DNA from: a virus
Taxonomy: Duplodnaviria; Caudoviricetes
Direction: 5' to 3' (one strand)
IMG/VR virus record: IMGVR_UViG_3300028591_000079
Span: 64,001 to 128,000 of that record
DNA length: 64,000 bases
Below, piece by piece: positions 1 through 64,000 of this stretch. The notes under the pieces are model-generated. The model was not told the origin of the DNA, did no database searches, and saw only the letters and a program-made list of their open reading frames with translations. How positions within the stretch are numbered: the first letter of the stretch is position 1; each line of letters opens with the position of its first letter. The position numbers and the translations under genes were made by a program.

Positions 1-72
1 ATCTTTATTTTTACGTAAGTTTGGGTGAAGGTGTGTCTGTATCATATCGAAGTCGCTCATTTTAGTCCTCCT

Positions 73-498
73 TTATATTAGTTGTAGGTTGATTAATTGT
101 GCTTGTGCTTCTTGGATTACGTTTTCTTCTACCATATCAACATAATTATTATTCACCACGATACTATCTCCAGCATATCCATATTTATCCAGCAGCAGAT
201 ATATGGCGTAGATGTTGATATTATGTTTTTGAATCAGAGGTGAACAACGAACAGACCCAAGACAATCATGCTTTATACTAAGAACATTATGAGTCTCTAA
301 GAAGCCAAAGACAGTATCAGCTCCAAGATCCAGTTTTATATCACCATTTTCTTTTACTGTTAGTGTCATCGTCAAGCCTATTTTTTCATAATCTTCCTCG
401 ATAAAATCCCCATAAACTTTCAAATCATCTATAAATTTCTGGGAGAGTTTATTCATTTTACGCCACTTATTTGACAGATGTATGTTGGTTATCTTCAT
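73..498 (-). CDS. hypothetical early protein
   Basis: ORF in tightly packed minus-strand operon; GGAGG RBS. Confidence 0.7.
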   Translation of the reverse strand: MKITNIHLSNKWRKMNKLSQKFIDDLKVYGDFIEEDYEKIGLTMTLTVKENGDIKLDLGADTVFGFLETHNVLSIKHDCLGSVRCSPLIQKHNINIYAIYLLLDKYGYAGDSIVVNNNYVDMVEENVIQEAQAQLINLQLI

Positions 499-929
499 TT
501 GTTATCCTCCTTCATTGACAATATTATACTCCAGGCTGTTTCCCAAAGTTCTTTATTCTCTCCATCTTCTTCGATCCCGTTTACATTTACAGCCTTTATA
601 TATCCTTCTCTTTCTAAGACTATTATAACACACATCAGGGCAATAGGAACAGCTTTATCTTGCCACATTTTAGTTACAAGCTGTTCTCTCCATGGTGTGT
701 TCTCTTCATAAGGCTTGATTACATATTGGTCTCTTATTCCTCCCGATGTTCCTGCCGTTACTTTATCACCACAAATCATAAGGTTAGCAGTTCCAAGTCC
801 CCATTCTCTCAAAGCCAAATCAACTTCACCCAACTTCTTCAATATTGGCAGCGGGAATGTTTTGTTATTATTGACTATTTCATAAGAGATGTGGCAGGAA
901 TGTTTGGTTGTTCTGTTTTGATCCCACAT
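495..929 (-). CDS. hypothetical early protein
   Basis: AAGGAG RBS; 4-nt overlap with next gene. Confidence 0.75.
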   Translation of the reverse strand: MWDQNRTTKHSCHISYEIVNNNKTFPLPILKKLGEVDLALREWGLGTANLMICGDKVTAGTSGGIRDQYVIKPYEENTPWREQLVTKMWQDKAVPIALMCVIIVLEREGYIKAVNVNGIEEDGENKELWETAWSIILSMKEDNK

Positions 930-940
930 CTTATACTCCT

Positions 941-1411
941 TTAGATTAATTCCATTTCTATCATTAGGTTCTGCGCGTTGACGTATTCTGGATCTTTCTC
1001 ATCACCATCGAAGCACCAACCACATTTATCTCCATCACCACCCAAATGATTTCCGGCATCGTTTTCTAACAAATCATACTTATCAGCTAACATCAAGATA
1101 CATTTCACCGCTAAGTCATATGGTTCTCTGGCGGTTTTACAACAATTCCATTCACCATCAAAGACCAGCGCAAATGTTTCACAGCCTCGATCTAAGAATC
1201 CGTTGAAACATAACCCAGGTGCTCTATTCTCTTCCGGTTCCCAATAATTTATAATCTTATCTAAATCTAAGACTTCTGTTCCATCTGGGCTTGCTAATAT
1301 AATACCTTTAGAAATGATCTTATCTAATACTTTTTCACAATCATCCCAGAACTGTGCAGGTATTTGTTCTTCTGTTAGTTTCTTAGGTGTCCAATAAACG
1401 CTATATCCCAT
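941..1411 (-). CDS. conserved phage hypothetical protein (MGYxxYW...CKTARxPYDLAV type)
   Basis: AAGGAGTAGAATT-ATG leader; motif recalled from phage hypothetical proteins. Confidence 0.75.
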   Translation of the reverse strand: MGYSVYWTPKKLTEEQIPAQFWDDCEKVLDKIISKGIILASPDGTEVLDLDKIINYWEPEENRAPGLCFNGFLDRGCETFALVFDGEWNCCKTAREPYDLAVKCILMLADKYDLLENDAGNHLGGDGDKCGWCFDGDEKDPEYVNAQNLMIEMELI

Positions 1412-1442
1412 AATTCTACTCCTTTATTTATTTAGTTGTTAT

Positions 1443-1479
1443 AAAAAGAAGGGGATCTAAGTCTATAACCTAAATCCCC
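1443..1479 (-). terminator. intrinsic terminator
   Basis: GGGGATTTAGG/CTTAGATCCCC stem followed by TTCTTTTT on minus strand. Confidence 0.7.
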
Positions 1480-1499
1480 GCGTTCTCTGTTAGTCTTCT

Positions 1500-1724
1500 T
1501 TATTGTTCTACAAAGACTGCCTTAAAGTTTCTTGGCAATTTAGAGTATGTTCCAGTGCTACGCTTAGATAAAGACTTCAACGTATTATACAGCGGATACA
1601 CATTGTCAGTAATAAATTCTTTCAATGTTTTACCGTTATACATTACATACAATTTACCAGCTTTACCTCTATATTGAGCCATATTCTCTTTAGTAATTAC
1701 AATTTGTTCATTTACTTTTTTCAT
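1500..1724 (-). CDS. hypothetical protein
   Basis: ORF with AAGGTG RBS. Confidence 0.6.
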   Translation of the reverse strand: MKKVNEQIVITKENMAQYRGKAGKLYVMYNGKTLKEFITDNVYPLYNTLKSLSKRSTGTYSKLPRNFKAVFVEQ

Positions 1725-2025
1725 TTCTTCACCTTTATTTTTCTTGTTTATTTACTTTTCTTTCCTGTCTTTCATTATTTCTTACGCTTCTGAGTGATTG
1801 GTGTTGGTTTTGTTTTTATAGGTGTCAGTCTATTTTTTGCCATGATTATACCTCCTTTATGACTTTAGAATTGTTCGATGATTGGTTGTAATGCTGTTGC
1901 TGTACTGTAATACTTTCTTTGACAATCTACAGCATCGTTATGGCTTGAGAAAACACCCAGAACCATACCGCTATTAGGGATAACTACACGATACATTTTA
2001 CACTCCTTTTTGTTTGTTCGTATCT

Positions 2026-2054
2026 ATTTTACATTAATTTTTAGGTTTTGTCAA
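2026..2054 (-). promoter_or_regulatory. sigma70-type promoter
   Basis: TTGACA-17 bp-TAAAAT on minus strand. Confidence 0.7.
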
Positions 2055-2336
2055 TTAATTTTCTTTAATCTTTATCGCAACTACTGTATAAGAGTGGCCG
2101 CCATATTCATCTTCAGTAAGAACACTGCCCAAGTCTATATCCTCTAAGACCTTATTCTCTGCCTGGTTTTGGATAAATGTTATAAGCACAGAAGCAGTAT
2201 TATATGAATCACCCAACTGAGTATCATCATCAAAAGCCTCTACCTCATAACCCGGCATATTTTCTTTCACCGCGCTTTCAATACCCGCAGCAGATATATT
2301 CAAGTCTAATTCATTCAAAATGTCTTGCACTGTCAT
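2055..2336 (-). CDS. acidic hypothetical protein
   Basis: AAGGAG RBS, operon packing. Confidence 0.7.
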   Translation of the reverse strand: MTVQDILNELDLNISAAGIESAVKENMPGYEVEAFDDDTQLGDSYNTASVLITFIQNQAENKVLEDIDLGSVLTEDEYGGHSYTVVAIKIKEN

Positions 2337-2347
2337 GTTTCACTCCT

Positions 2348-2533
2348 TTATTCAAATACTACTTCTTCTGGTTTCATTCCCATGTGTTTTGCGACTCTTT
2401 GTCTGATGGTATCGATAATGTCTTCTTCGCTATCATACAACAAGAATCTTTCATCCAGGAACACCCACCCATTTATCAAAACTCTGTAATCATATTTACC
2501 AAGTTTCTGCAGCGTGATTATATCTCTGTCCAT
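2348..2533 (-). CDS. hypothetical protein
   Basis: AAGGAGG RBS. Confidence 0.7.
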   Translation of the reverse strand: MDRDIITLQKLGKYDYRVLINGWVFLDERFLLYDSEEDIIDTIRQRVAKHMGMKPEEVVFE

Positions 2534-2550
2534 ATTATCCTCCTTTATTT

Positions 2551-2865
2551 TTATAAGCAGTCTGTTCCGTTCAGTTTCAAAGTATCAATGTCGTAGTAAT
2601 GATAATCGCCACAACAATCATCTTCACCTACTTCACAATTTACATACTTTTCGCCTTTATACCATTTAACACCATACGAATACTCTTTGTTCAGTTGTTT
2701 CATTACCTTCACAGCAGTATCGTAATCAGTATAAACCCCACAAGGACAACCCATATAATTTTCATCAGGCTGCCATTGTCTTACTACATATACCTTCTCA
2801 ACCGGAAAGCACATACCATCTGATTCTCTCTGTTCTACAATGTGTGTTTTTACTTGTTTTGTCAT
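2551..2865 (-). CDS. hypothetical protein, paralogue of the C-terminal part of 3633-4028
   Basis: shared VYxV...(V/I)(Y/F)xDxxxA...LNKxY...HY(Y/F) pattern; RBS. Confidence 0.7.
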   Translation of the reverse strand: MTKQVKTHIVEQRESDGMCFPVEKVYVVRQWQPDENYMGCPCGVYTDYDTAVKVMKQLNKEYSYGVKWYKGEKYVNCEVGEDDCCGDYHYYDIDTLKLNGTDCL

Positions 2866-2884
2866 TTTATACTCCTTTTGTTTT

Positions 2885-3136
2885 TTATTTTGTTTCTACT
2901 TTTTCCAGATATTTATAACCACCATTTTGACACTTATCCCATTCTTCATGTTCTTCAGTTGTCCAATCATAATCACTTCTGCAGGTATCTACAACATGGG
3001 TCTTTTCATCATTCTCTAATAAATCCGCTACTTGTTCCACACTCATATTCTCAATGTCTTTATCAGATTCAATGATTAATGTTTGACTCACATATACAGA
3101 TACCAATTCTCCGATTTCAATTTTGTGTTTTGCCAT
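2885..3136 (-). CDS. hypothetical protein (start MAKHK)
   Basis: AAGGAGG RBS before 3136. Confidence 0.7.
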   Translation of the reverse strand: MAKHKIEIGELVSVYVSQTLIIESDKDIENMSVEQVADLLENDEKTHVVDTCRSDYDWTTEEHEEWDKCQNGGYKYLEKVETK

Positions 3137-3299
3137 CTTTACCTCCTTTATTTTGTTTTGTTGCAAATGATCTACATGTTTCGATTATCTTATCTAAAGC
3201 CATTATAGTCATTATCGAATCGCCACCCGTTTTTTCTATAGTTTCTTCATAGATAGAAATAAGTAAGTTTGCCAATTCTTCCGCTGTCATTTTGCTCAT
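3117..3299 (-). CDS. hypothetical protein
   Basis: AAGGAGG RBS. Confidence 0.6.
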   Translation of the reverse strand: MSKMTAEELANLLISIYEETIEKTGGDSIMTIMALDKIIETCRSFATKQNKGGKDGKTQN

Positions 3300-3359
3300 T
3301 ATTTACCTCCTTTGTTGTTTTTGTTTTCTACATCCTTATTATCACCCAAGTTTAGAAAA

Positions 3360-3617
3360 CTAATCCTGAAAAACTCTCTTAATCGTTATTTCATATTCTT
3401 CAACATCTGCACCAATCAAAATCGCAATTGTCTTTTTGTTTGTGTATTTGTCTTTATTCAATGCAATTGAAAGCCTATCTTCTTCCAAAAAATTGCCCTC
3501 ATTTGTAGCTTCTTCAATAACATCATACACTCTTTCAGTGATTTTGTTTTCTTTGCCAAGACGTTCATTTGCGTATGCCATAGCTTCATCAAATTGCTCT
3601 TTCAAACTTTTGCTCAT
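3360..3617 (-). CDS. hypothetical protein
   Basis: AAGGAGG RBS. Confidence 0.7.
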   Translation of the reverse strand: MSKSLKEQFDEAMAYANERLGKENKITERVYDVIEEATNEGNFLEEDRLSIALNKDKYTNKKTIAILIGADVEEYEITIKRVFQD

Positions 3618-3632
3618 AATGACCTCCTTTAT

Positions 3633-4028
3633 TTATTTGGTTATATTCATAGAGACAACTTCAAAGTAATGTAAATCATTTGTATAGCATTCATCATAAT
3701 CTACTGATTCAAAGTCTCCTTCTTCACTAAAGATACAACTTTTACCATACATTTTATTCAACCCTCTGGCTTCTTCAAGTGCTCGTTCTCTATCGGCAAA
3801 TACATAGATAGTTTCGTTTTTCATCATATTATCTTCTTCGCCAATGATTTGTTTAGTTTCATTCACCAGATATATTTTGATTTGATCTATCCCGCGCGCC
3901 AAGTTATCATCTCCATCACCTTCATAAGTTTCCAGCAATTCAGAATCATATCCGGCTTTATCTAATAAGTTTTCAAGTGGTTCATATTCATTTGCTTCTA
4001 CACGAATATTATATACATTTTTTGCCAT
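3633..4028 (-). CDS. hypothetical protein
   Basis: RBS; paralogy with 2551-2865. Confidence 0.7.
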   Translation of the reverse strand: MAKNVYNIRVEANEYEPLENLLDKAGYDSELLETYEGDGDDNLARGIDQIKIYLVNETKQIIGEEDNMMKNETIYVFADRERALEEARGLNKMYGKSCIFSEEGDFESVDYDECYTNDLHYFEVVSMNITK

Positions 4029-4046
4029 AGTTCACTCCTTTAGTTT

Positions 4047-4307
4047 TTATAAGTTTGGAAAGATAATCAATACGTTCTGGTTCTTGTTCTCTGCCTTTAC
4101 TGCCGGGTCTTTATCGTATCCCCTGTAGTAATCATCCGCTGCCATATCTTTAGCGTTATCAACTTCAAACATTAACACATCACCATACGAATTACCTTCT
4201 TCATCTTGACTCATAATCACCGCAGCATCTCCACCTAATCGTTTCTTTGCTGCTTCTAATTCTTTTATCAAGTCATCTATTGTTTTTATTGTGCATACGT
4301 TTTTCAT
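4047..4307 (-). CDS. hypothetical phage protein (SQDEEGN motif)
   Basis: RBS; motif recalled from small phage proteins. Confidence 0.7.
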   Translation of the reverse strand: MKNVCTIKTIDDLIKELEAAKKRLGGDAAVIMSQDEEGNSYGDVLMFEVDNAKDMAADDYYRGYDKDPAVKAENKNQNVLIIFPNL

Positions 4308-4318
4308 AGTTTACTCCT

Positions 4319-4654
4319 TTATTTTGTTTGTAATTTCTTTGCCAGTTGTTTTGCCAAGAGTTCAATGTTCCAGGATGGTTCTCTCATTTCAGATTCGCCA
4401 TAGTGTTTTCCAACCCAACAGCGGATAAAGTCTTCAATCTGGTCTGATAATGGCGCGTCTGATATGTTTGCTTCTACCATTACTACCTTGCCAAAACAAA
4501 ACACATCACCATCATATAAGGCCAAATATTTTTCTGCTTCTGCTTTGGATTTAAATTTCTTGGCTTTATTTCTATCATATGTAGGTTCTGTATCTGGTTC
4601 TTCTGTCAAATATCCCAAATACATATCATCTTCATAAACTTTTGCTAACTTCAT
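4319..4654 (-). CDS. hypothetical protein
   Basis: GGAGG RBS; overlap with upstream gene. Confidence 0.7.
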   Translation of the reverse strand: MKLAKVYEDDMYLGYLTEEPDTEPTYDRNKAKKFKSKAEAEKYLALYDGDVFCFGKVVMVEANISDAPLSDQIEDFIRCWVGKHYGESEMREPSWNIELLAKQLAKKLQTK

Positions 4655-4875
4655 GCTTCTACCTCCATGTTATAATATTCCCCAACCTCAAATTCAGTAT
4701 CAGGGTGTTCTCTTTTTAGTTTTATCATTACCTTCGCAGCAGATTCAAAGTTGGGATAATACAAAGCCATATCTACTGTTCTGGCAAGGTGATAATAATA
4801 GTCATCGGTATCATCTATATAAGTATAATCACCGTAATCTTTATCAAACACTTTTATTACGTAGCGCTTTTCCAT
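4651..4875 (-). CDS. hypothetical protein
   Basis: AAGGAGG RBS. Confidence 0.7.
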   Translation of the reverse strand: MEKRYVIKVFDKDYGDYTYIDDTDDYYYHLARTVDMALYYPNFESAAKVMIKLKREHPDTEFEVGEYYNMEVEA

Positions 4876-4886
4876 ATTATCCTCCT

Positions 4887-5327
4887 TTAGTTTTTATTCA
4901 TTAGGCTATTCAAGTTTTCAATGTATTTGTTTGCTTCTTGGATTGTCTCAAATTTATAAGGCTTACCATCAGCATCACAAACCGTATCTTGCTTGAGTTG
5001 TTTTACCGTATATGTTCCATCCTGATTATAGGTGGGTTCATATTCCGGCAATTCATACCAGTCCCACACATAACCATCCGCGTCAAAGATGTCTAAGATT
5101 GTGCTGATGTCTGTTTTGGAAAGGTCAAGGCTATCAACATCAAATGTATCAAAGTCTATCCCCATTACATCACAATAAGTTTCAGGCGTTATAGTATCGT
5201 CTTTAATATATTGTTCGCACAGTTCTCTTAGTTGTGCCACAGTATAGATATTGGTTTCACTCAATGTATCTTTCCAAGTCTCGTCTTCACAGTCTTCATT
5301 TGGATAATACAATTTATATACTCGCAT
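4887..5327 (-). CDS. acidic hypothetical protein
   Basis: RBS; C-terminus shared with 5638-6021. Confidence 0.75.
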   Translation of the reverse strand: MRVYKLYYPNEDCEDETWKDTLSETNIYTVAQLRELCEQYIKDDTITPETYCDVMGIDFDTFDVDSLDLSKTDISTILDIFDADGYVWDWYELPEYEPTYNQDGTYTVKQLKQDTVCDADGKPYKFETIQEANKYIENLNSLMNKN

Positions 5328-5338
5328 CTTATACTCCT

Positions 5339-5626
5339 TTATTTTTCATATAAGTCCATTACAGTATCCAAAGTATCAACAAACTCTCCAGGCAACGGTT
5401 TAATATTAGTGGTATCAAAACTAGCAAATGGTCTTACATGGTCTGGACAAAGTTTCTCAAAGCCCCTGAAGGAACAGTCAAACACACTCCAACTACCCCA
5501 ACAACCAGAACCTTTATATCCTTGTCCCCACGTTCTAATATATAAAATATTGTTAGAGTCTATTGCAAACTGGACACCATTACGCTGATACAATTTTTTA
5601 CAATACAGTTTAGGTTTCTTATTCAT
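5339..5626 (-). CDS. hypothetical protein
   Basis: AAGGAGG RBS. Confidence 0.7.
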   Translation of the reverse strand: MNKKPKLYCKKLYQRNGVQFAIDSNNILYIRTWGQGYKGSGCWGSWSVFDCSFRGFEKLCPDHVRPFASFDTTNIKPLPGEFVDTLDTVMDLYEK

Positions 5627-5637
5627 TTCGGCCTCCT

Positions 5638-6021
5638 TTAGTTTTTGTTCATTAGATTTAACATATTGTCTATAAACCTATTTGCTTCTTCAAAGGTTTC
5701 AAAAGTATCTATAACCTTATTTCCATCTTCTATGTCTACCACATCATATTTGTTATTGTTATATGTTGCTCGGTATTTGACAAAGTTCCAGGTTATAAAG
5801 TTGATACTAAACCCATATTCTTCAGTCAAAACATTCATCAAAACTTCTTCTACATGTCCATCATCCATTTCACTTGTAGGTGTGTTCTCTTTATAGTCTT
5901 CCAAGGTTAGTTTAAAAGAGTGTAGTATAGTAGGTAATTCTTCGTCAAACTCCGGATAATCTTCTAAGTCTTCCAAATCCCAATCTATACTATCCACATC
6001 TACTAATACTGTTCTGCTCAT
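5638..6021 (-). CDS. acidic hypothetical protein (start MSRTV)
   Basis: start just after upstream stop; C-terminus shared with 4887-5327. Confidence 0.7.
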   Translation of the reverse strand: MSRTVLVDVDSIDWDLEDLEDYPEFDEELPTILHSFKLTLEDYKENTPTSEMDDGHVEEVLMNVLTEEYGFSINFITWNFVKYRATYNNNKYDVVDIEDGNKVIDTFETFEEANRFIDNMLNLMNKN

Positions 6022-6022
6022 T

Positions 6023-6622
6023 TTATTCATCCTCATCTTCATCATCTCTAGGTGGGTCAACATCATAGCAAGAAAAAGTCTCACCATCTGAATAACCTTC
6101 CATATAGATTTCGTTTCCACCTTCTTCACAATCCCAATCAAACTGAACACCTAACTCAGCCATTTTATGTAAGACTGGTTCAGGTGGCGCCCAAGCAGTA
6201 TCAAATTGTAAATAAAAGGGTTCGTTGTTTTTTATTGCCTCATCTAAATTGTCCAAATTGCAATCGTCATGAGCCAAATCCCACTTAGTTCCCCAGTTAT
6301 CACAATCCCATTCATACCAATTACTAGGCTTTACCCCTGTTCTCTCAGCCTCTTTGTTCATCCATTCTTTAGCATATAAAAAGTCTATCACCCCATCACG
6401 AAAGAAATCATTATCCGGTTCTTTCCCCAATCTTTCTTTAGTTATTCCGGCTTCTTCCATTAGGTTTTCATCACTTTCGCTCATATTCAAGTCGTTATAG
6501 AGTTTCATATGTTCAGGCTGAGGTATAATGTTATCAAAGCAAAAGTTCCCATTCTTTACACATTTCTCTTTGAACACTTCTGGATTTGAGATTGTCATAT
6601 GATTTTCACACCAGTTTGGCAT
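6023..6622 (-). CDS. DUF1281/YubB-like ferredoxin-fold protein
   Basis: MPNWCEN start, WYEWxxxNWGTKW, FDTAWAPP motifs. Confidence 0.85.
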   Translation of the reverse strand: MPNWCENHMTISNPEVFKEKCVKNGNFCFDNIIPQPEHMKLYNDLNMSESDENLMEEAGITKERLGKEPDNDFFRDGVIDFLYAKEWMNKEAERTGVKPSNWYEWDCDNWGTKWDLAHDDCNLDNLDEAIKNNEPFYLQFDTAWAPPEPVLHKMAELGVQFDWDCEEGGNEIYMEGYSDGETFSCYDVDPPRDDEDEDE

Positions 6623-6642
6623 ATTATCCTCCTTTGTTTATA

Positions 6643-7017
6643 TTATCGTTGTTCATTAGTTAAGAGTCCTAACAATACTTCCCCATTCTCTTCAACCAAT
6701 CTCGCAGCCGTCAATAAATCATCTGTCCCCCAAAAATCTATATGTAAGTCTTGTAAGTTTCTGGAAGCCACACAAGTAAAGAAGGCTACATCTGGATTAT
6801 TGTTTATTTTCTGCGCTACTTTGAATAACTTATATCTATCTTCTTTATCCAACTTAGCATCAAAACCAATAAACTCTGGATACATCTCCCTTGCTACTTT
6901 TGCTCCTTCACCCGTTAGCATTTTATCAAGTTTAGGATTATCAACTATACAACAAGGGATTTGAAAGTGTTCGTCTATATTGTAGTTCTTCAACAGTTCT
7001 TCTTTATTTGGTTTCAT
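6643..7017 (-). CDS. hypothetical protein
   Basis: AAGGAGTAGAAA RBS. Confidence 0.7.
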   Translation of the reverse strand: MKPNKEELLKNYNIDEHFQIPCCIVDNPKLDKMLTGEGAKVAREMYPEFIGFDAKLDKEDRYKLFKVAQKINNNPDVAFFTCVASRNLQDLHIDFWGTDDLLTAARLVEENGEVLLGLLTNEQR

Positions 7018-7588
7018 TTTCTACTCCTTTTGTTATAAAACCTTTGACTAATTTACGACCCCACAACTTAAATTCTACTCGCAAGTCTGTATCAACCTCT
7101 CGTAAAACTTTTTGTATCTTAGGTGTCATAGCATATTTTACAAGTTTCTCTAAGTCTGCTTCTATCTCTTCTTGTCTTCCAGCCATTGCACCATAAAGAC
7201 TAAATTCAAATGAGATAGTTATGACCTTTTTTCTTGTGTTTAAGTCTATCCCGCGCTGAATCAAAACTTCATTACTTCTGTTTTGTTTGTCGCGCTTAGT
7301 TAGATTATTTCCATACCAGCAAAAAGGCTCTAATACACCACGCAACTTATCACGAATCAAAGTATAATCACTCAAAGTCTTGTCGGTATCCATCATTTTC
7401 ATATCACTAACCTTGACCCTGAATATCTTATACTGACCACCCATATGACCTTTTCTACAAGCATCAATTAAAATACTCTGCGCTTCACTATAATCACAAG
7501 TTGCAGAACGATAATCCCACAATCTAAAACCTACATTATATACATTATCAAATCTGCCAACTAAATATATATAGTCAATATTATCCAT
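7004..7588 (-). CDS. hypothetical protein
   Basis: AGGAG RBS, operon packing. Confidence 0.7.
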   Translation of the reverse strand: MDNIDYIYLVGRFDNVYNVGFRLWDYRSATCDYSEAQSILIDACRKGHMGGQYKIFRVKVSDMKMMDTDKTLSDYTLIRDKLRGVLEPFCWYGNNLTKRDKQNRSNEVLIQRGIDLNTRKKVITISFEFSLYGAMAGRQEEIEADLEKLVKYAMTPKIQKVLREVDTDLRVEFKLWGRKLVKGFITKGVENETK

Positions 7589-7589
7589 C

Positions 7590-7934
7590 TTATTCTCCTA
7601 TTGTTTTTACATAATTATTGAAACCACCACACAACGAAATCATATTCTTAAACTCTTCATCACCATACACACTTATCATTCCGCTTGATGTATTGTAATG
7701 AATTAGTTGTATATGTTCGTTCTTTTTCACCCAGTCCAATAACTTAGACCATACATTACAGCTCGGCATATCAAACTCTTCTTTATGCCAATCTATAACA
7801 CCCTCACCAATTACGGCTTCAAGTATCTGTATTCCTCCCCACGCCAAATACTTTCCGCCCGCCGCATCGCAAAACACAGCACTAACTGGCACATCTTTTT
7901 CTTTCAATATGTTTATAATTTCTTCTCTGGTCAT
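7590..7934 (-). CDS. hypothetical protein
   Basis: AAGGAGG RBS. Confidence 0.7.
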   Translation of the reverse strand: MTREEIINILKEKDVPVSAVFCDAAGGKYLAWGGIQILEAVIGEGVIDWHKEEFDMPSCNVWSKLLDWVKKNEHIQLIHYNTSSGMISVYGDEEFKNMISLCGGFNNYVKTIGE

Positions 7935-7947
7935 AATTCAACCTCCT

Positions 7948-9096
7948 TTATTTGTTATTTACCACTTCTAAAAACTTATGCACATCACCTATCATTTCAT
8001 AAGTCATAGCAGTTTCACCCCACATAAAGACATTATAGGTTTCCATATCACTATTTACACACCACACAATACAATGGTCTAATCCTTCAAATTCAATCAT
8101 TGGAATATTGTCGTGGTAAAACCGGATAGTCAAAACCGTTAGTCCATCGGTAGGCAAAAGGTTTATAATGTTTCTATGGTTTTCCTTTGGTCTCCCCATA
8201 TACTTATCCAATAACAACTTCGCAGCAATCCCAAAGTCCTCATTCTCTTTATCCCCCGCAACAATCTCAAATAATTCTTTTAAGGTCATTGTCGGTTTGC
8301 AGACTTCTTTGATTTCCACATCGTCATTTCTCAAAAACCTAGCAGCCATCAAAGCATCTATAAAGTCTAATTCTGGATAGTCTTTCAAATATAATTCACA
8401 CCCAGTCAAAGCAGTTGTAAGTCTAAACGCTTCTCTTGCTGCCGCCTCACAGAGTTCCACCTTGGTTTTTACTTCTTTCGGGTCAAACATTTTTACTGTA
8501 TCAAACCCTAAATATGTTCTTTGCCGTTTGTCATTTTCAAGACCTTCGCCAGATGGTAAAAAGTTTATTGCTCTTCCTTCCATATAGTCAGTCCAAATAT
8601 CCTTAGCACAACACAACAAACCAAACAGATTGAATACATTATCTACATTCAACCCACTAGTCGCTTGTTTAAATGTTTTGTCTATGATTTCTTTTTCGTG
8701 TGGTAATAAGTCTCTGGGTGTTCCTAATTTACAATGTGTCCCATACCAACTCAGCGCTCCACGAATTTTTGAATCCATAAGTGCAAAATCATTCATATTC
8801 TTATTTACATTTACTACATCATTTACAAAGTATTCACCATCAGCAATAGATTCAAACCTACTACTTTCTTTACCGCTTTGATAATTCTTGCCTACAACAC
8901 ATACCTTGATATTACCTTTTGCAAATGCTTCTTGAAACGCTATAATGCTTTCTTTGCAGAAACAATACCAAGCACCACCCAACAACAACTGGGTCATCAA
9001 TTCTTTCAAGTCTGTATAAAAATATGCTTTGCCCTGATAGGTGCCATGATTTTCTTTAAACCACAACAGAGCCATTTTTTGTTCTTTCTTTGCCAT
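7948..9096 (-). CDS. hypothetical protein (382 aa)
   Basis: long ORF, strong RBS. Confidence 0.8.
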   Translation of the reverse strand: MAKKEQKMALLWFKENHGTYQGKAYFYTDLKELMTQLLLGGAWYCFCKESIIAFQEAFAKGNIKVCVVGKNYQSGKESSRFESIADGEYFVNDVVNVNKNMNDFALMDSKIRGALSWYGTHCKLGTPRDLLPHEKEIIDKTFKQATSGLNVDNVFNLFGLLCCAKDIWTDYMEGRAINFLPSGEGLENDKRQRTYLGFDTVKMFDPKEVKTKVELCEAAAREAFRLTTALTGCELYLKDYPELDFIDALMAARFLRNDDVEIKEVCKPTMTLKELFEIVAGDKENEDFGIAAKLLLDKYMGRPKENHRNIINLLPTDGLTVLTIRFYHDNIPMIEFEGLDHCIVWCVNSDMETYNVFMWGETAMTYEMIGDVHKFLEVVNNK

Positions 9097-9164
9097 AATT
9101 CTACTCCTTTTAGTTCTAGTTGATAAAGCCCCAAGGTTTGTATTCTCTCAGGGCTTTTGTTTTC

Positions 9165-9626
9165 TTATTTCATTGCTTCTAAGATACAGTAGATAAACGA
9201 TACAATATGCTTACACCCATACCCCATATTCTCTGCGTTCTTTTCAGGTCTATCTGTTTTCTTTTTATAGTTAGTCAGCACCTTATCGGTATATAAAGCA
9301 CAACCACTATGCAGATTACCTTTCAAAGCACCGCCCAAAGTATAGTCAGTGCAATCACAATCTACCTTTATCTCTTTATCTAACAGGTCTTTTGGTCTTG
9401 GAAACTTACCCGCAACCAAATCGTCAGTAGTTAAACTCCCAGGCTCAACACCATAGAAAGCAACCTCAACCTTATACAGTTTATTGTTGCTCCCTTTTGC
9501 CAATGCCTTGAACGATAACTTCTTTTGTGATAAATCGTATCTGGGGTTCTCAAACTTATCAAACTCTATATCACTATTATCACGACCCATTGCTTTACTG
9601 TTATCTAAAAATTCTTTCGTTGTCAT
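9165..9626 (-). CDS. SWIM-type zinc-finger protein
   Basis: VDCDCTDY...GCKHI; paralogue of 56460-56987. Confidence 0.75.
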   Translation of the reverse strand: MTTKEFLDNSKAMGRDNSDIEFDKFENPRYDLSQKKLSFKALAKGSNNKLYKVEVAFYGVEPGSLTTDDLVAGKFPRPKDLLDKEIKVDCDCTDYTLGGALKGNLHSGCALYTDKVLTNYKKKTDRPEKNAENMGYGCKHIVSFIYCILEAMK

Positions 9627-9796
9627 ACTTCACTCCTTTATTCTACTATAAATTCTATTTGGTTTCCATTCACTTTATCAAACACATCATATTCTGCTTG
9701 ATTATAAAGGTCTTGGAATTCTTTTAGTGTGTATGTTTTTGCTCCGCCCATACCACTTGCCCACCATACTCTTACCTTTATCATTTTATACTCCTT

Positions 9797-10351
9797 TTAG
9801 TTTTCGTTAGATGGTCGATATTTCTTGAACAGTTTTCCATTTATATTTACCTTTACAGGAACAAATATATCTACACCTTTCATTTTCTTGTCCAATATAA
9901 TACCAAAGACTTTATTATATGCTTCCTCTGCCACATAATGACGATTTGCTTTGCTGTTATGTATCAATGAGCAATTAGTATTTCCATAGTGATTTGTTTT
10001 TGCTTCATCAACATCATCCACTGTAAAACTTATCGTCACTCCACCTTTTTGATTTGTGACAGCCCTTGAATTTGCACGAACAAATAAAGCACGAATAACT
10101 TTTTTAGTGATTTCATTGATTTGCTCATCTTGCATAGACTTTACTTGATATTCTGGTAAAGCATCTAAATCTACACATTTGATATGAGGAACACAATAAT
10201 CACCACAGTTTCTTGCTATTGTTCTAAACCGTTGTAATGCCATTTTTTCATCAACACCAAACCAATCCATATCTTGTTTAGAAAAGGTTTGTGTGCGATA
10301 TTGACTTTCATGTCCTGGTTTGATTTGACGATATACTAAATAAAATTTCAT
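9797..10351 (-). CDS. hypothetical protein (start MKFYL)
   Basis: AAGGAGG RBS before 10351. Confidence 0.7.
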   Translation of the reverse strand: MKFYLVYRQIKPGHESQYRTQTFSKQDMDWFGVDEKMALQRFRTIARNCGDYCVPHIKCVDLDALPEYQVKSMQDEQINEITKKVIRALFVRANSRAVTNQKGGVTISFTVDDVDEAKTNHYGNTNCSLIHNSKANRHYVAEEAYNKVFGIILDKKMKGVDIFVPVKVNINGKLFKKYRPSNEN

Positions 10352-10370
10352 GGTTATACCTCCTTTATTA

Positions 10371-10889
10371 TTAATCTCTGTCAAACAACAATTTACATTT
10401 TACTTCGTTGTTTTCCTCTATAAAGTCCAAAGCTGCAGCACATTGGTCAAACACCCAAATATCTATGGACTCTTTTGTTGTATCACTACCCCAAGAATGA
10501 TTGTAGTTTCCATAGTGCACTCCCTCACCATAACCATCTCTACCACCTGAAATACAATCACTTATAAGATAGCAACCATCACCAACAATACTTTCTAACT
10601 TTTTTGTTATCTTGTTGATTATTGGCATTAGGACTTTCTTTCGTTCAATGTCATATCCATCTTTACTTAAATCTCCCCGCACATCAGCCTCAATATAACA
10701 ATGATACCCTAACACATCTAAGGTATCCGCAACTCTACCGCTTGTTGATGTCGCCTCTCGTAATAATTGATAAGCTTCTAATGTTAATTTTTTCCCATCA
10801 AACAACAACTCATCTGTAATCTGTTCATTGTTGTCAAAATATTTCATAAGCACTTCTTTTATTGCTTGTTTAGTTGTCAATTTATCCAT
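10371..10889 (-). CDS. hypothetical protein
   Basis: AAGGAG RBS. Confidence 0.75.
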   Translation of the reverse strand: MDKLTTKQAIKEVLMKYFDNNEQITDELLFDGKKLTLEAYQLLREATSTSGRVADTLDVLGYHCYIEADVRGDLSKDGYDIERKKVLMPIINKITKKLESIVGDGCYLISDCISGGRDGYGEGVHYGNYNHSWGSDTTKESIDIWVFDQCAAALDFIEENNEVKCKLLFDRD

Positions 10890-10909
10890 GACTTACTCCT
10901 TTGGTTTTT

Positions 10910-11015
10910 TATTGTTGATTCTGTCTTTTTTCCACAACTCGCAAAGACAGAAAGAAGCGAGCCAACAGCAGGACTCTAAGTTAGGAGTAGAATAGAAAAC
11001 CTGCCTGTGGAAACC
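10910..11015 (-). ncRNA. candidate pseudoknotted structured RNA
   Basis: five complementary segment pairs in about 105 intergenic nt (see findings). Confidence 0.55.
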
Positions 11016-11016
11016 A

Positions 11017-11862
11017 CTAAGCCTTGTTCTCTGCCACACCTAAACGATTCCTGATATATTGTTCCAAGAGTTCTTTATTGTTATCAACCAAGGACGCATA
11101 GTTTATTAGTTCTTGGTCATTTACTCTTGATAATCCATAGTCTTTATTCCAGTCTGTATTTGCTTTGATTCTATACAAGACACTTAACAAACCACTCTTA
11201 TCATTCATATTCAAGATGTTTGGTGTTAGTTCGTGTTTGTCCAGCATAGTAATCAGCAAATCAACAGGATAACAATCGACTTCAACTTTACGATTCATTT
11301 CATACCCACCATTCTCTGTATAGTATTTCCATAACAGTTCATATGATGGTTTGTTCATAAGTTCAACCAAGCGTATATTCTTATTTGCATACTTGGCGAA
11401 GTCTTTTTGATTGAAATCTGACCGAAAGTATTTGATTGTTTTGACTGAGTATTTTTCCAACAATTCTTTTTTTGCTGTTGGGGACAATTCAAATCTACCT
11501 CTCCACAGTTCATAAATATTACAGACATCGTTTTCTACTAATCTTACGAACCAATCTAAATCTTTCATACCAACTTTTAGTTTTGATTCATACTTGATAC
11601 TTGGGTCATAACAAAAGTCTATAATTCGTTGTAAGATTTTGTGAGATGTTTGTTTATTATATGCTCTGATTACATTCAATTTATATTTACCCATTATTTC
11701 CATTATTTGTTCGGGTTTCAATTTGTCTATCTGCTTTATATTAAACAATTCCAACAGATGTCCGGTTTTTGTGCTTATGATTGTTGTATATAATTTATTT
11801 GCATCAAACTTAGACACAAACAAATCTTTCAACATTGCTACTTCACTAAAACTATTAAACAT
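11017..11862 (-). CDS. hypothetical protein
   Basis: 281-aa ORF, AGGAG RBS. Confidence 0.75.
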   Translation of the reverse strand: MFNSFSEVAMLKDLFVSKFDANKLYTTIISTKTGHLLELFNIKQIDKLKPEQIMEIMGKYKLNVIRAYNKQTSHKILQRIIDFCYDPSIKYESKLKVGMKDLDWFVRLVENDVCNIYELWRGRFELSPTAKKELLEKYSVKTIKYFRSDFNQKDFAKYANKNIRLVELMNKPSYELLWKYYTENGGYEMNRKVEVDCYPVDLLITMLDKHELTPNILNMNDKSGLLSVLYRIKANTDWNKDYGLSRVNDQELINYASLVDNNKELLEQYIRNRLGVAENKA

Positions 11863-11927
11863 ATTTTACTCCTATTAGTTATAAAGTCCTGAAAGGTGTT
11901 GATTCTCTCAGGACTTTGTTGGTTTAT

Positions 11928-13229
11928 TTAGAACTCCAACCGCATGGTCTTTGCTCTTTTTACACCGACAGGATTTTGAAAGTTATCGTTGCCAGTGATT
12001 CCCCATATTACAGGACAATAATCAAATTTCAAATTATCTATACAGTCATATCCATCAGTCATACAAATAAACACATCATATTTCTTTTTGTTTTCTTTTA
12101 TCCAATCGAAACTAGATGCGATAGTTGTTCCACCAAAGGATGCCAACTTATAGTCTTTGATTTTATCCTGCGTTGGTTTTGTATAATTCACAAGGGTATC
12201 CTCATGAACTTGTGTTGAAAAGCACCAGATGTCAATGTCAAATGATTTAAAACTGTGCATAATCTTTGCTATATGCGCCAAGAATTCATGCACTTGTTCA
12301 TCACCAACCGACCCTGATGTATCAATCGCAATACCTAACTTGATATGCGTATCTGTGCTAGTTCCTGGAAGTATATTACCCATACCCCAACTTCTACGAG
12401 ATGGACGCTTCCAAGAAAAGTCAGATTTGATAAACGCTTTCAGATAGTTAGATAAGAAACCACGCCAATCAAATGGAGGTTCCTGAAACAAGAAGTCAAA
12501 TGCTCGTTCTAAGAAACTATCAACCTTACCTGCATCTTGACCACCCATTTGTTTTTGGACTGCTTGGACTTGGGCTTTGATTCTGCCTGTGTCTGTTTCA
12601 TCCATACTATCTTGCCCGCCATGGTCATCAAACTGTTTTTGTCCTTTCGCTTGTTTTTCTAACCACTTACCAACAGCACCCATCATTTCTTGTTCTACTT
12701 GTTCAGGTGTTTTGCCATCGTGGTCTTTCTTGAAGTCCTCTAACAGTTTTTCATATATCTGCTCACAAGTCATATTTCTATACTTTTCATCATATAAACC
12801 AAATTGCCCTTTCGGATTTTCTGGTTTGATTAACTTGTCGCTATGATACATTTCACCAATCGGTTTAGGCTTACCATATCTATCACTGTTATTTACAAGG
12901 TCTGAATTGATAGAGTAGTCAGTAGCATAATTCCATAACTGAGGATTCCTGCTACCCCGTCTTTCCATAGTCAGATTCAACAAATGCCCTACTTCATGAC
13001 AGATTATAAACAAGATATTATCAACTGACATTTCGTGCATATCCTCGTGTTCTACCATATACTTCCAGTTGAAATAAATACCTTTACCATCTGTCCAGGC
13101 TATTGAATCGTGGTCAGACTCTACAAATTCAACCCCGACCCTTGCAGATATTGCCGCTAAGAAACTATGCTTTATCCACAGTTTTGTATTTACGGCTTCT
13201 TGCATTTCGTCTTTATTTACTGTTATCAT
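11928..13229 (-). CDS. metallopeptidase-like + VWA domain protein (DUF2201 type)
   Basis: AWTDG, HEVGH, WNYATDYSIN, WKRPSRR, MIDAS DTSGS, GGT, TDGY. Confidence 0.9.
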   Translation of the reverse strand: MITVNKDEMQEAVNTKLWIKHSFLAAISARVGVEFVESDHDSIAWTDGKGIYFNWKYMVEHEDMHEMSVDNILFIICHEVGHLLNLTMERRGSRNPQLWNYATDYSINSDLVNNSDRYGKPKPIGEMYHSDKLIKPENPKGQFGLYDEKYRNMTCEQIYEKLLEDFKKDHDGKTPEQVEQEMMGAVGKWLEKQAKGQKQFDDHGGQDSMDETDTGRIKAQVQAVQKQMGGQDAGKVDSFLERAFDFLFQEPPFDWRGFLSNYLKAFIKSDFSWKRPSRRSWGMGNILPGTSTDTHIKLGIAIDTSGSVGDEQVHEFLAHIAKIMHSFKSFDIDIWCFSTQVHEDTLVNYTKPTQDKIKDYKLASFGGTTIASSFDWIKENKKKYDVFICMTDGYDCIDNLKFDYCPVIWGITGNDNFQNPVGVKRAKTMRLEF

Positions 13230-13363
13230 ACTTACCTCCTTTTAGTTTAGGATTACACAAATGACGGCTGCGAGTATCAACAAAATAATCAACATACACA
13301 GCATCATACCATTTACACTATCTTTTACACTATCAGTTATTGGATGCATATTTACCCCCTTTA

Positions 13364-13537
13364 TTATTCTTTATAAAATACATGCATCCAAGATTTTTTA
13401 TAATCACTGCTACATGTAAAGTGTGTATCATCTCTACTACAATGTTCCCTGGCTTCCTCTAAGGTCAAGCCAGTCATTATAGTTGTTTTTCTTTTATTCG
13501 GGTCACCCCATACTTTTACAATTTTATAAGTAGCCAT
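13364..13537 (-). CDS. small phage protein (GLTLEEAxxHC)
   Basis: AAGGAGG RBS before MATYK. Confidence 0.7.
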   Translation of the reverse strand: MATYKIVKVWGDPNKRKTTIMTGLTLEEAREHCSRDDTHFTCSSDYKKSWMHVFYKE

Positions 13538-13551
13538 ATTTACCTCCTTTA

Positions 13552-13914
13552 TCATTCTTGTTCATTATCATCTACACCAACACTTATCATACCATTACCC
13601 AAGTCTTTTACATTCAACTTTTCAGATAATTCCTCAGCCTCCTGTTCTCTCATTTGTTTTTCCATTTCTTTTTCGTGGTATTCTTTCAACAAGTCCGCCA
13701 CATTTTCATCAAACCATTTAGATTCGTGCAGGTGATATTCATAGTTGTCCTCATTGTTTAGTAAGGATTCCATTTTATCACCAACCTCAACTTTACACAA
13801 TAAATCATTAGCCATATTTAAACCTATCTGTTCGTGGTCATCATTCTCTTGCCACACCACCATCAAGGCTTTCATAATTGCTTTGATTTCTTTATCTGTA
13901 AATAGTCTTGCCAT
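13552..13914 (-). CDS. hypothetical protein
   Basis: AAGGAG RBS. Confidence 0.7.
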   Translation of the reverse strand: MARLFTDKEIKAIMKALMVVWQENDDHEQIGLNMANDLLCKVEVGDKMESLLNNEDNYEYHLHESKWFDENVADLLKEYHEKEMEKQMREQEAEELSEKLNVKDLGNGMISVGVDDNEQE

Positions 13915-13973
13915 AACTTACTCCTTTATAAATTGTTGGGCAGTTTTATATCTTACCCAGGATAGTTATGTTA

Positions 13974-15206
13974 TTAGAAGTTAGTTTTAGATGTGCAGAA
14001 TTTTGCGACTGCTTGAATATCTTTATGACTTACATACGACAACAGTTTATTATTCTGTGTGATATGTTTAGTCAAAATCGCTTGCCAATCCGCTCGTTTC
14101 AACTTCTGGCAGGCTTCAAACAGATTATGCACAGCCTCAACCAATGCCTTACCCTCTTTTGATTCTTTATTTGGGCGACCATTTTCATCTTTTTCTGGTT
14201 CGTCCATCTGATTCAAAGTGGCAATACAACCTGTCAATGTTCCGAAAAATCCGTTTATATCACCATCATCACGAAAACCTTTACCTTTGAATAAGATTTC
14301 CGCTGGGTCTTGATATTTTTCAGAGTTTTTCAGATATTCCAACAACATATTTGATACTGCTCCACCAAAATACATACTTGCAAAATGGAACACTTCATCA
14401 TAACTTGCATCCGTATTCATACTATATAACTTGATGAATCGTGACCAAGAACGAGGTGTGCCAAATGTATATGAATTGTTGTTGTAGTTATCAGTATCAA
14501 ACAACTTATCAGGATTACGCTTTACAAACGCAGCCACCATTTGTTTAATCTTTTCTGGTGTGATTCCTGCGATAAAAGGTTTTTCCTGTGCTGGTGTTGT
14601 ATCCAAGCCTAAGACATAATCAAACCACACATCCGCATTGGTTTTTACGAATATATGCCCGAATCTATCTTTGACTGGCGCTTGGATTTCAGTTGAGTAA
14701 GCATTGACCCCTGACTGATTACCTGCCGCAATGATACGATAACCATCTGGCAAGAAGTAATCACCAATTCGTCTTTCTTGAACCAACTGTTGAACAGCAT
14801 TTTGCATAGCCGCAGGTGCATTATTCATTTCATCAAAGTATAACAACCCACGACCATTTGGATTTGTTGGTAAGCATTTAGGAATCGCCCAAGTTGTCTT
14901 AGTCATTTCCTTACCATACTCATTTACTTTTTCAGGCATAGGAATACCAATCAAGTCAGCAGGTTCCATAGATGATAAAGGATAGTAGAAGTATTCAAAC
15001 TCTTTATCCTCTTGTTTCATCTTGCTTACAAACTGTTCTACCGATTGAGTTTTGCCAATACCAGGGTCACCCCAAACAAACAAGTTCAAGTTAGCCCGAT
15101 ACATACAATCAATCAATCTTGGTAATTTGTTTAAGACTATCCCCGAATCCATCAGTTCTTTGATTTCACGAGATACATTTACTTCATTGTTTTGATTTTT
15201 AGCCAT
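13974..15206 (-). CDS. MoxR-like AAA+ ATPase
   Basis: Walker A GDPGIGKT, Walker B YFDEMN, AAGN, DRF, TPRSW; near VWA gene. Confidence 0.9.
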   Translation of the reverse strand: MAKNQNNEVNVSREIKELMDSGIVLNKLPRLIDCMYRANLNLFVWGDPGIGKTQSVEQFVSKMKQEDKEFEYFYYPLSSMEPADLIGIPMPEKVNEYGKEMTKTTWAIPKCLPTNPNGRGLLYFDEMNNAPAAMQNAVQQLVQERRIGDYFLPDGYRIIAAGNQSGVNAYSTEIQAPVKDRFGHIFVKTNADVWFDYVLGLDTTPAQEKPFIAGITPEKIKQMVAAFVKRNPDKLFDTDNYNNNSYTFGTPRSWSRFIKLYSMNTDASYDEVFHFASMYFGGAVSNMLLEYLKNSEKYQDPAEILFKGKGFRDDGDINGFFGTLTGCIATLNQMDEPEKDENGRPNKESKEGKALVEAVHNLFEACQKLKRADWQAILTKHITQNNKLLSYVSHKDIQAVAKFCTSKTNF

Positions 15207-15274
15207 ATTCTACTCCTTTTTTTAGTTTTTTGGTGTTGATTTTGTTAGGTTTTATTTATTGACTACCCTAACTT

Positions 15275-15823
15275 TTAGTCATCGGCTCTGAAACAGTAAT
15301 CGTGACTTGCCAATCCTGCTTCATAAGCCCATCTTGTTGAGGTATTACTGTAAATTGCTCCACATATATACCCCCCTAACTTTATATTGGTGACGGTTGA
15401 ATAGGTTTTTACTCCCTCAACTTCAACCCCATCAATATTCAGTTTTACATATTTAGGACAACTTGGACTATACCGCATCCATTTTCCACCCAAGTCCTCA
15501 ACACTTACATCATCATAACCACTCACCATTTTGTTATAGATGTAGTTTTGAACCTCTTGGAATGTCCGTCCTAAATATTTTTCACAAACCAAATCAGCCC
15601 ATCCGTCTTTGCGACTTTCTATTTCAATTTCTGCTCCCCAATGGTCTTTTATATTAAACTTTGTCTTGCATCCACTAATAGTAAAGTCACCAGTATCAGG
15701 ATTATAACTTTCAATGGTTCGTTTCAAGTAGTTTCGTTTGTTCTTGATGTCATATACCCTAGTCAAAGGTAAATGCTTGTCAAAATAATACTCAACCACT
15801 TCTTTTATTGTGATGTCGTTCAT
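15275..15823 (-). CDS. hypothetical protein
   Basis: AAGGAGG RBS. Confidence 0.7.
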   Translation of the reverse strand: MNDITIKEVVEYYFDKHLPLTRVYDIKNKRNYLKRTIESYNPDTGDFTISGCKTKFNIKDHWGAEIEIESRKDGWADLVCEKYLGRTFQEVQNYIYNKMVSGYDDVSVEDLGGKWMRYSPSCPKYVKLNIDGVEVEGVKTYSTVTNIKLGGYICGAIYSNTSTRWAYEAGLASHDYCFRADD

Positions 15824-16003
15824 TTTACACCTCCTTTATTTCTTTTGTTGCTAAGAATAAACAAACACTAGCAATAATACAGTGTCCGATATTTGCATTG
15901 TTAGGTATTGATACAAACAAAAACGCAGTCATTACAATTAGCAAGAATAACAACCACACATTTGATACCATCTTTTTAGTGTCTTTCATACTTACCTCCT
16001 TTA

Positions 16004-16609
16004 TTAGTATCTATTGTTATCTTTATAGTCCTCAACACCATACTTTTCTTTCATTTGCTCTTTCCACTCGTTTATTTCTTTTTGTGTTGATAGACTAGTG
16101 ATTTCATCAACAGGTTCATCATTGTAGTTATCATAGACATACAGGCGTTCAATACTTCCGTTCCAAGCGTCACTCAAATTACTTGCATATCTACTCAAAT
16201 CTACTTTCAATTCCTTGCTGATACCTACAAAACCACAAGTGCCGCTATCCCATCTACATCTTGTATCGTCACTCTTATTGAAAGCAAACGACACCATACC
16301 ATGCACATAAGCACCTAAGGCATACGCTTCATATTTGTCTTTTCCATAGGTTTCGTCAAGGTATTTTTGAAATGATTCTATGTCTTGTTCCACATTTCCA
16401 GTTTCAGGCTCCCAACTTTCATCAGTAGCCAACCTTTCAAACCCCTCACGATTTTTACCTATCCAGGCTTTGTTGTTCGCTTTAAAGTCCTCAACCACAA
16501 ATTCAGGTTCGCTTTCATCATACTCACAATAGCCTACATATCTATCTTGCTCGGTTGTTTCTATTACTTCAACCTTGCCACTTTCTAACAGTTTCTTTTC
16601 TACCGTCAT
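16004..16609 (-). CDS. hypothetical phage protein (YVHG...WDSG type)
   Basis: RBS; motif recalled from phage proteins. Confidence 0.75.
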   Translation of the reverse strand: MTVEKKLLESGKVEVIETTEQDRYVGYCEYDESEPEFVVEDFKANNKAWIGKNREGFERLATDESWEPETGNVEQDIESFQKYLDETYGKDKYEAYALGAYVHGMVSFAFNKSDDTRCRWDSGTCGFVGISKELKVDLSRYASNLSDAWNGSIERLYVYDNYNDEPVDEITSLSTQKEINEWKEQMKEKYGVEDYKDNNRY

Positions 16610-16738
16610 ATCTTTACTCCTTTATTTTTAGATGTTCTTGTTCAATTTCGTGTCTCATTTGTCTAAGGTTTTCTAAATATGCCCTAAACGATTCTACCTT
16701 ATTCACGATTTTCCACATTAGCGCCGCTCCTACCTTAT

Positions 16739-16996
16739 TTACAGTTCATAATTCCAACGGTTCTTGTCTATTGCTTTTTCTAAGTCTAACATCGCACAAA
16801 AACCGCTCACATCTGCCAAAACGCCGTTCAATATTCGTTCTTGTTGTCTAATCGTTATTCCACTATCTACACAATATTCATCAAACGCCGCTAGTATGCA
16901 CAAATTCTGCTCATACATCGCTCGTCTATAAACCTTATCATACTGATTCGCGTTCCGTCTTGCTATACTTTTTACTAATTTATTCAAGTTTGTCAT
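16739..16996 (-). CDS. hypothetical protein
   Basis: AAGGAGTAG RBS. Confidence 0.7.
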   Translation of the reverse strand: MTNLNKLVKSIARRNANQYDKVYRRAMYEQNLCILAAFDEYCVDSGITIRQQERILNGVLADVSGFCAMLDLEKAIDKNRWNYEL

Positions 16997-17027
16997 TTTT
17001 CTACTCCTTTATGTTTTTTGTTGTTCC

Positions 17028-17161
17028 ACTAGCGCCGCTCATAGCCCTAGTCTTTTAGTATATACTTGGACTAGCACCGCTTATAGCACCAACCATAGTA
17101 TATACTACCCACTCGCACCGCTAATAGACCATAATAACCCTACTAGCGCCGCAAATAGACC
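17028..17161. repeat. four helically phased direct repeats ACT(A/C)GCRCCGCnnATAG
   Basis: copies at 17028, 17070, 17111, 17142. Confidence 0.75.
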
Positions 17162-17313
17162 TACATACCAAATATTAACCCCATAGACCACTTTACACAT
17201 ACCGCAATAAGACAACTACAACCTAACACATTGAAAAAATAATCTAGTGCCTTGTTGATTGTGTCTATTGGATTTTTCTTGTAGTTTAATCTATCCAAAA
17301 ATTTGTTATACAT
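17161..17313 (-). CDS. 50-aa putative membrane peptide, first gene of the leftward arm (not in ORF track)
   Basis: AAAGGAGTAGAATAAA-ATG; MYNKFLDRL...GLIFGM. Confidence 0.55.
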   Translation of the reverse strand: MYNKFLDRLNYKKNPIDTINKALDYFFNVLGCSCLIAVCVKWSMGLIFGM

Positions 17314-17474
17314 TTTATTCTACTCCTTTCTAAACCAACCCATACTATCTTTCTATCAACGAAAAATAGCAGGCAATAACTAACCGATACAATATAACCT
17401 ATACCAATTCGTTATTATCTGCTATCTACTTGAATCTATATTGGTCTTGGAATCACTCGCCCCTTGACATAACA

Positions 17475-17525
17475 CAATATAACACAATCAAAAACAAAAG
17501 CAAGAAAAATTAAGTATATACTTTT
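17475..17525 (-). promoter_or_regulatory. leftward early promoter 1 with upstream palindrome
   Basis: TTGCTT-16-TATATT with TG extension; 26-bp block duplicated at 17669-17694. Confidence 0.55.
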
Positions 17526-17643
17526 GACTTGCCTTGACTGGAATATAAAAACTTGACAAAAACAAAAACAAGTCAAGCCCCCGCCCCCCTGTCAAGTCGC
17601 AACCGATAAAATAAAACGAATCACCCGCCCGCTTTACATAGTC

Positions 17644-17694
17644 AATTAAAACACAAAACAAAAAAAACGCAAGAAAAATTAAGTATATACTTTT
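17644..17694 (-). promoter_or_regulatory. leftward early promoter 2 with upstream palindrome
   Basis: TTGCGT-16-TTTAAT with TG extension; same 26-bp block. Confidence 0.5.
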
Positions 17695-18158
17695 TAATCG
17701 CCTTTATATTATACTATTAAAGAAAAATTTTAAACTATAATAAACGCAATTTAAACGGGCTTTTAAAGGGCTTGTTTTTTTATAACTTTACACTATACCA
17801 AAAACAAAAAACACGCTTTTAAACGCAAAAAAACACCTATTAAAATAGTATATACTAAAAAAACGCCTTTAAGGGCTTATACTGGAAACCCCCACCAGTT
17901 AACAGTGCAAAAGATGTAGTTAGTCCTTTTGAGTCTCTGAAGTCCTTTTGAGTTCATGCAGTCTTTTGTGGTCTCTGGGGCTGGATCCTTTGAGTCTTTA
18001 TTTGGCCAATTATAGGATTTTTGATTGGTAAGTTGTGGGATTATGTTTTATTGATTTTACTGATTAATTATAGATTTTTCTTTAAGTGGGTGTTATAATT
18101 AATGTTTGAGTTTAGAATTAAAAGCGATATAGTATAACAAACGAGGAGTATAGTCATT

Positions 18159-18419
18159 ATGAGTAGAAGAAAAGAATTTTTATTATGGGGTGTAAAAAAG
18201 TCTAGGAATGGTATATATTGGAGTGATGGGTTAGGATTATCTTTTATTGATGGTGGTTTGATGACGGAATATGATGGTAAGTATGATGGATCAGGGAAAG
18301 ACATTGGTTGTTGCTTAGTAGAGATGGGGTATTGGTTAGGTGGTAGGACAAAGGTTGATATAAATGTAGCTGGTAAAAAGGAGTTATTGTTTTATTTATT
18401 GAAGAAAGCAAAGGTATAG
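18159..18419 (+). CDS. hypothetical protein, C-terminal LL-helix array
   Basis: first ORF of rightward operon; GAGGAG upstream. Confidence 0.65.
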   Translation: MSRRKEFLLWGVKKSRNGIYWSDGLGLSFIDGGLMTEYDGKYDGSGKDIGCCLVEMGYWLGGRTKVDINVAGKKELLFYLLKKAKV

Positions 18420-18422
18420 TAT

Positions 18423-18722
18423 ATGAGAAGGGTATTAGTAAGATATTATGGTTGTGTTTTAGAGGGTGGTAAGAAGAAGTATTTTATTTATAGTAATGAC
18501 GAGAGTAAGACTGGGAGGATTTACATATATGTTGGTGGTTATATTGGAATGGGAGACAATGGGATAAGGTTTGGCAGTGGTTATAGTTATGTATTAGGGG
18601 GAGTGGAGAAAAAAGATGGGTGGTTATATGTTGTTTTATTTGGGAGTGGTAAGGGTGGTAAGTATAGTATAGCCAACATAATAGAGAGTGATAAGTATAA
18701 ATTGACTGCTTTGTTAGGGTAA
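18423..18722 (+). CDS. hypothetical protein, paralogue of 19055-19426
   Basis: RxL(V/I)RY(Y/I)G, DNxxxFG, KxDGW shared. Confidence 0.7.
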   Translation: MRRVLVRYYGCVLEGGKKKYFIYSNDESKTGRIYIYVGGYIGMGDNGIRFGSGYSYVLGGVEKKDGWLYVVLFGSGKGGKYSIANIIESDKYKLTALLG

Positions 18723-18726
18723 TAAG

Positions 18727-19050
18727 ATGAGGGATTATGACACTTTGAATCTTTTTTGGGAATATGATGCGATACAGGACTGGGGTAAAGGCGGTTGTTG
18801 GTATCATTTAATCAAGGGAACAAAGAAGCAAGGTATATGGTATGAATGTGATAGTTGGATATTATGGAAAGACGGGAGAGGATATATAGGTTATTGTTTT
18901 AGAAATGAACATAAAAGGGCCAGCAAAACAAATAGAGTAGTATGTGAGATGAAGAGTGGAATAATTGGTGGATACTTAGTTGATAATGGGGACTTTTGTG
19001 ATGGTGGTTATGGCAAGAAAGAATATATAGATTGGTTGTTGGGGGGATAA
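18727..19050 (+). CDS. hypothetical protein, LL-helix array
   Basis: operon packing. Confidence 0.7.
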   Translation: MRDYDTLNLFWEYDAIQDWGKGGCWYHLIKGTKKQGIWYECDSWILWKDGRGYIGYCFRNEHKRASKTNRVVCEMKSGIIGGYLVDNGDFCDGGYGKKEYIDWLLGG

Positions 19051-19054
19051 TGAG

Positions 19055-19426
19055 ATGATGATGAGGTGTTTGATTAGGTATATTGGGTATTTTGATGATC
19101 ACGACAGGCACAGGCATTATATTTGTAAAAGGATTAATATTTATAGGCATTTATTTGGGTATGGATGTTTAGTTGATAATGATCTTATAAGTTTTGGTGC
19201 TAATGGTGAATGGATATATGATGATTTAATAAGTAACAAGGATTTTGAGCGTGGATGTCCGACAGGGAGAAAGAATGAAATAATTAATAAGGTAGATGGA
19301 TGGGTGTGTGTATGTTATAATATTGAAGATGAGGGCGGCTGCAATGTTTCAACTGGGGAAGTAAGTTATTTTAAGTCTGATATTTTTGACAAAGAAGAGG
19401 ATATTTTAGAATATTTATTGGCTTGA
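19055..19426 (+). CDS. hypothetical protein, LL-helix array
   Basis: operon packing; paralogy with 18423-18722. Confidence 0.7.
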   Translation: MMMRCLIRYIGYFDDHDRHRHYICKRINIYRHLFGYGCLVDNDLISFGANGEWIYDDLISNKDFERGCPTGRKNEIINKVDGWVCVCYNIEDEGGCNVSTGEVSYFKSDIFDKEEDILEYLLA

Positions 19427-19450
19427 AGAAGTAATTAAATATGGTAAAAT
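19423..19450 (+). promoter_or_regulatory. sigma70-type promoter with TAATTAAA spacer box
   Basis: TTGAAG-16-TAAAAT; same architecture at 21803, 25090, 26113, 30122. Confidence 0.55.
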
Positions 19451-19456
19451 AGTAAT

Positions 19457-20194
19457 ATGGTGATAAATGAAGAAAAACATATTGTAAAGCATAATGAAGA
19501 CTTAGGATGGCTATTTGGTTTACCTGAGGGTGTTTTGTATGTATATTATGGTGGTTTGATATTTTTGAATTACGGTTGGTTTCACGAGATGGATAATTGT
19601 GGCAGGCCTGTAATAAACAACATGACGATTAGTGAAGTTGTAAGATTAATAAAAAGTGATACGGGATTAGTAGAGAGGATAGAATGTTTGAGTAAGGGCG
19701 TTATAAGAGACTATTATGACGCAAATGAGATGTTATCAAAGCACAAGAAATTATTAAGCAAGTACGGAATAAAAGAATTAGAGCCTGTTGTTGATGGACA
19801 TTCTTTTGTTATTAAGTTGTGGTTTGAAGATTTTGAAAACGACAGTATGTTTAGGTTTTATTTTAGGACCAGTGGGAGTTATATGGATGGAAGGGTATTA
19901 TTAAAGCTTTTGGGTAGGATAGTTGACAAAGGTGAAGACGGGGTAAAAGAATACAATAAGTGGTTAGAATTTGCACGGTTATTGAAGAAATTTGATATTG
20001 AGATTGGGTGGTTTAATTATTTTAGGTTAGAAGGTGATAATATAGTATTTAAGGGAAAAGACTGGAGATTGGATTGGTGTACTGATTTTGAAAAGAAGCT
20101 GATAAGTATATGTGAGAAGGATAAGGGTAATAATTATAGGATGAGGTGTGGTAGTATTGAAGAATTTGATGCATTATTGGAGTTATTAACGTGA
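19457..20194 (+). CDS. hypothetical protein, LL-helix array (long class)
   Basis: ends GSIEEFDALLELLT. Confidence 0.75.
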   Translation: MVINEEKHIVKHNEDLGWLFGLPEGVLYVYYGGLIFLNYGWFHEMDNCGRPVINNMTISEVVRLIKSDTGLVERIECLSKGVIRDYYDANEMLSKHKKLLSKYGIKELEPVVDGHSFVIKLWFEDFENDSMFRFYFRTSGSYMDGRVLLKLLGRIVDKGEDGVKEYNKWLEFARLLKKFDIEIGWFNYFRLEGDNIVFKGKDWRLDWCTDFEKKLISICEKDKGNNYRMRCGSIEEFDALLELLT

Positions 20195-20541
20195 TATATA
20201 AAAACACTGGAGCTGTTGTAGATTTTAGCAGTGGTTATCCTGAGACTGTTGGGAGACATTGGATTTATTGTAACAGGAATGAAAGAAGGATAACTGAATT
20301 CAAGAACCTATATAGTTCAAATGGGATAAATTGGTATGCTATTGGTTTTGAGAGTTGTGTTTCTGAGGATGTTGGAGAAAATGATGCAATAGAAAAGTGT
20401 AGTTTATGGGAATTATTTAAATGTAAGAAGGTTTTTGATGATGCTGGATTTGTAAGTTTTTGTCATGGTTTTGAGAACATATTTGACATTTTGGATAACA
20501 TAGAAGATAAAAGTGCGATATTGGAAGGGTTATTGAGATGA
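20191..20541 (+). CDS. hypothetical protein, LL-helix array
   Basis: 4-nt overlap; ends AILEGLLR. Confidence 0.7.
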   Translation: MIYKNTGAVVDFSSGYPETVGRHWIYCNRNERRITEFKNLYSSNGINWYAIGFESCVSEDVGENDAIEKCSLWELFKCKKVFDDAGFVSFCHGFENIFDILDNIEDKSAILEGLLR

Positions 20542-21236
20542 ATTGGGAAAAAATTGTAAAATATATTGAATCAGGGTATTATAAGAAAGATTTGAAGGCA
20601 GCCAAGGAAATTAGCGGATGGCTGGATGTAAGTTATAGGTTTGATTTATGCTCTGGGTGTATTATAGTTGGCGAAAATAATAGAGTTGATATTTTTGATA
20701 CGATGTTTAGGGTTGAAAATTATAAAATAGAACAAATAGAAAAACTGAAAGAGGTTATAGAAGGTTGGGATGATGTAATAAAAGAAATAAAGATTATAAT
20801 GGGGAACCAAGAATATCAAAAACTAATTGAGAAAAAAAGAGGGCATATAGAATTTAATAGGTATGCTAGTGATGGGCGAACTTTAGATTATATAGAATTG
20901 AAATGGGATAAGTCTTTGGTTGATTATATGTTGGGTTTGGATATTATTGGTAATGATTCTATAATTGAGCAGACGGAGGCTATAAACAATATTGATGATG
21001 AATTATATGCAGTTGGGGCGGTTTTTTGTAATCATTTGAAATCAGTGCTCTTTAGTAGATATTTTATATTAAAGAAAGACCCTGGAACTGGCAAATATTG
21101 TATAAAGTTTGAGTATAGCGATAAATTAAAATTGGAGAGTGTAGATCAAAAGCTTAGTATGTTGTTTGGTAATAGGAATAAGTTGTATGTAAAAAATGCA
21201 GAAGAGTTAGATGTTTTGATGGGGTTGATAGAATAA
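20538..21236 (+). CDS. hypothetical protein, LL-helix array (long class)
   Basis: ends NAEELDVLMGLIE. Confidence 0.75.
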   Translation: MNWEKIVKYIESGYYKKDLKAAKEISGWLDVSYRFDLCSGCIIVGENNRVDIFDTMFRVENYKIEQIEKLKEVIEGWDDVIKEIKIIMGNQEYQKLIEKKRGHIEFNRYASDGRTLDYIELKWDKSLVDYMLGLDIIGNDSIIEQTEAINNIDDELYAVGAVFCNHLKSVLFSRYFILKKDPGTGKYCIKFEYSDKLKLESVDQKLSMLFGNRNKLYVKNAEELDVLMGLIE

Positions 21237-21545
21237 ATGTTAGAGCGTATACCATTTATTTTTAAAATACTAGAAGCCTATAAGGATGAAACCTATGGGA
21301 ATTATTGGCTAAGGGTAAAATTGACTTTAGACGGATCAGAGCACGTAATGAGTTTGACAGAAGAAGATAAGCGTGTAATATTTTTTCAGAGCACAACCAC
21401 AGAATCCTCTCAAGAAGTGTTAGAAAAAGCAAGAAAAGACTTTAGAAAATTGGAAAAATTGAGAACCAGAAAGAATGATTTTACAATAGAAAGCACAGGT
21501 AAGGCAAAAAAAATCATAAAGGTATTAGAGGAGTTGTTGGTATGA
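21237..21545 (+). CDS. hypothetical protein, LL-helix array
   Basis: ends KVLEELLV. Confidence 0.7.
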   Translation: MLERIPFIFKILEAYKDETYGNYWLRVKLTLDGSEHVMSLTEEDKRVIFFQSTTTESSQEVLEKARKDFRKLEKLRTRKNDFTIESTGKAKKIIKVLEELLV

Positions 21546-21814
21546 TAATTTTTATAAGAGATGTTTTAGATATAGAGTTTGATAGTGAATTAAATGTTGT
21601 TTGGTATGTTATAAGAAATATCCATCAAACCCAAGTCACAGAATATATTAAAGTTTCATACAGCAGCAATCATCCTTTATTATATTGTCCACTTTCTATG
21701 GATTATAACCCCCCAGCAAAATCGTTATCTAAAAAAGTTATTATTGTATTAGATGGTGAAAATGGATATATTGAAGATTTTTATATGTGGCTGGAAAAAA
21801 TCTTGTCAAACTAA
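21542..21814 (+). CDS. hypothetical protein, LL-helix array
   Basis: ends WLEKILSN. Confidence 0.7.
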   Translation: MIIFIRDVLDIEFDSELNVVWYVIRNIHQTQVTEYIKVSYSSNHPLLYCPLSMDYNPPAKSLSKKVIIVLDGENGYIEDFYMWLEKILSN

Positions 21815-21853
21815 TTAAAAGATGTTATTATAATTTGGAAATGGAGAGTAAAT

Positions 21854-22714
21854 ATGGAAATAAAAGATAAAATTTTAGAAATATTGATTTTTATGACTTT
21901 TGGAAATGATCCTAAGTATTTGTTTTCTGTTTCAAATATTGAAGATAATGCTAAAAGTTGTTATATTGGTATTTCTAATGTTTTATGGTATAATTCAGAT
22001 GTTTGGGGTAATGCTAATGGTAAGTTTATAGAAAATGGCAGACTTTCTTATAAAGATGAATATGAACAATTTTGTAAAGACTGGGTAGAAAGTTTTTTGA
22101 GCGATATAAGAGTTCGTTTGTTTTATCCTAATTCTGTATATAAATATTCTAGTGTGTATGATTATTTGAGAAAGTTACACAATAAATATGTTGCAAGCAT
22201 TGATTTAAATGCAAAATTTGAAAGAGAATTTCCAGAATTATATAGCCTTTGTAATTTTGTTTTTGATGTTTGTGGTAATGTTGGAGAAGAAACTGTTGGT
22301 GTTTTTAATGTTGGAAGAGAAAGTCCATTGTATTTATTAGATGATTATGAGTGGCTTGAACACGAAAAAATAATCAAAATAGATGAAAATGGTTGTGTTG
22401 ATCTTGGAAGCTTTTATCAGTTTATACAAAGACTAGAAGATAATAAAGATAAAATTCAATTAGCAAAATTATTTAATGATTATGCAGGAGAAAACGTAAC
22501 ATGTAGTAAAAGAATCGTAAAGCTTGATGGTGGCGTATATGAGTTTTCTTTTTTGAGTTGGGATCTGTGGAAAAATAAAGAAATAGAATGGCTAGAACAG
22601 ATAGGAGAAATAAAAAAAGAGCCTGGGTATTTTACTTCGTTTACTAATTTGGTTATAACTGGAACATATGAAGAAATTGAAACTATGTTGGAACTTGTAA
22701 AAGGTGGAAAATAA
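21854..22714 (+). CDS. hypothetical protein, LL-helix array (long class)
   Basis: ends GTYEEIETMLELVKGGK. Confidence 0.75.
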   Translation: MEIKDKILEILIFMTFGNDPKYLFSVSNIEDNAKSCYIGISNVLWYNSDVWGNANGKFIENGRLSYKDEYEQFCKDWVESFLSDIRVRLFYPNSVYKYSSVYDYLRKLHNKYVASIDLNAKFEREFPELYSLCNFVFDVCGNVGEETVGVFNVGRESPLYLLDDYEWLEHEKIIKIDENGCVDLGSFYQFIQRLEDNKDKIQLAKLFNDYAGENVTCSKRIVKLDGGVYEFSFLSWDLWKNKEIEWLEQIGEIKKEPGYFTSFTNLVITGTYEEIETMLELVKGGK

Positions 22715-22716
22715 AG

Positions 22717-23418
22717 ATGATGTTTATAAATGTTCTCGTTTTTGTTGTAACTTTTGGTGTTTGTTTTTATATTGCAAAAAGAGATAAAAGAAATAGAAAC
22801 ATAAAAGCAACTTCGGCAAAAATCATGGCAGTAATAGTGGACATGGCTTACCACGGAGACGAATTTGCAAGTTGTTTAAGTATAGATGATCTTATTATTG
22901 ATCTAAAAGTAAAGGCTAGATATGACTTTTTAGATTATTTTGAATGGGATAAAAAATTGACAATTGACAGCGAAGATTCCAGTGCGTTTTGGAAAAAGTA
23001 TGAAGAAGAAAAAAGAAGGTTCAAATCAGATAGAAGATATAAAATATACAAACTCTTTCTAAAAAATCTAACCCGTCATGGGAAAATTATTGTTTTAGAT
23101 GATGGTAGTGTTTATTTGGTTGTTTATAAATACTATTATAATCCTGGTGGAGTGGTGTTGAATTATACATCTTGGCCTAATTCAGCTACTTGTATTGCTT
23201 TAGGCGGCGGTGGAGGAGGAGGCGGTTTTTATTATTTAAATGCGCCAGATTTGAAAAGGAATGACAAATTGAAATGTGAAGGGTTTGAAAAAATAAGACA
23301 AATATGGCACAATACAATAGAAGAAAGAACACACACAATATTTATAATCAAAGAAAACGAGATAGATGATTTTTATAGTATGTGTGAGCTAATATGTGGA
23401 GAAGAACTATCATGGTAA
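22717..23418 (+). CDS. membrane-anchored hypothetical protein with poly-Gly tract
   Basis: N-terminal hydrophobic helix; ends DDFYSMCELICGEELSW. Confidence 0.7.
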   Translation: MMFINVLVFVVTFGVCFYIAKRDKRNRNIKATSAKIMAVIVDMAYHGDEFASCLSIDDLIIDLKVKARYDFLDYFEWDKKLTIDSEDSSAFWKKYEEEKRRFKSDRRYKIYKLFLKNLTRHGKIIVLDDGSVYLVVYKYYYNPGGVVLNYTSWPNSATCIALGGGGGGGGFYYLNAPDLKRNDKLKCEGFEKIRQIWHNTIEERTHTIFIIKENEIDDFYSMCELICGEELSW

Positions 23419-23933
23419 TAAAAGAGCAAAATAAAAAAAGTAAAGTATGGTTTGTGGTGGCATGTGAAGAAGAATTTTATATGCCAGATGTTAATATTGT
23501 TTATACTGGAGTTGGTAAGGTAAGAGCTACAATGGCTACACAACACATTATAGACAAATATCAACCAGAAAAAATTATAAATATTGGGACTGCTGGTTGT
23601 ATTAGTGAGTCTTTATGCTTCAATGTTTTTCGTATTGGTAAGATTGTTGAAAGAGATTATGATACAAAAGATGGTAAAATCAATGAAATAGTCTTGGATG
23701 GCAATGTTGTTTTGGGCACCGGAGATAGCTTTGTGGAAGATTGGACTGGTTTGAATTTTTCTTTAGTAGATATGGAAGGGTATGCTGTTGGTTATGTATG
23801 TAAAGAAAATAATATAAAGTTCGAATGTTATAAATATGCAAGTGATACGGGAAATATGGAAAGTTGGGAAAAAAGTTTAGAAGGATGCAATAAAACATTT
23901 GTGGATCTAATTAAAAGCAGTAAAATAGGATAA
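23412..23933 (+). CDS. mtnN: MTA/SAH nucleosidase-like (PNP/UDP family)
   Basis: TGVGKVRA, INIGTAG, GTGDSFV, VDMEGYA, KYASD motifs. Confidence 0.85.
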   Translation: MVIKEQNKKSKVWFVVACEEEFYMPDVNIVYTGVGKVRATMATQHIIDKYQPEKIINIGTAGCISESLCFNVFRIGKIVERDYDTKDGKINEIVLDGNVVLGTGDSFVEDWTGLNFSLVDMEGYAVGYVCKENNIKFECYKYASDTGNMESWEKSLEGCNKTFVDLIKSSKIG

Positions 23934-24731
23934 ATGAAAAAAGCTATAAATATTTTTGATCTAATAGAAGAAGTAAACAAGGACTTGGGAGAGGACTTGT
24001 TGTTTGCTGTTGTACCAGAAAATGATATTAGTGTTTATGTTATGGTTGCAGATAAAAAAATTGGTAAACAACAAAAACTAATAATAAGCTCAAAATATGA
24101 TATGTTTACCAAAAAAGATGATATACTACGCGCTAAAAAAAGAATTGTAAGTGTTTTGATTCCTTTTGGTTTTATATCTTTAGCAAATCCATATGAACAA
24201 TTTCTATCAAAGGCAAAACAACAAGTGAGTAAAATTAGAAACTTCTCAAAAACAAAAGATTATTTAGAATCCAGATATGGCATAGAATTTGGTCATTATG
24301 CTTGTATGGGAAATTCTTTAGATTGTTTTGTTGTTTTTCCAAAATTAGAGTGTAGAATGAATCCAATGTTTAAGTTTACCATGTATTATAGTCTTTTATT
24401 TGATGGTGATAAGATAAGCGAAAAAAGTTTGAAATCTTATTGTAGAAAAATGGATAAAGTAATAACGAGAATGAAATGTTTGTCTGCGGCTTTTGATAAT
24501 TGTGAGTTGATGTGGAATGGTAAAAACTTTTATAAACACTGTACAATAAAAAGAAGTGGTTTTGGAGATTGGATTATAAAGTTTCCGTATATTGATAAGT
24601 ATTTTGCTGCTCAAGGCATCAATGATATAAAAAAACTGATAAAAATATATCACTATAAAGACACAGACTATTGTATATGGAGAGGATCAACACCAGAAGA
24701 ATTTACTACAATGAGGGAATTACTGAAATGA
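23934..24731 (+). CDS. hypothetical protein, LL-helix array (long class)
   Basis: ends GSTPEEFTTMRELLK. Confidence 0.75.
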   Translation: MKKAINIFDLIEEVNKDLGEDLLFAVVPENDISVYVMVADKKIGKQQKLIISSKYDMFTKKDDILRAKKRIVSVLIPFGFISLANPYEQFLSKAKQQVSKIRNFSKTKDYLESRYGIEFGHYACMGNSLDCFVVFPKLECRMNPMFKFTMYYSLLFDGDKISEKSLKSYCRKMDKVITRMKCLSAAFDNCELMWNGKNFYKHCTIKRSGFGDWIIKFPYIDKYFAAQGINDIKKLIKIYHYKDTDYCIWRGSTPEEFTTMRELLK

Positions 24732-25105
24732 AAACTAAAGAACCTAAATTTGATACAGGTAAAGAGTTGATGGAGTGGAGAAGATCTTATGTCAAAAACT
24801 GGCTCAAAGAACACCATCCGGCCCTTACTTGCACCTACAGAAAAACAAAATTCGGTGGTGAAGACCTGTGGATATGTTTAAACTCTTATTTGAGTGATGA
24901 TGAAATAATGTTTGGAATTCAGTGTCCAGAGTATGCCAAAGACTCAAAAAGCATCATAGGCAATACAATAATTATGGGCGGTGTGAACTCTTTTACAGCT
25001 CCAGTTATGTGTGAAAGAATTGAGAAGCGCATAAAAAAATACGGTAATTATAATGCTTTATGTTTTTTGGATTCAGTTGTAAAAAGATCTGGCAAATATT
25101 ATTAA
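24728..25105 (+). CDS. hypothetical protein (start MKTKE)
   Basis: ATGA overlap with upstream stop. Confidence 0.65.
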   Translation: MKTKEPKFDTGKELMEWRRSYVKNWLKEHHPALTCTYRKTKFGGEDLWICLNSYLSDDEIMFGIQCPEYAKDSKSIIGNTIIMGGVNSFTAPVMCERIEKRIKKYGNYNALCFLDSVVKRSGKYY

Positions 25106-25124
25106 ATGTGGTAGAATATAAATC

Positions 25125-25451
25125 ATGAAAATAAATGTACAGAAATATTTATCAATGCATGACTCGGTGGTAAAAGAAATATTGGATAAAACTGATATTC
25201 CTTTTGCCAGGGTTGAGACTACTTGGTTTAGAAAAGGACAACAGCATAGATATAAAGGTAAAATGCTAAAAATCGAATGTGAAGAACCTATTTTGATCTC
25301 TAGTTATATTGATCTTGGTGATGGTAGAACTTTGAGAATTAGTAATCATGAAAAAAAACAAGGACTACCACCGGCTATGTTGAATTGTGTTTATGAATGG
25401 CAGACTGGAAAAATAGACAATAAAGTGTTGAAAAAAATAATAGGAGACTAA
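25125..25451 (+). CDS. hypothetical protein (SxY...LRISNH motif)
   Basis: promoter upstream; motif recalled from polyvalent-protein-associated domains. Confidence 0.65.
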   Translation: MKINVQKYLSMHDSVVKEILDKTDIPFARVETTWFRKGQQHRYKGKMLKIECEEPILISSYIDLGDGRTLRISNHEKKQGLPPAMLNCVYEWQTGKIDNKVLKKIIGD

Positions 25452-25452
25452 A

Positions 25453-26106
25453 ATGAAAAAAACATTTAGTAATATTTGGTATAGTATACGTTCTTTTTTG
25501 TGGAAGATAACACCCAAATATCAAGATAGAAGTATATTTACTAAAGAATATTGGGAAATGTGGAAAGATAGACGTAAACAAGGATTTGATGTTTCGGACA
25601 CTTGGAGTCTTGATTATACTTTTACTAAATTTATAGCTCCAAGACTTAATGCTTTTGCTTATACTTATGATTTAGGCAGACTGAGTGTTCCAAATGAAAT
25701 TTTAGATGAAGAACAAAGAGTATCTATCAATAAAGGTTATGAATGGGACGCAATGAAACATCAATTAGTTAATAAAAAAGAAAGACAAAGATGTTGGGAT
25801 AGAGCAATAAAACGCTGGACAAATATCTTACACGAAATGGCTGACGGTTTTAATGATATGAAATTGGAAGAAGATGATTGGGATGCTTGGAGAAAAAAAT
25901 GGGAACCTGTAGCAAATAAATGGAATAAAAAAATACAAAAAGCAAAAACCGTTCAGGAAAAACAAGCAATCTGGAATCAAGTAGGAACATGGAGAAAATA
26001 TGATAATCGTAGTTCCTTTGGTATAAATGTAGATGATGTTGTTTGGGCTATGCGTGAGAGATCTATGGACTTATTCAGAAAATATTATCATTGCTTGTGG
26101 TGGTAA
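25453..26106 (+). CDS. conserved phage hypothetical protein (DTWSLDYT...LWW)
   Basis: AGGAG RBS; motif typical of large-phage proteins. Confidence 0.75.
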   Translation: MKKTFSNIWYSIRSFLWKITPKYQDRSIFTKEYWEMWKDRRKQGFDVSDTWSLDYTFTKFIAPRLNAFAYTYDLGRLSVPNEILDEEQRVSINKGYEWDAMKHQLVNKKERQRCWDRAIKRWTNILHEMADGFNDMKLEEDDWDAWRKKWEPVANKWNKKIQKAKTVQEKQAIWNQVGTWRKYDNRSSFGINVDDVVWAMRERSMDLFRKYYHCLWW

Positions 26107-26168
26107 AATGTCTTGTCAAAATAATTAAATAATACTACAATATAAGAGTCAAAACAAAGGAGTAAAAA

Positions 26169-26720
26169 ATGGATAATAAAATAAAACTTACATTGTTGTT
26201 GGTCTTTTGGGCTCTTATATTTTTTATTGTTGGTATTGGTGTTTCTGCTAGAGCTAATGCAAACAATATGGCTTTTCAATATGGTGTCTTGTATCCTCAA
26301 TATGTTAGAAATGCAAATTGTGAAATAGAAAAAATCTTAGTAGAAAAATCTCAAAAGAAAATGCACCTAATTGATTGTAATGGTAATGTAGTCAAGTCTT
26401 ATAATGTGGTAACTGGTAAAAACAAAGGCGCTAAACAATGTGATGGCGATAAAAAAACTCCAGAAGGCACTTACCATATTATAGAAAAACGTGACTCTAA
26501 ATATTATAAATTCTTGGCTTTAGATTATCCACAAGCTAAGGATATAAAAAAAGCAAAAGAATTAGGATGTAAGCCAGGAGACTCAATCGGTATTCATGGT
26601 TGGATTGAAGGACTTCCACTTGATGGTTCTCTTGGGTGTGTGCGGGTTATGACCAAAGAAGAAATATTAGAAATTGAAAAAATGGTAAAAGTAGGAACAG
26701 AAGTAGAGATAGTTAAATAA
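26169..26720 (+). CDS. L,D-transpeptidase (YkuD family), signal-anchored
   Basis: GDKKTPEG, LDYP, IGIHG...SLGCVR; N-terminal TM. Confidence 0.9.
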   Translation: MDNKIKLTLLLVFWALIFFIVGIGVSARANANNMAFQYGVLYPQYVRNANCEIEKILVEKSQKKMHLIDCNGNVVKSYNVVTGKNKGAKQCDGDKKTPEGTYHIIEKRDSKYYKFLALDYPQAKDIKKAKELGCKPGDSIGIHGWIEGLPLDGSLGCVRVMTKEEILEIEKMVKVGTEVEIVK

Positions 26721-26762
26721 TTTTTCTTGACTTTGTAGTTCTATTAGATTATCATAATCATT

Positions 26763-26838
26763 GGGGTTGTAGCTCAGTTGGTAGAGCACCTGCTTTGCAA
26801 GCAGGGGGTCGTCAGTTCGAGTCTGATCAGCTCCACCA
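26763..26838 (+). tRNA. trnA: tRNA-Ala(TGC)
   Basis: cloverleaf, G3:U70, encoded CCA. Confidence 0.97.
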
Positions 26839-26840
26839 GT

Positions 26841-26914
26841 GGTCCTGTCGTCTAAAGGAAGGACACCACCCTTTCAAGGTGAGAATGCGGTCTCGGGATC
26901 CGCCAGGACTACCA
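26841..26914 (+). tRNA. trnE: tRNA-Glu(TTC), atypical T-arm
   Basis: GGTCCTG/CAGGACT acceptor, loop CTTTCAA, CCA. Confidence 0.88.
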
Positions 26915-26921
26915 TTTTTAT

Positions 26922-26997
26922 TCCCGCTTAGCTCAATGAGTAGAGCATCTGACTGTTAATCAGAAGGTTGTTGGGGCGGAGCCAACAGCGGGAGCCA
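26922..26997 (+). tRNA. trnN: tRNA-Asn(GTT)
   Basis: TCCCGCT/AGCGGGA, loop CTGTTAA, G73, CCA. Confidence 0.93.
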
Positions 26998-26998
26998 C

Positions 26999-27074
26999 GC
27001 CTGTGTAGCACAATTGGTAGTGCATCCGATTTGTAATCGGAAGGTTGGCGGATCATGCCCGTCCACAGGCACCA
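26999..27074 (+). tRNA. trnT: tRNA-Thr(TGT)
   Basis: GCCTGTG/CACAGGC, loop TTTGTAA, CCA. Confidence 0.93.
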
Positions 27075-27082
27075 TTTTTATT

Positions 27083-27168
27083 GGGTCACTATTCCACTAA
27101 AGACGTGGGGCGGACTGTAAATCCGTTATCTTTCGATTGGCCTGGAGCGTTACCAGGGTGGCCCACCA
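27083..27168 (+). tRNA. trnY: tRNA-Tyr(GTA)
   Basis: loop CTGTAAA, long variable arm, CCA. Confidence 0.9.
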
Positions 27169-27268
27169 TCATATTTTACCACATTTATATGTGGTATTTT
27201 TTATTAAATATTTCAAACATTAGTATGAAAAATAAGTTCTAATACTTATCCAGCAAAAGGTAAGTATT

Positions 27269-28159
27269 ATGTTTAATTGTAAATATTGTAATGAAAAATT
27301 TGAAAATGCCAAAAAAGTTGCAGCACATACAAAATGGTGCAAACAAAATCCAAATCGTGGGGTTGGGGTGTTGAAAATAAAACACAGATATTGTGCTATT
27401 TGTGGAAAAGAAATTTTTTGGAACAAAAAACACAGGAGTAAAGTGTGTGATAATGAAAATTGCAAAAAAGAAATAAGAAAACATACTGATGATTATAAAA
27501 AATCAATGTCTAAAAAAAGAAAAAAATGGCTAAAAGAACATCCAAATTTGCATCCATGGAAAAATAATAACAAATTTATATCAAAACCATGTGAACATTT
27601 AAAAAATATATTACAAAAAAACAATATTTTTTTTGAAAAAGAATTTTCGCCAATAGAAAACAGATTTTTTTCAATAGATATATTTATTCCATCTAAAAAT
27701 ATTGGATTAGAAGTGAACGGAAATCAACATTACACAAAAGATGGTAATTTAAAAAAATATTATCAAAACAGACATGATCTTATTGAAAAACATGGAATAA
27801 AATTAATAGAAATACATTATGCAATGGTTTATAATAATAATTTTATTGTTGATCTTTTGGGTTTTATAAATAATTTAAAAGAGATAAATATTGATCAATA
27901 TAAAAAAGATGTAAAATTATCTAAAAAACAAAAAATTATTGAACAAAAAAAATATAGAGAAAACAAAGCGAAGGAAAAAATACAAAAAAGAATTCAAAAA
28001 ATACAAAATATGAACATAAATTTTTCAAAATTTGGTTGGAACACCAAAGTGTCAAAAAATCTTCAAATTTCAAACACACAAGTAAGACGTTTTATGGAAA
28101 AATATATGCCAGAATTTTATTCAAAATGTTATAAAAGAAAAAGTTGTAAAAAAAATTAA
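27269..28159 (+). CDS. putative free-standing homing endonuclease (Zn fingers + Vsr/DUF559-like nuclease)
   Basis: CKYC...HxxxC, CAICG, IDIF...LEVNGNQH...RHD...LIEI; inside tRNA cluster. Confidence 0.8.
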   Translation: MFNCKYCNEKFENAKKVAAHTKWCKQNPNRGVGVLKIKHRYCAICGKEIFWNKKHRSKVCDNENCKKEIRKHTDDYKKSMSKKRKKWLKEHPNLHPWKNNNKFISKPCEHLKNILQKNNIFFEKEFSPIENRFFSIDIFIPSKNIGLEVNGNQHYTKDGNLKKYYQNRHDLIEKHGIKLIEIHYAMVYNNNFIVDLLGFINNLKEINIDQYKKDVKLSKKQKIIEQKKYRENKAKEKIQKRIQKIQNMNINFSKFGWNTKVSKNLQISNTQVRRFMEKYMPEFYSKCYKRKSCKKN

Positions 28160-28180
28160 ACATGCTATTATATAAATATA

Positions 28181-28255
28181 GCCCCTGTGGTGTAATAGAT
28201 AGCATTTATCTCTTCTAAAGATACGATCCTGGCGCACATCCAGGCAGGGGTGCCA
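28181..28255 (+). tRNA. trnR: tRNA-Arg(TCT)
   Basis: GCCCCTG/CAGGGGT, loop CTTCTAA, CCA. Confidence 0.92.
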
Positions 28256-28262
28256 GTTTTAT

Positions 28263-28347
28263 CCGTCTGTGGCGGAATTGGTAGACGCTCAGCACTAAGG
28301 ATGCTGTGGAGAAACCCGTGGGGGTTCAAGTCCCCCCAGACGGACCA
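28263..28347 (+). tRNA. trnL: tRNA-Leu(AAG)
   Basis: CAGCA-CTAAGGA-TGCTG arm, long variable arm, A73, CCA. Confidence 0.92.
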
Positions 28348-28366
28348 AAAACAAAGGAGAAGAATT

Positions 28367-28930
28367 ATGAGTCGTATTGCTGTACCAAATATAAATGGAA
28401 CCATTGGAGCCATAACTGCTGTAGATAATTCCATAGATGCTTCTGGTTCTTGGGGACAAATTATTGGAGATTGTGGTAGTCCTATTTATACTACTGGTTA
28501 TCAATCTTCTTCTACTCGTATTGAAAACGTTTATAGTCTACAAGAGCGTCATAAAACATATAAAATCATCAGCGCAACAATATCGGAGTATAAAAAGAAC
28601 AAAAAGAATTATATATTAGGTGTTGGTAATTATTATTCATATGGCATTGGTAGAGAGTCTGGTTTGAGTTTTAAGATCAACACAACAATCGATATAAATT
28701 TATTTAACAAAAGAGAGCAAAGAACCGAGAAGATATGCAATGTAAGTCAATATGCGGCTCCTATATTTGAAAATTGTGTTATGAAGTTTTTGAACGATCA
28801 TGCGGAAGAATTTTTAGAATTATTAGAGTCCGAAACAAAAAAAGATGTTATAAGTTTTGCCAAGGAAGAGGGGCAAAAGTTGAAAGACCAGTTAGAGTTT
28901 ATTGAAGAATTAGAAAAGATAGGAGACTAA
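28367..28930 (+). CDS. hypothetical protein (start MSRIA)
   Basis: AAGGAG RBS directly after tRNA-Leu. Confidence 0.7.
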   Translation: MSRIAVPNINGTIGAITAVDNSIDASGSWGQIIGDCGSPIYTTGYQSSSTRIENVYSLQERHKTYKIISATISEYKKNKKNYILGVGNYYSYGIGRESGLSFKINTTIDINLFNKREQRTEKICNVSQYAAPIFENCVMKFLNDHAEEFLELLESETKKDVISFAKEEGQKLKDQLEFIEELEKIGD

Positions 28931-28932
28931 AT

Positions 28933-29490
28933 ATGAAGAAATTTACTGTTATTATGAATTGTATTAGTTTATTATTGATAGGTTTTATTTCCGTTATGCT
29001 TTTGACATGGAGTGTAAGTGCTGAAACAATAAGGGGCAAAGCAAGAGTTATAGATGGGGATACGATAGAAATAAACGGAGAAAAGATTAGATTATTGTGT
29101 GTTGATACTCCGGAAAGCAATTATCGTGGAAAGACTCAGTATTGCTTAGATAATGAGACTGATTGTGGTGATTTAGCTAAAAAAGCATTAAAACGTTTAA
29201 TTGGCAATGAACATGAAGTATGGTGTGAATATGAAAAACATGATATGTATGGTAGAATATTAGGTATGTGTCAAGAGTATTCATATTGGAATACATATCC
29301 ATATTGGGGTACCTATAATTATGAAATGATTTATTATGGATATGCTTGGTTTTATCCTGGTGGCAAAGAATGTGAAGAATTTAAACAAGCTTTTGAAAGT
29401 GCTAAAGAAAAAGGTCGTGGTTTATTTAATGAAGAATTAGGTGGATTTAAAGAACCAAAATTATGGAGGAAAAAGAGAAGCAATGACTAA
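28933..29490 (+). CDS. thermonuclease (SNase) family, signal peptide
   Basis: VIDGDT, IRLLCVDTPE, DMYGRIL, AKEKGRGL. Confidence 0.9.
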   Translation: MKKFTVIMNCISLLLIGFISVMLLTWSVSAETIRGKARVIDGDTIEINGEKIRLLCVDTPESNYRGKTQYCLDNETDCGDLAKKALKRLIGNEHEVWCEYEKHDMYGRILGMCQEYSYWNTYPYWGTYNYEMIYYGYAWFYPGGKECEEFKQAFESAKEKGRGLFNEELGGFKEPKLWRKKRSND

Positions 29491-29680
29491 AACAATGCGC
29501 AATGTTTGTATTATGTTGGTTGTCATAGCTGTATTTTTGTGGCTTGTAGGTTTAGGTCTTGATTATCTAAAAGAAGCATCAATGACAAATAATGCGAAAA
29601 CTGGCTGGATTGTTTTTGGTTGGATTGGTGGTTGGGTTGTTATGGGACTTATTGCTAATTGGCTAGAACAAAGAGAGTGA
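29483..29680 (+). CDS. two-TM membrane protein
   Basis: two hydrophobic helices. Confidence 0.65.
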   Translation: MTKTMRNVCIMLVVIAVFLWLVGLGLDYLKEASMTNNAKTGWIVFGWIGGWVVMGLIANWLEQRE

Positions 29681-29684
29681 ATGA

Positions 29685-30125
29685 ATGGTAAATGATATGT
29701 TTGTTTTGAATAAGAAGATTGCTAAATTACGTCATTGTCACACTATCTATAATAATAATTTAGATTTAATGTATGATGCAAACGGAAAACAAACTGAACT
29801 AAGAAAAGAAATCAATCGTTTGCTATATAAAATTGCTACTGGGGAGCTTGGAACATCTTATCTTGCCGGTGTAAATTCTGAAATAAAATATGCAAAAGAA
29901 AAAATCAAAAAAGAAGAAAAACTAAAACTTGGAATTGGCAAAAGACATAAGAAGAAAAAAGAACCATCAATAGCAGAACAACAGGCGGCATTATTACGAG
30001 GGGTGAAAAATCTAGAAAAACAACAAGACAACCATCATCGGCAAGTATGTTTAGCTAAGATTGGAATGCTAAAAACTCAATTACAACAATCTTATAGAAA
30101 AGCATTGCCATATTATAAAGCTTGA
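29685..30125 (+). CDS. basic coiled-coil hypothetical protein
   Basis: ORF packing. Confidence 0.65.
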   Translation: MVNDMFVLNKKIAKLRHCHTIYNNNLDLMYDANGKQTELRKEINRLLYKIATGELGTSYLAGVNSEIKYAKEKIKKEEKLKLGIGKRHKKKKEPSIAEQQAALLRGVKNLEKQQDNHHRQVCLAKIGMLKTQLQQSYRKALPYYKA

Positions 30126-30172
30126 GTTTGTAATTAAATTTGATACAATGGTAATATAAAAGGAGATAAAGT

Positions 30173-31450
30173 ATGAAACAATATAAATTCAAAAATGGCT
30201 TAGTATTATTATATGAAAAGAATAAATACAATAATTTAGACTCTTTTCAAGTAAATGTTGGTACCGGATCATTATTAGAAGGAGAAGGTGAATATGGGAT
30301 TAATCATCTTATAGAACATCTTATTTTTAAATCCACAAAAAAACGTACAACACAACAGATTTCAACAGAATTAGAAATAACTGGAGCCAATATAAACGCA
30401 TGGACAAGTTATAGTAATGTTCGTTTTTATTTTGATGTATTACCGAAGCATTTAGAAAAGTGTGCAGAAATTTATGCTGATATGTTGTTCAATAAAGACA
30501 TAAAATTATCAGAATTCAAAATGGAACGTGATGTGGTATGTCAAGAAATTGCAATGTACGAAGATCATCCGGCGGTAATAAATGAAGAAAATTGGTGGAA
30601 TAAGTTTTATAACTGGAAACCTGTAGCTGGAACGATTGAAAGCGTGAAAACAATAACTCTTGGAAAAGCAAACAGATATATCGAAAAATATTATAACCCT
30701 CAAAATATGGTAATTTCTGTTTGTTCTAGATTGTCATTTCTTACCATAAAAAAGATTGTTGCAAAATATTATGGCTGTATTGAAAATCGTGAAGAAGCAA
30801 TTACAACCAAAGAAGCCTGGAATTTTATGTCTTATCAAGGACGCAGATCTTTTATTAAGAGCGATGTATTCAAAAAAGAAGTATATAAAAAGAAAAAGAA
30901 AACATCACAGGTTCAGATTGCTTATGGATATGATATGAAAGACTTTAATATTGAAGAAATAGAATTTTTGAACAATATTTTGTCTGATGGCCTATCCAGT
31001 ATCTTATATCGCGAAATTAGAGAAAAATATGGTTTGTGTTATGGATTTCATATTGATACAGATCCATATTATAACAAACAGGTAATGGAAGATCAGTGCC
31101 TTGTTTCTATGATAAAAGCAAGCACAGAATCTCAAAATGTGGACAAGTTTTGTAAAATATTTGAAGGCGTAATGTCTGATATAAAATCTGGTGAATTAAT
31201 ATTAGATAGTGATATTGAAAGGGTAAAAAATATTTATGAATCAAAAGAAATAAAAGCAGAAGATGTTGCCTCATATAATCACTATAGATACAATTCAATA
31301 TGTTGCGATTATCCAAGTCTTGAAAAAATGAAAAAAAGAATTTTGAAACGTAGCAACAGAGAAATAAGAGAATTGATTAATTATATGTTGGAGAATTCGA
31401 ATTTTAATGTCAGCATGCTTGGAAATATTGATACCAAAAAGATTAAATGA
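30173..31450 (+). CDS. M16 (insulinase/pitrilysin) family peptidase
   Basis: HLIEH, INAWTS, ERDVVCQEI, SSILYREIREKYGLCY. Confidence 0.92.
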   Translation: MKQYKFKNGLVLLYEKNKYNNLDSFQVNVGTGSLLEGEGEYGINHLIEHLIFKSTKKRTTQQISTELEITGANINAWTSYSNVRFYFDVLPKHLEKCAEIYADMLFNKDIKLSEFKMERDVVCQEIAMYEDHPAVINEENWWNKFYNWKPVAGTIESVKTITLGKANRYIEKYYNPQNMVISVCSRLSFLTIKKIVAKYYGCIENREEAITTKEAWNFMSYQGRRSFIKSDVFKKEVYKKKKKTSQVQIAYGYDMKDFNIEEIEFLNNILSDGLSSILYREIREKYGLCYGFHIDTDPYYNKQVMEDQCLVSMIKASTESQNVDKFCKIFEGVMSDIKSGELILDSDIERVKNIYESKEIKAEDVASYNHYRYNSICCDYPSLEKMKKRILKRSNREIRELINYMLENSNFNVSMLGNIDTKKIK

Positions 31451-31529
31451 TGTTACATTAATTGAGATTAAGGTCTGGTAATTCTGGGCCTTTTTCTTTA
31501 TAATGTGGGAGTAAGTAAAAGGAGATTGT

Positions 31530-33824
31530 ATGAAAAACCAACTCAAAAAATTTAGTTTTAGTATTGTTTTACACACGCTTAAGGAAATAGAAGATTTGTT
31601 TGCTGGTAATTGGAATTCTCTGAAAGTTGAAACAGAAGAAAGACCAATAAGGGCGCAAGATGATGACAACAGCATAGAAGAAAGAATAAAAGATTTTGAA
31701 CTTATGCAGCTTATTAAATACAAAAAAAATGCATATTTAGAACCATACAAAAAAAGAAATAAAAGTATGGAACATTACTCCCGTTGGTTGCTGAATTTTA
31801 TGGATATTTCTAATTTTGCGTATTTTTTGGCCTCTAATTGTCATAAGTTAAATATTGAGAGTATTTATAATTTTGAATGTAAAATAAATTCATTAGAGGA
31901 AACAAAAGTTTTTCTGAAAGAGTGGAATGATTCTAATGGGAATTTGCCTGCAGAAAGTATAATACAATTTTTCAAAAAAAAGATTGTGCGGGAGATGATT
32001 GAAAATTATTATACAAAATTTATCGATTCAATGCAGCAAAAAATTGATAAACTAAATCCAAACAAAAAAGAATATTATACTCAAAATCTTGATATTTATC
32101 TTGATTTGTTTGGTGTAAAAGATGAAAAAGAAAAAGATGTAATTAGATTTTTGGTATATAAAAATATCAAATGTTTTTCTTATGGTGCATCTGGTGGCAA
32201 TACACGTAAAGCTGTCATGTTGCATGTTGGAATTACAGAAAAAGAATATAAAAAAATAATGTCATCGAACTTTTGTAGCATATGGTTTTGCAAGGGTAAA
32301 AATGATAAAATTTTATATAACAGTGATATGTTAGAGCCTATTTTCAACATAGAATCTGGAAAAGAATGTTTTTTAAATAGTGTTATCAAAAAAACTGAAA
32401 AATCAAAACTTTCATTGGATGATTTTGGACATGTAAAGCAAAAAGACTATATTCTCAGTGTTTTACAAAACGCATTAAGAAAGCAAAAAAAGGGAATTAA
32501 TATTTTATTATATGGCAAACCTGGAACTGGAAAAACAGAATTGTCCAAAACACTAATTGATGCCTGTGGTGCTGAAGGTTATAATGTTCAAGGTATAGAA
32601 GATCCATCATGTCCAATGAGATATTTAGAAGGAAAAGAAGATGTAAAAAGAAGAAAATATATGTATTACATGCTTCAAACGTATTTAAAAAACAACAACA
32701 ATGCAATAATTTTATATGATGAAGCCGAGGACTTTTTCCGTAAAGAAGAAAAAGATGGTCAATCCAAACAAAAGATTAATGATTATTTGGAAAATAACAC
32801 AACTCCTGTAATTTGGACATGCAATTCTTTGTGGGATATTGAACAGAGCTTTTTGAGACGTTTTTCATATATTTTAGAATTGGACACTATTGGTTCTAGT
32901 GTTTTATCTTCTTTGGTTGAAAAAATGTGTCAAGAAAAAGGAATAAAACTTGACGAAAGAGTAAAACGCCTAATTGAACAAGAACAACCATCAATAGGAA
33001 TAATAAAACAATGTCTAAACACATATAAATTATCAAACATAAAAAAACAAGATCTATTATATGAAGCATTGAAAAACTCTATATATGCCGAATCTTATAA
33101 TACAAAAAAACCAAAAGATATAAATAGAAGTCAGATGCATGGATATAATCAAAATCTGGCAAATACTGACATAAAACTTGAATCAATCACCAATGGCATA
33201 ATCAAGTCTGGTAAAAATGATTGGTCTTTGATTTTATATGGCGTAAGTGGAACAGGGAAAACCGCCTATGCTGAATTTCTTGGTAAAAAGTTGGGGATGC
33301 GTGTTATAAAGAAAAAAGTAAGTGATCTTCAAAGTATGTGGGCCGGTGAGTGTGAAAAAAATATTGACAAGGCTTTTGAAGAGGCGAGACAAAACAACGC
33401 AATATTGCTATTTGATGAAGGTGATTGTTGGTTGAGAGATAGAAGACTTAATCGAGCATCTTGGGAAACCAGTCAAACAAATCAGTTCTTGCAAAATTTA
33501 GAAGCAGCAACCACACCAGTAATAGTAACAACAAATCTTATGGACTCTTTGGATCAAGCCGCATTAAGACGTTTTGTTTTCAAGGTTGGATTCAGATATA
33601 TGACAAAAGCACAAGTAAAAGAGGCGTTCAAAACTTTTTATAATATTGATGTAACAGAAAATGAAGCAAATATATCTTATGCAACCCCGGGAGATTTTGC
33701 TGTAATACAAAAGCAAATAGAATACTTGGGAGAAAAACCTACGGCTGGTAAAATAAAAGAATTGCTGTTGGGGGAAATAAAAAATAAAAAGGATGACTTC
33801 AAAGAAAACAGTATAAAAATATAA
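31530..33824 (+). CDS. double AAA+ ATPase
   Basis: GKPGTGKT/YDEAE/LRRF and GVSGTGKT/FDEGD/LRRF. Confidence 0.9.
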   Translation: MKNQLKKFSFSIVLHTLKEIEDLFAGNWNSLKVETEERPIRAQDDDNSIEERIKDFELMQLIKYKKNAYLEPYKKRNKSMEHYSRWLLNFMDISNFAYFLASNCHKLNIESIYNFECKINSLEETKVFLKEWNDSNGNLPAESIIQFFKKKIVREMIENYYTKFIDSMQQKIDKLNPNKKEYYTQNLDIYLDLFGVKDEKEKDVIRFLVYKNIKCFSYGASGGNTRKAVMLHVGITEKEYKKIMSSNFCSIWFCKGKNDKILYNSDMLEPIFNIESGKECFLNSVIKKTEKSKLSLDDFGHVKQKDYILSVLQNALRKQKKGINILLYGKPGTGKTELSKTLIDACGAEGYNVQGIEDPSCPMRYLEGKEDVKRRKYMYYMLQTYLKNNNNAIILYDEAEDFFRKEEKDGQSKQKINDYLENNTTPVIWTCNSLWDIEQSFLRRFSYILELDTIGSSVLSSLVEKMCQEKGIKLDERVKRLIEQEQPSIGIIKQCLNTYKLSNIKKQDLLYEALKNSIYAESYNTKKPKDINRSQMHGYNQNLANTDIKLESITNGIIKSGKNDWSLILYGVSGTGKTAYAEFLGKKLGMRVIKKKVSDLQSMWAGECEKNIDKAFEEARQNNAILLFDEGDCWLRDRRLNRASWETSQTNQFLQNLEAATTPVIVTTNLMDSLDQAALRRFVFKVGFRYMTKAQVKEAFKTFYNIDVTENEANISYATPGDFAVIQKQIEYLGEKPTAGKIKELLLGEIKNKKDDFKENSIKI

Positions 33825-33825
33825 G

Positions 33826-33849
33826 AAACGCCCCATTTCGGGGCGTTTT
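33826..33849. terminator. bidirectional terminator between convergent genes
   Basis: AAACGCCCC-ATTTC-GGGGCGTTT. Confidence 0.8.
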
Positions 33850-33851
33850 AT

Positions 33852-34997
33852 TTAAAATAAATGCAATGTTTTTTTTGGTTTTTTCAACTCTTTTCCATAC
33901 AATGATTCAAATTGTTTCCAAACTTTTTCAAACCATTGTGTGTAGATATGAACTTCGGTTTTTGCGGTTCCTCGTTTACCAAAGTTTTCCATTGTCAATC
34001 TATACCATTGATGATCTGCTTCTGAATATTGTTCGTTGAAATTCCAATCTTTGATTTTAGAAAGATAATCAACACGCAAATTGCGGATATAAGTCGCAAA
34101 TGCAAAAATCAAATTTCCAGTTGTTATTTCATCTAATCCATATTCATCTTGTAATCTCGCGGCTAACAAATATGAACCATAAACCATTGGCATTTGTGGC
34201 ATCAAAACGTTTTTTATATCCTTAAATGCAAAAATAATGGATTTAATGCGTTTTGTTATCAAATTTTTCATCGCCACAGGTACTGTTTTGTTTGTATAAT
34301 CTTTAACCATGTTATATAACGCATTATCATCAATAATATCAGCGTTTTTATCATAGGCGATTGCATCCAAAACATGTTCCAAATACATCCATCTTGTCAA
34401 CAATGTTTCTTGTTTTGTATAATCAGCGGTTTTGCTAAATGCCCGAATTTTACCAATGTTGGTTTTATCGTAAATTTCTTTGATTGTTTCAATTGCAGAA
34501 CCACCTAAAGCATGACGCATTTCTTCTGTTTTGATGCGTTTTCCGTTTTGTAATGCAATGAAAATATCAATTGCAGCAGAATCATTTGTGTTGAACAAAT
34601 AACGAACTGTAATATTTGTTTCTAAAATTTCACGTTGTTGCTCTTTGGACAGATTTCTAAAATAAATCAATTGCCCATTGCCGGGATTGTAAGCAAATTT
34701 GTTTTGAATAAAATTGTAAATTGTTAAAGACCGTTGTTTTCCATCCAAAACTTCAAATTTGTCACCATTACTACGCAAATAAAATAATGGCAACGGAACG
34801 CCTTTCAATAAGGATGTAATTAGTTCATGCTTATTTTTTGCTGGCCAATTATATCCACGTTGATAAACAGGATCCGTGTCCCATTTGTTGTTTTCAATGT
34901 TTTTTACTAATTTTGATATTGTTACAATTTCCATTGATGTAGAAATATCTAATTTTTCAATGGTTGTAATATTTTTTACTTCTGCTGATTTTGGCAT
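33852..34997 (-). CDS. DUF262 (GmrS/ParB-like) domain protein
   Basis: PVYQRGYNW, LITSLLKGVPLP, VLDGKQR, IFIALQNG. Confidence 0.88.
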   Translation of the reverse strand: MPKSAEVKNITTIEKLDISTSMEIVTISKLVKNIENNKWDTDPVYQRGYNWPAKNKHELITSLLKGVPLPLFYLRSNGDKFEVLDGKQRSLTIYNFIQNKFAYNPGNGQLIYFRNLSKEQQREILETNITVRYLFNTNDSAAIDIFIALQNGKRIKTEEMRHALGGSAIETIKEIYDKTNIGKIRAFSKTADYTKQETLLTRWMYLEHVLDAIAYDKNADIIDDNALYNMVKDYTNKTVPVAMKNLITKRIKSIIFAFKDIKNVLMPQMPMVYGSYLLAARLQDEYGLDEITTGNLIFAFATYIRNLRVDYLSKIKDWNFNEQYSEADHQWYRLTMENFGKRGTAKTEVHIYTQWFEKVWKQFESLYGKELKKPKKTLHLF

Positions 34998-35008
34998 TGT
35001 CTACTCCT

Positions 35009-35440
35009 TTATTTTTTGTGCCGTGTTTGAATTATTCTGGCATTTTTGGCACTTATTGTGCTGTTTTTGCCAATTAAACTATTTAACAGAGCTTTTGCAT
35101 CATCTTCTGTATCACACAATTCAGTAATAATAACCTTGAATGGTCCCTTTTTTACTTTTTTTATTGCCGATACTTTTGTTTTTTTACTCTTTAGTGTTCT
35201 TTTGGGCATATCATATTCGGCATATTTCCAAACATATCCCCCAATAGTGTTGTTTTTGCCACGAACAACATGAGAAATACCAGAAGATGATATGTTTGTC
35301 ATGCGCCCTGCTTCACCAATGGAACTGAAACGATTGACTACAACACCGTCTTTTATTTGTAAAACCGGTTTTTGTATACCTTTTATTCTATTATAAGGTT
35401 TTATTTCTCTCGCTTCTGCTCCAAATAATGTTCTTGTCAT
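35009..35440 (-). CDS. NUMOD1-type HTH DNA-binding protein
   Basis: PVLQ...FSSIGEAGR...ISHVVRGK...GGYVWKY. Confidence 0.75.
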   Translation of the reverse strand: MTRTLFGAEAREIKPYNRIKGIQKPVLQIKDGVVVNRFSSIGEAGRMTNISSSGISHVVRGKNNTIGGYVWKYAEYDMPKRTLKSKKTKVSAIKKVKKGPFKVIITELCDTEDDAKALLNSLIGKNSTISAKNARIIQTRHKK

Positions 35441-35614
35441 GTGTTTTTACTCCTTTTATTTGGATTTTCTACCAGTATAATAACAAAAAAAATCTATATG
35501 TAAAATTAAAAATAACATTTGTAAAGTTCTATATATTGAGAAAAAGCGCATTAAAAGCATATCTAAATTATACTAATAGAAACATAAAGCGTAACAGTAA
35601 AGAGTAAAAACCAT

Positions 35615-35968
35615 ATGACTATCGCAGGACAAGACTTTTTAACACTAATTGTTGTTGCGCTAATTTCTTTCTTAGCAGGTGCTGTAAAGACTATTCTCGC
35701 CTATACTAGAGACAGAGTTTTTCCCAAAAAGTTAGATTTTTTAGTAAATATTGTTCTTTCGTTCTTTGTCGGTATTTTGGCCGGGTTTGTTTGCACATAT
35801 TTCAACATAGTAGACGGCATGTTATATATAATTGTTGCATTTGCCGCCTTATCTGCTGAAAGACTGCTATCTGCCATCCCTACAATATTCGTAAAAAAAG
35901 TCGAAGATGTAGTAGGGGTAAAGCCAACACAGGAAGACTATAATAGCGATCCTGTAAACAAAAAGTAA
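35615..35968 (+). CDS. putative holin (3 TM)
   Basis: three hydrophobic segments, charged C-tail; late box upstream. Confidence 0.6.
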   Translation: MTIAGQDFLTLIVVALISFLAGAVKTILAYTRDRVFPKKLDFLVNIVLSFFVGILAGFVCTYFNIVDGMLYIIVAFAALSAERLLSAIPTIFVKKVEDVVGVKPTQEDYNSDPVNKK

Positions 35969-35979
35969 AGAGTAAAGCT

Positions 35980-36210
35980 ATGAACACAAAAACCAAACAG
36001 AGGGCAGTAACATTGATAACTATGGGATGTTCTATATTTATTGGTACATTCTGTGGGTTATTTTTAGATTGGTTGTTTCTTCCTCGTATGATTGTTTGTG
36101 GTTCAGTTGCAATAGTATCAACGGTGACTGAACATTATCTAACAGTACACAAGGAATATGTTGAAAAGTTATTAGCTAAGTTTATTGGTGAAGATAATGA
36201 CAATAAGTAA
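35980..36210 (+). CDS. membrane protein (holin-like)
   Basis: two hydrophobic segments. Confidence 0.55.
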   Translation: MNTKTKQRAVTLITMGCSIFIGTFCGLFLDWLFLPRMIVCGSVAIVSTVTEHYLTVHKEYVEKLLAKFIGEDNDNK

Positions 36211-36490
36211 ACGAAACAAAAAAAGATTTATCCAAGGATTGTTTTTACTTCCTTTGGTTACTTGTTTGATTACTGTGATTGCAATAAAATCCTATGTCGA
36301 TTATCGTTTGGGAGGAGTCTGCACGGGTATTGATACAAGAAGAGTTTTTATGTTTATTTCTCTTGTGCTGTTTATAAATGTTTTGTCATCTTTTGGTGCT
36401 TTAATATCTTACTGGTGCCTCGAAAATAAAGTAAACAATATACTAAAAAGAGAAAAAGGGGTACAAAATGGTAAGAAAAATAAATTATAA
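36197..36490 (+). CDS. two-TM membrane protein
   Basis: two hydrophobic segments. Confidence 0.55.
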   Translation: MTISKRNKKRFIQGLFLLPLVTCLITVIAIKSYVDYRLGGVCTGIDTRRVFMFISLVLFINVLSSFGALISYWCLENKVNNILKREKGVQNGKKNKL

Positions 36491-36734
36491 TATGCTTGAG
36501 GAAAATTTTATAAAACACTTCCAAAAAACATACGAAAGAACACTAACAATAGATCAATTACAACTCTCTCCAGCTTATTTTGGTTTAGACTCTTTAGATG
36601 CAGCTGAAATGTTATTGTGGGCTGAAGAAGAATATGGCATAAAAACAACTCCAGAAGATTATTCAGATACAAGACCAATGCTGGAGTTTTTAGAATTAGT
36701 TTATAATAGAATTCCTAAAAATAAAAAAATTTAG
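36468..36734 (+). CDS. acyl carrier protein-like
   Basis: GLDSLDAAEMLLWAEEEYGI matches the phosphopantetheine-site helix. Confidence 0.8.
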   Translation: MVRKINYNMLEENFIKHFQKTYERTLTIDQLQLSPAYFGLDSLDAAEMLLWAEEEYGIKTTPEDYSDTRPMLEFLELVYNRIPKNKKI

Positions 36735-36778
36735 TTGATTTAATTGTTGGTTTGTAAATCACGATGTCAAATAAAATT

Positions 36779-36805
36779 AGGCCCAGAATAAATCTGAGCC
36801 TTTTT
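36779..36805 (+). terminator. intrinsic terminator
   Basis: AGGCCCAGA/TCTGAGCCT + T tract. Confidence 0.6.
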
Positions 36806-36806
36806 A

Positions 36807-37760
36807 TTATAGATTGTTTGGTGGACATGGTATATAATTTTCACAATGAATTATAATAAACTTTCTATGTGTTTCAAATATTGGTCTATAAAAGTCTAAT
36901 ATTTTTTGTTTATGTTCTTCATCACGATATTGAATACAAGGATAGTTTTTTGGATCTCCTATTTTCCAAAACTTCCCTCCGCGGTCATATGTAATAAGTT
37001 TTTCGTTTTTTGTTGGACAGTCGTGAATGAATGCGGCCCCTTTTCCAGTAAATACACCGGGAGCCGACCACACATTGCACGGTTGAAACACTAAAGAGTT
37101 CGACTGTCCATTGTATTTTGGAAGATTTGTAATTGGATTTGGACATTTTGGATAGTTTGATTTAAATTCTGCATATCCACTTCCAAAATAAGCAGCTTTC
37201 AATTTTTCACCATCATTACAAACTTTATCTAATACTGTAAAAATAGAAATCTGTGTTGATGGTAATTTGAAGTCTTTTCTAAAATCGTCTGACCATATTT
37301 CTTTGCTGATATATTTTGATACTTTGCATTTTACATTATGGTATGGCATGTTTGGAGCAATAAAAACACCCATCATGTTATTATCCACACATCTTTCCAT
37401 CATTGTTCTGTGTAACATATTCTTGTATGGTGTATTACAGAAGAAGTACTTAAATAGTTTTAGATCAAGCGAAAAGAAATCAACACAATAAAACTCTACA
37501 CCTAATTTTGTTGCCTCTCCAGTATCTTCTATATCAATTCCAACAACATTTTCTTTAGATATGCCAGCTCTAATCAATGCTTTTGTTAATTCACCTTTTC
37601 CAAAACCAATATCCAAAATTTTAGAAGACCCGTCATATATTTTTACAAACTCTGCAGCCATAATATCCGCAATATGATCTGGGGTCGAGAAGTAATGATT
37701 TTTATTCTCAGCGTTTTGTTTGATTTTATTACCATCTTTATCAAATTTTATCATGCTCAT
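36807..37760 (-). CDS. DNA amino-methyltransferase (gamma-type motif order)
   Basis: FSTP, LDIGFGKG motif I, GIDI, DFF, NTPY motif IV variant. Confidence 0.75.
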   Translation of the reverse strand: MSMIKFDKDGNKIKQNAENKNHYFSTPDHIADIMAAEFVKIYDGSSKILDIGFGKGELTKALIRAGISKENVVGIDIEDTGEATKLGVEFYCVDFFSLDLKLFKYFFCNTPYKNMLHRTMMERCVDNNMMGVFIAPNMPYHNVKCKVSKYISKEIWSDDFRKDFKLPSTQISIFTVLDKVCNDGEKLKAAYFGSGYAEFKSNYPKCPNPITNLPKYNGQSNSLVFQPCNVWSAPGVFTGKGAAFIHDCPTKNEKLITYDRGGKFWKIGDPKNYPCIQYRDEEHKQKILDFYRPIFETHRKFIIIHCENYIPCPPNNL

Positions 37761-37773
37761 TTTTTACTTTCCT

Positions 37774-38556
37774 TTACTTTTTTATTTTCATTATTTCTTC
37801 AACACTTTTTACAACTACTTCACCATTTTTATTTAGTAGGTAAAATTCTTCTTGTGTCCCGGATCCTTGTTCAAATGTTGGTTTTTTTGTGTACTCATCT
37901 AATATAAATCCTCTTTTTAAATCTTCACAACAAAACCTATGAACTTCTTCTTGTATATTTTGAACTAATCCTTTTATTCTTCCGTTTTCTACTTCATGCT
38001 GACTCCAAACTTTATTATTTACCCCCCAATCTGTTACCATTTTTTCTGTTGATTTATAAAATGTTGGAGTCTGTAACGCTTTATAATCTGCACCTTGAAC
38101 AAATCTGATAATGTTATTGTTGTATTGTTTAATGAACTCTAATTTTTCTTCATCATTCTCAAAAAGTTTATTAATTTCCAACCATCTAAATAAAACTAAA
38201 TCAATAGGTAAATTCTCATACCCTTCTGGTTCTTCTGCGTTTGTTACTATTTTATATACCTTAGATTGTTGTAGAAATACGTAAGGAGATTGTTCGTTTT
38301 TATTTATAGTCAACATACCTAAAAATGGCAACTTTGAAGCATTACATCTTTCTTCCATGATCTGTAATTGAAATAAATCCCCCTTATCACCAATACCCCT
38401 TCTTCTGTTTTTATCTTCGGCCATAATCCAAAATCTGTCCGGCTGTATCATTTCAGAATCTACATCAATAAAACCAAGCGTCATATAATCTGTTCTTATA
38501 AATCTTTTCCATATGGCTTGAGAATCTTTAAATATATTGTTTTGGTGAAATCTCAT
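37774..38556 (-). CDS. hypothetical protein, possible PD-(D/E)XK nuclease
   Basis: FIDVD...MAEDK; directly upstream of the MTase. Confidence 0.45.
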   Translation of the reverse strand: MRFHQNNIFKDSQAIWKRFIRTDYMTLGFIDVDSEMIQPDRFWIMAEDKNRRRGIGDKGDLFQLQIMEERCNASKLPFLGMLTINKNEQSPYVFLQQSKVYKIVTNAEEPEGYENLPIDLVLFRWLEINKLFENDEEKLEFIKQYNNNIIRFVQGADYKALQTPTFYKSTEKMVTDWGVNNKVWSQHEVENGRIKGLVQNIQEEVHRFCCEDLKRGFILDEYTKKPTFEQGSGTQEEFYLLNKNGEVVVKSVEEIMKIKK

Positions 38557-38650
38557 AATAACTAGAACTCCTTTTACTTACTAGTCTATTATAATACATT
38601 TAATCTAAAAAGAAATAATTTAATGTCATTTAATGTAAAAAAATTTAATC

Positions 38651-38733
38651 AAAAAACCGGTCATTTATTTTCGCTCCTAACTTGATTTATCACATATTTC
38701 GTAGTGAGCTTGGACATGACCGGAAGGACCATA
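38651..38733 (-). ncRNA. candidate small RNA
   Basis: late box upstream, 8-bp closing stem CCGGTCAT/ATGACCGG, T6 tail. Confidence 0.4.
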
Positions 38734-38814
38734 TTAGCTAGAACTATGATTTGAATATTTTTTTCTTTGTTTTGCATAATTAATTTTCACTCTATAATAA
38801 CATAGGAATCTAAT

Positions 38815-38850
38815 AAAAAACCGCCAACAGAACTAATCTTGAAGGCGGTT
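38815..38850 (-). terminator. terminator after SleB gene
   Basis: AACCGCC/GGCGGTT + T tract. Confidence 0.6.
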
Positions 38851-38870
38851 ATTACACTTTGTCTTGCTTT

Positions 38871-39437
38871 CTATTTTTTCTTATTATCATTTTTCCTACA
38901 ATAAAACTGATGGCCACTTATTTCTTTTACCATGTCCATATTATAACTCCATGATGGTTTCTTAAATGCTGTTCCATCAAAATGAGTTACGCATGCAGGA
39001 ATTACTCTCTTTTTTTCATTTTTTTCAATCTCATATAGGTGTTGATAAACCATTTTAGTTAGTTCATATACTTTCTTTGGATGTTTATATATGTATTTAT
39101 AACTTCCGTTGCCTTGTAAATATGAGAATTGTTTATTTTGATGCACAACTTCACAAAATGTATTAGGAAAATCCTTTGATGCAGTTCTGTTGACTATTAC
39201 TTCAATTATTGCCTTTTGTCCTTCTATAGGTTCTCCAATGGCTTCTCCTGCAATAGCATCTACAACGCATTCAATATTTTGTGAACCATATTTGTCATCA
39301 AGTTTTGCATCCATTTTGTTTATCGCTAATGTGTTGATGCAAAATGTATTTATAATTATAGCAAGTAGTGTAGCTAATAGTAAATTGTATAATCTCCGCG
39401 GAACGAAGGTTATACCATAGATTTTTGGTTTATTCAT
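38871..39437 (-). CDS. cell-wall hydrolase (SleB/Hydrolase_2), signal-anchored
   Basis: GEAIGEPIEGQKAIIEVIVNR, FPNTFCEVVHQ, QFS, GHQFY. Confidence 0.9.
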   Translation of the reverse strand: MNKPKIYGITFVPRRLYNLLLATLLAIIINTFCINTLAINKMDAKLDDKYGSQNIECVVDAIAGEAIGEPIEGQKAIIEVIVNRTASKDFPNTFCEVVHQNKQFSYLQGNGSYKYIYKHPKKVYELTKMVYQHLYEIEKNEKKRVIPACVTHFDGTAFKKPSWSYNMDMVKEISGHQFYCRKNDNKKK

Positions 39438-39689
39438 AATTTATGTCTCTATCAAAGCTCCGGTGTTATCTATTAAGGATTAGTGATGCTATACGATCTT
39501 TGCAGACCCTTACATCACCACAAGAATTCTTTGATATTTGGTAAATTATAATAATTCTAAACTAAGGTCAAGTTTAATATAACCAATAGTATAAAATTAA
39601 TCATCTTATCATAAAAATTAGATTTGACGACAAGACTTTAAATAGAACTAAAATATGAAAAGTTTTTAAGAAGAATTAGAAGTGAAAAA

Positions 39690-41024
39690 TTAAACGTTGA
39701 TTTTATATAATCTACAATAACCATTAGTGTTTCTGGTTCCACCGCCTTGACCCCACGCCACTTCATTTCTAGATAAATCTAATACCGCCCAAGCGCCAGA
39801 ACCTGGAGAACCATATCTGTTACCATTTGTGCCAACGCCCCAGCTTCCACCAGGACCAGAAGTTGCAGCTACAACAGTTGAATACGTTGTGCTTCCTCCG
39901 TTTCCATAGGCACCACCCCCACCTCCAGTAGTTCTTGCACCATCGTTGTTGCCACATGCTCCGCCGCCACCACCAGCCAATATTGCTACACATAGGTGAG
40001 ATACTGAAAATGACCCAACTGAAAAAGAATTGTTTGATGAAAAATTGCGGGTCCAAGCAGAATTGGTAAGAGTAGCCGATTGAACATTTTTATCTATTCC
40101 AGCAATAAAACCAGATCCAGCTGCACCAGGACCACCATCATAGTGAGATGAGTTTCTACCATTATTAGCGGCTCCACCACCTCCACCACCACCTTCAGAG
40201 TGCCCAGTTGCACCGGTTCCGCCCCAATAATCTGTTGGAGACGGATAGCCCGTTGTTGCCCCTGTTGTTGTGTTGCCATTATGTGAATTACCAGCCCACA
40301 ATAGGCATTTAGCCCCCTTGTGAAGATAGATTGTTCTTGTTATTAAACCACCAATTCCGCCGCCGTTCCCATCACCAGAATTTCTTGCACCCCCACCCAT
40401 AACTTCAACATAATACCACCCATCAGCAGACACAGTATAAATCGTATTGTTTGCCCCCGTTACGGATGCTACTTGTGTTCTATTGTCGGCAGATGGAGGT
40501 GTTATATTTACTGGGAGTGCGCAACTCAAAGATATGTTTTGTGTTTGCGTTGAATTTACCGTTATATTGCCGGACGATGTTGTGTATGCTGATTTTGAAA
40601 CAGAATAAGAAACGGTTGTGCCCGGATTTACTGCAATAGAGTTACCAACTTGTGTATAACCAGATGCGGTTAGTGTTACTGTTGCATTTGATGGGTCTGG
40701 ATTTATTGTTAGTGTATATTGTTCTGCCAAACTTACTGGATATTGTTCATCGTTTATTGGAGTTCTTGTTCCTGTTTGCGTGACATATCCACCTTTTGAT
40801 ATTGTATATGTTATTATTGCGCCATGATAAACAGTAATAGAATTTCCAGATTGTGTTTCTCCAGGGGATGTTAACACTACAGTTGCATCTGATGGGGTTG
40901 GCACAATTGTAAGGGTTATTCTTCTGTGATAAAACAAATTATTGTGATAATAAATTCTATTTACAGGTTCATCCCCGTAATATACTTTTTGTACCAATGA
41001 AGAACCGAAAGAAAGTTGATTCAT
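39690..41024 (-). CDS. tail fibre/receptor-binding protein (two Ig-like repeats + Gly-rich domain)
   Basis: LTIxPxPSxATVxLT twice, GGGGG runs, N-terminal KVYYG motif. Confidence 0.75.
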   Translation of the reverse strand: MNQLSFGSSLVQKVYYGDEPVNRIYYHNNLFYHRRITLTIVPTPSDATVVLTSPGETQSGNSITVYHGAIITYTISKGGYVTQTGTRTPINDEQYPVSLAEQYTLTINPDPSNATVTLTASGYTQVGNSIAVNPGTTVSYSVSKSAYTTSSGNITVNSTQTQNISLSCALPVNITPPSADNRTQVASVTGANNTIYTVSADGWYYVEVMGGGARNSGDGNGGGIGGLITRTIYLHKGAKCLLWAGNSHNGNTTTGATTGYPSPTDYWGGTGATGHSEGGGGGGGAANNGRNSSHYDGGPGAAGSGFIAGIDKNVQSATLTNSAWTRNFSSNNSFSVGSFSVSHLCVAILAGGGGGACGNNDGARTTGGGGGAYGNGGSTTYSTVVAATSGPGGSWGVGTNGNRYGSPGSGAWAVLDLSRNEVAWGQGGGTRNTNGYCRLYKINV

Positions 41025-41027
41025 GTT

Positions 41028-41828
41028 TTATGGATTTACTATAAAATAAATAGTATTTGGATCTGGAGTTGTTGGAAGAGCTGTGACAACTTGAAACATT
41101 GAAATATCTGCCTTTTGATTAAATGCTTCTGCGTTTATTCCTGCTGTTTGTTCTACCGCTGTTTGTGTAAATTCTCCAATATAGAAATACAGATACATTT
41201 GAGTCGCTGGAGGTTGAACTGTTGTGCTGTTGCCATAAATTGAATTTGAATTTGATGCATCTATACCCAAAGTAATGTGGTTTCCACCACCACTGGCAGC
41301 AAATGTTCCACCGTCAGAACCGGCTTCATAAAAAGCCCCAGAGTAAGTATGTAAAAGTCCGGACCCAAGACCAGATACTGTTCCGGTAATATTCGGTAAT
41401 CCCGCTTCAACATAATCTCCAACAGCACCTCTTGCACCAACTATGCCATGTTCTGTTCTTGGAAGTTTGAATTGATTGTTTGTTGTATCTAAAATATAAT
41501 ACCAAGCAACTCCAGTATCTAAAAATATTTGCCCCACATTTGCTTCTTCACTGCTTGGACAAATTTTATGACCATCATCTGCTAAATAAAATTGTACTGT
41601 TGTTGATCCGATTGTTTCAGACGTAAGTGTTTTTCCATCAACATCATCTACTAAATGTTGGTAAGCGTCAGAATAAGTAGTTCCATCATGCCAAGTAAAA
41701 GTATCAGCACGCAACCACTCCATTTGATTTATTTGATGATCGGACCATTTAAAGTCAAAGAGATATAAAGCACTCTTATTTATTGGTCTTCCACCGGCAA
41801 TAATTCTGTTTCCTAATCTTACACTCAT
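41028..41828 (-). CDS. tail fibre protein (start MSVRLG)
   Basis: FKLP, EAGLPNITG, DASNSNSIYGNSTTVQPP, C-terminal DPNTIYFI. Confidence 0.8.
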   Translation of the reverse strand: MSVRLGNRIIAGGRPINKSALYLFDFKWSDHQINQMEWLRADTFTWHDGTTYSDAYQHLVDDVDGKTLTSETIGSTTVQFYLADDGHKICPSSEEANVGQIFLDTGVAWYYILDTTNNQFKLPRTEHGIVGARGAVGDYVEAGLPNITGTVSGLGSGLLHTYSGAFYEAGSDGGTFAASGGGNHITLGIDASNSNSIYGNSTTVQPPATQMYLYFYIGEFTQTAVEQTAGINAEAFNQKADISMFQVVTALPTTPDPNTIYFIVNP

Positions 41829-41839
41829 ACATATTTCCT

Positions 41840-42505
41840 TTACGCTGTTCTTCTCCAAATATTTGCTCGATATGCAGGTGGCTGAACTGTTGAACTGTTG
41901 CCATACACCGACGAAGATAACGATGCATTTAAGTTATAATAACCAGACCAAGAACCGTTGCTTGCCGCACCTTGACCCGGTGTGTATTTTGTTGAAGTAA
42001 AAGCCCCGCTATAAACACCAGTATCTATATTGCCAATAAATGCGGTTGCAAACGAACCAGTGATGTTTGGCAATCCTGCTTCTATTGTGGTGTTTGCATT
42101 TGAACCGGTACCACCCCATAATGCTCTATCTTGCGCTACCAATTCCCAAGTAGAATTAGAAATCAATGTTTCCAAGGGGCATGTTGATTGAGTACCAATA
42201 TATAAACTCCCAACAGGATATAGTGTTGATAATAATGTATTTATAGCTGAGCTTACTTCTGATGTTTTTGCATAATTACTAAGATCAACCTCTCCGCTGT
42301 CTGTTGTAACATCATCTGTAATATAACAAAACCAATCTGGATGTTGATTTTCTATGTCTTGATTTATATATTCAGATTGTGTACCGATCCAATCAAATTT
42401 ATCTGACAAAGCACCCGCAGCGTGATTTTGGTTTTCTACAGAATCAGCCTGGACATCATATACTTCGCTACCAACTTGTATTTGTCTTAATTTTGGATTT
42501 GGCAT
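41840..42505 (-). CDS. tail fibre protein
   Basis: DWIGT...HPDW..YITDD; YPVGSLY...EAGLPNITG...IWRRTA. Confidence 0.8.
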   Translation of the reverse strand: MPNPKLRQIQVGSEVYDVQADSVENQNHAAGALSDKFDWIGTQSEYINQDIENQHPDWFCYITDDVTTDSGEVDLSNYAKTSEVSSAINTLLSTLYPVGSLYIGTQSTCPLETLISNSTWELVAQDRALWGGTGSNANTTIEAGLPNITGSFATAFIGNIDTGVYSGAFTSTKYTPGQGAASNGSWSGYYNLNASLSSSVYGNSSTVQPPAYRANIWRRTA

Positions 42506-42514
42506 TTTTCAACC

Positions 42515-43468
42515 TTAATCTATATTGAATTTTGTTACACACATTACTAATTTTTCTTCTTCCACATCAGATGCTTCAAGACATTTACCAATTACTTTTT
42601 CGCCATCCAATGCAATTCGTCCAACACCAGGAGTTTCGCTTAAAGTAATATTGTCAAATCTTTTTACTTTACCAATTATTCTTATAGGAGTTTTTCCACA
42701 AAGTGCTACTGGTAATGAATTTTCTTTTCCAGCATCTAATACGAATCCTGGATCAGCAGAGATTACACCATTACACTTATTGTTTTTAGCGATTGTTATA
42801 TCTTTTTTACCACCAAACTGTATAAGTGTACCTTTTGAATATGTTTTATCTGATTCATACATTTCAGCAAGGTCTGCCCATTTTGCTGAGGTTGATGTTC
42901 CGTGAAAATTTGTTCCATAAGTTTCTGCTGGTAGTTGGGCTCTTATATTTCCACTAGTATCCATTCTTATTTGAATATCTGCATATTGCATTGTTCCATT
43001 TATAGATCTACTAACTCCCAATCTGTTTGCTATAGTACCATCAGTAAATTGCGCAGGAGCAACATATCCGATTTGTATATTATTATTATCAACACTTGAA
43101 AGAGAAGAACTATATATAGTTTCGGATGGATTTGTTGTACTATCAATATTTGAACTTTTATGTTTTAGCGTATCATTAAAAGTTTTTGTGCCACTAATTG
43201 TTTCATTGCCTGTTTTATGAACCGCTATAGCATCAGTTTCTGTTTTTGTGTATACACTATAACCACCCTGTACATCGTCTGTAATATAACAAATCCATTC
43301 AGGATGAAGAGTTTCTATTTGTTGTGTATTGTATTCTGCCTGAGTACCAACCCAATCATAAATATATGGTGTTGTTGAATTTGTATTATTACTGTTTACC
43401 ATTGCTTTACCATGCAATGTATAAACGTCACCACCTGCTTCAATTTCTTCTATAATATGAGTGGCCAT
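42515..43468 (-). CDS. tail fibre protein with peptidase G2/chaperone-like C-terminus
   Basis: VHKTGNETISGTKTF; ADLAEMY, GVIS, PVALCG. Confidence 0.75.
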   Translation of the reverse strand: MATHIIEEIEAGGDVYTLHGKAMVNSNNTNSTTPYIYDWVGTQAEYNTQQIETLHPEWICYITDDVQGGYSVYTKTETDAIAVHKTGNETISGTKTFNDTLKHKSSNIDSTTNPSETIYSSSLSSVDNNNIQIGYVAPAQFTDGTIANRLGVSRSINGTMQYADIQIRMDTSGNIRAQLPAETYGTNFHGTSTSAKWADLAEMYESDKTYSKGTLIQFGGKKDITIAKNNKCNGVISADPGFVLDAGKENSLPVALCGKTPIRIIGKVKRFDNITLSETPGVGRIALDGEKVIGKCLEASDVEEEKLVMCVTKFNID

Positions 43469-43480
43469 TTTCCTACCTTT

Positions 43481-43690
43481 TTATTGTAATATTAGTCTTT
43501 TATTTGTGGAGTCATATATTATTTCACTATTAACATTTGGTAAATTTACCCAAAGATCCACACCGTTGCCTACTTTGATAATTTTTATATCTGATGCATA
43601 ACCCAACTCACCATTTTGAAGTATATAGGTTGATTCTTCCCATTCTTGAGATGTTTTGATAACCTGTTTATGTCTTACTTCTTGTGACAT
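43481..43690 (-). CDS. Mtd N-terminal-like fibre adaptor
   Basis: LQNGELGY...KVGNG...WVNLP. Confidence 0.7.
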   Translation of the reverse strand: MSQEVRHKQVIKTSQEWEESTYILQNGELGYASDIKIIKVGNGVDLWVNLPNVNSEIIYDSTNKRLILQ

Positions 43691-43691
43691 A

Positions 43692-44480
43692 TTAGACTCC
43701 TGGTTCCATATTTGAATTTTCTAGAACAACATCCCCGTTATCATCAGAGACCACTGTTATATTTGTTGTCACATTTTCATTTTGTTCGTCATATATTTCA
43801 TCTGTTTCATCTATATCGGCAGGATAGATTTCATTATTATTATCTAAAACCAATTCATTATTATCATCAGACACAACTACAATATCACCATCATATGAAA
43901 TATCTCCATGATCGTCTGTTTCATGTCCACCACCCTCTTCGTCATATATTGGTATTATTTCCCCATTTACGCCATCTAGAACTAAATCACCATCTTCATC
44001 TGATACCACAATTATGCCGTGGATTTCTAGACCTTCTGTGCTTGGATCGTATTCTTCTATTGGTGTTGGAGTTGGAGGTGTTCCGGTTGTTGATATTACA
44101 TTATTTTCATCTATCTTTATACCATCACCAGCAATTAGTTTATTAATCAAGTCATTATAATCACCAGTTGTGGCAACATTAGACAGAGAGGCTAATTTTG
44201 CAGCAAGAGTATTTATTTGAGTTTGCACACTATTAATTGCTGCAACTAATGAACTTTTATCTGGTGTAATTAGTTTAGATAGATCTTCAGCAGAACCACT
44301 AGATCCACTGTAATAATTTAAAGCTATCCAGGGACTTACTCCATCCCCAATTTTCAATTTAAATAATCCCCCGCCCAAAATTTCAATACATTGTTCACCA
44401 TTTGCGGGTACAGGATTTAGTGTTCTCCAGTTTGCTGTTGTGTCAATCCTGGTAATAATTGGTTTATATATAGTGGCCAT
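43692..44480 (-). CDS. Mtd N-terminal-like fibre protein with acidic repeats
   Basis: NPVPANGE...KIGDG...W; VATTGDYNDL; VVSD(D/E) three times. Confidence 0.7.
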   Translation of the reverse strand: MATIYKPIITRIDTTANWRTLNPVPANGEQCIEILGGGLFKLKIGDGVSPWIALNYYSGSSGSAEDLSKLITPDKSSLVAAINSVQTQINTLAAKLASLSNVATTGDYNDLINKLIAGDGIKIDENNVISTTGTPPTPTPIEEYDPSTEGLEIHGIIVVSDEDGDLVLDGVNGEIIPIYDEEGGGHETDDHGDISYDGDIVVVSDDNNELVLDNNNEIYPADIDETDEIYDEQNENVTTNITVVSDDNGDVVLENSNMEPGV

Positions 44481-44631
44481 TAAAAAAACCTTTGATCATG
44501 ACGAAAATTGTCTAGTTCGAACTTATCCTATTATAGAACTTAAAACTTCTGGATATGAAAAAGGTTTGAGAATAAATGAAAATCAAACAAGTCTAAAGAT
44601 TTTGAAGTATTCTTCTTATATTTTTATTTCA

Positions 44632-46137
44632 TTACTTCATTTTATCAACTATATCAAAGAACTCATGAACAGTTTTGCACTCAATTACGCCATTATTCTC
44701 CAAGGTCTTTTTTCTAGCTTTATAGTGTTTATTCATTACAGTGTTTACCTCTGAATCATTAAAGTCTATTATAAGAGCTATATTTTCTTTATTTTGTTTT
44801 TTTCTAGCTACTCGTCCTGTTTGTTGAATTATTTTTATTGCGCTTTGTCCACCAGTAAATAATACACCAGCCTGAAAAAGAGAAATATCTACACCTTCGT
44901 CCATAACTTGAGAGGCTAAAACAATATTATAATCAGAGTTTAGTGCATTTTTTATATCGTCTGTATTTCCTTTTTTTGTGTGTAGTTTTAGTTTTTCATC
45001 ATATTCGTGTATTTTTTCTCCGCCTTGTAAAAATAAACACTTGACCCCAGATTTTGTTAGTTCTTCCATTACTTTTAATCCATGGCCTTTTACTTCTCTA
45101 AACAGCACAAGAGTTTTTATATTATTTTTATTTAGATATTTTACCATTTCTATTCCGGCTTTATTTCTTGCTTTATTATATACAACAGATCTTCTATATT
45201 GAATAAAAAATGGTGTATTGGTCGGATAAAGAACAGGATAAGACTTATAGTTGATAAAATAAGAATAAGGTTGTGCCACATTATTTCCCGCGATTGAGTC
45301 TTGTAATGAAAATTCTATAGCTGGTTCCCCCAAAAGTCCTATCAAAGTCATATCATCAACATTTTTATATGGATCTTTTGGGTTTTTAAATGGCGTTGCT
45401 GTATATCCTACTAAATGCTTGAGATTTGGAGTAAAGAATAATACAGAAAAATGAGATGCAGATTGGAAGTGGGCGCATTCATCACATATTATAACCTCTA
45501 CATCTTCTAAAAACTTTAAATATTTCTCATCACGTTGTTTTAGCCTAATATAAGAAGTTTGAGATGATATAATAAGAATACGTTTGTTAAGATCTTCTAT
45601 GCTCATACTTATTTCATCTTCACTTATCCCCATACTAACAAATCTATCATAAATCTGTTTCAATATAAAATTTTGGTTGTTTATGATTAATGTTTTCTTC
45701 CTTCTCCATAATAAAGATAACAAAGTCATAGTAGAAGTTTTACCTGATGCTGTAGACGAAACAATCAAAGAAGCATATCTAGAAACAGAAGCCAACACTA
45801 AATCTATTTGATAATCTCTAACCTCAAAAGTTGGTAGTATTTGTTTTACCTTTCTTGCAACTTCTAACACATCTTCTTTTCTATAGATTTTTACTTGATC
45901 TCTTTTATGTTCTATCTCTATTCCCAAACTTTTACTAACATATTCACATAATCCAGTTGGAAATTTTATAGTCTCAATTCCGTTTATGTAAGAGTGTATG
46001 TACCAAAACCTAGTCTCTTTCCAACTCTTTCTTTCATAGTCATAATCAAATTTAGTTAATACTTTTTTAGCCCTTTCTATTATTTCAGGACTTTCATTGC
46101 TTATATAACTCCAAAGATTGTCAAATTTATATATCAT
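44632..46137 (-). CDS. uvsW: SF2 helicase, UvsW-like
   Basis: RDYQ, STASGKT, DECAH, TATP, EGVDI, QQTGRVAR. Confidence 0.85.
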   Translation of the reverse strand: MIYKFDNLWSYISNESPEIIERAKKVLTKFDYDYERKSWKETRFWYIHSYINGIETIKFPTGLCEYVSKSLGIEIEHKRDQVKIYRKEDVLEVARKVKQILPTFEVRDYQIDLVLASVSRYASLIVSSTASGKTSTMTLLSLLWRRKKTLIINNQNFILKQIYDRFVSMGISEDEISMSIEDLNKRILIISSQTSYIRLKQRDEKYLKFLEDVEVIICDECAHFQSASHFSVLFFTPNLKHLVGYTATPFKNPKDPYKNVDDMTLIGLLGEPAIEFSLQDSIAGNNVAQPYSYFINYKSYPVLYPTNTPFFIQYRRSVVYNKARNKAGIEMVKYLNKNNIKTLVLFREVKGHGLKVMEELTKSGVKCLFLQGGEKIHEYDEKLKLHTKKGNTDDIKNALNSDYNIVLASQVMDEGVDISLFQAGVLFTGGQSAIKIIQQTGRVARKKQNKENIALIIDFNDSEVNTVMNKHYKARKKTLENNGVIECKTVHEFFDIVDKMK

Positions 46138-46250
46138 GTCTTTTAATATACAATAGAACTAACAAGAAATCCACATTAAAATACTCAAATCCCAGTTCTA
46201 TAATTCAGAGTATTTAGTTTTAGTTCAAATATAAAAAAGATAATCCAAAT

Positions 46251-47432
46251 ATGACACAAGAAGTTAGACATACCCAAAGACCTGGCAACATAAATGAAGT
46301 ACTTGCAGCCGGTGAAATTGCATATTCTGATTCTGATACCATAAAAGTCGGAGATGGTAGTAGGACTTTTGCGGCATTGCCAGAACTATCATCAAACGAA
46401 TCTCTTGGCGACAACTCTACAATTATAGCAAATTCAGCAAAAAAAATACAAGCACACGGAACATTAAATAAAAACCCCAATGCATCCGGTAATTTAGCAA
46501 AGGTTTTTGATTGGATCGGCACAAACCAAGAATTCGTTGATCAAAATATAGCCACAGTACATCCAGATTGGTTATGCTTTGTTACAGATGATGTTAGTGG
46601 TACAATGAGTGGAGCATATACTAGAGATGAAATTGATGCGTTTTTGAACAATAAAGCTGATGGTATTGGTGCCGCCGTTATGACTTCTGGAGAACAAACA
46701 ATACAGGGTGGTAAATATTTTCTTAATAACGGAATACACTCAAAAAGCACAACAGTCGATTCAACACAAACACCAGAATCTACAGAATATTTATCAATGG
46801 TTATGGCTCACGATAAAAATGGGCAAAGAATTGGAAATTTAGAAATTTATCATAGAACAGATGGGGCAATTGGTTTAGGCTTAAATGCATCAGTTGGAAT
46901 AAACGGTACAAATAGTTATTCACCAGTACTTTCAACATGGATTAGTCAAGATGGCCAAACAAAATGGACAGAAGCTGGAACACATCCAACAAGTGTAACG
47001 GCAGATAATTATGAAATAGCAACAACAGGCCATGTTATAAATGTTTTAAAAGCAATTTATCCAGTAGGAGCAATATTTATAGGAACAACTTCTACATGTC
47101 CAATGGCTCAATTCTTTGGTACATGGGAATTAGTGGCAGCAGATCGTTCACTACAGGGGAGCTCAACAAATCATGCAGCCAATACAACCATAGCAGCCGG
47201 ATTACCTAATTTAAGCGGAAGCGTCAATGTAGGCATGTTTGGTGATCCAAGTGGAACCGGTGTATTTACTGGTGCGTCTGCTGGTTATAACTGGCCATTG
47301 AGAGGAACTTATACTCAGGGATATGGTGGAAATGTACCATTCGATGCATCAAATAGCAATTCAATTTATGGTAGTAGTAATACCGTTCAACCATCAGCCT
47401 ATGTAGTAAACGTTTGGAGAAGAACAGCGTAA
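46251..47432 (+). CDS. tail fibre protein
   Basis: Mtd_N-like start, HPDW module, YPVG...AGLPN...VWRRTA. Confidence 0.8.
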   Translation: MTQEVRHTQRPGNINEVLAAGEIAYSDSDTIKVGDGSRTFAALPELSSNESLGDNSTIIANSAKKIQAHGTLNKNPNASGNLAKVFDWIGTNQEFVDQNIATVHPDWLCFVTDDVSGTMSGAYTRDEIDAFLNNKADGIGAAVMTSGEQTIQGGKYFLNNGIHSKSTTVDSTQTPESTEYLSMVMAHDKNGQRIGNLEIYHRTDGAIGLGLNASVGINGTNSYSPVLSTWISQDGQTKWTEAGTHPTSVTADNYEIATTGHVINVLKAIYPVGAIFIGTTSTCPMAQFFGTWELVAADRSLQGSSTNHAANTTIAAGLPNLSGSVNVGMFGDPSGTGVFTGASAGYNWPLRGTYTQGYGGNVPFDASNSNSIYGSSNTVQPSAYVVNVWRRTA

Positions 47433-47443
47433 AAGGAAAATAA

Positions 47444-47830
47444 ATGTCTGTAGTAAAAAAGCAATATGCAAAAATTATAGATGAAACAACTCACGAAGTG
47501 CAAATTGGTGTTGGTTGTCCTGTAAGTTATTATATTGAAATTGGCATGACATGGATGGAAACAGAACTTGCATATAACAGTAAATGGTATGAAAAAGGAT
47601 ATGCACCGAAAGAACCTGATCCAACACCAAAAACAAGAGAAGAAGTAGAAAAAATACGTGAATCTCTATATAAAGAAAAAGTAGATCCAATAACTGCGCA
47701 CATACAAAGATTAAGAGATAAAGAGCAAACAGAAACGGTGGTGGTCGAAATAAAAAGACTGATCAACATAAGAGACTATACATATACACAAATACAAATA
47801 GAAAATCCGTATCCAGTGGAAGGAAAATAA
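47444..47830 (+). CDS. tail fibre assembly/chaperone-like protein
   Basis: follows a fibre gene; WYEKGYAP, RESLY...DP...NPYP. Confidence 0.6.
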   Translation: MSVVKKQYAKIIDETTHEVQIGVGCPVSYYIEIGMTWMETELAYNSKWYEKGYAPKEPDPTPKTREEVEKIRESLYKEKVDPITAHIQRLRDKEQTETVVVEIKRLINIRDYTYTQIQIENPYPVEGK

Positions 47831-47831
47831 A

Positions 47832-48419
47832 ATGAGTGTAAGACGTGGAAATGATATTATAGCTGGACTTCCAATTATAGATGGTAGTTTAAATACTTCA
47901 TCACAAAGACCTATTGCAAATGCCCCTGTTGCTTTGGCTATAAATAATTTAAACGACAGAATAGATACAATTGTTGGTGGGGATGTTTATACAAAAACTG
48001 AAGTTGATAATTTGATTGCTGGAGTTTTTGCAAATCTGTATCCCGTTGGAAGTTTATATTTGGGCACCCAAACAACATGCCCACTTACTACACTTATACC
48101 TGGTTCAACTTGGGAATTAGTATCGCAAGATAGAAGTATTCAAGGTGCGAGCACTAATCATGCAGCAGGCACAACAATAGAGGCAGGATTACCTAACATT
48201 ACAGGAATGTTTGCCTTACCTGCAACATATGGGTCAGCCAGTTCCTCAGGTGCATTAATAGCAAGTACTTCAGGAACAACAGGAAGCCCTAATAATATAA
48301 ATAAAGCCGGAGATTTACAAGTTGAGATAAATGCCTCTAATTCATCATCAATATATGGAAACTCAACTACTGTACAACCAGCAGCCTATGTAACAAATAT
48401 TTGGAGAAGAACAGCATAA
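47832..48419 (+). CDS. tail fibre protein, paralogue of 41840-42505
   Basis: MSVRRGNDIIAG; YPVGSLY...EAGLPNITG...IWRRTA. Confidence 0.8.
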   Translation: MSVRRGNDIIAGLPIIDGSLNTSSQRPIANAPVALAINNLNDRIDTIVGGDVYTKTEVDNLIAGVFANLYPVGSLYLGTQTTCPLTTLIPGSTWELVSQDRSIQGASTNHAAGTTIEAGLPNITGMFALPATYGSASSSGALIASTSGTTGSPNNINKAGDLQVEINASNSSSIYGNSTTVQPAAYVTNIWRRTA

Positions 48420-48697
48420 TGAAAACAATAATTCTCTATTCTCCGGTTACCAAGTCTGAATATCTTATATGTTTAGATCAAGTAATACATCTTCATGAAA
48501 TAACAAATAAAAGGTCTAAATATTTTGGTTGTATAAAGATGAGATTTGAAGATGGAAGTACTGAAATATTTAAGGCCAATTACGCAGATGTTATAGAGGC
48601 TTTTGTTGTACATACTTGGTTGGAAAGTGTATGGAACAGTATGGTTTGGTGGATAAAGAGTAAAAATTTGAAAAGAAAAGAGAGCAAAAAGAAATGA
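48419..48697 (+). CDS. hypothetical protein (start MKTII)
   Basis: TAATG overlap. Confidence 0.55.
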   Translation: MKTIILYSPVTKSEYLICLDQVIHLHEITNKRSKYFGCIKMRFEDGSTEIFKANYADVIEAFVVHTWLESVWNSMVWWIKSKNLKRKESKKK

Positions 48698-49674
48698 GTA
48701 TAAAGCAAGGTGGAGTTTTAATTGCAGGCGGCGGCAATGGTGGCGGACAAGCAGTGGTAAACATGGATAATATTACCATTACAAACAACGCCAATAATGA
48801 AATCCAAACTGTAGCAAAAATAAATCAAAATCAAGCTAATGGTGCTGAAGCTTATTTATTTGATTGGTGTGGAACTCTTGCTGAATATAACTCTCAGGCT
48901 ATTGCAACCACACACCCCGAATGGATTTGTTATATTACAGACGACAACTCTGGTTCAGGTGGTGATGAAACAGAACAAATTGTAACAGTAATATATAACA
49001 CAACGCCATATGCAAATATAAAAGCTGCTTATGATGAAGGTAAAATAATACTTTGTGTTTATAATAATGCAATATATTATGCTTCTTATTTTCTTCCTGG
49101 AACAACATCTTATATATATTTTTCTGCAATAAGATTTAGCTCGACAACAATATATGGCATAAGAGTTTCTTCATCTAATGTGTGGGCAACATACACAACA
49201 ACAGTTCAAAGTTACATAGGTGGTGCTGCATCAACAATAACAAGCTCAAATCTAACTACAAACAGAGCTCTTATTAGCAATTCATCTGGTAAAGTAGCAG
49301 TTAGCACAACAACATCTTCAGAATTAGAATTTTTAAGTGGGACAACTTCAAATATTCAAAACCAGCTAGACAATAAAGTTTCTAAAGGGTATGAAATAAT
49401 AGATTTTCAACTTCCAACATCTGCTAATTCTTATATGTGGTATAAAAAATACGCAAACGGATGGGTCGAACAGGGTGGTCTTAGTGCAACTGTTGGAACA
49501 ATAACTTTACCAGTAGAAATGAATAGTATTGAATATTCTCTTGTTGTTACACCAATTGGAACAGGGTCAAACCAAGACGTTCATGCAAATAAAGTAAGCG
49601 CAACCCAAATAGAAATTGGAAATGGTGCTGATTGGAGTATGGATTGGGAAGTAAAAGGCTTAGCGGCACAATAA
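48694..49674 (+). CDS. tail fibre protein with gp53-like C-terminus
   Basis: HPEW module, LSGTTSNIQNQL, WYKKYANGWVEQGG. Confidence 0.8.
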   Translation: MSIKQGGVLIAGGGNGGGQAVVNMDNITITNNANNEIQTVAKINQNQANGAEAYLFDWCGTLAEYNSQAIATTHPEWICYITDDNSGSGGDETEQIVTVIYNTTPYANIKAAYDEGKIILCVYNNAIYYASYFLPGTTSYIYFSAIRFSSTTIYGIRVSSSNVWATYTTTVQSYIGGAASTITSSNLTTNRALISNSSGKVAVSTTTSSELEFLSGTTSNIQNQLDNKVSKGYEIIDFQLPTSANSYMWYKKYANGWVEQGGLSATVGTITLPVEMNSIEYSLVVTPIGTGSNQDVHANKVSATQIEIGNGADWSMDWEVKGLAAQ

Positions 49675-49693
49675 TAATAAAGGAAAGTAAATT

Positions 49694-50137
49694 ATGTTTT
49701 TAGCTTATCAAGGGGATTTAATATCTTTTGTTGCAAACTCTAGAGAAGAAATAGAAAAAATATCACGTATAAAGTTTACAAAAATAGAAGAAACAAATGA
49801 GCCTGTAGAAATGGTGAGTGGTACGTATTATGTTGGAGAAGAAAATATAAAAGAAGCACAAGAAAAAGATGTAAGAAAATATCGCAACCATCTTTTAGAA
49901 ACAGAAATAGACCAAATAGTTTCAAATCCTTTGCGTTGGGCAGATCTCAGTAATTATGATCAGGAAAAATATAAAGAATACAGAAGATATTTATTAGACT
50001 ATACCGAAAAAGAAAATTGGTGGAAATCTAAACCTAAAACTTTTGATGAATATTGTGACGAAGATGAAGAAGTAACATTAGATCTTAGTGGCACCAGTTT
50101 AAGCAATGCAGAACCAGTGGATATAGAAGAAGAATAA
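49694..50137 (+). CDS. tail fibre assembly chaperone
   Basis: VRKYRNHLL...YRRYLLD. Confidence 0.7.
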   Translation: MFLAYQGDLISFVANSREEIEKISRIKFTKIEETNEPVEMVSGTYYVGEENIKEAQEKDVRKYRNHLLETEIDQIVSNPLRWADLSNYDQEKYKEYRRYLLDYTEKENWWKSKPKTFDEYCDEDEEVTLDLSGTSLSNAEPVDIEEE

Positions 50138-50149
50138 AAGGAAAATAAT

Positions 50150-51460
50150 ATGTCAATAAGAAAAGGTACATCAATCATAGCAGGAAATCTAGGACAAAAT
50201 ATAGATGATGCTCTTTCTTTGACTAGTACTAACCCTGTCCAAAATAAAGTAATAACAGAAGAGCTAGAAACAAAACTAGGACAATCTGATATCACAAACT
50301 GCATAACCAAAATTCCACAAGATATAAAATTAGAACTCAATGGTGGTGCACTAATACTAAAATCAGGTTCAAAATTTTATTATCCGAATGGACTAGATGG
50401 AACTACGCCAATTTTCAATTCTTTTACAACAGCATCTGATCTTACCTTAAGCGTTGGCGGAACGGGGTGGACAAACAAAGAACATGCTATACTCGTGCTA
50501 AATGATGGAACCTCTAGTGCTGGTTATGCTTGCCCAGATGATTTATATTCAGGAAGTAATCCTCCAACACTTTCTACTCAATATGCTTGTTGGTATGACA
50601 CTGGTAGCAATATTATAAGAAGAACAACTGATTCTGGATCTACTTGGACTTCTACACCATATTCTTTTCCGATTTGTATAGCTGTAAATACTGGCGGAAA
50701 TTGTGATAGTATATCTCAAATATTCAATGGATTTGGTTATGTTGGTTCAACAGTATTTGCATTACCAGGTGTAGAGGGTCTGATTCCAGATGGTAGAAAT
50801 GAAGATGGAAGTTTGAAAAATATCAGAGTGATCGTAAATAACGTTGTTATAGCAAACACCGATCAAAGGGGTAATGATACAGGATTGCTCAGTATTGACG
50901 GCGAAATAACATTTTGGGATACTGGTTCGTTGTTTACTGATTATTACCCAACCCCTGCTACTGGTTATTGGTGGCTTGTGTATGACACAAAGAAAAATAC
51001 ACTTTTTCAATCAAACGATGGCGGTGCATATTTTGAAGTTAGAAGAACAACATTTGGCAATTGGAGAAAAGAAGGAAATAAAATTACATCACTCATCTCA
51101 AAAATGCCATTCCATGCGGTTGATTACGATGATACAGAGTATATGGCACACCAAGCAATGCCAAGTAATAGGTATATAGATATTACGCCGGGGGCTTCTG
51201 GCACTATTTACAATATGCCGGCAGACGGATATTTAGATGTTGGTGCTACGCACCCTGATAATGCTGACTGGGTGAATATAGGTATTGACGTTTTGGATTC
51301 TAATAATAATTTCTTGTTCAATGTAGGTGGCACATATAATTTGAATAATCAGACATACTGGTTTGTTGTACCTGTGGCAAAAGATTTTAATGTTCGAGTG
51401 TTTAGTAATAGTTTTAGTATCACTAGATTAAGATTTATATATGCCCAAGGTGCTGTATAA
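50150..51460 (+). CDS. tail fibre/receptor-binding protein
   Basis: MSIRKGTSIIAG, STNPVQNKVIT, ITNCITKIPQDIKLEL, AMPS...PADGY. Confidence 0.78.
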   Translation: MSIRKGTSIIAGNLGQNIDDALSLTSTNPVQNKVITEELETKLGQSDITNCITKIPQDIKLELNGGALILKSGSKFYYPNGLDGTTPIFNSFTTASDLTLSVGGTGWTNKEHAILVLNDGTSSAGYACPDDLYSGSNPPTLSTQYACWYDTGSNIIRRTTDSGSTWTSTPYSFPICIAVNTGGNCDSISQIFNGFGYVGSTVFALPGVEGLIPDGRNEDGSLKNIRVIVNNVVIANTDQRGNDTGLLSIDGEITFWDTGSLFTDYYPTPATGYWWLVYDTKKNTLFQSNDGGAYFEVRRTTFGNWRKEGNKITSLISKMPFHAVDYDDTEYMAHQAMPSNRYIDITPGASGTIYNMPADGYLDVGATHPDNADWVNIGIDVLDSNNNFLFNVGGTYNLNNQTYWFVVPVAKDFNVRVFSNSFSITRLRFIYAQGAV

Positions 51461-51464
51461 TTTC

Positions 51465-51497
51465 AAGACTCAACTAAAAAATGGTTGAGTCTTTTTT
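51465..51497 (+). terminator. intrinsic terminator
   Basis: AAGACTCAAC/GTTGAGTCTT + T tract. Confidence 0.8.
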
Positions 51498-51601
51498 ATA
51501 ACCAACGATGAGTTCTATAGAGAGGACAAGGAAAAATCTTCTAATCTAGGCTTCTATTTGGGTCTAGTTTTTATTTTTTAACAGCAGGGAGATTTTTTGA
51601 T

Positions 51602-52564
51602 ATGAAATTATTTACCATTGAAGAACCTATTCGCAAAGGCAAGACTTATCAATATGCAGTATTTTCAGATTTACACATAGGAAGTAAAGAATTCGATGGA
51701 GAATCATTAAAAAGAGATTTAGAAAAGTGTAAAGATAATGATGCAAAAGTAATAATCAACGGCGACACTATGGATTTAATATTGATGCAAGATATAAAAA
51801 GAGCATCTGCATCAAGGATAAAACCAGATGAAGGACAAATTAATCGTTTTATAGAAGAAGCTGCAGAAAATCTAATACCATATGTTTCTCAATTATGTAT
51901 TATAGCTCAAGGTAATCACGAAACTGCAATGATAAAACATCACGGAGTAGATGTATTGGCTTGGTTGATTGATATACTAAACAGAGAAAAGAAAAATGGT
52001 AGAATACAAGAAGGTCATTATCAAAACTTTGTGCGTGTAAATTTTCTTGACCCTAAAAGAGGCTATAAATTAGGGGGAAAATATACAATTTATATGAGTC
52101 ATGGGCAAGGTAATAGCTCTGCTCCAGTTACTAAGGGTATGATTGACTTTAATCGTATCGCTGTAGCAAATGAGGCTGATTTATATCTAATGGGACATAA
52201 ACACAATCACATAGTAACAACAATACCTTCCGCCACAATAAATGAAGATGATGAAATAACTGTGAGAAACAGAATAGCAGTACAAACACCGTCTTATACA
52301 TATCAAATAAATACAGATAAAGATAATGCTTGGATAGATAATTTTTATGGCAAACAATCAGCTCCTGGTTTTGCAAGAATAGAATTAGAACCAAGACTAT
52401 CATCAAAAAAATTTTCTCTCCCTTATGATATACATCCTACAGTTTGGATAGATAGCAATGATTCAAAACCAGAAATGATATTTAATGGTAATGTTGTAAA
52501 AGCTGTAGAAATTCAAAAAGCAAAAGATAAAAAAATAATTGAGCAACTCCAAAGACAAAAATAG
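51602..52564 (+). CDS. calcineurin-like metallophosphoesterase
   Basis: SDLHIG, NGD, GNHE, SHG, GHKH. Confidence 0.9.
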   Translation: MKLFTIEEPIRKGKTYQYAVFSDLHIGSKEFDGESLKRDLEKCKDNDAKVIINGDTMDLILMQDIKRASASRIKPDEGQINRFIEEAAENLIPYVSQLCIIAQGNHETAMIKHHGVDVLAWLIDILNREKKNGRIQEGHYQNFVRVNFLDPKRGYKLGGKYTIYMSHGQGNSSAPVTKGMIDFNRIAVANEADLYLMGHKHNHIVTTIPSATINEDDEITVRNRIAVQTPSYTYQINTDKDNAWIDNFYGKQSAPGFARIELEPRLSSKKFSLPYDIHPTVWIDSNDSKPEMIFNGNVVKAVEIQKAKDKKIIEQLQRQK

Positions 52565-52579
52565 TTCTAATAAATGATA

Positions 52580-52666
52580 TACAAGAAAACCATTGAGAAA
52601 TTCGGGCCTCATAAGTTTTCACGGTCAGTTTCCCATCTATAGCCCGAATCTATAGGTGGGATTTTT
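52580..52666 (+). ncRNA. candidate kissing-loop small RNA
   Basis: two hairpins with 8-nt complementary loops, late box upstream, T tract. Confidence 0.6.
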
Positions 52667-52683
52667 ATAAAAGGAAACAAATA

Positions 52684-53502
52684 ATGAAAAAAATTCATGT
52701 ATTAACTGAAGAAATAAAAGAAATTTTTGATGATCAATTATTTGTGTTTACTGAAACAAACATAAAACTAACAGATTGGTATATACATCATAATGAAGAT
52801 TTTATAAATTATGTGTATGATAGTTTACAAGAATGGAGCAATGGCAATATAGATAATTGGAATATTGACGTTAATAGAGGTATATTTCTAAAAAATAAGT
52901 TTGAAAACACTCCAGATATAGAACTATCTCTTTTTAATGATATGGATTGGGCTGTTTATATGCCAAAAGAAGAAAAAATAATGTTATTTTTGTTGAACAG
53001 AGATTTTAAGATAAACAAAGAATTTATAAAAAGAAAAAATATGGTAAAACTTGTAATATTACATGAACTAACGCATCACTATGATAATATGTTTCTCAAA
53101 GGTAAAGGTATAAATATAGGTAGTAAACGAACAAAAATAAAACATCAAAACAATATAGAAAAAAACGCATACACAAAACAAATAATTCAACAAATGGAGG
53201 AAAATATTGTTGATACTATAAAAAAAATTAAATCAAAAATAATATCCAATGTAGAAACAAATTTTTCAACAATTTTACATTATTCATTAGGTGAAGTATT
53301 AAAAGAAAATCCAGAATTAAATAATTTTATGCAATCTTTAGATGATAAAACACTCAAAAAAGTATACAAAGAAATTGGAGAATATTTTAAAAATCGCATT
53401 GAAAAAGATTATAATTCATATGCATCCTTACCAAGTGCGATTTTTGACAAAATTAATTATAATGATCTACAAAAAACAAAACATAAAAACAGTTCTAAAT
53501 AA
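52684..53502 (+). CDS. zincin-like HEXXH protein
   Basis: ILHELTH...IEKNAY. Confidence 0.65.
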   Translation: MKKIHVLTEEIKEIFDDQLFVFTETNIKLTDWYIHHNEDFINYVYDSLQEWSNGNIDNWNIDVNRGIFLKNKFENTPDIELSLFNDMDWAVYMPKEEKIMLFLLNRDFKINKEFIKRKNMVKLVILHELTHHYDNMFLKGKGINIGSKRTKIKHQNNIEKNAYTKQIIQQMEENIVDTIKKIKSKIISNVETNFSTILHYSLGEVLKENPELNNFMQSLDDKTLKKVYKEIGEYFKNRIEKDYNSYASLPSAIFDKINYNDLQKTKHKNSSK

Positions 53503-53518
53503 GAAAGGAGTATAAAAT

Positions 53519-53833
53519 ATGTTCAAAAGACTATTTAAAAGAAAAAAGAAAGAGGCACAAAATCCGTTAGGTTATCTAAAAAAGAATTACACCAACGAGA
53601 TTACAATTCAAGACATAGACCATAAAGAAGTGCAATTCAAAATAAGAGATGTTGGTAATGATAGAACTTTTCTAATTATTACTGATCTAAAAACAAAAGA
53701 AGAGATGGTGTTTGATTTTGACTCTGCTATTGTTTTGAATGCTATTATTACTGATTATGTTGAAAATGGAAATCTAAATAAAGTAGAAGAAATTTTCAAT
53801 GAGAGTCAAGAAGAAGAACAACAAGGAGAATAA
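53519..53833 (+). CDS. hypothetical protein
   Basis: AAGGAG RBS. Confidence 0.7.
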   Translation: MFKRLFKRKKKEAQNPLGYLKKNYTNEITIQDIDHKEVQFKIRDVGNDRTFLIITDLKTKEEMVFDFDSAIVLNAIITDYVENGNLNKVEEIFNESQEEEQQGE

Positions 53834-53835
53834 TT

Positions 53836-54105
53836 ATGAGTTTAAAAAGTACACTATATAAAATGTTTGAATCAAATGAGGGCGGAAGTCTTTCATGTGC
53901 TAGAGTTATGACTTGGACCTGTGGTGGTATTGGTATGATTTTATTGATTTTACATTTCTTTGGTATTGGACAAAATGTAGATACTGCTTATACCTTATTG
54001 GGTGTAGGTTTTGGTGGAGGTATTACAAAGTCAATTACATCTCAGCCAAGCACAAGAGTACATGTAGATATTGAAGAAGAAGAAAAGGTGGAAACAAATG
54101 AATAA
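53836..54105 (+). CDS. two-TM membrane protein (holin-like)
   Basis: G..S..R motif followed by two hydrophobic segments. Confidence 0.6.
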   Translation: MSLKSTLYKMFESNEGGSLSCARVMTWTCGGIGMILLILHFFGIGQNVDTAYTLLGVGFGGGITKSITSQPSTRVHVDIEEEEKVETNE

Positions 54106-54460
54106 AAAACTAAAAAAATTACTTGAAGAATATTTGGTAGACTCAGATCGCATGGTTGATGAATATTATGATGAGTTTGGTGAATTTATTATTTGTACAG
54201 AATCTTTTACCAAACTAACAACAGTATTGAAAGAAGGTTTGGAGATTTATAACTTAATCATTACAGAAAAACTATACCAAAATGATGAAGATATACAAAA
54301 GCTTATGGGTCTAATCTGTGAAAAAAGCAGTAAATTAGAAATCAATGAAGAAAATGCTAAAAACCTAAACACTAAAAATGCTATTGAGGCTTGGTTGGAT
54401 CTTCAGTCTTATCTTCTTACTCTTGGTGTTATGATTTTAGGTAGTGAAGAAAACGAATAA
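54098..54460 (+). CDS. hypothetical protein
   Basis: overlap with upstream gene. Confidence 0.65.
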   Translation: MNKKLKKLLEEYLVDSDRMVDEYYDEFGEFIICTESFTKLTTVLKEGLEIYNLIITEKLYQNDEDIQKLMGLICEKSSKLEINEENAKNLNTKNAIEAWLDLQSYLLTLGVMILGSEENE

Positions 54461-54522
54461 TTTAATTTTGACTTTATTTTTTCTTCTAGTAATATAATTG
54501 TATCGTAAAAAAGGAGCGATAA

Positions 54523-54915
54523 ATGAAGAAAATATTATTAGGTGCTTTAGGTGCTGTTGTTATTGTTGGTGGTAGTTTGATTGCTTATAATCGCTATGAA
54601 AACAATAAAAGACCAGCGTGCAATAGTGAAGAAACAAATGAAGCGTTGATAGAGTTTGTTGATAAGGAATTTGGAAAAACGACTCTAACAATGGAAGGTT
54701 TTTCTATCAAAGATGTTACACAAAGACCAAGTAAAATCTCTGATAACACCAATGTTTGTACTGCAACTGCTTATATCAAATTTAGTTATTATGGTTATGC
54801 AGTTAGAGATGGTGAAATAAACATAACTTATACTACACAGAAAACATTGAATAATAAAGTAAAAGTAGATATTTATTCTGTTGGTAGTAAGGATCTGAAA
54901 AAACTAAACGACTAA
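54523..54915 (+). CDS. membrane-anchored/periplasmic protein
   Basis: N-terminal TM, two Cys; own sigma70-like promoter near 54468. Confidence 0.7.
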   Translation: MKKILLGALGAVVIVGGSLIAYNRYENNKRPACNSEETNEALIEFVDKEFGKTTLTMEGFSIKDVTQRPSKISDNTNVCTATAYIKFSYYGYAVRDGEINITYTTQKTLNNKVKVDIYSVGSKDLKKLND

Positions 54916-54978
54916 AACATAATTCCTCTTTGTTTTGTTGTATGTTACCCAGTTCTATATAAAAAAGGACTGGGTTTT

Positions 54979-55425
54979 ATGATTAAGCTAAAAACAACAT
55001 TAGGAAAAACAGGTAAAGCAAATTTTAAAAAGACCACAAATTACCTTTCTACACATGACATAACTTCAGAACATCAATTACAAAAAAGTTGCGTGTCTAT
55101 TTTACGGGCTCATAATTTTCTTTGCTTCACAACAGATGTCTTCAATGGTATAAGTTTTATCAAAGATCTAAAATCAAAGGCAATTTATAAACAACATATG
55201 ATAGCTATGGGCGCAACTCCTGGCCAACCAGATTTAATCATTATAGGCAAAGGAAGGGTAACGTTTGTAGAGTTCAAGTTTGGTAAAGGAAAAAAATCAG
55301 TAGAACAAATTTCTCAATGCAATCTTTTAGAATCTATGGGGTATGAAGTTTTAGAGTGGAGAAAATTATCTGATTGTCAAGACTGGATAGTAAAACAATT
55401 GAATTATAAGAAACAGGAAGAATAA
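54979..55425 (+). CDS. VRR-NUC domain nuclease
   Basis: SEHQLQ, GQPDL, FVEFK, SVEQ. Confidence 0.85.
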   Translation: MIKLKTTLGKTGKANFKKTTNYLSTHDITSEHQLQKSCVSILRAHNFLCFTTDVFNGISFIKDLKSKAIYKQHMIAMGATPGQPDLIIIGKGRVTFVEFKFGKGKKSVEQISQCNLLESMGYEVLEWRKLSDCQDWIVKQLNYKKQEE

Positions 55426-55427
55426 AT

Positions 55428-56444
55428 ATGATAGAAAGTGCAAAATCAGAAAGAGATGCATTAGTTGTTGCCGGAAAAATAACTGGCGACATTATCAATA
55501 TTTTGTCCAACTTATGCCAAAATAAAAACACCTCAGATAGACTTATTGAGCTTGAAAAATCAGGCATATGGGTTGATGGTTGTTTTTTTATTGAATTTAC
55601 TTATAAAAATAAAACAATATTACTAAAACTATCAAACAAAGATAATGAAAACGGAGATTATACAACACTAGAATTTAGTTTTGGATATTGTGGCACTAAA
55701 GATATGCCAATTCCAACGGTAAAAATAAAATGTCTAACTGTATCTAATAAAATTCTTGTGTGCGACATTCAAAACATAATAAAAAGAAATACATCACTGT
55801 TACATGAAATTGAACACGCACTATTGAATGAAAAATTACCATCAAAATTACAATTAACACCGCTAAAACTACCAACAACAAATAAAGAATATAAAACATA
55901 TGTAAAAAACCCAAAAGAATTAGATGCATACACAAAACAGATTTTATTGTGGATAGATCAAATATTAAACAATGAAAATATAAATATACAAACTTTTAAA
56001 AACACAACAAATATTCATAATTTTTTAGATTCTCACGGTTTTTATATTCACAGTAAACCAAACAATCAAAATTACAACATACAAACACTAAAATCATTAC
56101 AACAAAATTGGGATGAAAAAAACAATAAAAGAATACTAAATAAAATATATGAACAACTGAAATATTTATCTGAGCTTCATATGCTAAAAAAAGAAGAGTT
56201 GGATGATTTATATGACTATTATCTTTCACTTGGATTACTAAACATGGCAACATTAATCAAAACAGAATCAGAAAAAAGAAAAAACTTAGAAGAAACTACA
56301 CATATAACTTTTATGAAATGTGGTTATGATGAGTTGATAGATGACACTCTCAACGAAGCAATAAACAAACAAAGCACAAACGAAGAATTCTCAAAAACAT
56401 TAAATAAAAAACTAAGAGAATATTTTAGTGATTTTGATATATAA
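55428..56444 (+). CDS. zincin-like HEXXH protein
   Basis: LLHEIEH...NPKELDAY; related to 52684-53502. Confidence 0.65.
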   Translation: MIESAKSERDALVVAGKITGDIINILSNLCQNKNTSDRLIELEKSGIWVDGCFFIEFTYKNKTILLKLSNKDNENGDYTTLEFSFGYCGTKDMPIPTVKIKCLTVSNKILVCDIQNIIKRNTSLLHEIEHALLNEKLPSKLQLTPLKLPTTNKEYKTYVKNPKELDAYTKQILLWIDQILNNENINIQTFKNTTNIHNFLDSHGFYIHSKPNNQNYNIQTLKSLQQNWDEKNNKRILNKIYEQLKYLSELHMLKKEELDDLYDYYLSLGLLNMATLIKTESEKRKNLEETTHITFMKCGYDELIDDTLNEAINKQSTNEEFSKTLNKKLREYFSDFDI

Positions 56445-56459
56445 TATAAGGACTAAAAC

Positions 56460-56987
56460 ATGAAATGGGCACAACTCGTAAAGGGAGCAAATCTAGTACA
56501 AAATAATAACGTAGACCAATCAAATCACGTGTCTGTTACTAATATTGTTTATGCAGCCGGTGTTAAAACTCTTACATTTTATTTTACAATTAGAGGAAGC
56601 AAAGGAAGAAGTTTTGGTGCTATTATAACATTCCTTAGAGTAGAAGAAATAGAAGTGAACTCAAATGAAGAAGCAATGGAAGCGCTATCAAATCGCGAAA
56701 ATATGATGGTAGAAGATGCAGAGGGACATAAACATATAGTAGAAAAACCAAATCTAATGTATAACGATGTCCAATGCAGATGTTCTTGTGAAAGTTTTAG
56801 ATTCTCTTTTGCTTATGCCGATAGAAAAGAAAGAGCTATGGCAGGTGCGAACTTTCCAATATATCACAGAAAGACTCCGTTACCACCACTAGGAAGACCA
56901 AGAAGAAATCCAGAACAAATACCGGGAGTAGACAAACATCTTATAGTCGCAATGGATACTTTAGCTAGAGAAGGTTTAATAATATGA
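56460..56987 (+). CDS. SWIM-like protein
   Basis: CRCSCESF...RNP...GVDKHL. Confidence 0.7.
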   Translation: MKWAQLVKGANLVQNNNVDQSNHVSVTNIVYAAGVKTLTFYFTIRGSKGRSFGAIITFLRVEEIEVNSNEEAMEALSNRENMMVEDAEGHKHIVEKPNLMYNDVQCRCSCESFRFSFAYADRKERAMAGANFPIYHRKTPLPPLGRPRRNPEQIPGVDKHLIVAMDTLAREGLII

Positions 56988-57030
56988 TGATTTTGAGTTC
57001 TAGTCTATATAATTCAAGGTAAAAAATAAA

Positions 57031-57897
57031 ATGGCAATAAAAATACAATCTTCTCTTAATGAAATCGACGTGGAAATGGGCAATATACTACTAAAAGAAA
57101 TGAGAATTGCCGATACACGAACCATAGAAAAAACTCAAACACCTTTATGGGATAGCGATAATGTTATTTTAGTAGACGAACTTGAAATAGAAGAAATATT
57201 CCGTGCGTGGCTTATCAAAAATTCCAAAAAGAAAGTAGACGTTCAATATCCAATCTTAGCATACGCACCTAATGATATTGATGAAGTTTTCTACGGAACT
57301 GGCAATCGTGTGCAGCAATGGGAATTTGTAACAGAAACTAAAGATGAATCGTGGGCAGTAGGCGATCTTGTTTGGGTTATCGATGGCTTTTATAGAGGAG
57401 ACCAAGGAACGATTACAGAAATCAATCTAGAAAAGAAAACAGCCAAAGTCAATATGGGTGGCGATAATGTTTATGAATTTCCTTTTGATCAACTAAGACC
57501 AACAGGAGAAAAATTACCACAAAAATTCAAAGCAAAACAAATTATCACATCCTACGACTCCGTTATTCTGTGCGAACAAAAACAAGAAGCAAGATATTTT
57601 ATGAACAATTTTATTTTACGCTGCGCAGATGGACAAATATGGCACCCTTTCAATTCTGATATACTAAATGGTTCTGAACTTCATATCTTTACAGTCTTTG
57701 GAATTCCTAATATGAAAAAATACCCAACTTCAGACGCAAAACTAAAAGGTGCAGGTTATATCTATGGTGTTTCATTTAGGACTCAAGTTTGGGCTTATCT
57801 TACAGACTTCCCAGTTCCAAATGGCTTTATTGAACAAATTAGAGAAAATATTCATGTTGAAACAGATGGATTAGTACAAAAAATCGTCATCAACTAA
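57031..57897 (+). CDS. putative tail completion/neck protein with inserted KOW domain
   Basis: YPILAY motif, late-gene context; NusG-like KOW insert. Confidence 0.5.
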   Translation: MAIKIQSSLNEIDVEMGNILLKEMRIADTRTIEKTQTPLWDSDNVILVDELEIEEIFRAWLIKNSKKKVDVQYPILAYAPNDIDEVFYGTGNRVQQWEFVTETKDESWAVGDLVWVIDGFYRGDQGTITEINLEKKTAKVNMGGDNVYEFPFDQLRPTGEKLPQKFKAKQIITSYDSVILCEQKQEARYFMNNFILRCADGQIWHPFNSDILNGSELHIFTVFGIPNMKKYPTSDAKLKGAGYIYGVSFRTQVWAYLTDFPVPNGFIEQIRENIHVETDGLVQKIVIN

Positions 57898-57918
57898 TTC
57901 ATACAAAACATTAATTCT

Positions 57919-57956
57919 AAAATCTCACACCTTAATTATTTTCGTGAGATTTTTTT
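57919..57956 (+). terminator. intrinsic terminator
   Basis: AAAATCTCAC/GTGAGATTTT + T tract. Confidence 0.65.
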
Positions 57957-58064
57957 ATTTTGTTGTTAGTTCTATTTTATCAGAAGTACTAGTTTTTATC
58001 TAAATTATGAATCCTAGTCTTTGAGTATAACGTTAAACATAAATTTTATAAAAAAGGTATTATA

Positions 58065-59138
58065 ATGAAATATTTATCAAGATTCCGTGCACGTCAAGCA
58101 TTGGATAAATTGAAAGAATCAAAGGCTTGGATTGCTTCTAAGAAATTGGTTCTTGAAACCGAAGAAGGTGATTTGGAAATCGAAAAAGGTCAAGAAGTTG
58201 TACTTGGTGCAACAAAAGAAGGCAATGTTGCAATCAAGGACCCAACTGCAATTGTTGTTGTAACTGATGATGAATTGGCTTCAAAAATCGTTGATGCAAT
58301 GAAAAATGCAGAAGATTTGGGTGATGTTAAATTCTTAGACCGTCCAGCTTTGGATTCAGCATTAGATGGTGAAACAGTTGAAGATTTGGTTGCTGGATTG
58401 GCAGATGCAGAAGAAGATTCTGACGAAGTTGAAGTTGCAACAGTTGACGCAGAAGAAGACTCATCTGTTGAAGAAAAATGTGAAAAGATTGCTGAAAACG
58501 TAATTCCATTGACTGGTAAAGTTTTGGAATGTGAAGCTATCCAAATCGCAGAAGATGATGATGCACCAATTAATTTGGGTGATGTAACTGCAGACGCTGG
58601 TTGTGCAGAAGATGTTTTGTCTTATGATGACTTTACAGCAAAAGTTGCAGAATTCGGCGGATCAGTTCAACCAGGCGAAAAAGAAATTGCTCTAAATGCC
58701 GAAGGCAAGGTTGTTGGTTACTGGGATGCAGAAGCTAATACCGGTAAAGTATTCAACTGCGAATTTGATAATGCTGAAGATATGATGAATGCAAACACAG
58801 ATCCAGTCGCAGCAATGGGACCAGCAGAATTTGAAGCAGGTTTGGATGCTGATAAATTAGAATCTGTTGAAGAAGCATTGAAAACATATGAAGAATCAGC
58901 AAAATCAGCTAAAGATTTGTTTGCAATGACAGAATCCTTAGAAAAAGTTGGGTTAGAAGAAAGCGCAATTGCAACAGTTGCAGGTTCATTTGTTTCTCGC
59001 TCAATGAAAGAAGGCGTTGCAGTGTTCGATACCAAATTGGGTAAAACAGTTGCAAAATTCACAGAATCAGTTGATGCTAATAATTACATTGCAGAATCTG
59101 GTGAAGAATCTCGCTTTACAAAACGTTTCTTCAAATAA
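58065..59138 (+). CDS. acidic prohead core/scaffold-like protein
   Basis: E/D/A-rich, biased codon use, repeated (L/M/F/I)xES motifs. Confidence 0.55.
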   Translation: MKYLSRFRARQALDKLKESKAWIASKKLVLETEEGDLEIEKGQEVVLGATKEGNVAIKDPTAIVVVTDDELASKIVDAMKNAEDLGDVKFLDRPALDSALDGETVEDLVAGLADAEEDSDEVEVATVDAEEDSSVEEKCEKIAENVIPLTGKVLECEAIQIAEDDDAPINLGDVTADAGCAEDVLSYDDFTAKVAEFGGSVQPGEKEIALNAEGKVVGYWDAEANTGKVFNCEFDNAEDMMNANTDPVAAMGPAEFEAGLDADKLESVEEALKTYEESAKSAKDLFAMTESLEKVGLEESAIATVAGSFVSRSMKEGVAVFDTKLGKTVAKFTESVDANNYIAESGEESRFTKRFFK

Positions 59139-59163
59139 TATTGTAAGAAAATGTTATAAAATC

Positions 59164-59199
59164 AATCCTCCTATTATTTTGAGTAGGAGGATTTTTTTT
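59164..59199 (+). terminator. intrinsic terminator
   Basis: AATCCTCCTATT/AGTAGGAGGATT + T tract. Confidence 0.8.
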
Positions 59200-59297
59200 G
59201 AATTTTATAAAATATAATTAAAAACAATAAAAGTATGATTAAGTTTTTTTTAGTAGTTCTATAAATATGTAAAACTTTAGAGAGGAGCAAGCGTGAA

Positions 59298-59555
59298 ATG
59301 TATTTAGTACGTGAGGTTAAGAACGGATTTTTTGTAGATTATAAAGTAAAGGGACATTTGGTTGAATCATTTTTTGTTACGATTTCACCTAAGAAAGAGT
59401 GTTCCTGTAAATATTTTGCAGAGTCCCACAATCACTACAATCATTTTCACATCAATTTAGTAGAGCGTTGGATAAGGGATGGAAAACCGAAATCAGCGAT
59501 GTATGAAAAAACTAAAGATGGGAAGATAAGTGTACTATTTGAAGGGATAAAGTAA
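59298..59555 (+). CDS. small SWIM-like zinc-binding protein
   Basis: ECSCKYF...HFHI. Confidence 0.6.
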   Translation: MYLVREVKNGFFVDYKVKGHLVESFFVTISPKKECSCKYFAESHNHYNHFHINLVERWIRDGKPKSAMYEKTKDGKISVLFEGIK

Positions 59556-59696
59556 GATGGAAAAACAACCGCTAATCTATAAAGAATTTGAAGCTCTAAT
59601 GAAAAGGTATGAACATAGGAAAAAAAATAGAATTCATAAAGAGCACGTAAATCCATTTAAATATAAAAAAGTGTTTAATAACAAAGGAAAATAAAC

Positions 59697-60368
59697 ATGA
59701 GCAAAATGAGAGAAAGAGTGATGGCGATGCTAGAAGAAGTTCAAAGCTCAGCAGACATCATTGATACAAATACTACAAGCTGGGAAAGCAGAAAACTAGA
59801 TCGTGGCGAAGGTGCTTTTTCTACAGATGAGGTTACAGATTTAGGAAATATAGATCGTAATCGCATTAATCATGAACTACCAATGGATGTGTCAGATCAC
59901 AATGAAGATTTAGATCCTGAGAAAAAAGTTGTTGCAGGCATGAGCTCTATAATGATTGGTGTTTCTGAATCTAAATTTGCTCAAGATGTTAAAAAAGTAT
60001 TACAAGAACAAGATTGGGAAGGCGTAAAAGCTTGGAATCCTGATACTCGTATTGCCGCTTATCAAGTAAAACGTGCTTTAGATTCAGCATGCCCAGGTGT
60101 AAAAGGCATTCAAGTTGAAGAAGAATTGGTGGGAGAACAAGGTGAAGGTATAGCTTTTAATGTTACTGGTGGTGTAGATTGGGATCAATATGGCGAAGAT
60201 CAACAATTACCAAAAAAGCTAGATGTAGAAAATGTACAACTGGAATTAGTAGAAGAGCCTGAAGAATTTGATCACGGCATCGAAAATGTATCCAATAGAA
60301 AAAAACATTTATACAGAGTTGTAGGTACTAATTCTGTATTTCCTATTCCAACAGACGATGCTTTATAA
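59697..60368 (+). CDS. acidic virion/head-associated protein
   Basis: late context, acidic. Confidence 0.65.
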   Translation: MSKMRERVMAMLEEVQSSADIIDTNTTSWESRKLDRGEGAFSTDEVTDLGNIDRNRINHELPMDVSDHNEDLDPEKKVVAGMSSIMIGVSESKFAQDVKKVLQEQDWEGVKAWNPDTRIAAYQVKRALDSACPGVKGIQVEEELVGEQGEGIAFNVTGGVDWDQYGEDQQLPKKLDVENVQLELVEEPEEFDHGIENVSNRKKHLYRVVGTNSVFPIPTDDAL

Positions 60369-60381
60369 TAAGGATTGAGTA

Positions 60382-60783
60382 ATGGACGATTTCAATATAG
60401 AAGATTACAAAATTCACAATCCAGGCAACGATTTTGAAATGACTTATCGTGATGCTGTTGATCATTTGGAACGTGCTGTGAAATTTTTAGAAGATACACA
60501 CAAGAATCATTTTTTATTGGGTGTAGCAAGACAATTATTAGATGATGCAAAAGCTAAAAATCCCGATGATCAAGCTGATTTTGCTACTGTGAATTTTATT
60601 GCAGATTTTGGTAACCCAGAGATGATGGATAAACTAGCAGGTGAAGAAAAAACCGAAGATACTTGCGATTGGGTTAGAGCAAATAGTGTTTATAGCATGA
60701 GAGATGTTCCAGAATCTGCTCCTTCTAGATTTCGTGCATTATGTGAAGAAGAAATAGCAAAATTCAAAGATGTTCAGGGATAA
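60382..60783 (+). CDS. hypothetical late protein
   Basis: ORF packing. Confidence 0.7.
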   Translation: MDDFNIEDYKIHNPGNDFEMTYRDAVDHLERAVKFLEDTHKNHFLLGVARQLLDDAKAKNPDDQADFATVNFIADFGNPEMMDKLAGEEKTEDTCDWVRANSVYSMRDVPESAPSRFRALCEEEIAKFKDVQG

Positions 60784-61327
60784 GGTAGAACAGATTTTAA
60801 AAGAGTATGATGACTTCAAGCCTGGAGATATAGTCCGGCTTGATCTTTGGTTTGGAAGGATACTAGAACATATTCAACCAGATGTATATAAAGTTTCTGT
60901 TGCTACACCGGATGGAATTCAAACAAAAGAAATATCAAAAGACCAAATGCAATTATCTTATCCCATTGAAGTTGTTACGAATTGGAATGGGTGCGGAGGA
61001 AATACAACGGATATATTAACAGATGAAGAGTGGAATCAAATAAAAGCAAATCATCCGGAAATATATAAAGATTGTTTAAAAAAAGTAGCAATGAATACAA
61101 ATTATGGGAGCTTATTGGAAGACTGGATTTTTGAGTTCTTAATGAGTAATAAAAATCCAAAGCAAGGCAAACCAGGAAGCGTTATTGATGCCGTAAAAGA
61201 TGCAAACTTCGGACCAATAATGAAATATGTAAATCCTGGAGAACAATTACATGATGCGATAATAAGACTTTGGAAAGAAGCTTTATATGTATCAGACGAC
61301 AAGAGAAATGTTTTTATGTCATACTAA
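60770..61327 (+). CDS. hypothetical late protein with SH3/KOW-like N-domain
   Basis: FKPGDIVRL...GRI. Confidence 0.6.
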   Translation: MFRDKVEQILKEYDDFKPGDIVRLDLWFGRILEHIQPDVYKVSVATPDGIQTKEISKDQMQLSYPIEVVTNWNGCGGNTTDILTDEEWNQIKANHPEIYKDCLKKVAMNTNYGSLLEDWIFEFLMSNKNPKQGKPGSVIDAVKDANFGPIMKYVNPGEQLHDAIIRLWKEALYVSDDKRNVFMSY

Positions 61328-61339
61328 AGGAAAATAATA

Positions 61340-62086
61340 ATGGCATTTATAAAGAAACAAAAATTAGTAGAAGAAACAAAAGAAGAACCAGTAGTAGAAA
61401 CAATTACTGAGTCCGTAGAAGATAATTTACAAAGTGCAATGTTAGAAGTTGTTGCAGATGAATTATCTTATGTTGCAAAACTAAATCGTATGATAGAATT
61501 AGCAGAACAAGCAGATAAAGAAGATTTGGTTGCAGTTCTCAAAAAGTCTCGTGCATCTATGAAAAGCAATATTGCAGAGGTTTATAGCAAAAGTAAAAAA
61601 ATTCTTGGTCTAACTGAAGATGAAAAAGAAGAAGTTACCGAAGCTGTTGATCCAAGTAAATTATATGATGGAGAAAAAGTAGCAGATATTATTTCAGATT
61701 ATACTGTTGATCTTATTGGAACAGAAGCAGCAAATGATTTAGAAATGATTGCACATAGCTTTTATACAGGTGAAGATTATACCGCTGAACAAATAGATGC
61801 TGAACTAAATAAATACCAAATAGATCCAGCAACTCGTGAAGCAATAGAAACAGAAATATCACAGCTACCGGATGCAAAACTATCAAGACAACAAGAATTC
61901 AAATCAGACCTAGACTCAGATATATCAACTTTAGAAAACATTAAAGATGATCTAGGAACATTTGCAGCCCAATCTCGTCTAACCGACCTTATCTTGGCAC
62001 TAAAAAATATTGAATATGATGGTCGTCCTGGAGTTGCTTGGGGAAAAAATGATTATGGTCAAGGTAAAGGTTCAATTATAGCATAA
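61340..62086 (+). CDS. acidic helical head-associated protein
   Basis: LVEE, ITES, VTEA motifs. Confidence 0.65.
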   Translation: MAFIKKQKLVEETKEEPVVETITESVEDNLQSAMLEVVADELSYVAKLNRMIELAEQADKEDLVAVLKKSRASMKSNIAEVYSKSKKILGLTEDEKEEVTEAVDPSKLYDGEKVADIISDYTVDLIGTEAANDLEMIAHSFYTGEDYTAEQIDAELNKYQIDPATREAIETEISQLPDAKLSRQQEFKSDLDSDISTLENIKDDLGTFAAQSRLTDLILALKNIEYDGRPGVAWGKNDYGQGKGSIIA

Positions 62087-62098
62087 GGAAGTACAACT

Positions 62099-62863
62099 AT
62101 GGCATTTCGTGAATTAGTAGTCGAAGCAATAAAAAAATCTACAGTTATGGCTAATAGTATTATTCGCCGTATGAATGTAGCTGAATGGAAAAATATATCT
62201 CGCATGACAGAAATGGATGCAGATTATATTTCAGATTTAGCTTCTTTTCATATGCCAACTTTCGATGACTTAAAAGACGATGAAAAACAAGAAGTAATTG
62301 AAAAAGTATGGAATAAACTAAAATCAGGAGAAAAACCAGAAGAAGTAATGGAAGCAAATCCTGAAGAAACACCATTGTCACAATCAGAACTCAAACAAAA
62401 AATTATGGACTATGTAAAACAAAATGGTGCTGTATTATATCCATTAGAACAAGCCGCAGAAGAATTGGCAAAATCATTATCAAATCAAAAAGAAGAATGC
62501 GGCTGTAATTGTAAAGAAGGCGAAGAAAAATGTAAGTGCTGTGGTGAATCTCCTTGCAAATGTGGACCAGATTGTGAATGTAAATGTAACAAAAAAGAAT
62601 CTGTAACTGAAGCTGTCATGAACGATATTCCACATGAGATTGATGACCAAATTCATACATTAAAAGATATGAGATTTGAATTAGAACAAACAAAAAAGAA
62701 TTGGAATATCGCCGGAGTAGAAACACAACCAATGGATCAAGTCTTAAAAGATATTGATGGGCTAATTGCAAGTCTGTATCAAAACGGTGCAAAAATGGCT
62801 GATGATGAAATTTCAAAAGGCACATCAGAAACAGAACAAAATATAGAAAAAGATGAAGAATAA
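62099..62863 (+). CDS. acidic head-associated protein with Cys-rich insert
   Basis: 11 Cys in 30 aa. Confidence 0.65.
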   Translation: MAFRELVVEAIKKSTVMANSIIRRMNVAEWKNISRMTEMDADYISDLASFHMPTFDDLKDDEKQEVIEKVWNKLKSGEKPEEVMEANPEETPLSQSELKQKIMDYVKQNGAVLYPLEQAAEELAKSLSNQKEECGCNCKEGEEKCKCCGESPCKCGPDCECKCNKKESVTEAVMNDIPHEIDDQIHTLKDMRFELEQTKKNWNIAGVETQPMDQVLKDIDGLIASLYQNGAKMADDEISKGTSETEQNIEKDEE

Positions 62864-62902
62864 AACTCTATTTAGAACAACAAATAATCAAAAAATATCG
62901 TG

Positions 62903-62910
62903 AGTTCTAT
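62903..62910 (+). promoter_or_regulatory. putative late promoter box AGTTCTAT (one of about 15)
   Basis: recurs upstream of late operons, always co-oriented. Confidence 0.65.
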
Positions 62911-62946
62911 AGATAAGAGTTATAAAACAAAATAAGGATTTATAAA

Positions 62947-64000
62947 ATGGCAATTGTTGGAAACTTCCCTGGCGTATACCCAACCATTACTGATTTATCT
63001 CAGGTGGTTACTGCAAATTCTGTTACTTCATGTGCTTATGTTGGCGAAGCAGAGTTTGGACCAATAAATACACCAACTCTTATAACAAATAAAAAAGGTT
63101 ATGTAGATCGTTTTGGCGCAATAAATTCAAAATATGGCTATATGGGATATTCATTGGCTGTAGCCGCAGATGCAATTGGTCAACACTACATTGTGCGCGT
63201 TGTAAATGAGGACACTGCGCGTTATGGTCAAGCTAGCGTTGCATTAACCGGAGAGTCAGTTGAACAACCAGAAGATGGTTTGACAATTTCTTATGTAAAA
63301 TCTGCAGATAAAGACTCTGGATATCTATTTACCAATGGTGATGAAACAATAACTTATGATACAAAAACTGCATTCAAGATTGTTTCACAAAACCCAAATA
63401 ATAAAAAAATAGTTGTTCAATTAGAAGATTCTACAATAAACACAAATAAAACATATAAATCCTTAAAAACAACAATTGCAGATAATCAAGTAAAAGTTAC
63501 AGTTCAAGATGAGGGCGTTTTTGAGGCAGGTGATACAATTATTGTTACCTGCCCACAATGGCTTGTTGATGTCAAAAATGATGATGGTGAGATTGTTGAG
63601 CAAATTCCTTATGAAAAACGTTTTACTGTTGAGTCTATTGGAAAAAGTTATTACTATACAGCAGAAGTAACCAACGGTGGAAATACCGACGGAGAGCATC
63701 CATACAATGTTGGAGATATTTTGACTTTGGTTGGTGCAACACTAACACCAGACCCAGAAACACAACAAGAAAGAACATTACAATGTCAAGTTGCAACAGT
63801 TGAAAATGGTGTGGTAAAAACAGTAAAAGTTTTAACCGGTTCTGATTATAACAAATTAGAATCTGAGTCTGCAAGCGGATTTTCGACAACTGGCGAAACT
63901 AGTGGAACTGGATGTGTTATAAAAATTAATAACAAAGAAAAATCTGATGTTGTAATTTATAATGATACAGAAACACATACGCCAAGTTCCGTTAGTACAC
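62947..64000 (+). CDS. tail sheath protein (runs off window end; not in ORF track)
   Basis: MAIVGNFPGVYPTITDLS...AYVGEAEFGPINTPTLIT...RFG...YIVRVV. Confidence 0.9.
   Translation, partial: MAIVGNFPGVYPTITDLSQVVTANSVTSCAYVGEAEFGPINTPTLITNKKGYVDRFGAINSKYGYMGYSLAVAADAIGQHYIVRVVNEDTARYGQASVALTGESVEQPEDGLTISYVKSADKDSGYLFTNGDETITYDTKTAFKIVSQNPNNKKIVVQLEDSTINTNKTYKSLKTTIADNQVKVTVQDEGVFEAGDTIIVTCPQWLVDVKNDDGEIVEQIPYEKRFTVESIGKSYYYTAEVTNGGNTDGEHPYNVGDILTLVGATLTPDPETQQERTLQCQVATVENGVVKTVKVLTGSDYNKLESESASGFSTTGETSGTGCVIKINNKEKSDVVIYNDTETHTPSSVST

Follow-up and report, generated by a model that had tools for sequence, protein, structure and literature searches.

Nested double pseudoknots are, to our knowledge, rare. 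In HDV-like ribozymes, a G·U wobble lies at the cleavage-site end of P1, P1.1 comprises 1–2 bp and P3 comprises 3 bp. A regulatory pseudoknot of a different kind is found in phage T4, where gene 32 is autoregulated through a 5′ pseudoknot operator followed by an unstructured A/U-rich leader that extends to the ribosome-binding site (RBS). We know of almost nothing on post-transcriptional control in the operons of giant gut and rumen phages. In the nested double pseudoknot of HDV, an inner pseudoknot is embedded in an outer one, and J1/2 varies among HDV-like ribozymes (PMC4836649). Class 1 flaviviral xrRNAs combine a three-way junction with an L3–S4 pseudoknot in a mechanically resistant layout (PMC7603331). 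A separate catalogue is described as comprising 10,006 viral structured RNAs (PMC10690425).

An RNA element between two genes of gut and rumen phages

We analyzed bases 64001–128000 of the record of a 231-kb virus with 32% G+C; this whole 64,000-nt stretch is called the window below. A long run of minus-strand genes occupies window positions 1–18400, and the element lies within it, in a 127-nt spacer that separates two minus-strand genes, here termed A and B (Table 1). Upstream (5′) of gene A are genes for a MoxR-type AAA_5 ATPase and a DUF2201 metallopeptidase/VWA protein (window 11928–13229 and 13974–15206, both minus strand). The order of these two genes was kept in the related contigs with long enough flanks. 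For the DUF2201 protein, the PHROGs label ‘HNH endonuclease’ disagreed with the Pfam domains.

DNA similarity searches against 50,697 phage records, in near and distant modes, returned nothing, and DNA-pattern scans of IMG/VR and of GTDB genomes were likewise empty; a search of IMG/VR for relatives of either flanking protein also gave none. Protein searches yielded gene A homologues with 93–40% identity as well as more distant ones, and gene B homologues were found in the same way. The loci that we compared (L003–L023, L033 and L034–L036) came from the contigs of these homologues and from a DNA-pattern scan of JGI metagenomes, with one of the seven loci from the metagenome scan (L024) proving to be a false positive. 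In every related locus, gene A was followed by a spacer of ∼120–141 nt and then by a gene B homologue of ∼170 aa. We found ∼10 distinct sequence variants of the element, always between homologues of genes A and B, and within the 231-kb genome the element is single-copy (the next match had an E-value of 0.02). The RNA core was 56–83% identical to that of the window, compared with 43–58% for gene A DNA and identities down to 40% for the flanking proteins. The element is conserved as a structure in a family of ∼230-kb gut and rumen phages; the study codes in the ENA records (GLEN20, TONG22 and XIEF21) presumably denote ruminant gut samples. In two relatives with 81% identity (L005:3965–4174 and L006:3974–4183), an early stop codon cuts gene B to 69 aa and the RNA element is unchanged.

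The first-pass annotation had suggested comparing the element with known RNA families. Using the Rfam 15 covariance models, the only matches in the window at gathering score were tRNAs located elsewhere, and at E ≤ 10 a search of the 211-nt region around the element gave two chance miRNA matches (E-values of 1.8 and 3) and no ribozyme or riboswitch model. Judged by these searches, the element is a new RNA family, matching none in Rfam 15. A tRNA or tmRNA was also rejected, as neither ARAGORN nor Rfam detected one at the element; six tRNA genes (Rfam RF00005) are clustered on the plus strand at window 26763–28344. We further rejected a small ORF in the spacer, since length differences in the loop of hairpin P2 are not multiples of three and the reading frames have different stops between variants.

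Covariation and the shape of the fold

Minus-strand positions 11013–10914, corresponding to an RNA of ∼100 nt, fold into helices P1, P2 and P4 and the pseudoknot P5, in which the P4 loop pairs with the 10–11 nt immediately 3′ of P1 (Table 1). With a and b denoting the 5′ and 3′ strands and including a putative helix P3, the strand order is P1a, P2 hairpin, P3a, P4a, P5a, P4b, P1b, P5b, P3b. The arrangement is compact, without linkers at P5a–P4b, P4b–P1b and P1b–P5b and with linkers of 0–1 nt at P1a–P2 and P2–P3a. All of the complementarities that the first-pass annotation had listed for P1, P2, P4, P5 and a UGUUG-type P3 are present on the minus strand where it placed them, and the one forming P5 is an exact 10-mer in the window.

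Table 1. Window positions of the RNA element, its predicted strands and the flanking genes
Feature	Position	Strand	Description
Gene A	11017..11862	-	ORF, 281 aa, all-helical; stop codon UAG 11019-11017, followed by the RNA element
P1 5′ strand	11013-11006	-	UUUCCACA; 3 nt past the gene A stop; pairs with 10929-10936
P2 5′ strand	11005-11000	-	GGCAGG; pairs with 10967-10972
P2 loop (L2)	10973..10999	-	27 nt; CUCC 10987-10984 within UUCUACUCCU, complement of AGGAGUAGAA
P2 3′ strand	10972-10967	-	CCUGCU
Putative P3 5′ strand	10966-10963	-	GUUG; P2-P4 junction strand
P4 5′ strand	10962-10957	-	GCUCGC; pairs with 10937-10942
P4-P5 linker	10953..10956	-	UUCU, nearly invariant; UAUCU in L033
P5 5′ strand	10952-10943	-	UUCUGUCUUU; in the P4 loop; exact complement of 10919-10928
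P4 3′ strand	10942-10937	-	GCGAGU
P1 3′ strand	10936-10929	-	UGUGGAAA; abuts P4 (5′ side) and P5 (3′ side) with no linker
P5 3′ strand	10928-10919	-	AAAGACAGAA; pseudoknot strand
Putative P3 3′ strand	10917-10914	-	CAAC
Tail of the element	10890..10913	-	A-rich, unstructured; gene B SD GGAG 10899-10896 and spacer
Gene B	10371..10889	-	ORF, 172 aa; homologue in all related loci

The window sequence by itself carries no significance, given that its nested minimum-free-energy fold had a z-score of only −1.55 and that ∼0.4 inverted repeats of 10 nt are expected per window by chance. The comparison with relatives is decisive for the shape of the predicted fold (P1, P2, P4 and P5). In a structure-blind MAFFT alignment (A3), 94.1% of the cells pair and 11 of 29 pairs are changed on both sides; when the 3′ partners were slid by 1–3 columns as a control, 45–61% of the cells paired and 0–1 pairs were changed on both sides. 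Similarly, 14 of 30 pairs are changed on both sides in a covariance-model alignment that includes the divergent locus L033, compared with at most three in the shifted controls. These pairs are distributed over P1 (4 of 8), P2 (1), P4 (4 of 6) and P5 (5 of 11), and since the covariance model never included P5, the support for this helix is independent of the fit. The first-pass annotation had looked to covariation in related phages for confirmation of a multiply pseudoknotted minus-strand RNA, and this is what the relatives provide: on these comparative grounds, P1 is the closing stem of a three-way junction that also contains hairpins P2 and P4 and is locked by P5.

Apparent mismatches of P2 in the alignments stem from a misalignment of the window's own lineage by one column. 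When the sequences are parsed by hand, P2 emerges as a helix of 6 bp whose outer pair is G–C, A–U or G·U depending on the lineage and whose second pair is A–U in L033. For P5, one locus (L034) has a G·U intermediate at a position that is G–C or A–U elsewhere. The numerous G·U pairs show that the structure belongs to the sense-strand RNA, in line with the minus-strand assignment made from the window alone. A cruciform at the DNA level was rejected, since the G·U pairs are A·C mismatches on the other strand. The inner ACUC/GAGU stem that had also been proposed within the P2 loop did not hold up beyond the window lineage, as the loop varies between 15 and 27 nt, and in sequence, among the relatives.

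P3 would turn the locked junction into a nested double pseudoknot. Its 5′ strand, GUUG, is invariant in all variants, and CAAC follows P5 at a distance of 0–5 nt in nine of ten variants, the exception being L033 with CAAU, where a G·U pair could still form. Because P3 shows no compensatory change, we infer its pairing from conservation and consider it unproven. In the window lineage, GGCUUA across the gene A stop codon (11016–11021) is also complementary to UAAGUC before the gene B ATG (10890–10895) on the minus strand; these 6 bp would close the whole A/B spacer.

Nearest-neighbor energies point to a competing nested fold, consisting of P2 and a P3/P5 hairpin, that is at least as stable as P1, P2 and P4 together. 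The two are within ∼1–4 kcal/mol of each other in most variants, and in L009 the competing fold is more stable by 9 kcal/mol. P5 alone is worth approximately −10 to −11 kcal/mol. The helices may all coexist, or they may alternate.

Comparison with HDV-like ribozymes and flaviviral xrRNAs

If P3 is real, the strand order matches that of HDV (RF00094 and relatives), with an outer P1/P3 pseudoknot (P1/P2 in HDV) enclosing an inner P4/P5 pseudoknot (P3/P1.1 in HDV) and with the additional P2 hairpin occupying the variable J1/2 position (PMC4836649). Covariation is seen in P1, in P4 (the equivalent of HDV P3) and in P5 (the equivalent of P1.1), whereas GUUG/CAAC (the equivalent of HDV P2) is conserved without covariation. 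The HDV core, in contrast, is missing, as the first-pass annotation had noted alongside the strand order. The catalytic C of J4/2 (PMC4836649) is absent, with the equivalent linker between P5 and CAAC comprising 0–5 nt (none, U, CU, AAAU or AUUA) and no conserved C. The first P1 pair is U–A in all 15 alignment rows rather than the G·U of HDV, the inner pseudoknot has 10–11 bp instead of 1–2 bp, and the hairpin stem has 5–6 bp instead of 3 bp. Furthermore, there is no HDV-type P4 and no match to the HDV-type covariance models.

These differences bear on the possibility that the element is a new self-cleaving ribozyme, with HDV-like topology and a different active site, that would process the polycistronic mRNA at the A/B junction. 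Besides the strand order, the invariance of several unpaired nucleotides speaks for such an activity, and phage intergenic regions often contain small ribozymes. However, none of the Rfam ribozyme models matched even at E ≤ 10, P3 does not covary, and in L033 a cut at the 5′ end of P1 would fall inside gene A. Together with the departures from HDV at the J4/2 equivalent, the first P1 pair and the P1.1 equivalent, this makes self-cleavage very unlikely in our view.

The locked three-way junction also resembles the defining layout of class 1 flaviviral xrRNAs (PMC7603331). P1, P2 and P4 meet with linkers of 0–1 nt and the GUUG strand, and the loop of the second hairpin pairs with the sequence just 3′ of P1 through the strongly supported P5, with its five covarying pairs. 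An RNA of this type could stall a 5′-to-3′ exonuclease (for example RNase J) at the base of P1, giving rise to a stable gene B transcript. The resemblance is incomplete, though: inspection revealed no counterpart of the S1–S3 pseudoknot that xrRNAs require, that is, no conserved complementarity between the region 5′ of P1 and the junction, and L033 has lost the G located 2 nt 5′ of P1. In addition, its helices are far longer than those of xrRNAs, neither the sequence nor the covariance models show any similarity, and the element resides in an intercistronic spacer of a DNA phage rather than in a viral 3′ UTR. A literature search for phage xrRNAs returned no report. We therefore rate an xrRNA-like element as quite unlikely.

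Taken more broadly, the element could represent a new functional class that has an HDV-like nested double pseudoknot but lacks the active site of HDV. It would act either as a new ribozyme cutting at the A/B junction or as the first xrRNA-like RNA in a DNA phage, where it would protect the message downstream against a bacterial 5′-to-3′ exonuclease. We regard this as unlikely; should the element self-cleave or block an exonuclease, a new class would be established. A second RNA with the strand order of HDV and unrelated to it would serve studies of RNA folding and structure prediction well, as it comes with natural compensatory changes and a defined gene context. It would also point to post-transcriptional control within the lengthy operons of giant phages of the gut and rumen.

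A proposed role in RNA fate at the gene A/gene B junction

The position of the element relative to the two genes is nearly constant. P1 starts 2–7 nt past the gene A stop codon in nine lineages, and the distance from the end of P3 to the Shine–Dalgarno (SD) sequence of gene B is 10–16 nt in nine of ten. The tenth, L033, has a different layout, with the 5′ strands of P1 and P2 inside the gene A coding sequence, the stop codon in the P2 loop and ∼60 nt between P3 and the SD. Moreover, in this locus the element is separated from gene B by a promoter-like sequence (TTGACA, 17 nt, TAAAAT with an upstream TG; 11 of 12 consensus positions; L033:3635–3663, plus strand). The layout of L033 argues that the element belongs with the 3′ end of gene A, or with the junction itself, more than with the RBS of gene B, and the promoter-like site together with the SD distance weakens models that depend on the gene B SD.

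From these sequence comparisons, we tentatively favor, with a little less than even confidence, a module that acts in cis within the polycistronic mRNA and governs what happens to the RNA where genes A and B meet, affecting its stability or processing and the translation of gene B. The fold would present a mechanically stable barrier at the junction. After processing, it would protect the 3′ end of the gene A segment, provide the gene B segment with a structured and protected 5′ end, or both, and it may insulate the two cistrons. The xrRNA-like reading overlaps with this explanation and is the most specific version of the barrier idea. In all lineages, P1 would be unwound by ribosomes finishing gene A, so that the fold and any masking of the SD would respond to gene A translation. 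A YUCC motif in the P2 loop, held out as a floating single-stranded anti-SD-like sequence, could mask the gene B SD and thereby tune, and perhaps damp, its translation. Protection of a 3′ end would need no more than a plain hairpin, and the elaborate fold therefore hints at something more specific, such as catalysis, a ligand or a protein. Should it only tune one gene junction, the element would be a well-supported new RNA family with a narrow distribution.

A protein partner could be encoded by gene A or by gene B, with the RNA serving as an operator for autoregulation or as the RNA subunit of a particle with these proteins. The co-occurrence of the element with both genes in every variant is consistent with such a role, and the conserved single-stranded YUCC, UUCU and GUUG could be protein contacts. 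As in the T4 gene 32 leader, an unstructured, A-rich segment lies between a pseudoknotted RNA and the RBS of a phage gene, and the element is conserved with that gene. Unlike that operator, the element has a far more complex fold, and gene B does not encode a recognizable single-stranded DNA- or RNA-binding protein. Indeed, neither flanking protein matched a Pfam or PHROG family, their AlphaFold models (pLDDT of 88.5 for gene A and 80.5 for gene B) had no significant fold match in the PDB, and none of the three resources revealed an RNA-binding or other known domain or fold in either of them. Any gene B mRNA made from the promoter-like site 3′ of the element in L033 would also lack the operator, another departure from gene 32. 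Binding by one of the two proteins is thus improbable, if conceivable, on the sequence evidence.

Another possibility is a riboswitch, in which a ligand of the knotted aptamer would decide between formation of P1 and masking of the SD by CU-rich strands (the P2 loop or the 5′ strand of P1). The highly conserved junction and linkers would suit an aptamer, and the two competing nested folds of similar energy would suit a switch; in six of seven variants, the 5′ strand of P1 indeed pairs with the gene B SD in the nested minimum-energy fold. Against this reading stand a gene B product that is a phage protein without a family match rather than a transporter or metabolic enzyme, a narrow distribution with a single gene context and the lack of an Rfam match. 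In L033, moreover, the 5′ strand of P1 is not pyrimidine-rich and the SD is distant. Taking both sides together, we strongly doubt that the element is a riboswitch.

For the favored cis-acting module, a contact between the P2 loop and the SD would be the translational part. Although the loop differs in length among the relatives, it keeps just YUCC(W)(W), at differing loop positions, so that 3–4 nt of the anti-SD motif are conserved. In seven of seven variants, YUCC was the best or near-best partner of the gene B SD (−5.9 to −10.3 kcal/mol), and no other segment paired with it as consistently. The pairing involves 4–7 bp without consistent covariation, and several other CU-rich segments also fit the SD. 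We set aside pairings of the SD with the 5′ strand of P1 and with the UUUCU linker, as many CU-rich segments fit GGAG and the pattern fails in L033.

In the window, the complementarity of the loop to RBSs extends further. The 10-mer AGGAGTAGAA has six minus-strand copies at RBS positions, and the single copy of its complement lies in the P2 loop (10983–10992). This bears out the part of the first-pass annotation that described an antisense copy of an RBS, the loop being an exact 10-nt complement of six leaders. The ‘class of early RBSs’ that it was thought to address did not emerge, however: ∼37 genes of the minus-strand block carry the RBS consensus AAAGGAG(G/U)(A/U)RA, and AGGAGUAGAA is an ordinary variant of this near-universal sequence. 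The RBSs are unusually uniform over these ∼37 consecutive genes (window 73–17313, minus strand), lying 4–8 nt before the ATG, and an A-rich stretch precedes most of them.

A trans-acting small RNA whose loop silences genes with AGGAGUAGAA (AGGAGUAGAAU) leaders, as had also been proposed, would make use of the exact 10-nt match, and a 9-mer of the P2 loop, CUACUCCUA, recurs in the loop of a terminator-like hairpin in a CU-rich small-RNA region of the same phage. Nevertheless, the leaders it would target are ordinary consensus variants of the gene block, the seed is reduced to YUCC in the relatives, and at the element itself we found neither a promoter-like site nor a convincing terminator-like one that could give it a transcript of its own. 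A simple hairpin would also suffice for this purpose, which leaves the conserved knot unexplained. We accordingly give the trans-acting silencer hardly any credence. A conserved promoter made up of TTGTGG and the CAAC region was considered and rejected, as it was seen weakly and in some variants only.

The P2 loop shares with the CU-rich anti-SD loops of bacterial and phage sRNAs and of RBS-masking leaders a single-stranded CUCC in a hairpin loop that is complementary to GGAG. In contrast to these, it is embedded in a large knotted fold within an mRNA spacer and comes without transcription signals of its own. The CU-rich small-RNA region occupies genome positions 61400–62100 on the minus strand, ∼2–2.6 kb before the start of the window, and its CUACUCCUA-containing hairpin lies at ∼61.5 kb, ∼13 kb away from the element.

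Follow-up and report, generated by a model that had tools for sequence, protein, structure and literature searches.

The window, i.e., the whole stretch of 64,000 nucleotides analyzed here, belongs to a 231-kb phage genome and carries at positions 18159 to 24731 a plus-strand array of 13 genes (g1 to g13). All but g12 encode proteins that end in a related C-terminal tail. The array is preceded directly on its 5′ side by noncoding DNA in which the coding strand switches and the GC skew changes sign, and which holds five copies of a palindrome found nowhere else in the 231-kb genome. The features of the locus, in window coordinates, are as follows:

17050 to 18158: noncoding DNA and strand switch, about 1.1 kb, directly 5′ of the array
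17057, 17097, 17513, 17682, and 17847: the five copies of the palindrome AGTATATACT within 17050 to 18158
18159 to 18419, plus strand: g1, 86 amino acids (aa), small class, tail ...KKELLFYLLKKAKV
18423 to 18722, plus strand: g2, 99 aa, small class, tail ...KYKLTALLG
18727 to 19050, plus strand: g3, 107 aa, small class, tail ...KEYIDWLLGG
19055 to 19426, plus strand: g4, 123 aa, small class, tail ...EEDILEYLLA
19457 to 20194, plus strand: g5, 245 aa, long class, tail ...CGSIEEFDALLELLT
20191 to 20541, plus strand: g6, 116 aa, small class, tail ...KSAILEGLLR
20538 to 21236, plus strand: g7, 232 aa, long class, tail ...VKNAEELDVLMGLIE
21237 to 21545, plus strand: g8, 102 aa, small class, tail ...KIIKVLEELLV
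21542 to 21814, plus strand: g9, 90 aa, small class, tail ...EDFYMWLEKILSN
21854 to 22714, plus strand: g10, 286 aa, long class, tail ...ITGTYEEIETMLELVKGGK
22717 to 23418, plus strand: g11, 233 aa, long class, tail ...EIDDFYSMCELICGEELSW
23394 to 23933, plus strand: g12, 179 aa (173 aa if started at the ATG at 23412), enzyme of the PNP/UDP-phosphorylase family
23934 to 24731, plus strand: g13, 265 aa, long class, tail ...RGSTPEEFTTMRELLK
24728 to 25105, plus strand: first gene after the array, 125 aa, motif absent (...VVKRSGKYY)

The 12 C-termini listed in the preliminary description were all recovered from plus-strand open reading frames of the array, and the one array gene skipped in that list is g12. 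This protein matches Pfam family PF01048 (1.9e-15), ends in ...TFVDLIKSSKIG, and has no tail motif although it lies within the array, which shows that array position and tight packing alone do not produce the tail. The gene that follows the array is tightly joined to it, as its ATG overlaps the g13 stop codon (ATGA). The array genes contain 3 to 7% C on the coding strand; g1, with 3.4% C, has a coding-strand GC skew of 0.80. The g11 protein has a hydrophobic N-terminal segment and a run of eight glycines. Searches against Pfam-A and PHROG profiles gave no hit below an E value of 0.005 for g1 to g11 and g13, and none near a curated cutoff, and 37 further proteins from a second array and from relatives gave a single match, to an HNH endonuclease.

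Enrichment of the motif was scored across the whole 231-kb genome with a regular expression defined on this array, [LMI]xx[LI][LIV] within the last 13 residues. It matches 12 of the 13 array proteins and 22 of 283 in the rest of the genome (Fisher P = 9e-12). A second array, on the minus strand at 50.9 to 60.3 kb of the genome and thus outside the window, has matches in 13 of 24 proteins (Fisher P = 6e-8). Such ends could in principle arise by chance or composition, since a C-poor coding strand raises the share of L, E, K, and I, a content of 3 to 7% C favors TTA/TTG, GAA/GAG, and AAA codons, and proteins often end in a helix. When the residues of these proteins were shuffled, however, the mean was 0.8 matches of 13 for this array and 1.7 of 24 for the second, and in the unshuffled proteins only 2 to 5% of internal 13-residue windows match. 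Moreover, a weight matrix trained on the second array alone separated the C-termini of this array from the rest of the genome (AUC of 0.87, P = 4e-6), and the reverse training gave an AUC of 0.81 (P = 1e-7). Shuffles, internal windows, and cross-validated matrices refute chance and composition, the probability of which is practically negligible.

Within the window but outside the array, just five genes match, which is the background rate and agrees with the earlier statement that the motif is not evident in the left arm or past about 25.5 kb. The motif is nevertheless not special to this array, because the second array adds about 20 further tails. Together, the two arrays comprise about 35 proteins, nearly all with the same short, Leu-rich, acidic C-terminal helix, and the motif also occurs in four related metagenome loci (L003 to L006). 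Array neighbors range from 23% to 97% identity between orthologs, and gene turnover is seen. The observation is real and larger in extent than first stated.

Alignment of the C-termini resolves what had been described as a single motif into two related patterns. The long class consists of five array proteins of 232 to 286 aa that end in strand-[GN][ST]xEE-phi-xx-phi-xx-L-phi, whereas the small class comprises about 30 families of 55 to 130 aa with the seven-residue signature phi-[LIM]-E-x-L-L-x-COOH. Profile comparison found no match between small and long tails, which may for this reason be two separate things. In an anchored alignment of 36 families, the information content is restricted to positions −4 to +2; a hydrophobic, strand-like stretch at −14 to −9 is followed by a cap at −8 and then directly by the helix, with no flexible linker before the tail in any of the families. 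The chain stops exactly one residue after LL in 27 of the 36 (75%), an anchoring that fits a recognized terminus. About 70% of families have K, R, or E as their final residue (at position +2, K12, E5, and R5 of 35). Some small families can be aligned across their last 30 to 40 residues.

The tails persist between orthologs. KLTALLG is retained in the g2 orthologs of L003 and L004, the orthologs of g3, g7, and g11 end in EYVNWLLE, ELETIMRLVQ, and DFYSMCELISGEELIC, respectively, and those of g8 keep EVIEELLV despite an overall identity of just 25 to 29%. ST(P/A)EEFExMRELhK is kept in 17 homologs of g13. No ortholog of g1, g6, or g9 was found in L003 or L004. Ortholog identity is 0.63 in tails versus 0.58 in bodies, a slight excess only.

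An explanation at the DNA level would make the tails a by-product of translational coupling, their last codons being kept as Shine-Dalgarno sequence, A/T-rich spacer, and overlapping start of the next gene. Many regions upstream of starts do lie inside tail codons (e.g., TTGGAGTTATTAAC-GTG, GAGGAGTTGTTGGT-ATG, and GGAAGGGTTATTGAG-ATG), LL is exactly 8 nucleotides (nt) ahead of the next start in about ten tails, and about ten tails double as ribosome-binding site (RBS), spacer, and start, with E-E-L-L-K-stop encoded by GAGGAG TTA TTA AAA TGA. In those tails, dual coding may add to retention. GAG and AAA codons are slightly, though not significantly, enriched in tails.

The position of LL nevertheless varies, being upstream of the RBS, inside the spacer, or far from any start, at 3 to 74 nt from LL to the next start codon. 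LL precedes the next RBS in at least five genes of this array: the G-rich RBS following g3 is downstream of LL, and that following g11 lies in GEE codons downstream of the helix. In g6, LL sits in the spacer between the RBS of the next gene and its overlapping ATGA start. The g4 and g9 tails have no RBS overlap because the next start is 30 and 39 nt past the stop, respectively, and all nine tails without an overlapping downstream start still show phi-L-[ED]-x-L-L-x. The hydrophobic positions −3 and −4 fall outside the RBS. Conversely, the tail is absent from some array genes joined by the same ATGA overlap, and genes with equally tight junctions but no tail include those for the PNP enzyme, the HNH endonuclease, and a protein ending in EEKLNATK. 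Tails and bodies use the same codons for L, E, K, and I in equal measure, and the fraction of synonymous differences at identical residues is closely similar as well (0.30 in tails and 0.27 in bodies, 19 ortholog pairs). The constraint on the tail acts on the protein, not on the DNA. Overlap with the next RBS, which the preliminary description had named as a possible cause, is thus not the cause; the distance spread, the nonoverlapping tails, and the codon data largely refute coupling, which is very improbable.

The bodies that precede the tails had been called mostly unrelated. For the small proteins this holds: once their last 14 residues were cut off, hidden Markov model (HMM) comparison of 30 families gave scores equal to those of a reversed-sequence control, and profile comparison found no similarity between small bodies and the long-class domain. 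The small bodies may share common descent with divergence past detection. Between g2 and g4 there is weak similarity (BLAST E value of 0.003). The five long members, in contrast, are related. Between the g10 and g13 families, the alignment spans 220 collinear columns (E value of 5.7e-4; reversed control, 0.34); between the g10 and g5 families, it spans the final 79 columns (7e-4); and a link between g7 and the g10 family is marginal (51 columns, 0.03). In the second array, g5 has a paralog family, a 242-aa gene at genome positions 58372 to 59100 (reciprocal HMM E values of 2e-3 to 5e-3 over about 160 residues), and this alignment persists without the tails (4e-3). A g10 paralog lies at 57181 to 58041 (27% identity, 5e-23). 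Judged from these alignments, the five long proteins are distant paralogs with a common C-terminal domain. Since g10 aligns with both the g13 and g5 families, the longer ending already recognized in the five proteins, strand-[GN][ST]xEE-helix, is the last strand-helix of this shared domain. Just 10 representatives of the g10 family were found in a set of 1.84 billion proteins, and residues 270 to 281 are the family's most conserved 12-residue window.

AlphaFold2 models of two bodies, g8 and g10, show different folds. The g8 model (pLDDT of 80.9) presents a four-strand meander at residues 7 to 52 and a helix at 56 to 68; the C-terminal part that follows is weaker and includes the tail helix (91 to 101), the tail region being the least confident. 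Its top fold matches cover residues 4 to 68 only, where the β-meander and helix score weakly, best to IraM (8twd_B, Z of 5.9 over 57 residues) and then to PmrD (Z of 4.8). With identities of 4 to 7%, scores in the range of common arrangements, and the tail helix outside the match, this modeled resemblance is not evidence of kinship. The g10 model (pLDDT of 87.5) contains a strand at 263 to 271 and, directly after it, a helix at 272 to 283; residues 271 to 280, with a mean pLDDT of 95, have the highest confidence in the model. No fold match to g10 was found in the PDB (Foldseek best E value of 0.064; VIA-align best Z of 4.8), the top VIA-align scores going to phage tail-terminator-like and other α/β sandwiches. 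A KH or secretin-N chain, of which the long ending had seemed reminiscent, is absent from the listed PDB matches of the whole g10 model (best Z below 5).

These data bear on the possibility that the tail is a structural remnant of one or two ancestral folds, in which the terminal helix is the folding core, the last element to diverge, and the bodies act independently, with no common partner. The similar-sized genes in tandem arrays, the several weak but real paralog links, the alignable last 30 to 40 residues of some small families, the constant strand-cap-helix architecture, and the g10 helix contiguous with its strand at a pLDDT of about 95 are all consistent with it. Yet g8 and g10 fold differently, small bodies are no more alike than the reversed control and do not resemble the long-class domain, the g8 tail, the least confident region of its model, is not part of the segment with matches to known folds, and a folding core needs no stop exactly one residue after LL. 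A remnant is conceivable, if doubtful.

The interpretation that we favor, tentatively and at a little under an even chance, is a clade-specific multigene set in which the conserved terminal helix is a predicted common contact surface. As selection at the protein level keeps the tail, the tail probably makes a shared contact. The array would be one of two loci of this set in an uncultured gut/rumen phage, and the set probably originated and expanded through tandem duplication, fast divergence, and turnover of its genes. Its members are orphan, extremely C-poor, and putatively promoter-proximal genes that would be expressed early, and the position of the array suggests that it comes first in the rightward transcript. 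The feature kept by selection is an amphipathic helix of 10 to 12 residues that follows a β-strand and ends the protein. It may serve as a protein-protein contact surface through which many diversified bodies engage one partner, or each other, like an adaptor set with one common plug. Such a contact is supported by the tail window, which in the g10 family is more conserved than any other 12-mer, and by recurrence of the tail, on small bodies unrelated by HMM, in two arrays and in L003 to L006. It is weakened by the small margin of tail over body conservation, and the g10 helix directly after a confident strand, together with the lack of a linker anywhere, fits a helix packing on its own domain.

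A comparable arrangement is found in phage T4, where gp43, gp55, and gp33 dock to gp45 by interchangeable sliding-clamp-binding C-terminal segments (PMC2988020). T4 has three such proteins versus about 35 here; the T4 epitope is on a divergent flexible linker, whereas the tail helix directly follows a strand, an order also seen in the AlphaFold2 models of g8 and g10. Neither PF02916 (T4 gp45-type clamp) nor PF00712 (β clamp) has a match in the 231-kb genome, and a divergent phage clamp or the host clamp may be the receiver.

Most of the coding capacity that remains unexplained in large phages consists of orphan early genes, which are usually studied singly. Here, about 35 of them end in the same conserved handle of seven residues. 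Should this handle recognize a shared partner, one tail-peptide pull-down could identify the hub and so place both arrays in a functional context together, and the tail could be used to search further uncultured phages for similar gene sets. Should it be no more than a structural remnant, the set would still cleanly illustrate how paralogs can diverge past sequence recognition yet keep one element.

A bolder version, which is unlikely, makes the tail a portable C-terminal address that plugs at least 35 diversified early jumbo-phage proteins into one hub as degradation adaptors or by timed degrons. Candidate hubs would be a phage Cdc48-like AAA ATPase, ClpP, M16 peptidase, or a host AAA+ protease, and the arrays would be what the F-box/PRANC strategy is to large eukaryotic viruses, in a virus of bacteria. 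Among the multigene families of such eukaryotic viruses, poxvirus ankyrin proteins, for example, are tandem, fast-turnover paralogs whose variable part presumably selects targets and whose C-terminal PRANC/F-box-like end plugs into one machine. The analogy would lie in tandem arrays with one conserved C-terminal module; the module here has 7 to 12 residues and a bacterial host, whereas the poxvirus end is a domain, and no homology is claimed.

Simple handling by a protease or unfoldase, to which the tail would deliver or tether the protein for timed removal or as an adaptor, is quite unlikely. The candidates are the phage ClpP, Cdc48-like double-AAA ATPase, and M16 peptidase, and host ClpX or FtsH. 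ClpX recognizes LAA-type ends with three nonpolar last residues and a free carboxylate (ssrA-like, C-motif-1). The tails are anchored at the carboxyl end and have nonpolar residues near it, but most end charged (K, R, or E) and do not show three nonpolar last residues. SspB offers a precedent, as a variable body is tethered by a short C-terminal segment to the N domain of ClpX (PMC9963277). The tailed proteins would be analogous in their variable body and short segment, and this phage has its own ClpP; the SspB segment, however, follows a long disordered region, its sequence pattern differs, and no such flexible linker is present here. No ClpX, ClpA, or PDZ protein was found in the phage genome, and zf-C4_ClpX has no match. 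The phage ClpP is genuine (235 bits), and about 6 kb 3′ of the array lie genes for the M16 peptidase (window 30173 to 31450) and the Cdc48/p97-like double-AAA protein (31530 to 33824), both of which are also present in the relative L004.

The virus record is a single sequence of 231,064 bp, approximately 96% complete, of which the window covers bases 64001 to 128000. With genes called by a simple longest-ORF rule, 13 tightly packed plus-strand genes (g1 to g13) occupy window positions 18159 to 24731, preceded by a 1.1-kb noncoding stretch at which the coding strand switches. All 12 C termini quoted for this array in the preliminary description were found in the sequence. They account for 12 of the 13 genes, and the gene that had been passed over, g12, encodes an enzyme of the PNP/UDP-phosphorylase family. 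All five genomic copies of the 10-bp palindrome AGTATATACT lie just upstream of the array (window 17057 to 17857), two of them embedded in a longer repeat, AAGAAAAATTAAGTATATACTTTT. These palindromes are candidates for an operator, a promoter, or origin iterons.

The tails, which are short, leucine-rich acidic helices, were aligned for 36 families by anchoring on their double leucine (LL, positions 0 and +1). Information content stands out only between positions −4 and +2, which are occupied by a hydrophobic residue (φ; Ile in 13 families), Leu, Ile, or Met (22, 8, and 6 families), Glu (20), any residue, Leu (31), Leu (30), and then Lys, Arg, or Glu. The chain ends one residue after LL in 27 of the 36 families. 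In the preceding residues, position −8 is a turn or cap, and positions −14 to −9 form a hydrophobic stretch of strand-like character.

A simple pattern set from this array, [LMI]xx[LI][LIV] in the final 13 residues, is found in 12 of 13 array genes, compared with 22 of the 283 others (Fisher P = 9e-12). Comparison with shuffled sequences, a check proposed in the preliminary description, bore out the enrichment, with a mean of 0.8 array genes matching in residue shuffles; internal windows of the same proteins match approximately 5% of the time. A genome-wide scan revealed a second tail cluster (array 2) on the minus strand at genome 50.9 to 60.3 kb, with tails such as KIIEELLK, GILEKLLS, KILEELLK, and EMIEELLK and, among the long forms, GTYEELDNMVKLVKKG. 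The two arrays together carry about 34 such tails. The second cluster, which lies outside the window, provides an independent test of the motif: a weight matrix built from either array separates the C termini of the other from those of all remaining genes (area under the curve [AUC], 0.87 and 0.81; P = 4e-6 and 1e-7). Composition and chance are rejected as sources of the motif.

Coupling between neighboring genes is close, and the Shine-Dalgarno sequence of one gene often falls within the last codons of its predecessor. In about 10 genes, the E-E-L-L-K-stop layout also serves as ribosome-binding site (RBS), spacer, and ATGA start. Five lines of evidence show that this overlap does not account for the motif, a check that had also been called for at the outset. 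LL is separated from the next start by anything from 3 to 74 nt. Within the g1 to g13 array, at least five genes carry LL upstream of the RBS and five carry it inside the spacer, and the next start follows the stop by 30 and 39 nt in g4 and g9, respectively. Nine tails from the two arrays that have no overlapping start still read φ-L-[ED]-x-L-L-x. Of the residues that are identical between orthologs (19 pairs), a fraction of 0.30 is encoded by different codons in tails, as against 0.27 in bodies (the remainder of each protein), and Leu, Glu, Lys, and Ile codon usage is the same in both. Finally, some array genes with the same type of junction have no tail, among them g12 as well as an HNH endonuclease gene and one that ends in EEKLNATK and has an ATGA overlap. 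The RBS artifact is thus rejected, and the constraint therefore acts on the peptide. The equal codon usage and synonymous divergence of tails and bodies likewise lead us to reject a junction cassette maintained at the DNA level.

The bodies of the tail proteins have no match in Pfam or PHROGs, and BLAST detects just two relationships, one between g10 and the gene at genome 57181, of 286 amino acids (aa) (27% identity, 5e-23), and the other within a single small pair. Profile comparison reaches further for the long class (g5, g7, g10, g11, and g13, of 232 to 286 aa, with their array 2 kin). The g5 family matches a 242-aa array 2 family, also after removal of the tail. The g10 family aligns with the 17-member g13 family over 220 collinear columns (E value, 5.7e-4; reversed control, 0.34), its alignment with the g5 family spans the last 79 columns (E value, 6.6e-4; reversed control, 0.11), and links to g7 and g11 are marginal. 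From the alignments among g5, g10, and g13, the best reading of the five long proteins is that of distant paralogs with a common C-terminal domain, and of the "long" motif that of the last strand and helix of this domain. The terminal helix is the most conserved 12-residue window of the g10 family. In g11 (window 22717 to 23418), a hydrophobic N-terminal segment is followed by a basic cluster, and there is an internal run of eight glycines (GGGGGGGG).

The small class (approximately 30 families of 55 to 130 aa) behaves differently. Once the last 14 residues are cut, HMM scores among 30 families are not above those of reversed sequences (P = 0.09), none of the families aligns with the long-class domain, and a few align with one another over the last 30 to 40 residues only. 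The earlier view that the bodies are mostly unrelated is therefore supported, within the reach of these comparisons, for the small class but not for the long class.

Structure models cover two proteins, g8 and g10. Built from 14 sequences, the AlphaFold2 model of g10 (pLDDT, 87.5) comprises three alpha/beta parts, and its last elements are a strand (residues 263 to 271) and a helix (residues 272 to 283) with a pLDDT of approximately 95. It has no convincing neighbor in the PDB (Foldseek E value, >0.06; VIA-align Z, ≤4.8), and KH and secretin-N chains are absent from its match lists, in which scores for the full-length query are weak throughout. The model of g8 (13 sequences; pLDDT, 80.9) is a four-strand meander plus a helix, with lower confidence in the C-terminal part that includes the tail helix (residues 91 to 101). 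Its best PDB matches, IraM (Z, 5.9) and PmrD (Z, 4.8), are weak and cover residues 4 to 68 only. As modeled, the g8 and g10 bodies are predicted to be different folds. The direct strand-helix junction and the high confidence of the g10 helix would suit a purely structural role for the tail, which we consider the less likely reading: the helix is fixed at the carboxyl end, it sits on bodies that differ in size and fold, and enzymes embedded in the same arrays lack it. The helix thus appears to be more than a folding element, and we tentatively regard it as a shared contact surface.

Of 1.84 billion cluster representatives, only 10 belong to the g10 family; they are alike in length save for one marginal match (E value, 2.6e-5) in a 2,642-residue protein. 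Word-index searches placed orthologs on contigs of 142 to 243 kb, and one metagenome scan gave four loci (L003 to L006), two of which, counterparts of both arrays, share a single 52-kb contig. Searches of phage DNA and proteins with the array gave no matches, IMG/VR scans found no g10 relatives, and the ESM Atlas held no usable match for g8 or g10. Tails are kept in the orthologs, with body identity ranging from 23% to 97% between neighboring genes, and g1, g4, g6, and g9 have no counterpart at the related metagenome loci, where other tail-bearing families take their place. Such a pattern is that of accessory genes with rapid turnover. The data are consistent with a multigene set that is specific to the clade, expands by duplication, and diverges rapidly, its terminal amphipathic helix being held by selection.

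A literature search for a C-terminal motif shared among phage early proteins found nothing relevant. The nearest described phage precedent is that of T4 gp43, gp55, and gp33, whose hydrophobic-acidic C termini dock to the sliding clamp (PMC2988020). No clamp gene was detected in the present phage. The search of this genome for tail receptors likewise retrieved no PDZ domain, ClpX zinc finger, or ClpA/X-type AAA_2 protein. The window contains the following genes.

Window 11928 to 15206, other strand, upstream of the array: MoxR-type AAA_5 ATPase and DUF2201 metallopeptidase/VWA partner.
Window 30173 to 33824, downstream of the array: M16 peptidase and Cdc48/p97-like double-AAA ATPase.
Window 33852 to 34997 (−): protein with a GmrSD restriction endonuclease N-terminal domain (Pfam, 5e-18).

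By phage standards, the first two entries together form an unusually rich set of proteostasis proteins. Outside the window, at genome 172019 to 172615 (−), 196924 to 197607 (+), and 198020 to 199984 (+), the phage encodes a genuine ClpP (Pfam, 235 bits), another, weaker member of the ClpP family that is perhaps the prohead protease, and a neighboring pair of 102 and 545 aa that looks like GroES/GroEL by size and N-terminal sequence alone. With the ClpP, the Cdc48-like protein, and the M16 peptidase all encoded by the phage, a role of the tail as a degron or protease tether would be attractive, but we give it a low probability; the charged last residue is unlike the known ClpX end motifs.

One array 2 protein matches HNH endonucleases (Pfam HNH_3, 1.5e-6, and several PHROGs). 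The likeliest sources of this match are a pair of neighboring genes without tails (129 and 145 aa) at genome 54204 to 55020 (−) (locus L007), and the HNH gene looks like a homing-endonuclease insertion in the array.

Both arrays display extreme coding-strand GC skew (window 18159 to 21236 and, outside the window, genome 56.0 to 60.6 kb). Array genes contain 3 to 7% C and 24 to 35% G, skew values go up to 0.8 (genome mean, 0.20), and 13 of the 15 most skewed genes of the genome fall in the two arrays. In each array, the skew is strongest at the upstream end and weakens from there. It may stem from C-free early mRNAs, which would have little secondary structure or evade C-dependent RNases, from DNA prone to R-loops close to an origin, or from mutation bias. 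Two genes of 136 and 236 aa at genome 22539 to 23664, also outside the window, share this extreme skew and terminate in tail-like sequences (EKEMREILDMVI and GSLEEFDITCGFLCN). Profile comparison did not connect them to the long families, and they may form a third small locus of the set.

Follow-up and report, generated by a model that had tools for sequence, protein, structure and literature searches.

The question raised by this locus of a 231-kb uncultured rumen phage (a jumbo phage) is whether two neighboring hairpins, whose loops are perfectly complementary to each other, belong to one RNA in which the loops pair and, if so, what such pairing would do. The element lies at 52563-52666 of the window, which is the whole stretch of DNA that was analyzed, 64,000 nucleotides in length, and is placed between two protein-coding genes. 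A sequence-only reading of the window had described a late promoter-like box followed by a standalone RNA of about 90 nt, which would fold by intramolecular kissing or oligomerize, or which would act as an attenuator for the downstream HEXXH gene. The features of the locus are the following.

51602-52564, plus strand: upstream gene for a calcineurin-like metallophosphoesterase (phrog_7339, 1e-19; PF00149, 3.5e-6)
52563-52569, plus strand: promoter-like box AGTTCTA, overlapping the TAG stop codon of the upstream gene
52571-52584, plus strand: A-rich spacer, the probable 5' tail, variable in sequence and 13-23 nt long among relatives
52585-52620, plus strand: hairpin 1, with 13 stacked layers (6 bp, a 3x3 internal loop and 4 bp) and a 10-nt loop
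52600-52607, plus strand: pairing segment of loop 1, AUUCGGGC, partner of 52642-52649
52621-52630, plus strand: single-stranded linker, 9-10 nt in all six sequences compared, free in sequence except for a 3' AGUU
52631-52661, plus strand: hairpin 2, the intrinsic terminator hairpin, with 11-12 bp and the 9-nt loop GCCCGAAUC
52642-52649, plus strand: pairing segment of loop 2, GCCCGAAU, the exact reverse complement of 52600-52607, co-varying with loop 1
52662-52666, plus strand: U tract of the terminator (T5), where the RNA probably ends; GGGATTTTTAT does not vary among the six sequences
52684-53502, plus strand: downstream HEXXH gene, which has no box of its own
53491-53497, plus strand: second box, which serves the next gene (53519-53833)

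The stem of hairpin 1 is formed by GAAAAC/GTTTTC plus TGAG/CTCA and is closed by the loop AAATTCGGGC, the 10 nt of which read AAAUUCGGGC. Hairpin 2 consists of the arms TCCCATCTATA and TATAGGTGGGA around the loop GCCCGAATC. In these loops, ATTCGGGC (52600-52607) and GCCCGAAT (52642-52649) are reverse complements without a mismatch, and the two partners are 42 nt apart within a module of 82 nt. The box, both hairpins, their loops and the loop complementarity are all found where the sequence-only reading had placed them, and the two hairpins constitute the minimum free energy fold in each of the six sequences as well as the RNAalifold consensus.

The first point to be settled is whether the module corresponds to a transcription unit. 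AGTTCTA is present in 33 of the 295 upstream regions of the genome (80 nt before gene starts), where 2.9 would be expected, an 11-fold enrichment, and the extended motif AGTTCTAW is found 18 times against 6.6 expected, a count reached by none of 100 shuffles; the exact 8-mer at 52563-52570, AGTTCTAA, is not enriched in itself (5 found, 3.8 expected). These boxes stand 22-67 nt before ATG codons, with an A at position -1 in 88%, and one of them lies 19 nt ahead of tRNA-Ala, at the head of the tRNA cluster, while others stand at the start of further box-to-terminator units not followed by a gene. The box precedes the element in all six sequences, in L010 apart from the stop codon. On sequence grounds, AGTTCTA is a genuine promoter-like recurrent upstream motif, and the claim of a box at this place holds. 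Its label as "late" is unproven: the box is found before the tail-sheath gene (at 62947) but also before the helicase gene. As for the polymerase side, neither Sigma70_r2 (PF04542) nor RNA_pol_Rpb2_6 (PF00562) has a match in the phage genome; the T7-like RNA_pol (PF00940) has none there but none in the control genomes either, which makes its absence uninformative. From the distances between box and ATG elsewhere in the genome, transcription of the element would start at about 52576-52582.

The other end of the unit is marked by hairpin 2, which ranks first among terminator-like sites in 45000-64000 in a terminator scan. It comprises 12 pairs, five of them G-C, followed by TTTTT, with folding energies from -15.9 to -16.5 kcal/mol across the sequences, and it lies 67 nt past the stop codon of 51602-52564 on the same strand. 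The properties of an intrinsic (Rho-independent) terminator are thereby all present: a G+C-containing stem-loop, a U tract and a gene upstream on the same strand. The mRNA of the metallophosphoesterase would end at this terminator. The conservation of the box before the element, and its occurrence ahead of the tRNA cluster and of the other gene-less units, fit a separate RNA of about 90 nt. A small peptide from the 22-codon open reading frame that starts at 52575 was considered and rejected, as this frame is not conserved: it exists in the window sequence only, and the spacers of L005 and L008 contain no ATG.

Whether the loop complementarity matters for such an RNA can be judged from its relatives. 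The comparison set consists of six sequences, the window and five metagenomic relatives found in a metagenome scan (L005, L006, L007, L008 and L010), which together form one small clade. No DNA match to 51600-53500 was found in GenBank phage records, and the helicase is at most 28% identical to that of any cultured phage, so there is no annotated relative to draw on. Exact-pattern scans of viral and genome contigs yielded just one further contig, and a protein-anchored scan of genome contigs yielded no further relative. Ten further close homologues of the flanking gene were found, at 80-86% identity (P0001-P0009) and at 78% (P0010), the last of which probably represents the L007 lineage.

In hairpin 1, five of the 13 pairs have changed on both sides, and the stem has been rebuilt as 12-13 continuous pairs in L010 and L006; its arms drift to 54-69% identity between lineages, with the pairs retained. 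The linker is similarly free, since columns 37-42 are just 17-67% identical between lineages although its length of 9-10 nt is constant. Hairpin 2 is fully paired in every sequence, its sole changes being from U-A to U.G, and together with its flank it is 93-100% identical, compared with 60-68% at the third codon positions of the adjacent gene. The loop-loop helix has all eight positions paired in all six sequences. At column 19/62 (52603/52646 in the window) a natural compensatory pair is found, which is A-U in L006 and L007 and C-G in the other four, and column 23/58 carries a U.G wobble in L005. Matched loops have duplex energies of -13.9, -12.5 and -12.2 kcal/mol, and a mixture of the two types reaches -8.3, a loss of about 5 kcal/mol. 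As expected of a kissing-loop pseudoknot, Watson-Crick complementarity between the loops is kept through compensatory change.

When the loop helix is included in the alignment as a pseudoknot, 94.3% of the cells pair and six pairs change on both sides. None of 500 shuffles reached the observed pairing and covariation values, and pairing falls to 28-50% when the partners are slid by one to three columns. G.U cells number 11 on the plus strand and 3 on the minus strand, which points to an RNA of the plus strand. Trees built from the two flanking genes are star-like and mosaic (p-AU 0.32 and 0.29) and are compatible with one origin of the A-U loop type as well as with two; the chance of one such matched loop change is estimated at about 0.04. 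With these data, loop-loop pairing is very probably a selected feature of the RNA. Loss of the complementarity in homologous loci, which the sequence-only reading had named as evidence against itself, was not seen: it is kept and co-varies in all six.

The genome itself provides an estimate of chance. A scan for 8-nt complements between two loops, with loop length limited to 12 nt and a minimum of nine closing pairs per loop, returned exactly one case in the 231 kb, which is this element, and 15 Markov-simulated genomes gave two cases in total, or about 0.13 per genome. Loop complementarity in one genome alone is suggestive; it goes beyond chance because of its conservation and covariation in the relatives. 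A search with a covariance model of the element yielded no further copy in this genome and no match in 66 loci, which included relatives with a flanking gene 35-67% identical. A repeat of the same design elsewhere in the genome was rejected, the other 7-nt candidates all being A/T-rich and located inside coding regions, and the other box-to-terminator units of the genome are devoid of loop complementarity. Targets elsewhere in the phage genome were likewise discarded: the loop 8-mers occur there merely at chance frequency, a 12-nt match at 14653-14664 does not exceed chance expectation, and the invariant 19-mer at 52627-52645 has neither copy nor complement in the phage genome with up to four mismatches allowed.

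The neighboring genes narrow down what the pairing could serve. The element comes directly after the metallophosphoesterase gene in all six sequences. The HEXXH gene, the product of which has no family match, follows it in the window, L005 and L007 and is missing from L006, L008 and L010, where the second box comes directly after the terminator; the order of promoter-like box, element and box-less gene is accordingly confined to the first three. An attenuator for the HEXXH gene, one of the two functions suggested from the sequence, is weakened by this distribution. Three of the six sequences are without the gene and retain the box, the hairpins and the loops, so the element is not an attenuator specific to it, and a separate box precedes the next gene. 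A classical terminator/antiterminator switch was rejected as well, with nested folds that include the loop helix being 8-17 kcal/mol worse in all six sequences, and both stems are backed by covariation, against a mutually exclusive alternative fold. For the same energetic reason, the contact between the loops would be a kissing interaction.

The reading preferred here, to which a probability of about 0.45 is given, is that the element forms an intramolecular kissing-loop pseudoknot that tunes termination and the stability of the RNA end. Most likely, the module would be released as an RNA of 85-95 nt, reaching from the box to the terminator, in which 7-8 nt at the tip of hairpin 1 would base-pair with the terminator loop of the same molecule and not with that of another copy. 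Hairpin 1 would fold before hairpin 2, and the terminator loop, as it emerges from the polymerase, would be captured by the loop of hairpin 1. This capture would pre-close the terminator loop and lock the two hairpins side by side. The locked pair may then set the efficiency of stopping at 52666, in one direction or the other, and with it the run-on into whatever gene comes next, in some genomes the HEXXH gene that lacks a box; a second effect would be an RNA end that is compact and resists nucleases. In the three relatives in which the next gene has its own box right after the terminator, gating of read-through cannot be the whole function for that reason.

Geometrically, a straight coaxial kissing complex would span about 32 layers (~87 Å by A-form dimensions), which is beyond closure by a 10-nt linker, and intramolecular pairing therefore needs a sharply folded geometry. 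Loop 1 has three spare nucleotides, AA toward its 5' end and C toward its 3' end, with which hairpin 1 could bend back and lie alongside the kissing helix and hairpin 2, and the linker would then easily span the bases of the stems; this fold-back geometry, too, is derived from A-form dimensions.

The same geometry bears on an unlikely alternative, a self-associating RNA in which loop 1 of one copy would pair "hand in hand" with loop 2 of another. Such pairing would give rings, chains or closed dimers, the dimers consisting of two parallel rods of 32 layers each, and the C-G and A-U loop types would serve as lineage-specific addresses. The loops are mutually complementary and non-palindromic, as in the pRNAs of the phi29 family (PMC4201828), and mixed loop types would pair more weakly by about 5 kcal/mol. 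By geometric reasoning, loop 2, which has at most one spare nucleotide, favors a coaxial kissing helix, and in the straight coaxial form the 10-nt linker cannot close the contact within one molecule. Moreover, transcription from the box apparently yields the RNA also in genomes with no promoter-less gene downstream, and natural RNA-only oligomers held partly by kissing loops are known, among them phage-associated ones and short ones (PMC12286853; bioRxiv 10.64898/2026.07.01.735769). The fold-back monomer, however, would be kinetically favored at the RNA concentrations of a cell if it is sterically possible; a role for an RNA oligomer is not evident in a phage with a tail-sheath gene, and only two loop types occur among the six sequences.

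Quite unlikely is a feedback riboregulator, in which the released, terminated RNA would kiss copies of its own leader still being transcribed, or the metallophosphoesterase mRNA at its 3' end, and alter termination or decay, much as P4 CI RNA does or as antisense RNAs do in the attenuation of pT181 and pIP501. It would differ from these in having the sense and antisense loops on one transcript. Both partners of a 7-8-bp kissing pair are present on the RNA, one of them in a terminator loop, the element keeps its own box in all six sequences, and the HEXXH gene lacks a promoter-like box in three genomes, all of which would suit such a regulator. Still, there is no sign of a processing site and no alternative fold stable enough for a switch triggered by kissing, the downstream operon always has its own box, and nothing here separates this regulation from pairing within one molecule.

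It is decidedly unlikely that the locus is an ordinary 3' end, with hairpin 2 as the terminator of the metallophosphoesterase gene, hairpin 1 as a stabilizer and the complementarity incidental, each loop being conserved for a reason of its own, such as protein binding. Hairpin 2 is indeed a textbook intrinsic terminator right behind a gene, the chance of 0.13 per genome is not negligible for a single genome, and the strong conservation of each loop by itself preserves most of the complementarity. Against this, the sole substitution in loop 2 is exactly matched in loop 1 in the same two sequences, L006 and L007, which differ from each other in the type of hairpin 1 and in gene order, and the box is retained before the element even where it serves no gene. 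A DNA-level site, namely an 8-bp inverted repeat for a dimeric DNA-binding protein whose own change the matched change would follow, is highly improbable: a co-evolving dimer site would also show identically changing halves, and 42 bp from center to center, or four helical turns, would put both halves on one face, but each half falls exactly within the loop of a hairpin with a co-varying stem, the 11 G.U cells of the plus strand become A-C on the other strand, which is meaningless for double-stranded DNA, the spacing in L006 is 41 bp, and a 34-bp spacer is unusual for an operator.

Loop contacts at a single locus are known from several regulatory RNAs. P4 CI RNA (seqB with seqA/seqC) and the c4 RNA of P1 and P7 are short stable RNAs that recognize transcripts of the same locus; antisense RNAs attenuate transcription in pT181 and pIP501, and RNA I and RNA II of pAD1 par pair via terminator loops. 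The element resembles them in its probable loop contacts at one locus; in the known systems such contacts affect termination, and some are made by terminator loops. What acts in them is a processed RNA or a counter-transcript, along with a separate target site and an alternative fold, whereas the element holds both partners in one 82-nt module and shows no sign of minus-strand transcription. Other comparable cases are the X and Y hairpins of the enterovirus 3'-UTR, which kiss to form the "K-domain" in the replication origin of an RNA virus, and the L5-L13 kissing loop of the cobalamin riboswitch, a regulatory contact that masks the ribosome-binding site in a ligand-dependent manner. In both, as proposed for the element, neighboring hairpins of one RNA form one tertiary unit through the pairing of their apical loops; their biology is unrelated, and neither has an intrinsic terminator loop.

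Another group for comparison is made up of small RNAs and leaders that include a terminator. Type I 3'-UTR-derived small RNAs, such as DapZ and MicL, have their own promoter at the end of a coding region and share the terminator of the mRNA (PMC9438474). The promoter-like box over the upstream stop codon and the terminator common with the mRNA are likenesses to this type, which carries a conserved single-stranded seed for mRNA targets; unlike it, the sole conserved exposed letters of the element are the two mutually matching loops. The zipper-type attenuator cATT of pLS20 is based on complementarity of stem arms and has a mutually exclusive antiterminator as its default (PMC13401043). It shares with the element, as do classical leaders, an upstream hairpin complementary to a downstream terminator including its loop in a promoter-proximal leader, but in the element the loops alone match and both stems co-vary.

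The comparison with phi29 pRNA had been part of the sequence-only reading. The pRNAs of this family (RF00044) are 120-174 nt long, with a three-way junction and an A-helix formed by the 5' and 3' ends, and copies assembled on the portal of small phi29-like podoviruses pair with one another via about 4 nt (PMC4201828). The likeness lies in a phage small RNA with two complementary, non-palindromic loops whose letters differ between relatives. In contrast to pRNA, the element has two separate hairpins, a complement of 7-8 bp and a terminator as its second hairpin, and is found in a 231-kb phage with a tail-sheath gene. Rfam yielded no match in the window at the gathering threshold and none up to E = 10 in 52540-52700; with neither a three-way junction nor a closing helix, and with the tail-sheath gene, identity with phi29 pRNA was rejected. 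The comparison thus stands for the complementary loops and otherwise as an analogy only. As a whole, the interpretation in the earlier reading is partly supported: the plus-strand RNA structure is borne out by its conservation and the box by its recurrence, the word "late" is unsupported, and the HEXXH attenuator is weakened.

Natural RNAs whose copies bind each other partly via kissing loops, often associated with phages or the rumen, include the large, ornate RNA-only homo-oligomers ROOL, GOLLD and OLE (PMC12286853) and short assembling RNAs, e.g., the manA and EGFOA motifs (bioRxiv 10.64898/2026.07.01.735769). The element matches none of the short motif families and is only a candidate for oligomerization. 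A guanidine-II (mini-ykkC) riboswitch was rejected, given loops of 10 and 9 nt, the absence of an ACGR tetraloop and the absence of an Rfam match. So were a tRNA T-arm mimic, a CRISPR-repeat mimic and a T7 class II terminator signal, to all of which the resemblance is merely partial.

Hairpins, terminators and kissing loops are each already familiar, and an RNA running from promoter to terminator in which a hairpin loop is selected to pair with the RNA's own terminator loop was absent from the RNA catalogues and the literature searched. If the pairing sets the efficiency of termination, the element would be a compact transcription gate that needs no classical alternative fold. Pairing between molecules would make it a new natural self-recognizing RNA, and it may, at rather long odds, be a minimal natural self-assembling unit that forms closed dimers or rings. 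In the event of self-assembly, the loop types would keep the RNAs of co-infecting relatives apart, and a pRNA-like principle would be present in an unrelated jumbo phage, realized with two hairpins, one of which doubles as a terminator.

One feature is left unexplained by the pseudoknot mechanism: the invariant 19 nt at 52627-52645 and the stem of hairpin 2 are conserved more strictly than pairing requires.

The virus record, of which the window covers bases 64001-128000, runs to 231,064 bases, with an estimated completeness of 96% (CheckV) and a G+C content of 32%, and tail and tail-sheath genes are present in the region. No DNA-level match was found among cultured phages, and no helicase of theirs exceeds 28% identity to that of this phage. 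The element lies in a 119-nt gap separating two plus-strand genes:

51602-52564, plus strand: calcineurin-like metallophosphoesterase gene, the 5' neighbour
52563-52666, plus strand: the element, with AGTTCTA box, hairpin 1 (52585-52620), hairpin 2 (52631-52661) and T5
52684-53502, plus strand: HEXXH protein gene, the 3' neighbour (272 aa, without family match; HELTH at residues 127-131)

The letters and coordinates that the sequence-only reading gave for the element are all correct on re-check. The two hairpins are the exact result of single-sequence folding, with a folding z-score of -1.6, which is unremarkable, as expected for a short and A/T-rich RNA, and hairpin 2 with its T5 is the top terminator-like site within 45000-64000. 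A whole-genome scan for 8-nt inter-loop complements, with both loops of at most 12 nt and each closed by at least 9 pairs, returns this element as the single case; since simulated genomes contain about 0.13 such cases each, the single sequence alone is only suggestive.

Relatives, sought via the flanking genes as anchors, comprise one viral contig and 66 metagenomic loci. Five distinct ones carry the element immediately 3' of the metallophosphoesterase gene, with flanking proteins 99% (L005), 84% (L008), 83% (L010), 83% (L006) and 78% (L007, same as L002) identical to that of the window; it is absent in relatives in which this identity is 67% or lower. The alignment of these six sequences, all of one clade, has 82 columns and two single-base gaps, and ten further lineages known from protein matches lie outside it. 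RNAalifold recovers both hairpins unaided. With the loop-loop helix (52600-52607 with 52642-52649) entered as a pseudoknot for pair counting, 94.3% of the cells are paired and six pairs show both-sided changes, values reached by 0 of 500 shuffles, and sliding the partners by 1-3 columns lowers pairing to 28-50%. The arms of hairpin 1 drift freely (54-69% identity between lineages) and keep 13 stacked layers: four of the six sequences have 6 and 4 bp on either side of a 3x3 internal loop, and L010 and L006 have 12-13 uninterrupted pairs. Hairpin 2 hardly varies, its only changes being between U-A and U.G. Covariation, proposed as a check by the sequence-only reading, extends to the loops, which pair at 8 of 8 positions in all six sequences, with a matched change from C-G to A-U in L006 and L007 (loops AUUAGGGC with GCCCUAAU) and one U.G wobble in L005. 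Matched loop duplexes have energies of -12.2 to -13.9 kcal/mol, mixed types -8.3 kcal/mol.

In hairpin 1 type and gene order, L006 sides with L010 and L007 with the window, so the A-U type may have arisen twice, or recombination may have moved it. Star-like, mosaic trees of the flanking genes do not reject a single origin (p-AU 0.32 and 0.29), and one secure compensatory event is therefore counted; by a rough estimate, if each loop changes once, the two changes would match with a probability of about 0.04. This matched change and the complementarity itself make it very probable that the loop-loop pairing is selected. Third codon positions of the neighbouring gene retain only 60-68% identity between lineages, far below the 93-100% of hairpin 2 and its flank in the same lineages, which points to clear selection on the element. 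Elsewhere in the genome there is no copy or complement of the invariant 19 nt at 52627-52645, and their invariance is left unexplained by the mechanism proposed below. A 12-mer, ATAGATTCGGGC, at 14653-14664 in the mRNA of a minus-strand gene (13974-15206), is complementary to loop 2 and the start of the hairpin 2 3' arm, no more than chance would give in a genome of this size.

Nested folds with the loop helix are all 8-17 kcal/mol worse than the two-hairpin fold, which makes a classical switch unlikely; the pairing therefore sits on two formed hairpins, within one molecule or between two. Estimated from A-form dimensions, 13 + 7-8 + 11-12 layers stacked coaxially in a straight line would measure about 87 Å, which the 10-nt linker could not close, and three spare loop 1 nucleotides would let hairpin 1 bend back alongside hairpin 2 and the kissing helix, with stem bases predicted to lie less than 30 Å apart. 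Two parallel rods joined in a closed dimer would be equally possible, so sterics do not decide between pairing within one molecule and between two. The leading reading, at a probability of roughly 0.45, is a kissing pseudoknot within one molecule, in which the kiss would pre-close the terminator loop and thereby set termination efficiency at 52666, leaving a compact RNA end. In E. coli small RNAs, terminator loops act in regulation (PMC11979758). Self-association between RNA copies, in line with the dimer geometry, is rather unlikely, within-molecule pairing being kinetically favoured, if possible at all; oligomers made of RNA alone are a subject of current work (PMC12286853; bioRxiv 10.64898/2026.07.01.735769). 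The likeness to phi29 pRNA does not hold, as the element lacks a three-way junction and belongs to another kind of phage (PMC4201828). A feedback of one RNA copy on another, as with P4 CI RNA, would use the same pairing and is less probable still. Slightly more doubtful is an ordinary 3' end with incidental complementarity, which would suit the terminator-like hairpin 2 and leave the matched loop change to chance. The one-sided changes are all G.U on the plus strand, and 11 cells are G.U there versus 3 that would be so on the minus strand; the selected structure is therefore plus-strand RNA, a pattern that rules out a DNA cruciform and an antisense RNA and makes any DNA-level site very improbable.

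The element has no match among Rfam families, and it differs from the pLS20 zipper-type attenuator, in which pairing of the stem arms produces an exclusive antiterminator (PMC13401043). As an attenuator for the HEXXH gene it stands only in part. Lacking a box of its own, that gene would depend on hairpin 2 read-through in the window, L005 and L007. It is missing from L006, L008 and L010, in which the terminator is followed by about 20 nt, a second box and a homologue of 53519-53833; the element is unchanged there and is therefore not a HEXXH-specific device, and it may gate the gene where present. Among close relatives the HEXXH gene is a clean gene-sized insertion or deletion, bounded by the T tract of the terminator and by the next box, which falls within its last codons. 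Between L005 and the window, identity is 97% for the metallophosphoesterase gene and only 89% downstream, where L005 groups with L008. The mosaic relatives L005-L010 point to frequent recombination in this phage clade.

The sequence-only reading called the box late. Its exact 8-mer, AGTTCTAA, is not enriched; the shorter motif is, with AGTTCTAW found 18 times in the window versus 6.6 expected and AGTTCTA in 33 of 295 upstream regions versus 2.9 expected, on crude gene calls (longest ATG-initiated ORFs). It lies 22-67 nt ahead of start codons; the base at -1 is A in 88% of cases, and T/A-rich positions follow the motif. The label "late" is not established: the motif precedes a tail sheath gene but a helicase gene too. 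Neither sigma-70 region 2 (PF04542) nor a multisubunit RNA polymerase domain (PF00562) was found in the phage genome; the T7-like polymerase family PF00940 matched neither it nor the control genomes and is thus uninformative. All six sequences have the box ahead of the element, and in L010 it is clear of the stop codon. As a functionless 7-mer would be lost in some lineages at the neutral divergence observed, the element is most likely transcribed from its own start, and its gene layout is similar to that of 3'-UTR small RNAs with their own promoter (PMC9438474). Several boxes, at 9112, 38745, 51511 and genome 168554, head gene-less units closed by a terminator, and one precedes a tRNA gene:

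9112-9165, plus strand: box, hairpins and terminator, no gene in reach
38651-38745, minus strand: box, hairpins and terminator, no gene in reach
genome 168554-168655, outside the window: box, hairpins and terminator, no gene in reach
26737-26763 region: box 19 nt before tRNA-Ala, first gene of a tRNA cluster
51511-51580, plus strand: box, weak hairpin and terminator, immediately 5' of the metallophosphoesterase gene

The box thus seems to drive both RNA and protein genes; the tRNA cluster has six tRNA matches by Rfam and four by ARAGORN. None of the first three units has complementary loops, and the terminator loop of the third is rich in CCUCC (anti-Shine-Dalgarno-like). The metallophosphoesterase gene has no box other than that of the 51511-51580 unit, which resembles a leader/attenuator or another small RNA. 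L005, L006 and L007 keep the terminator hairpin of this unit (TCTAATCTAGGC...GGGTCTAG and T run) almost without change, and L007 shows matched changes in it. In two distant relatives with a flanking gene about 40% identical (L012, 1134-1200; L014, 3921-3980), a terminator-like hairpin follows this gene and its 3' arm leads directly into a GTTCTAT box, which suggests that the motif is used far outside the element-carrying clade.
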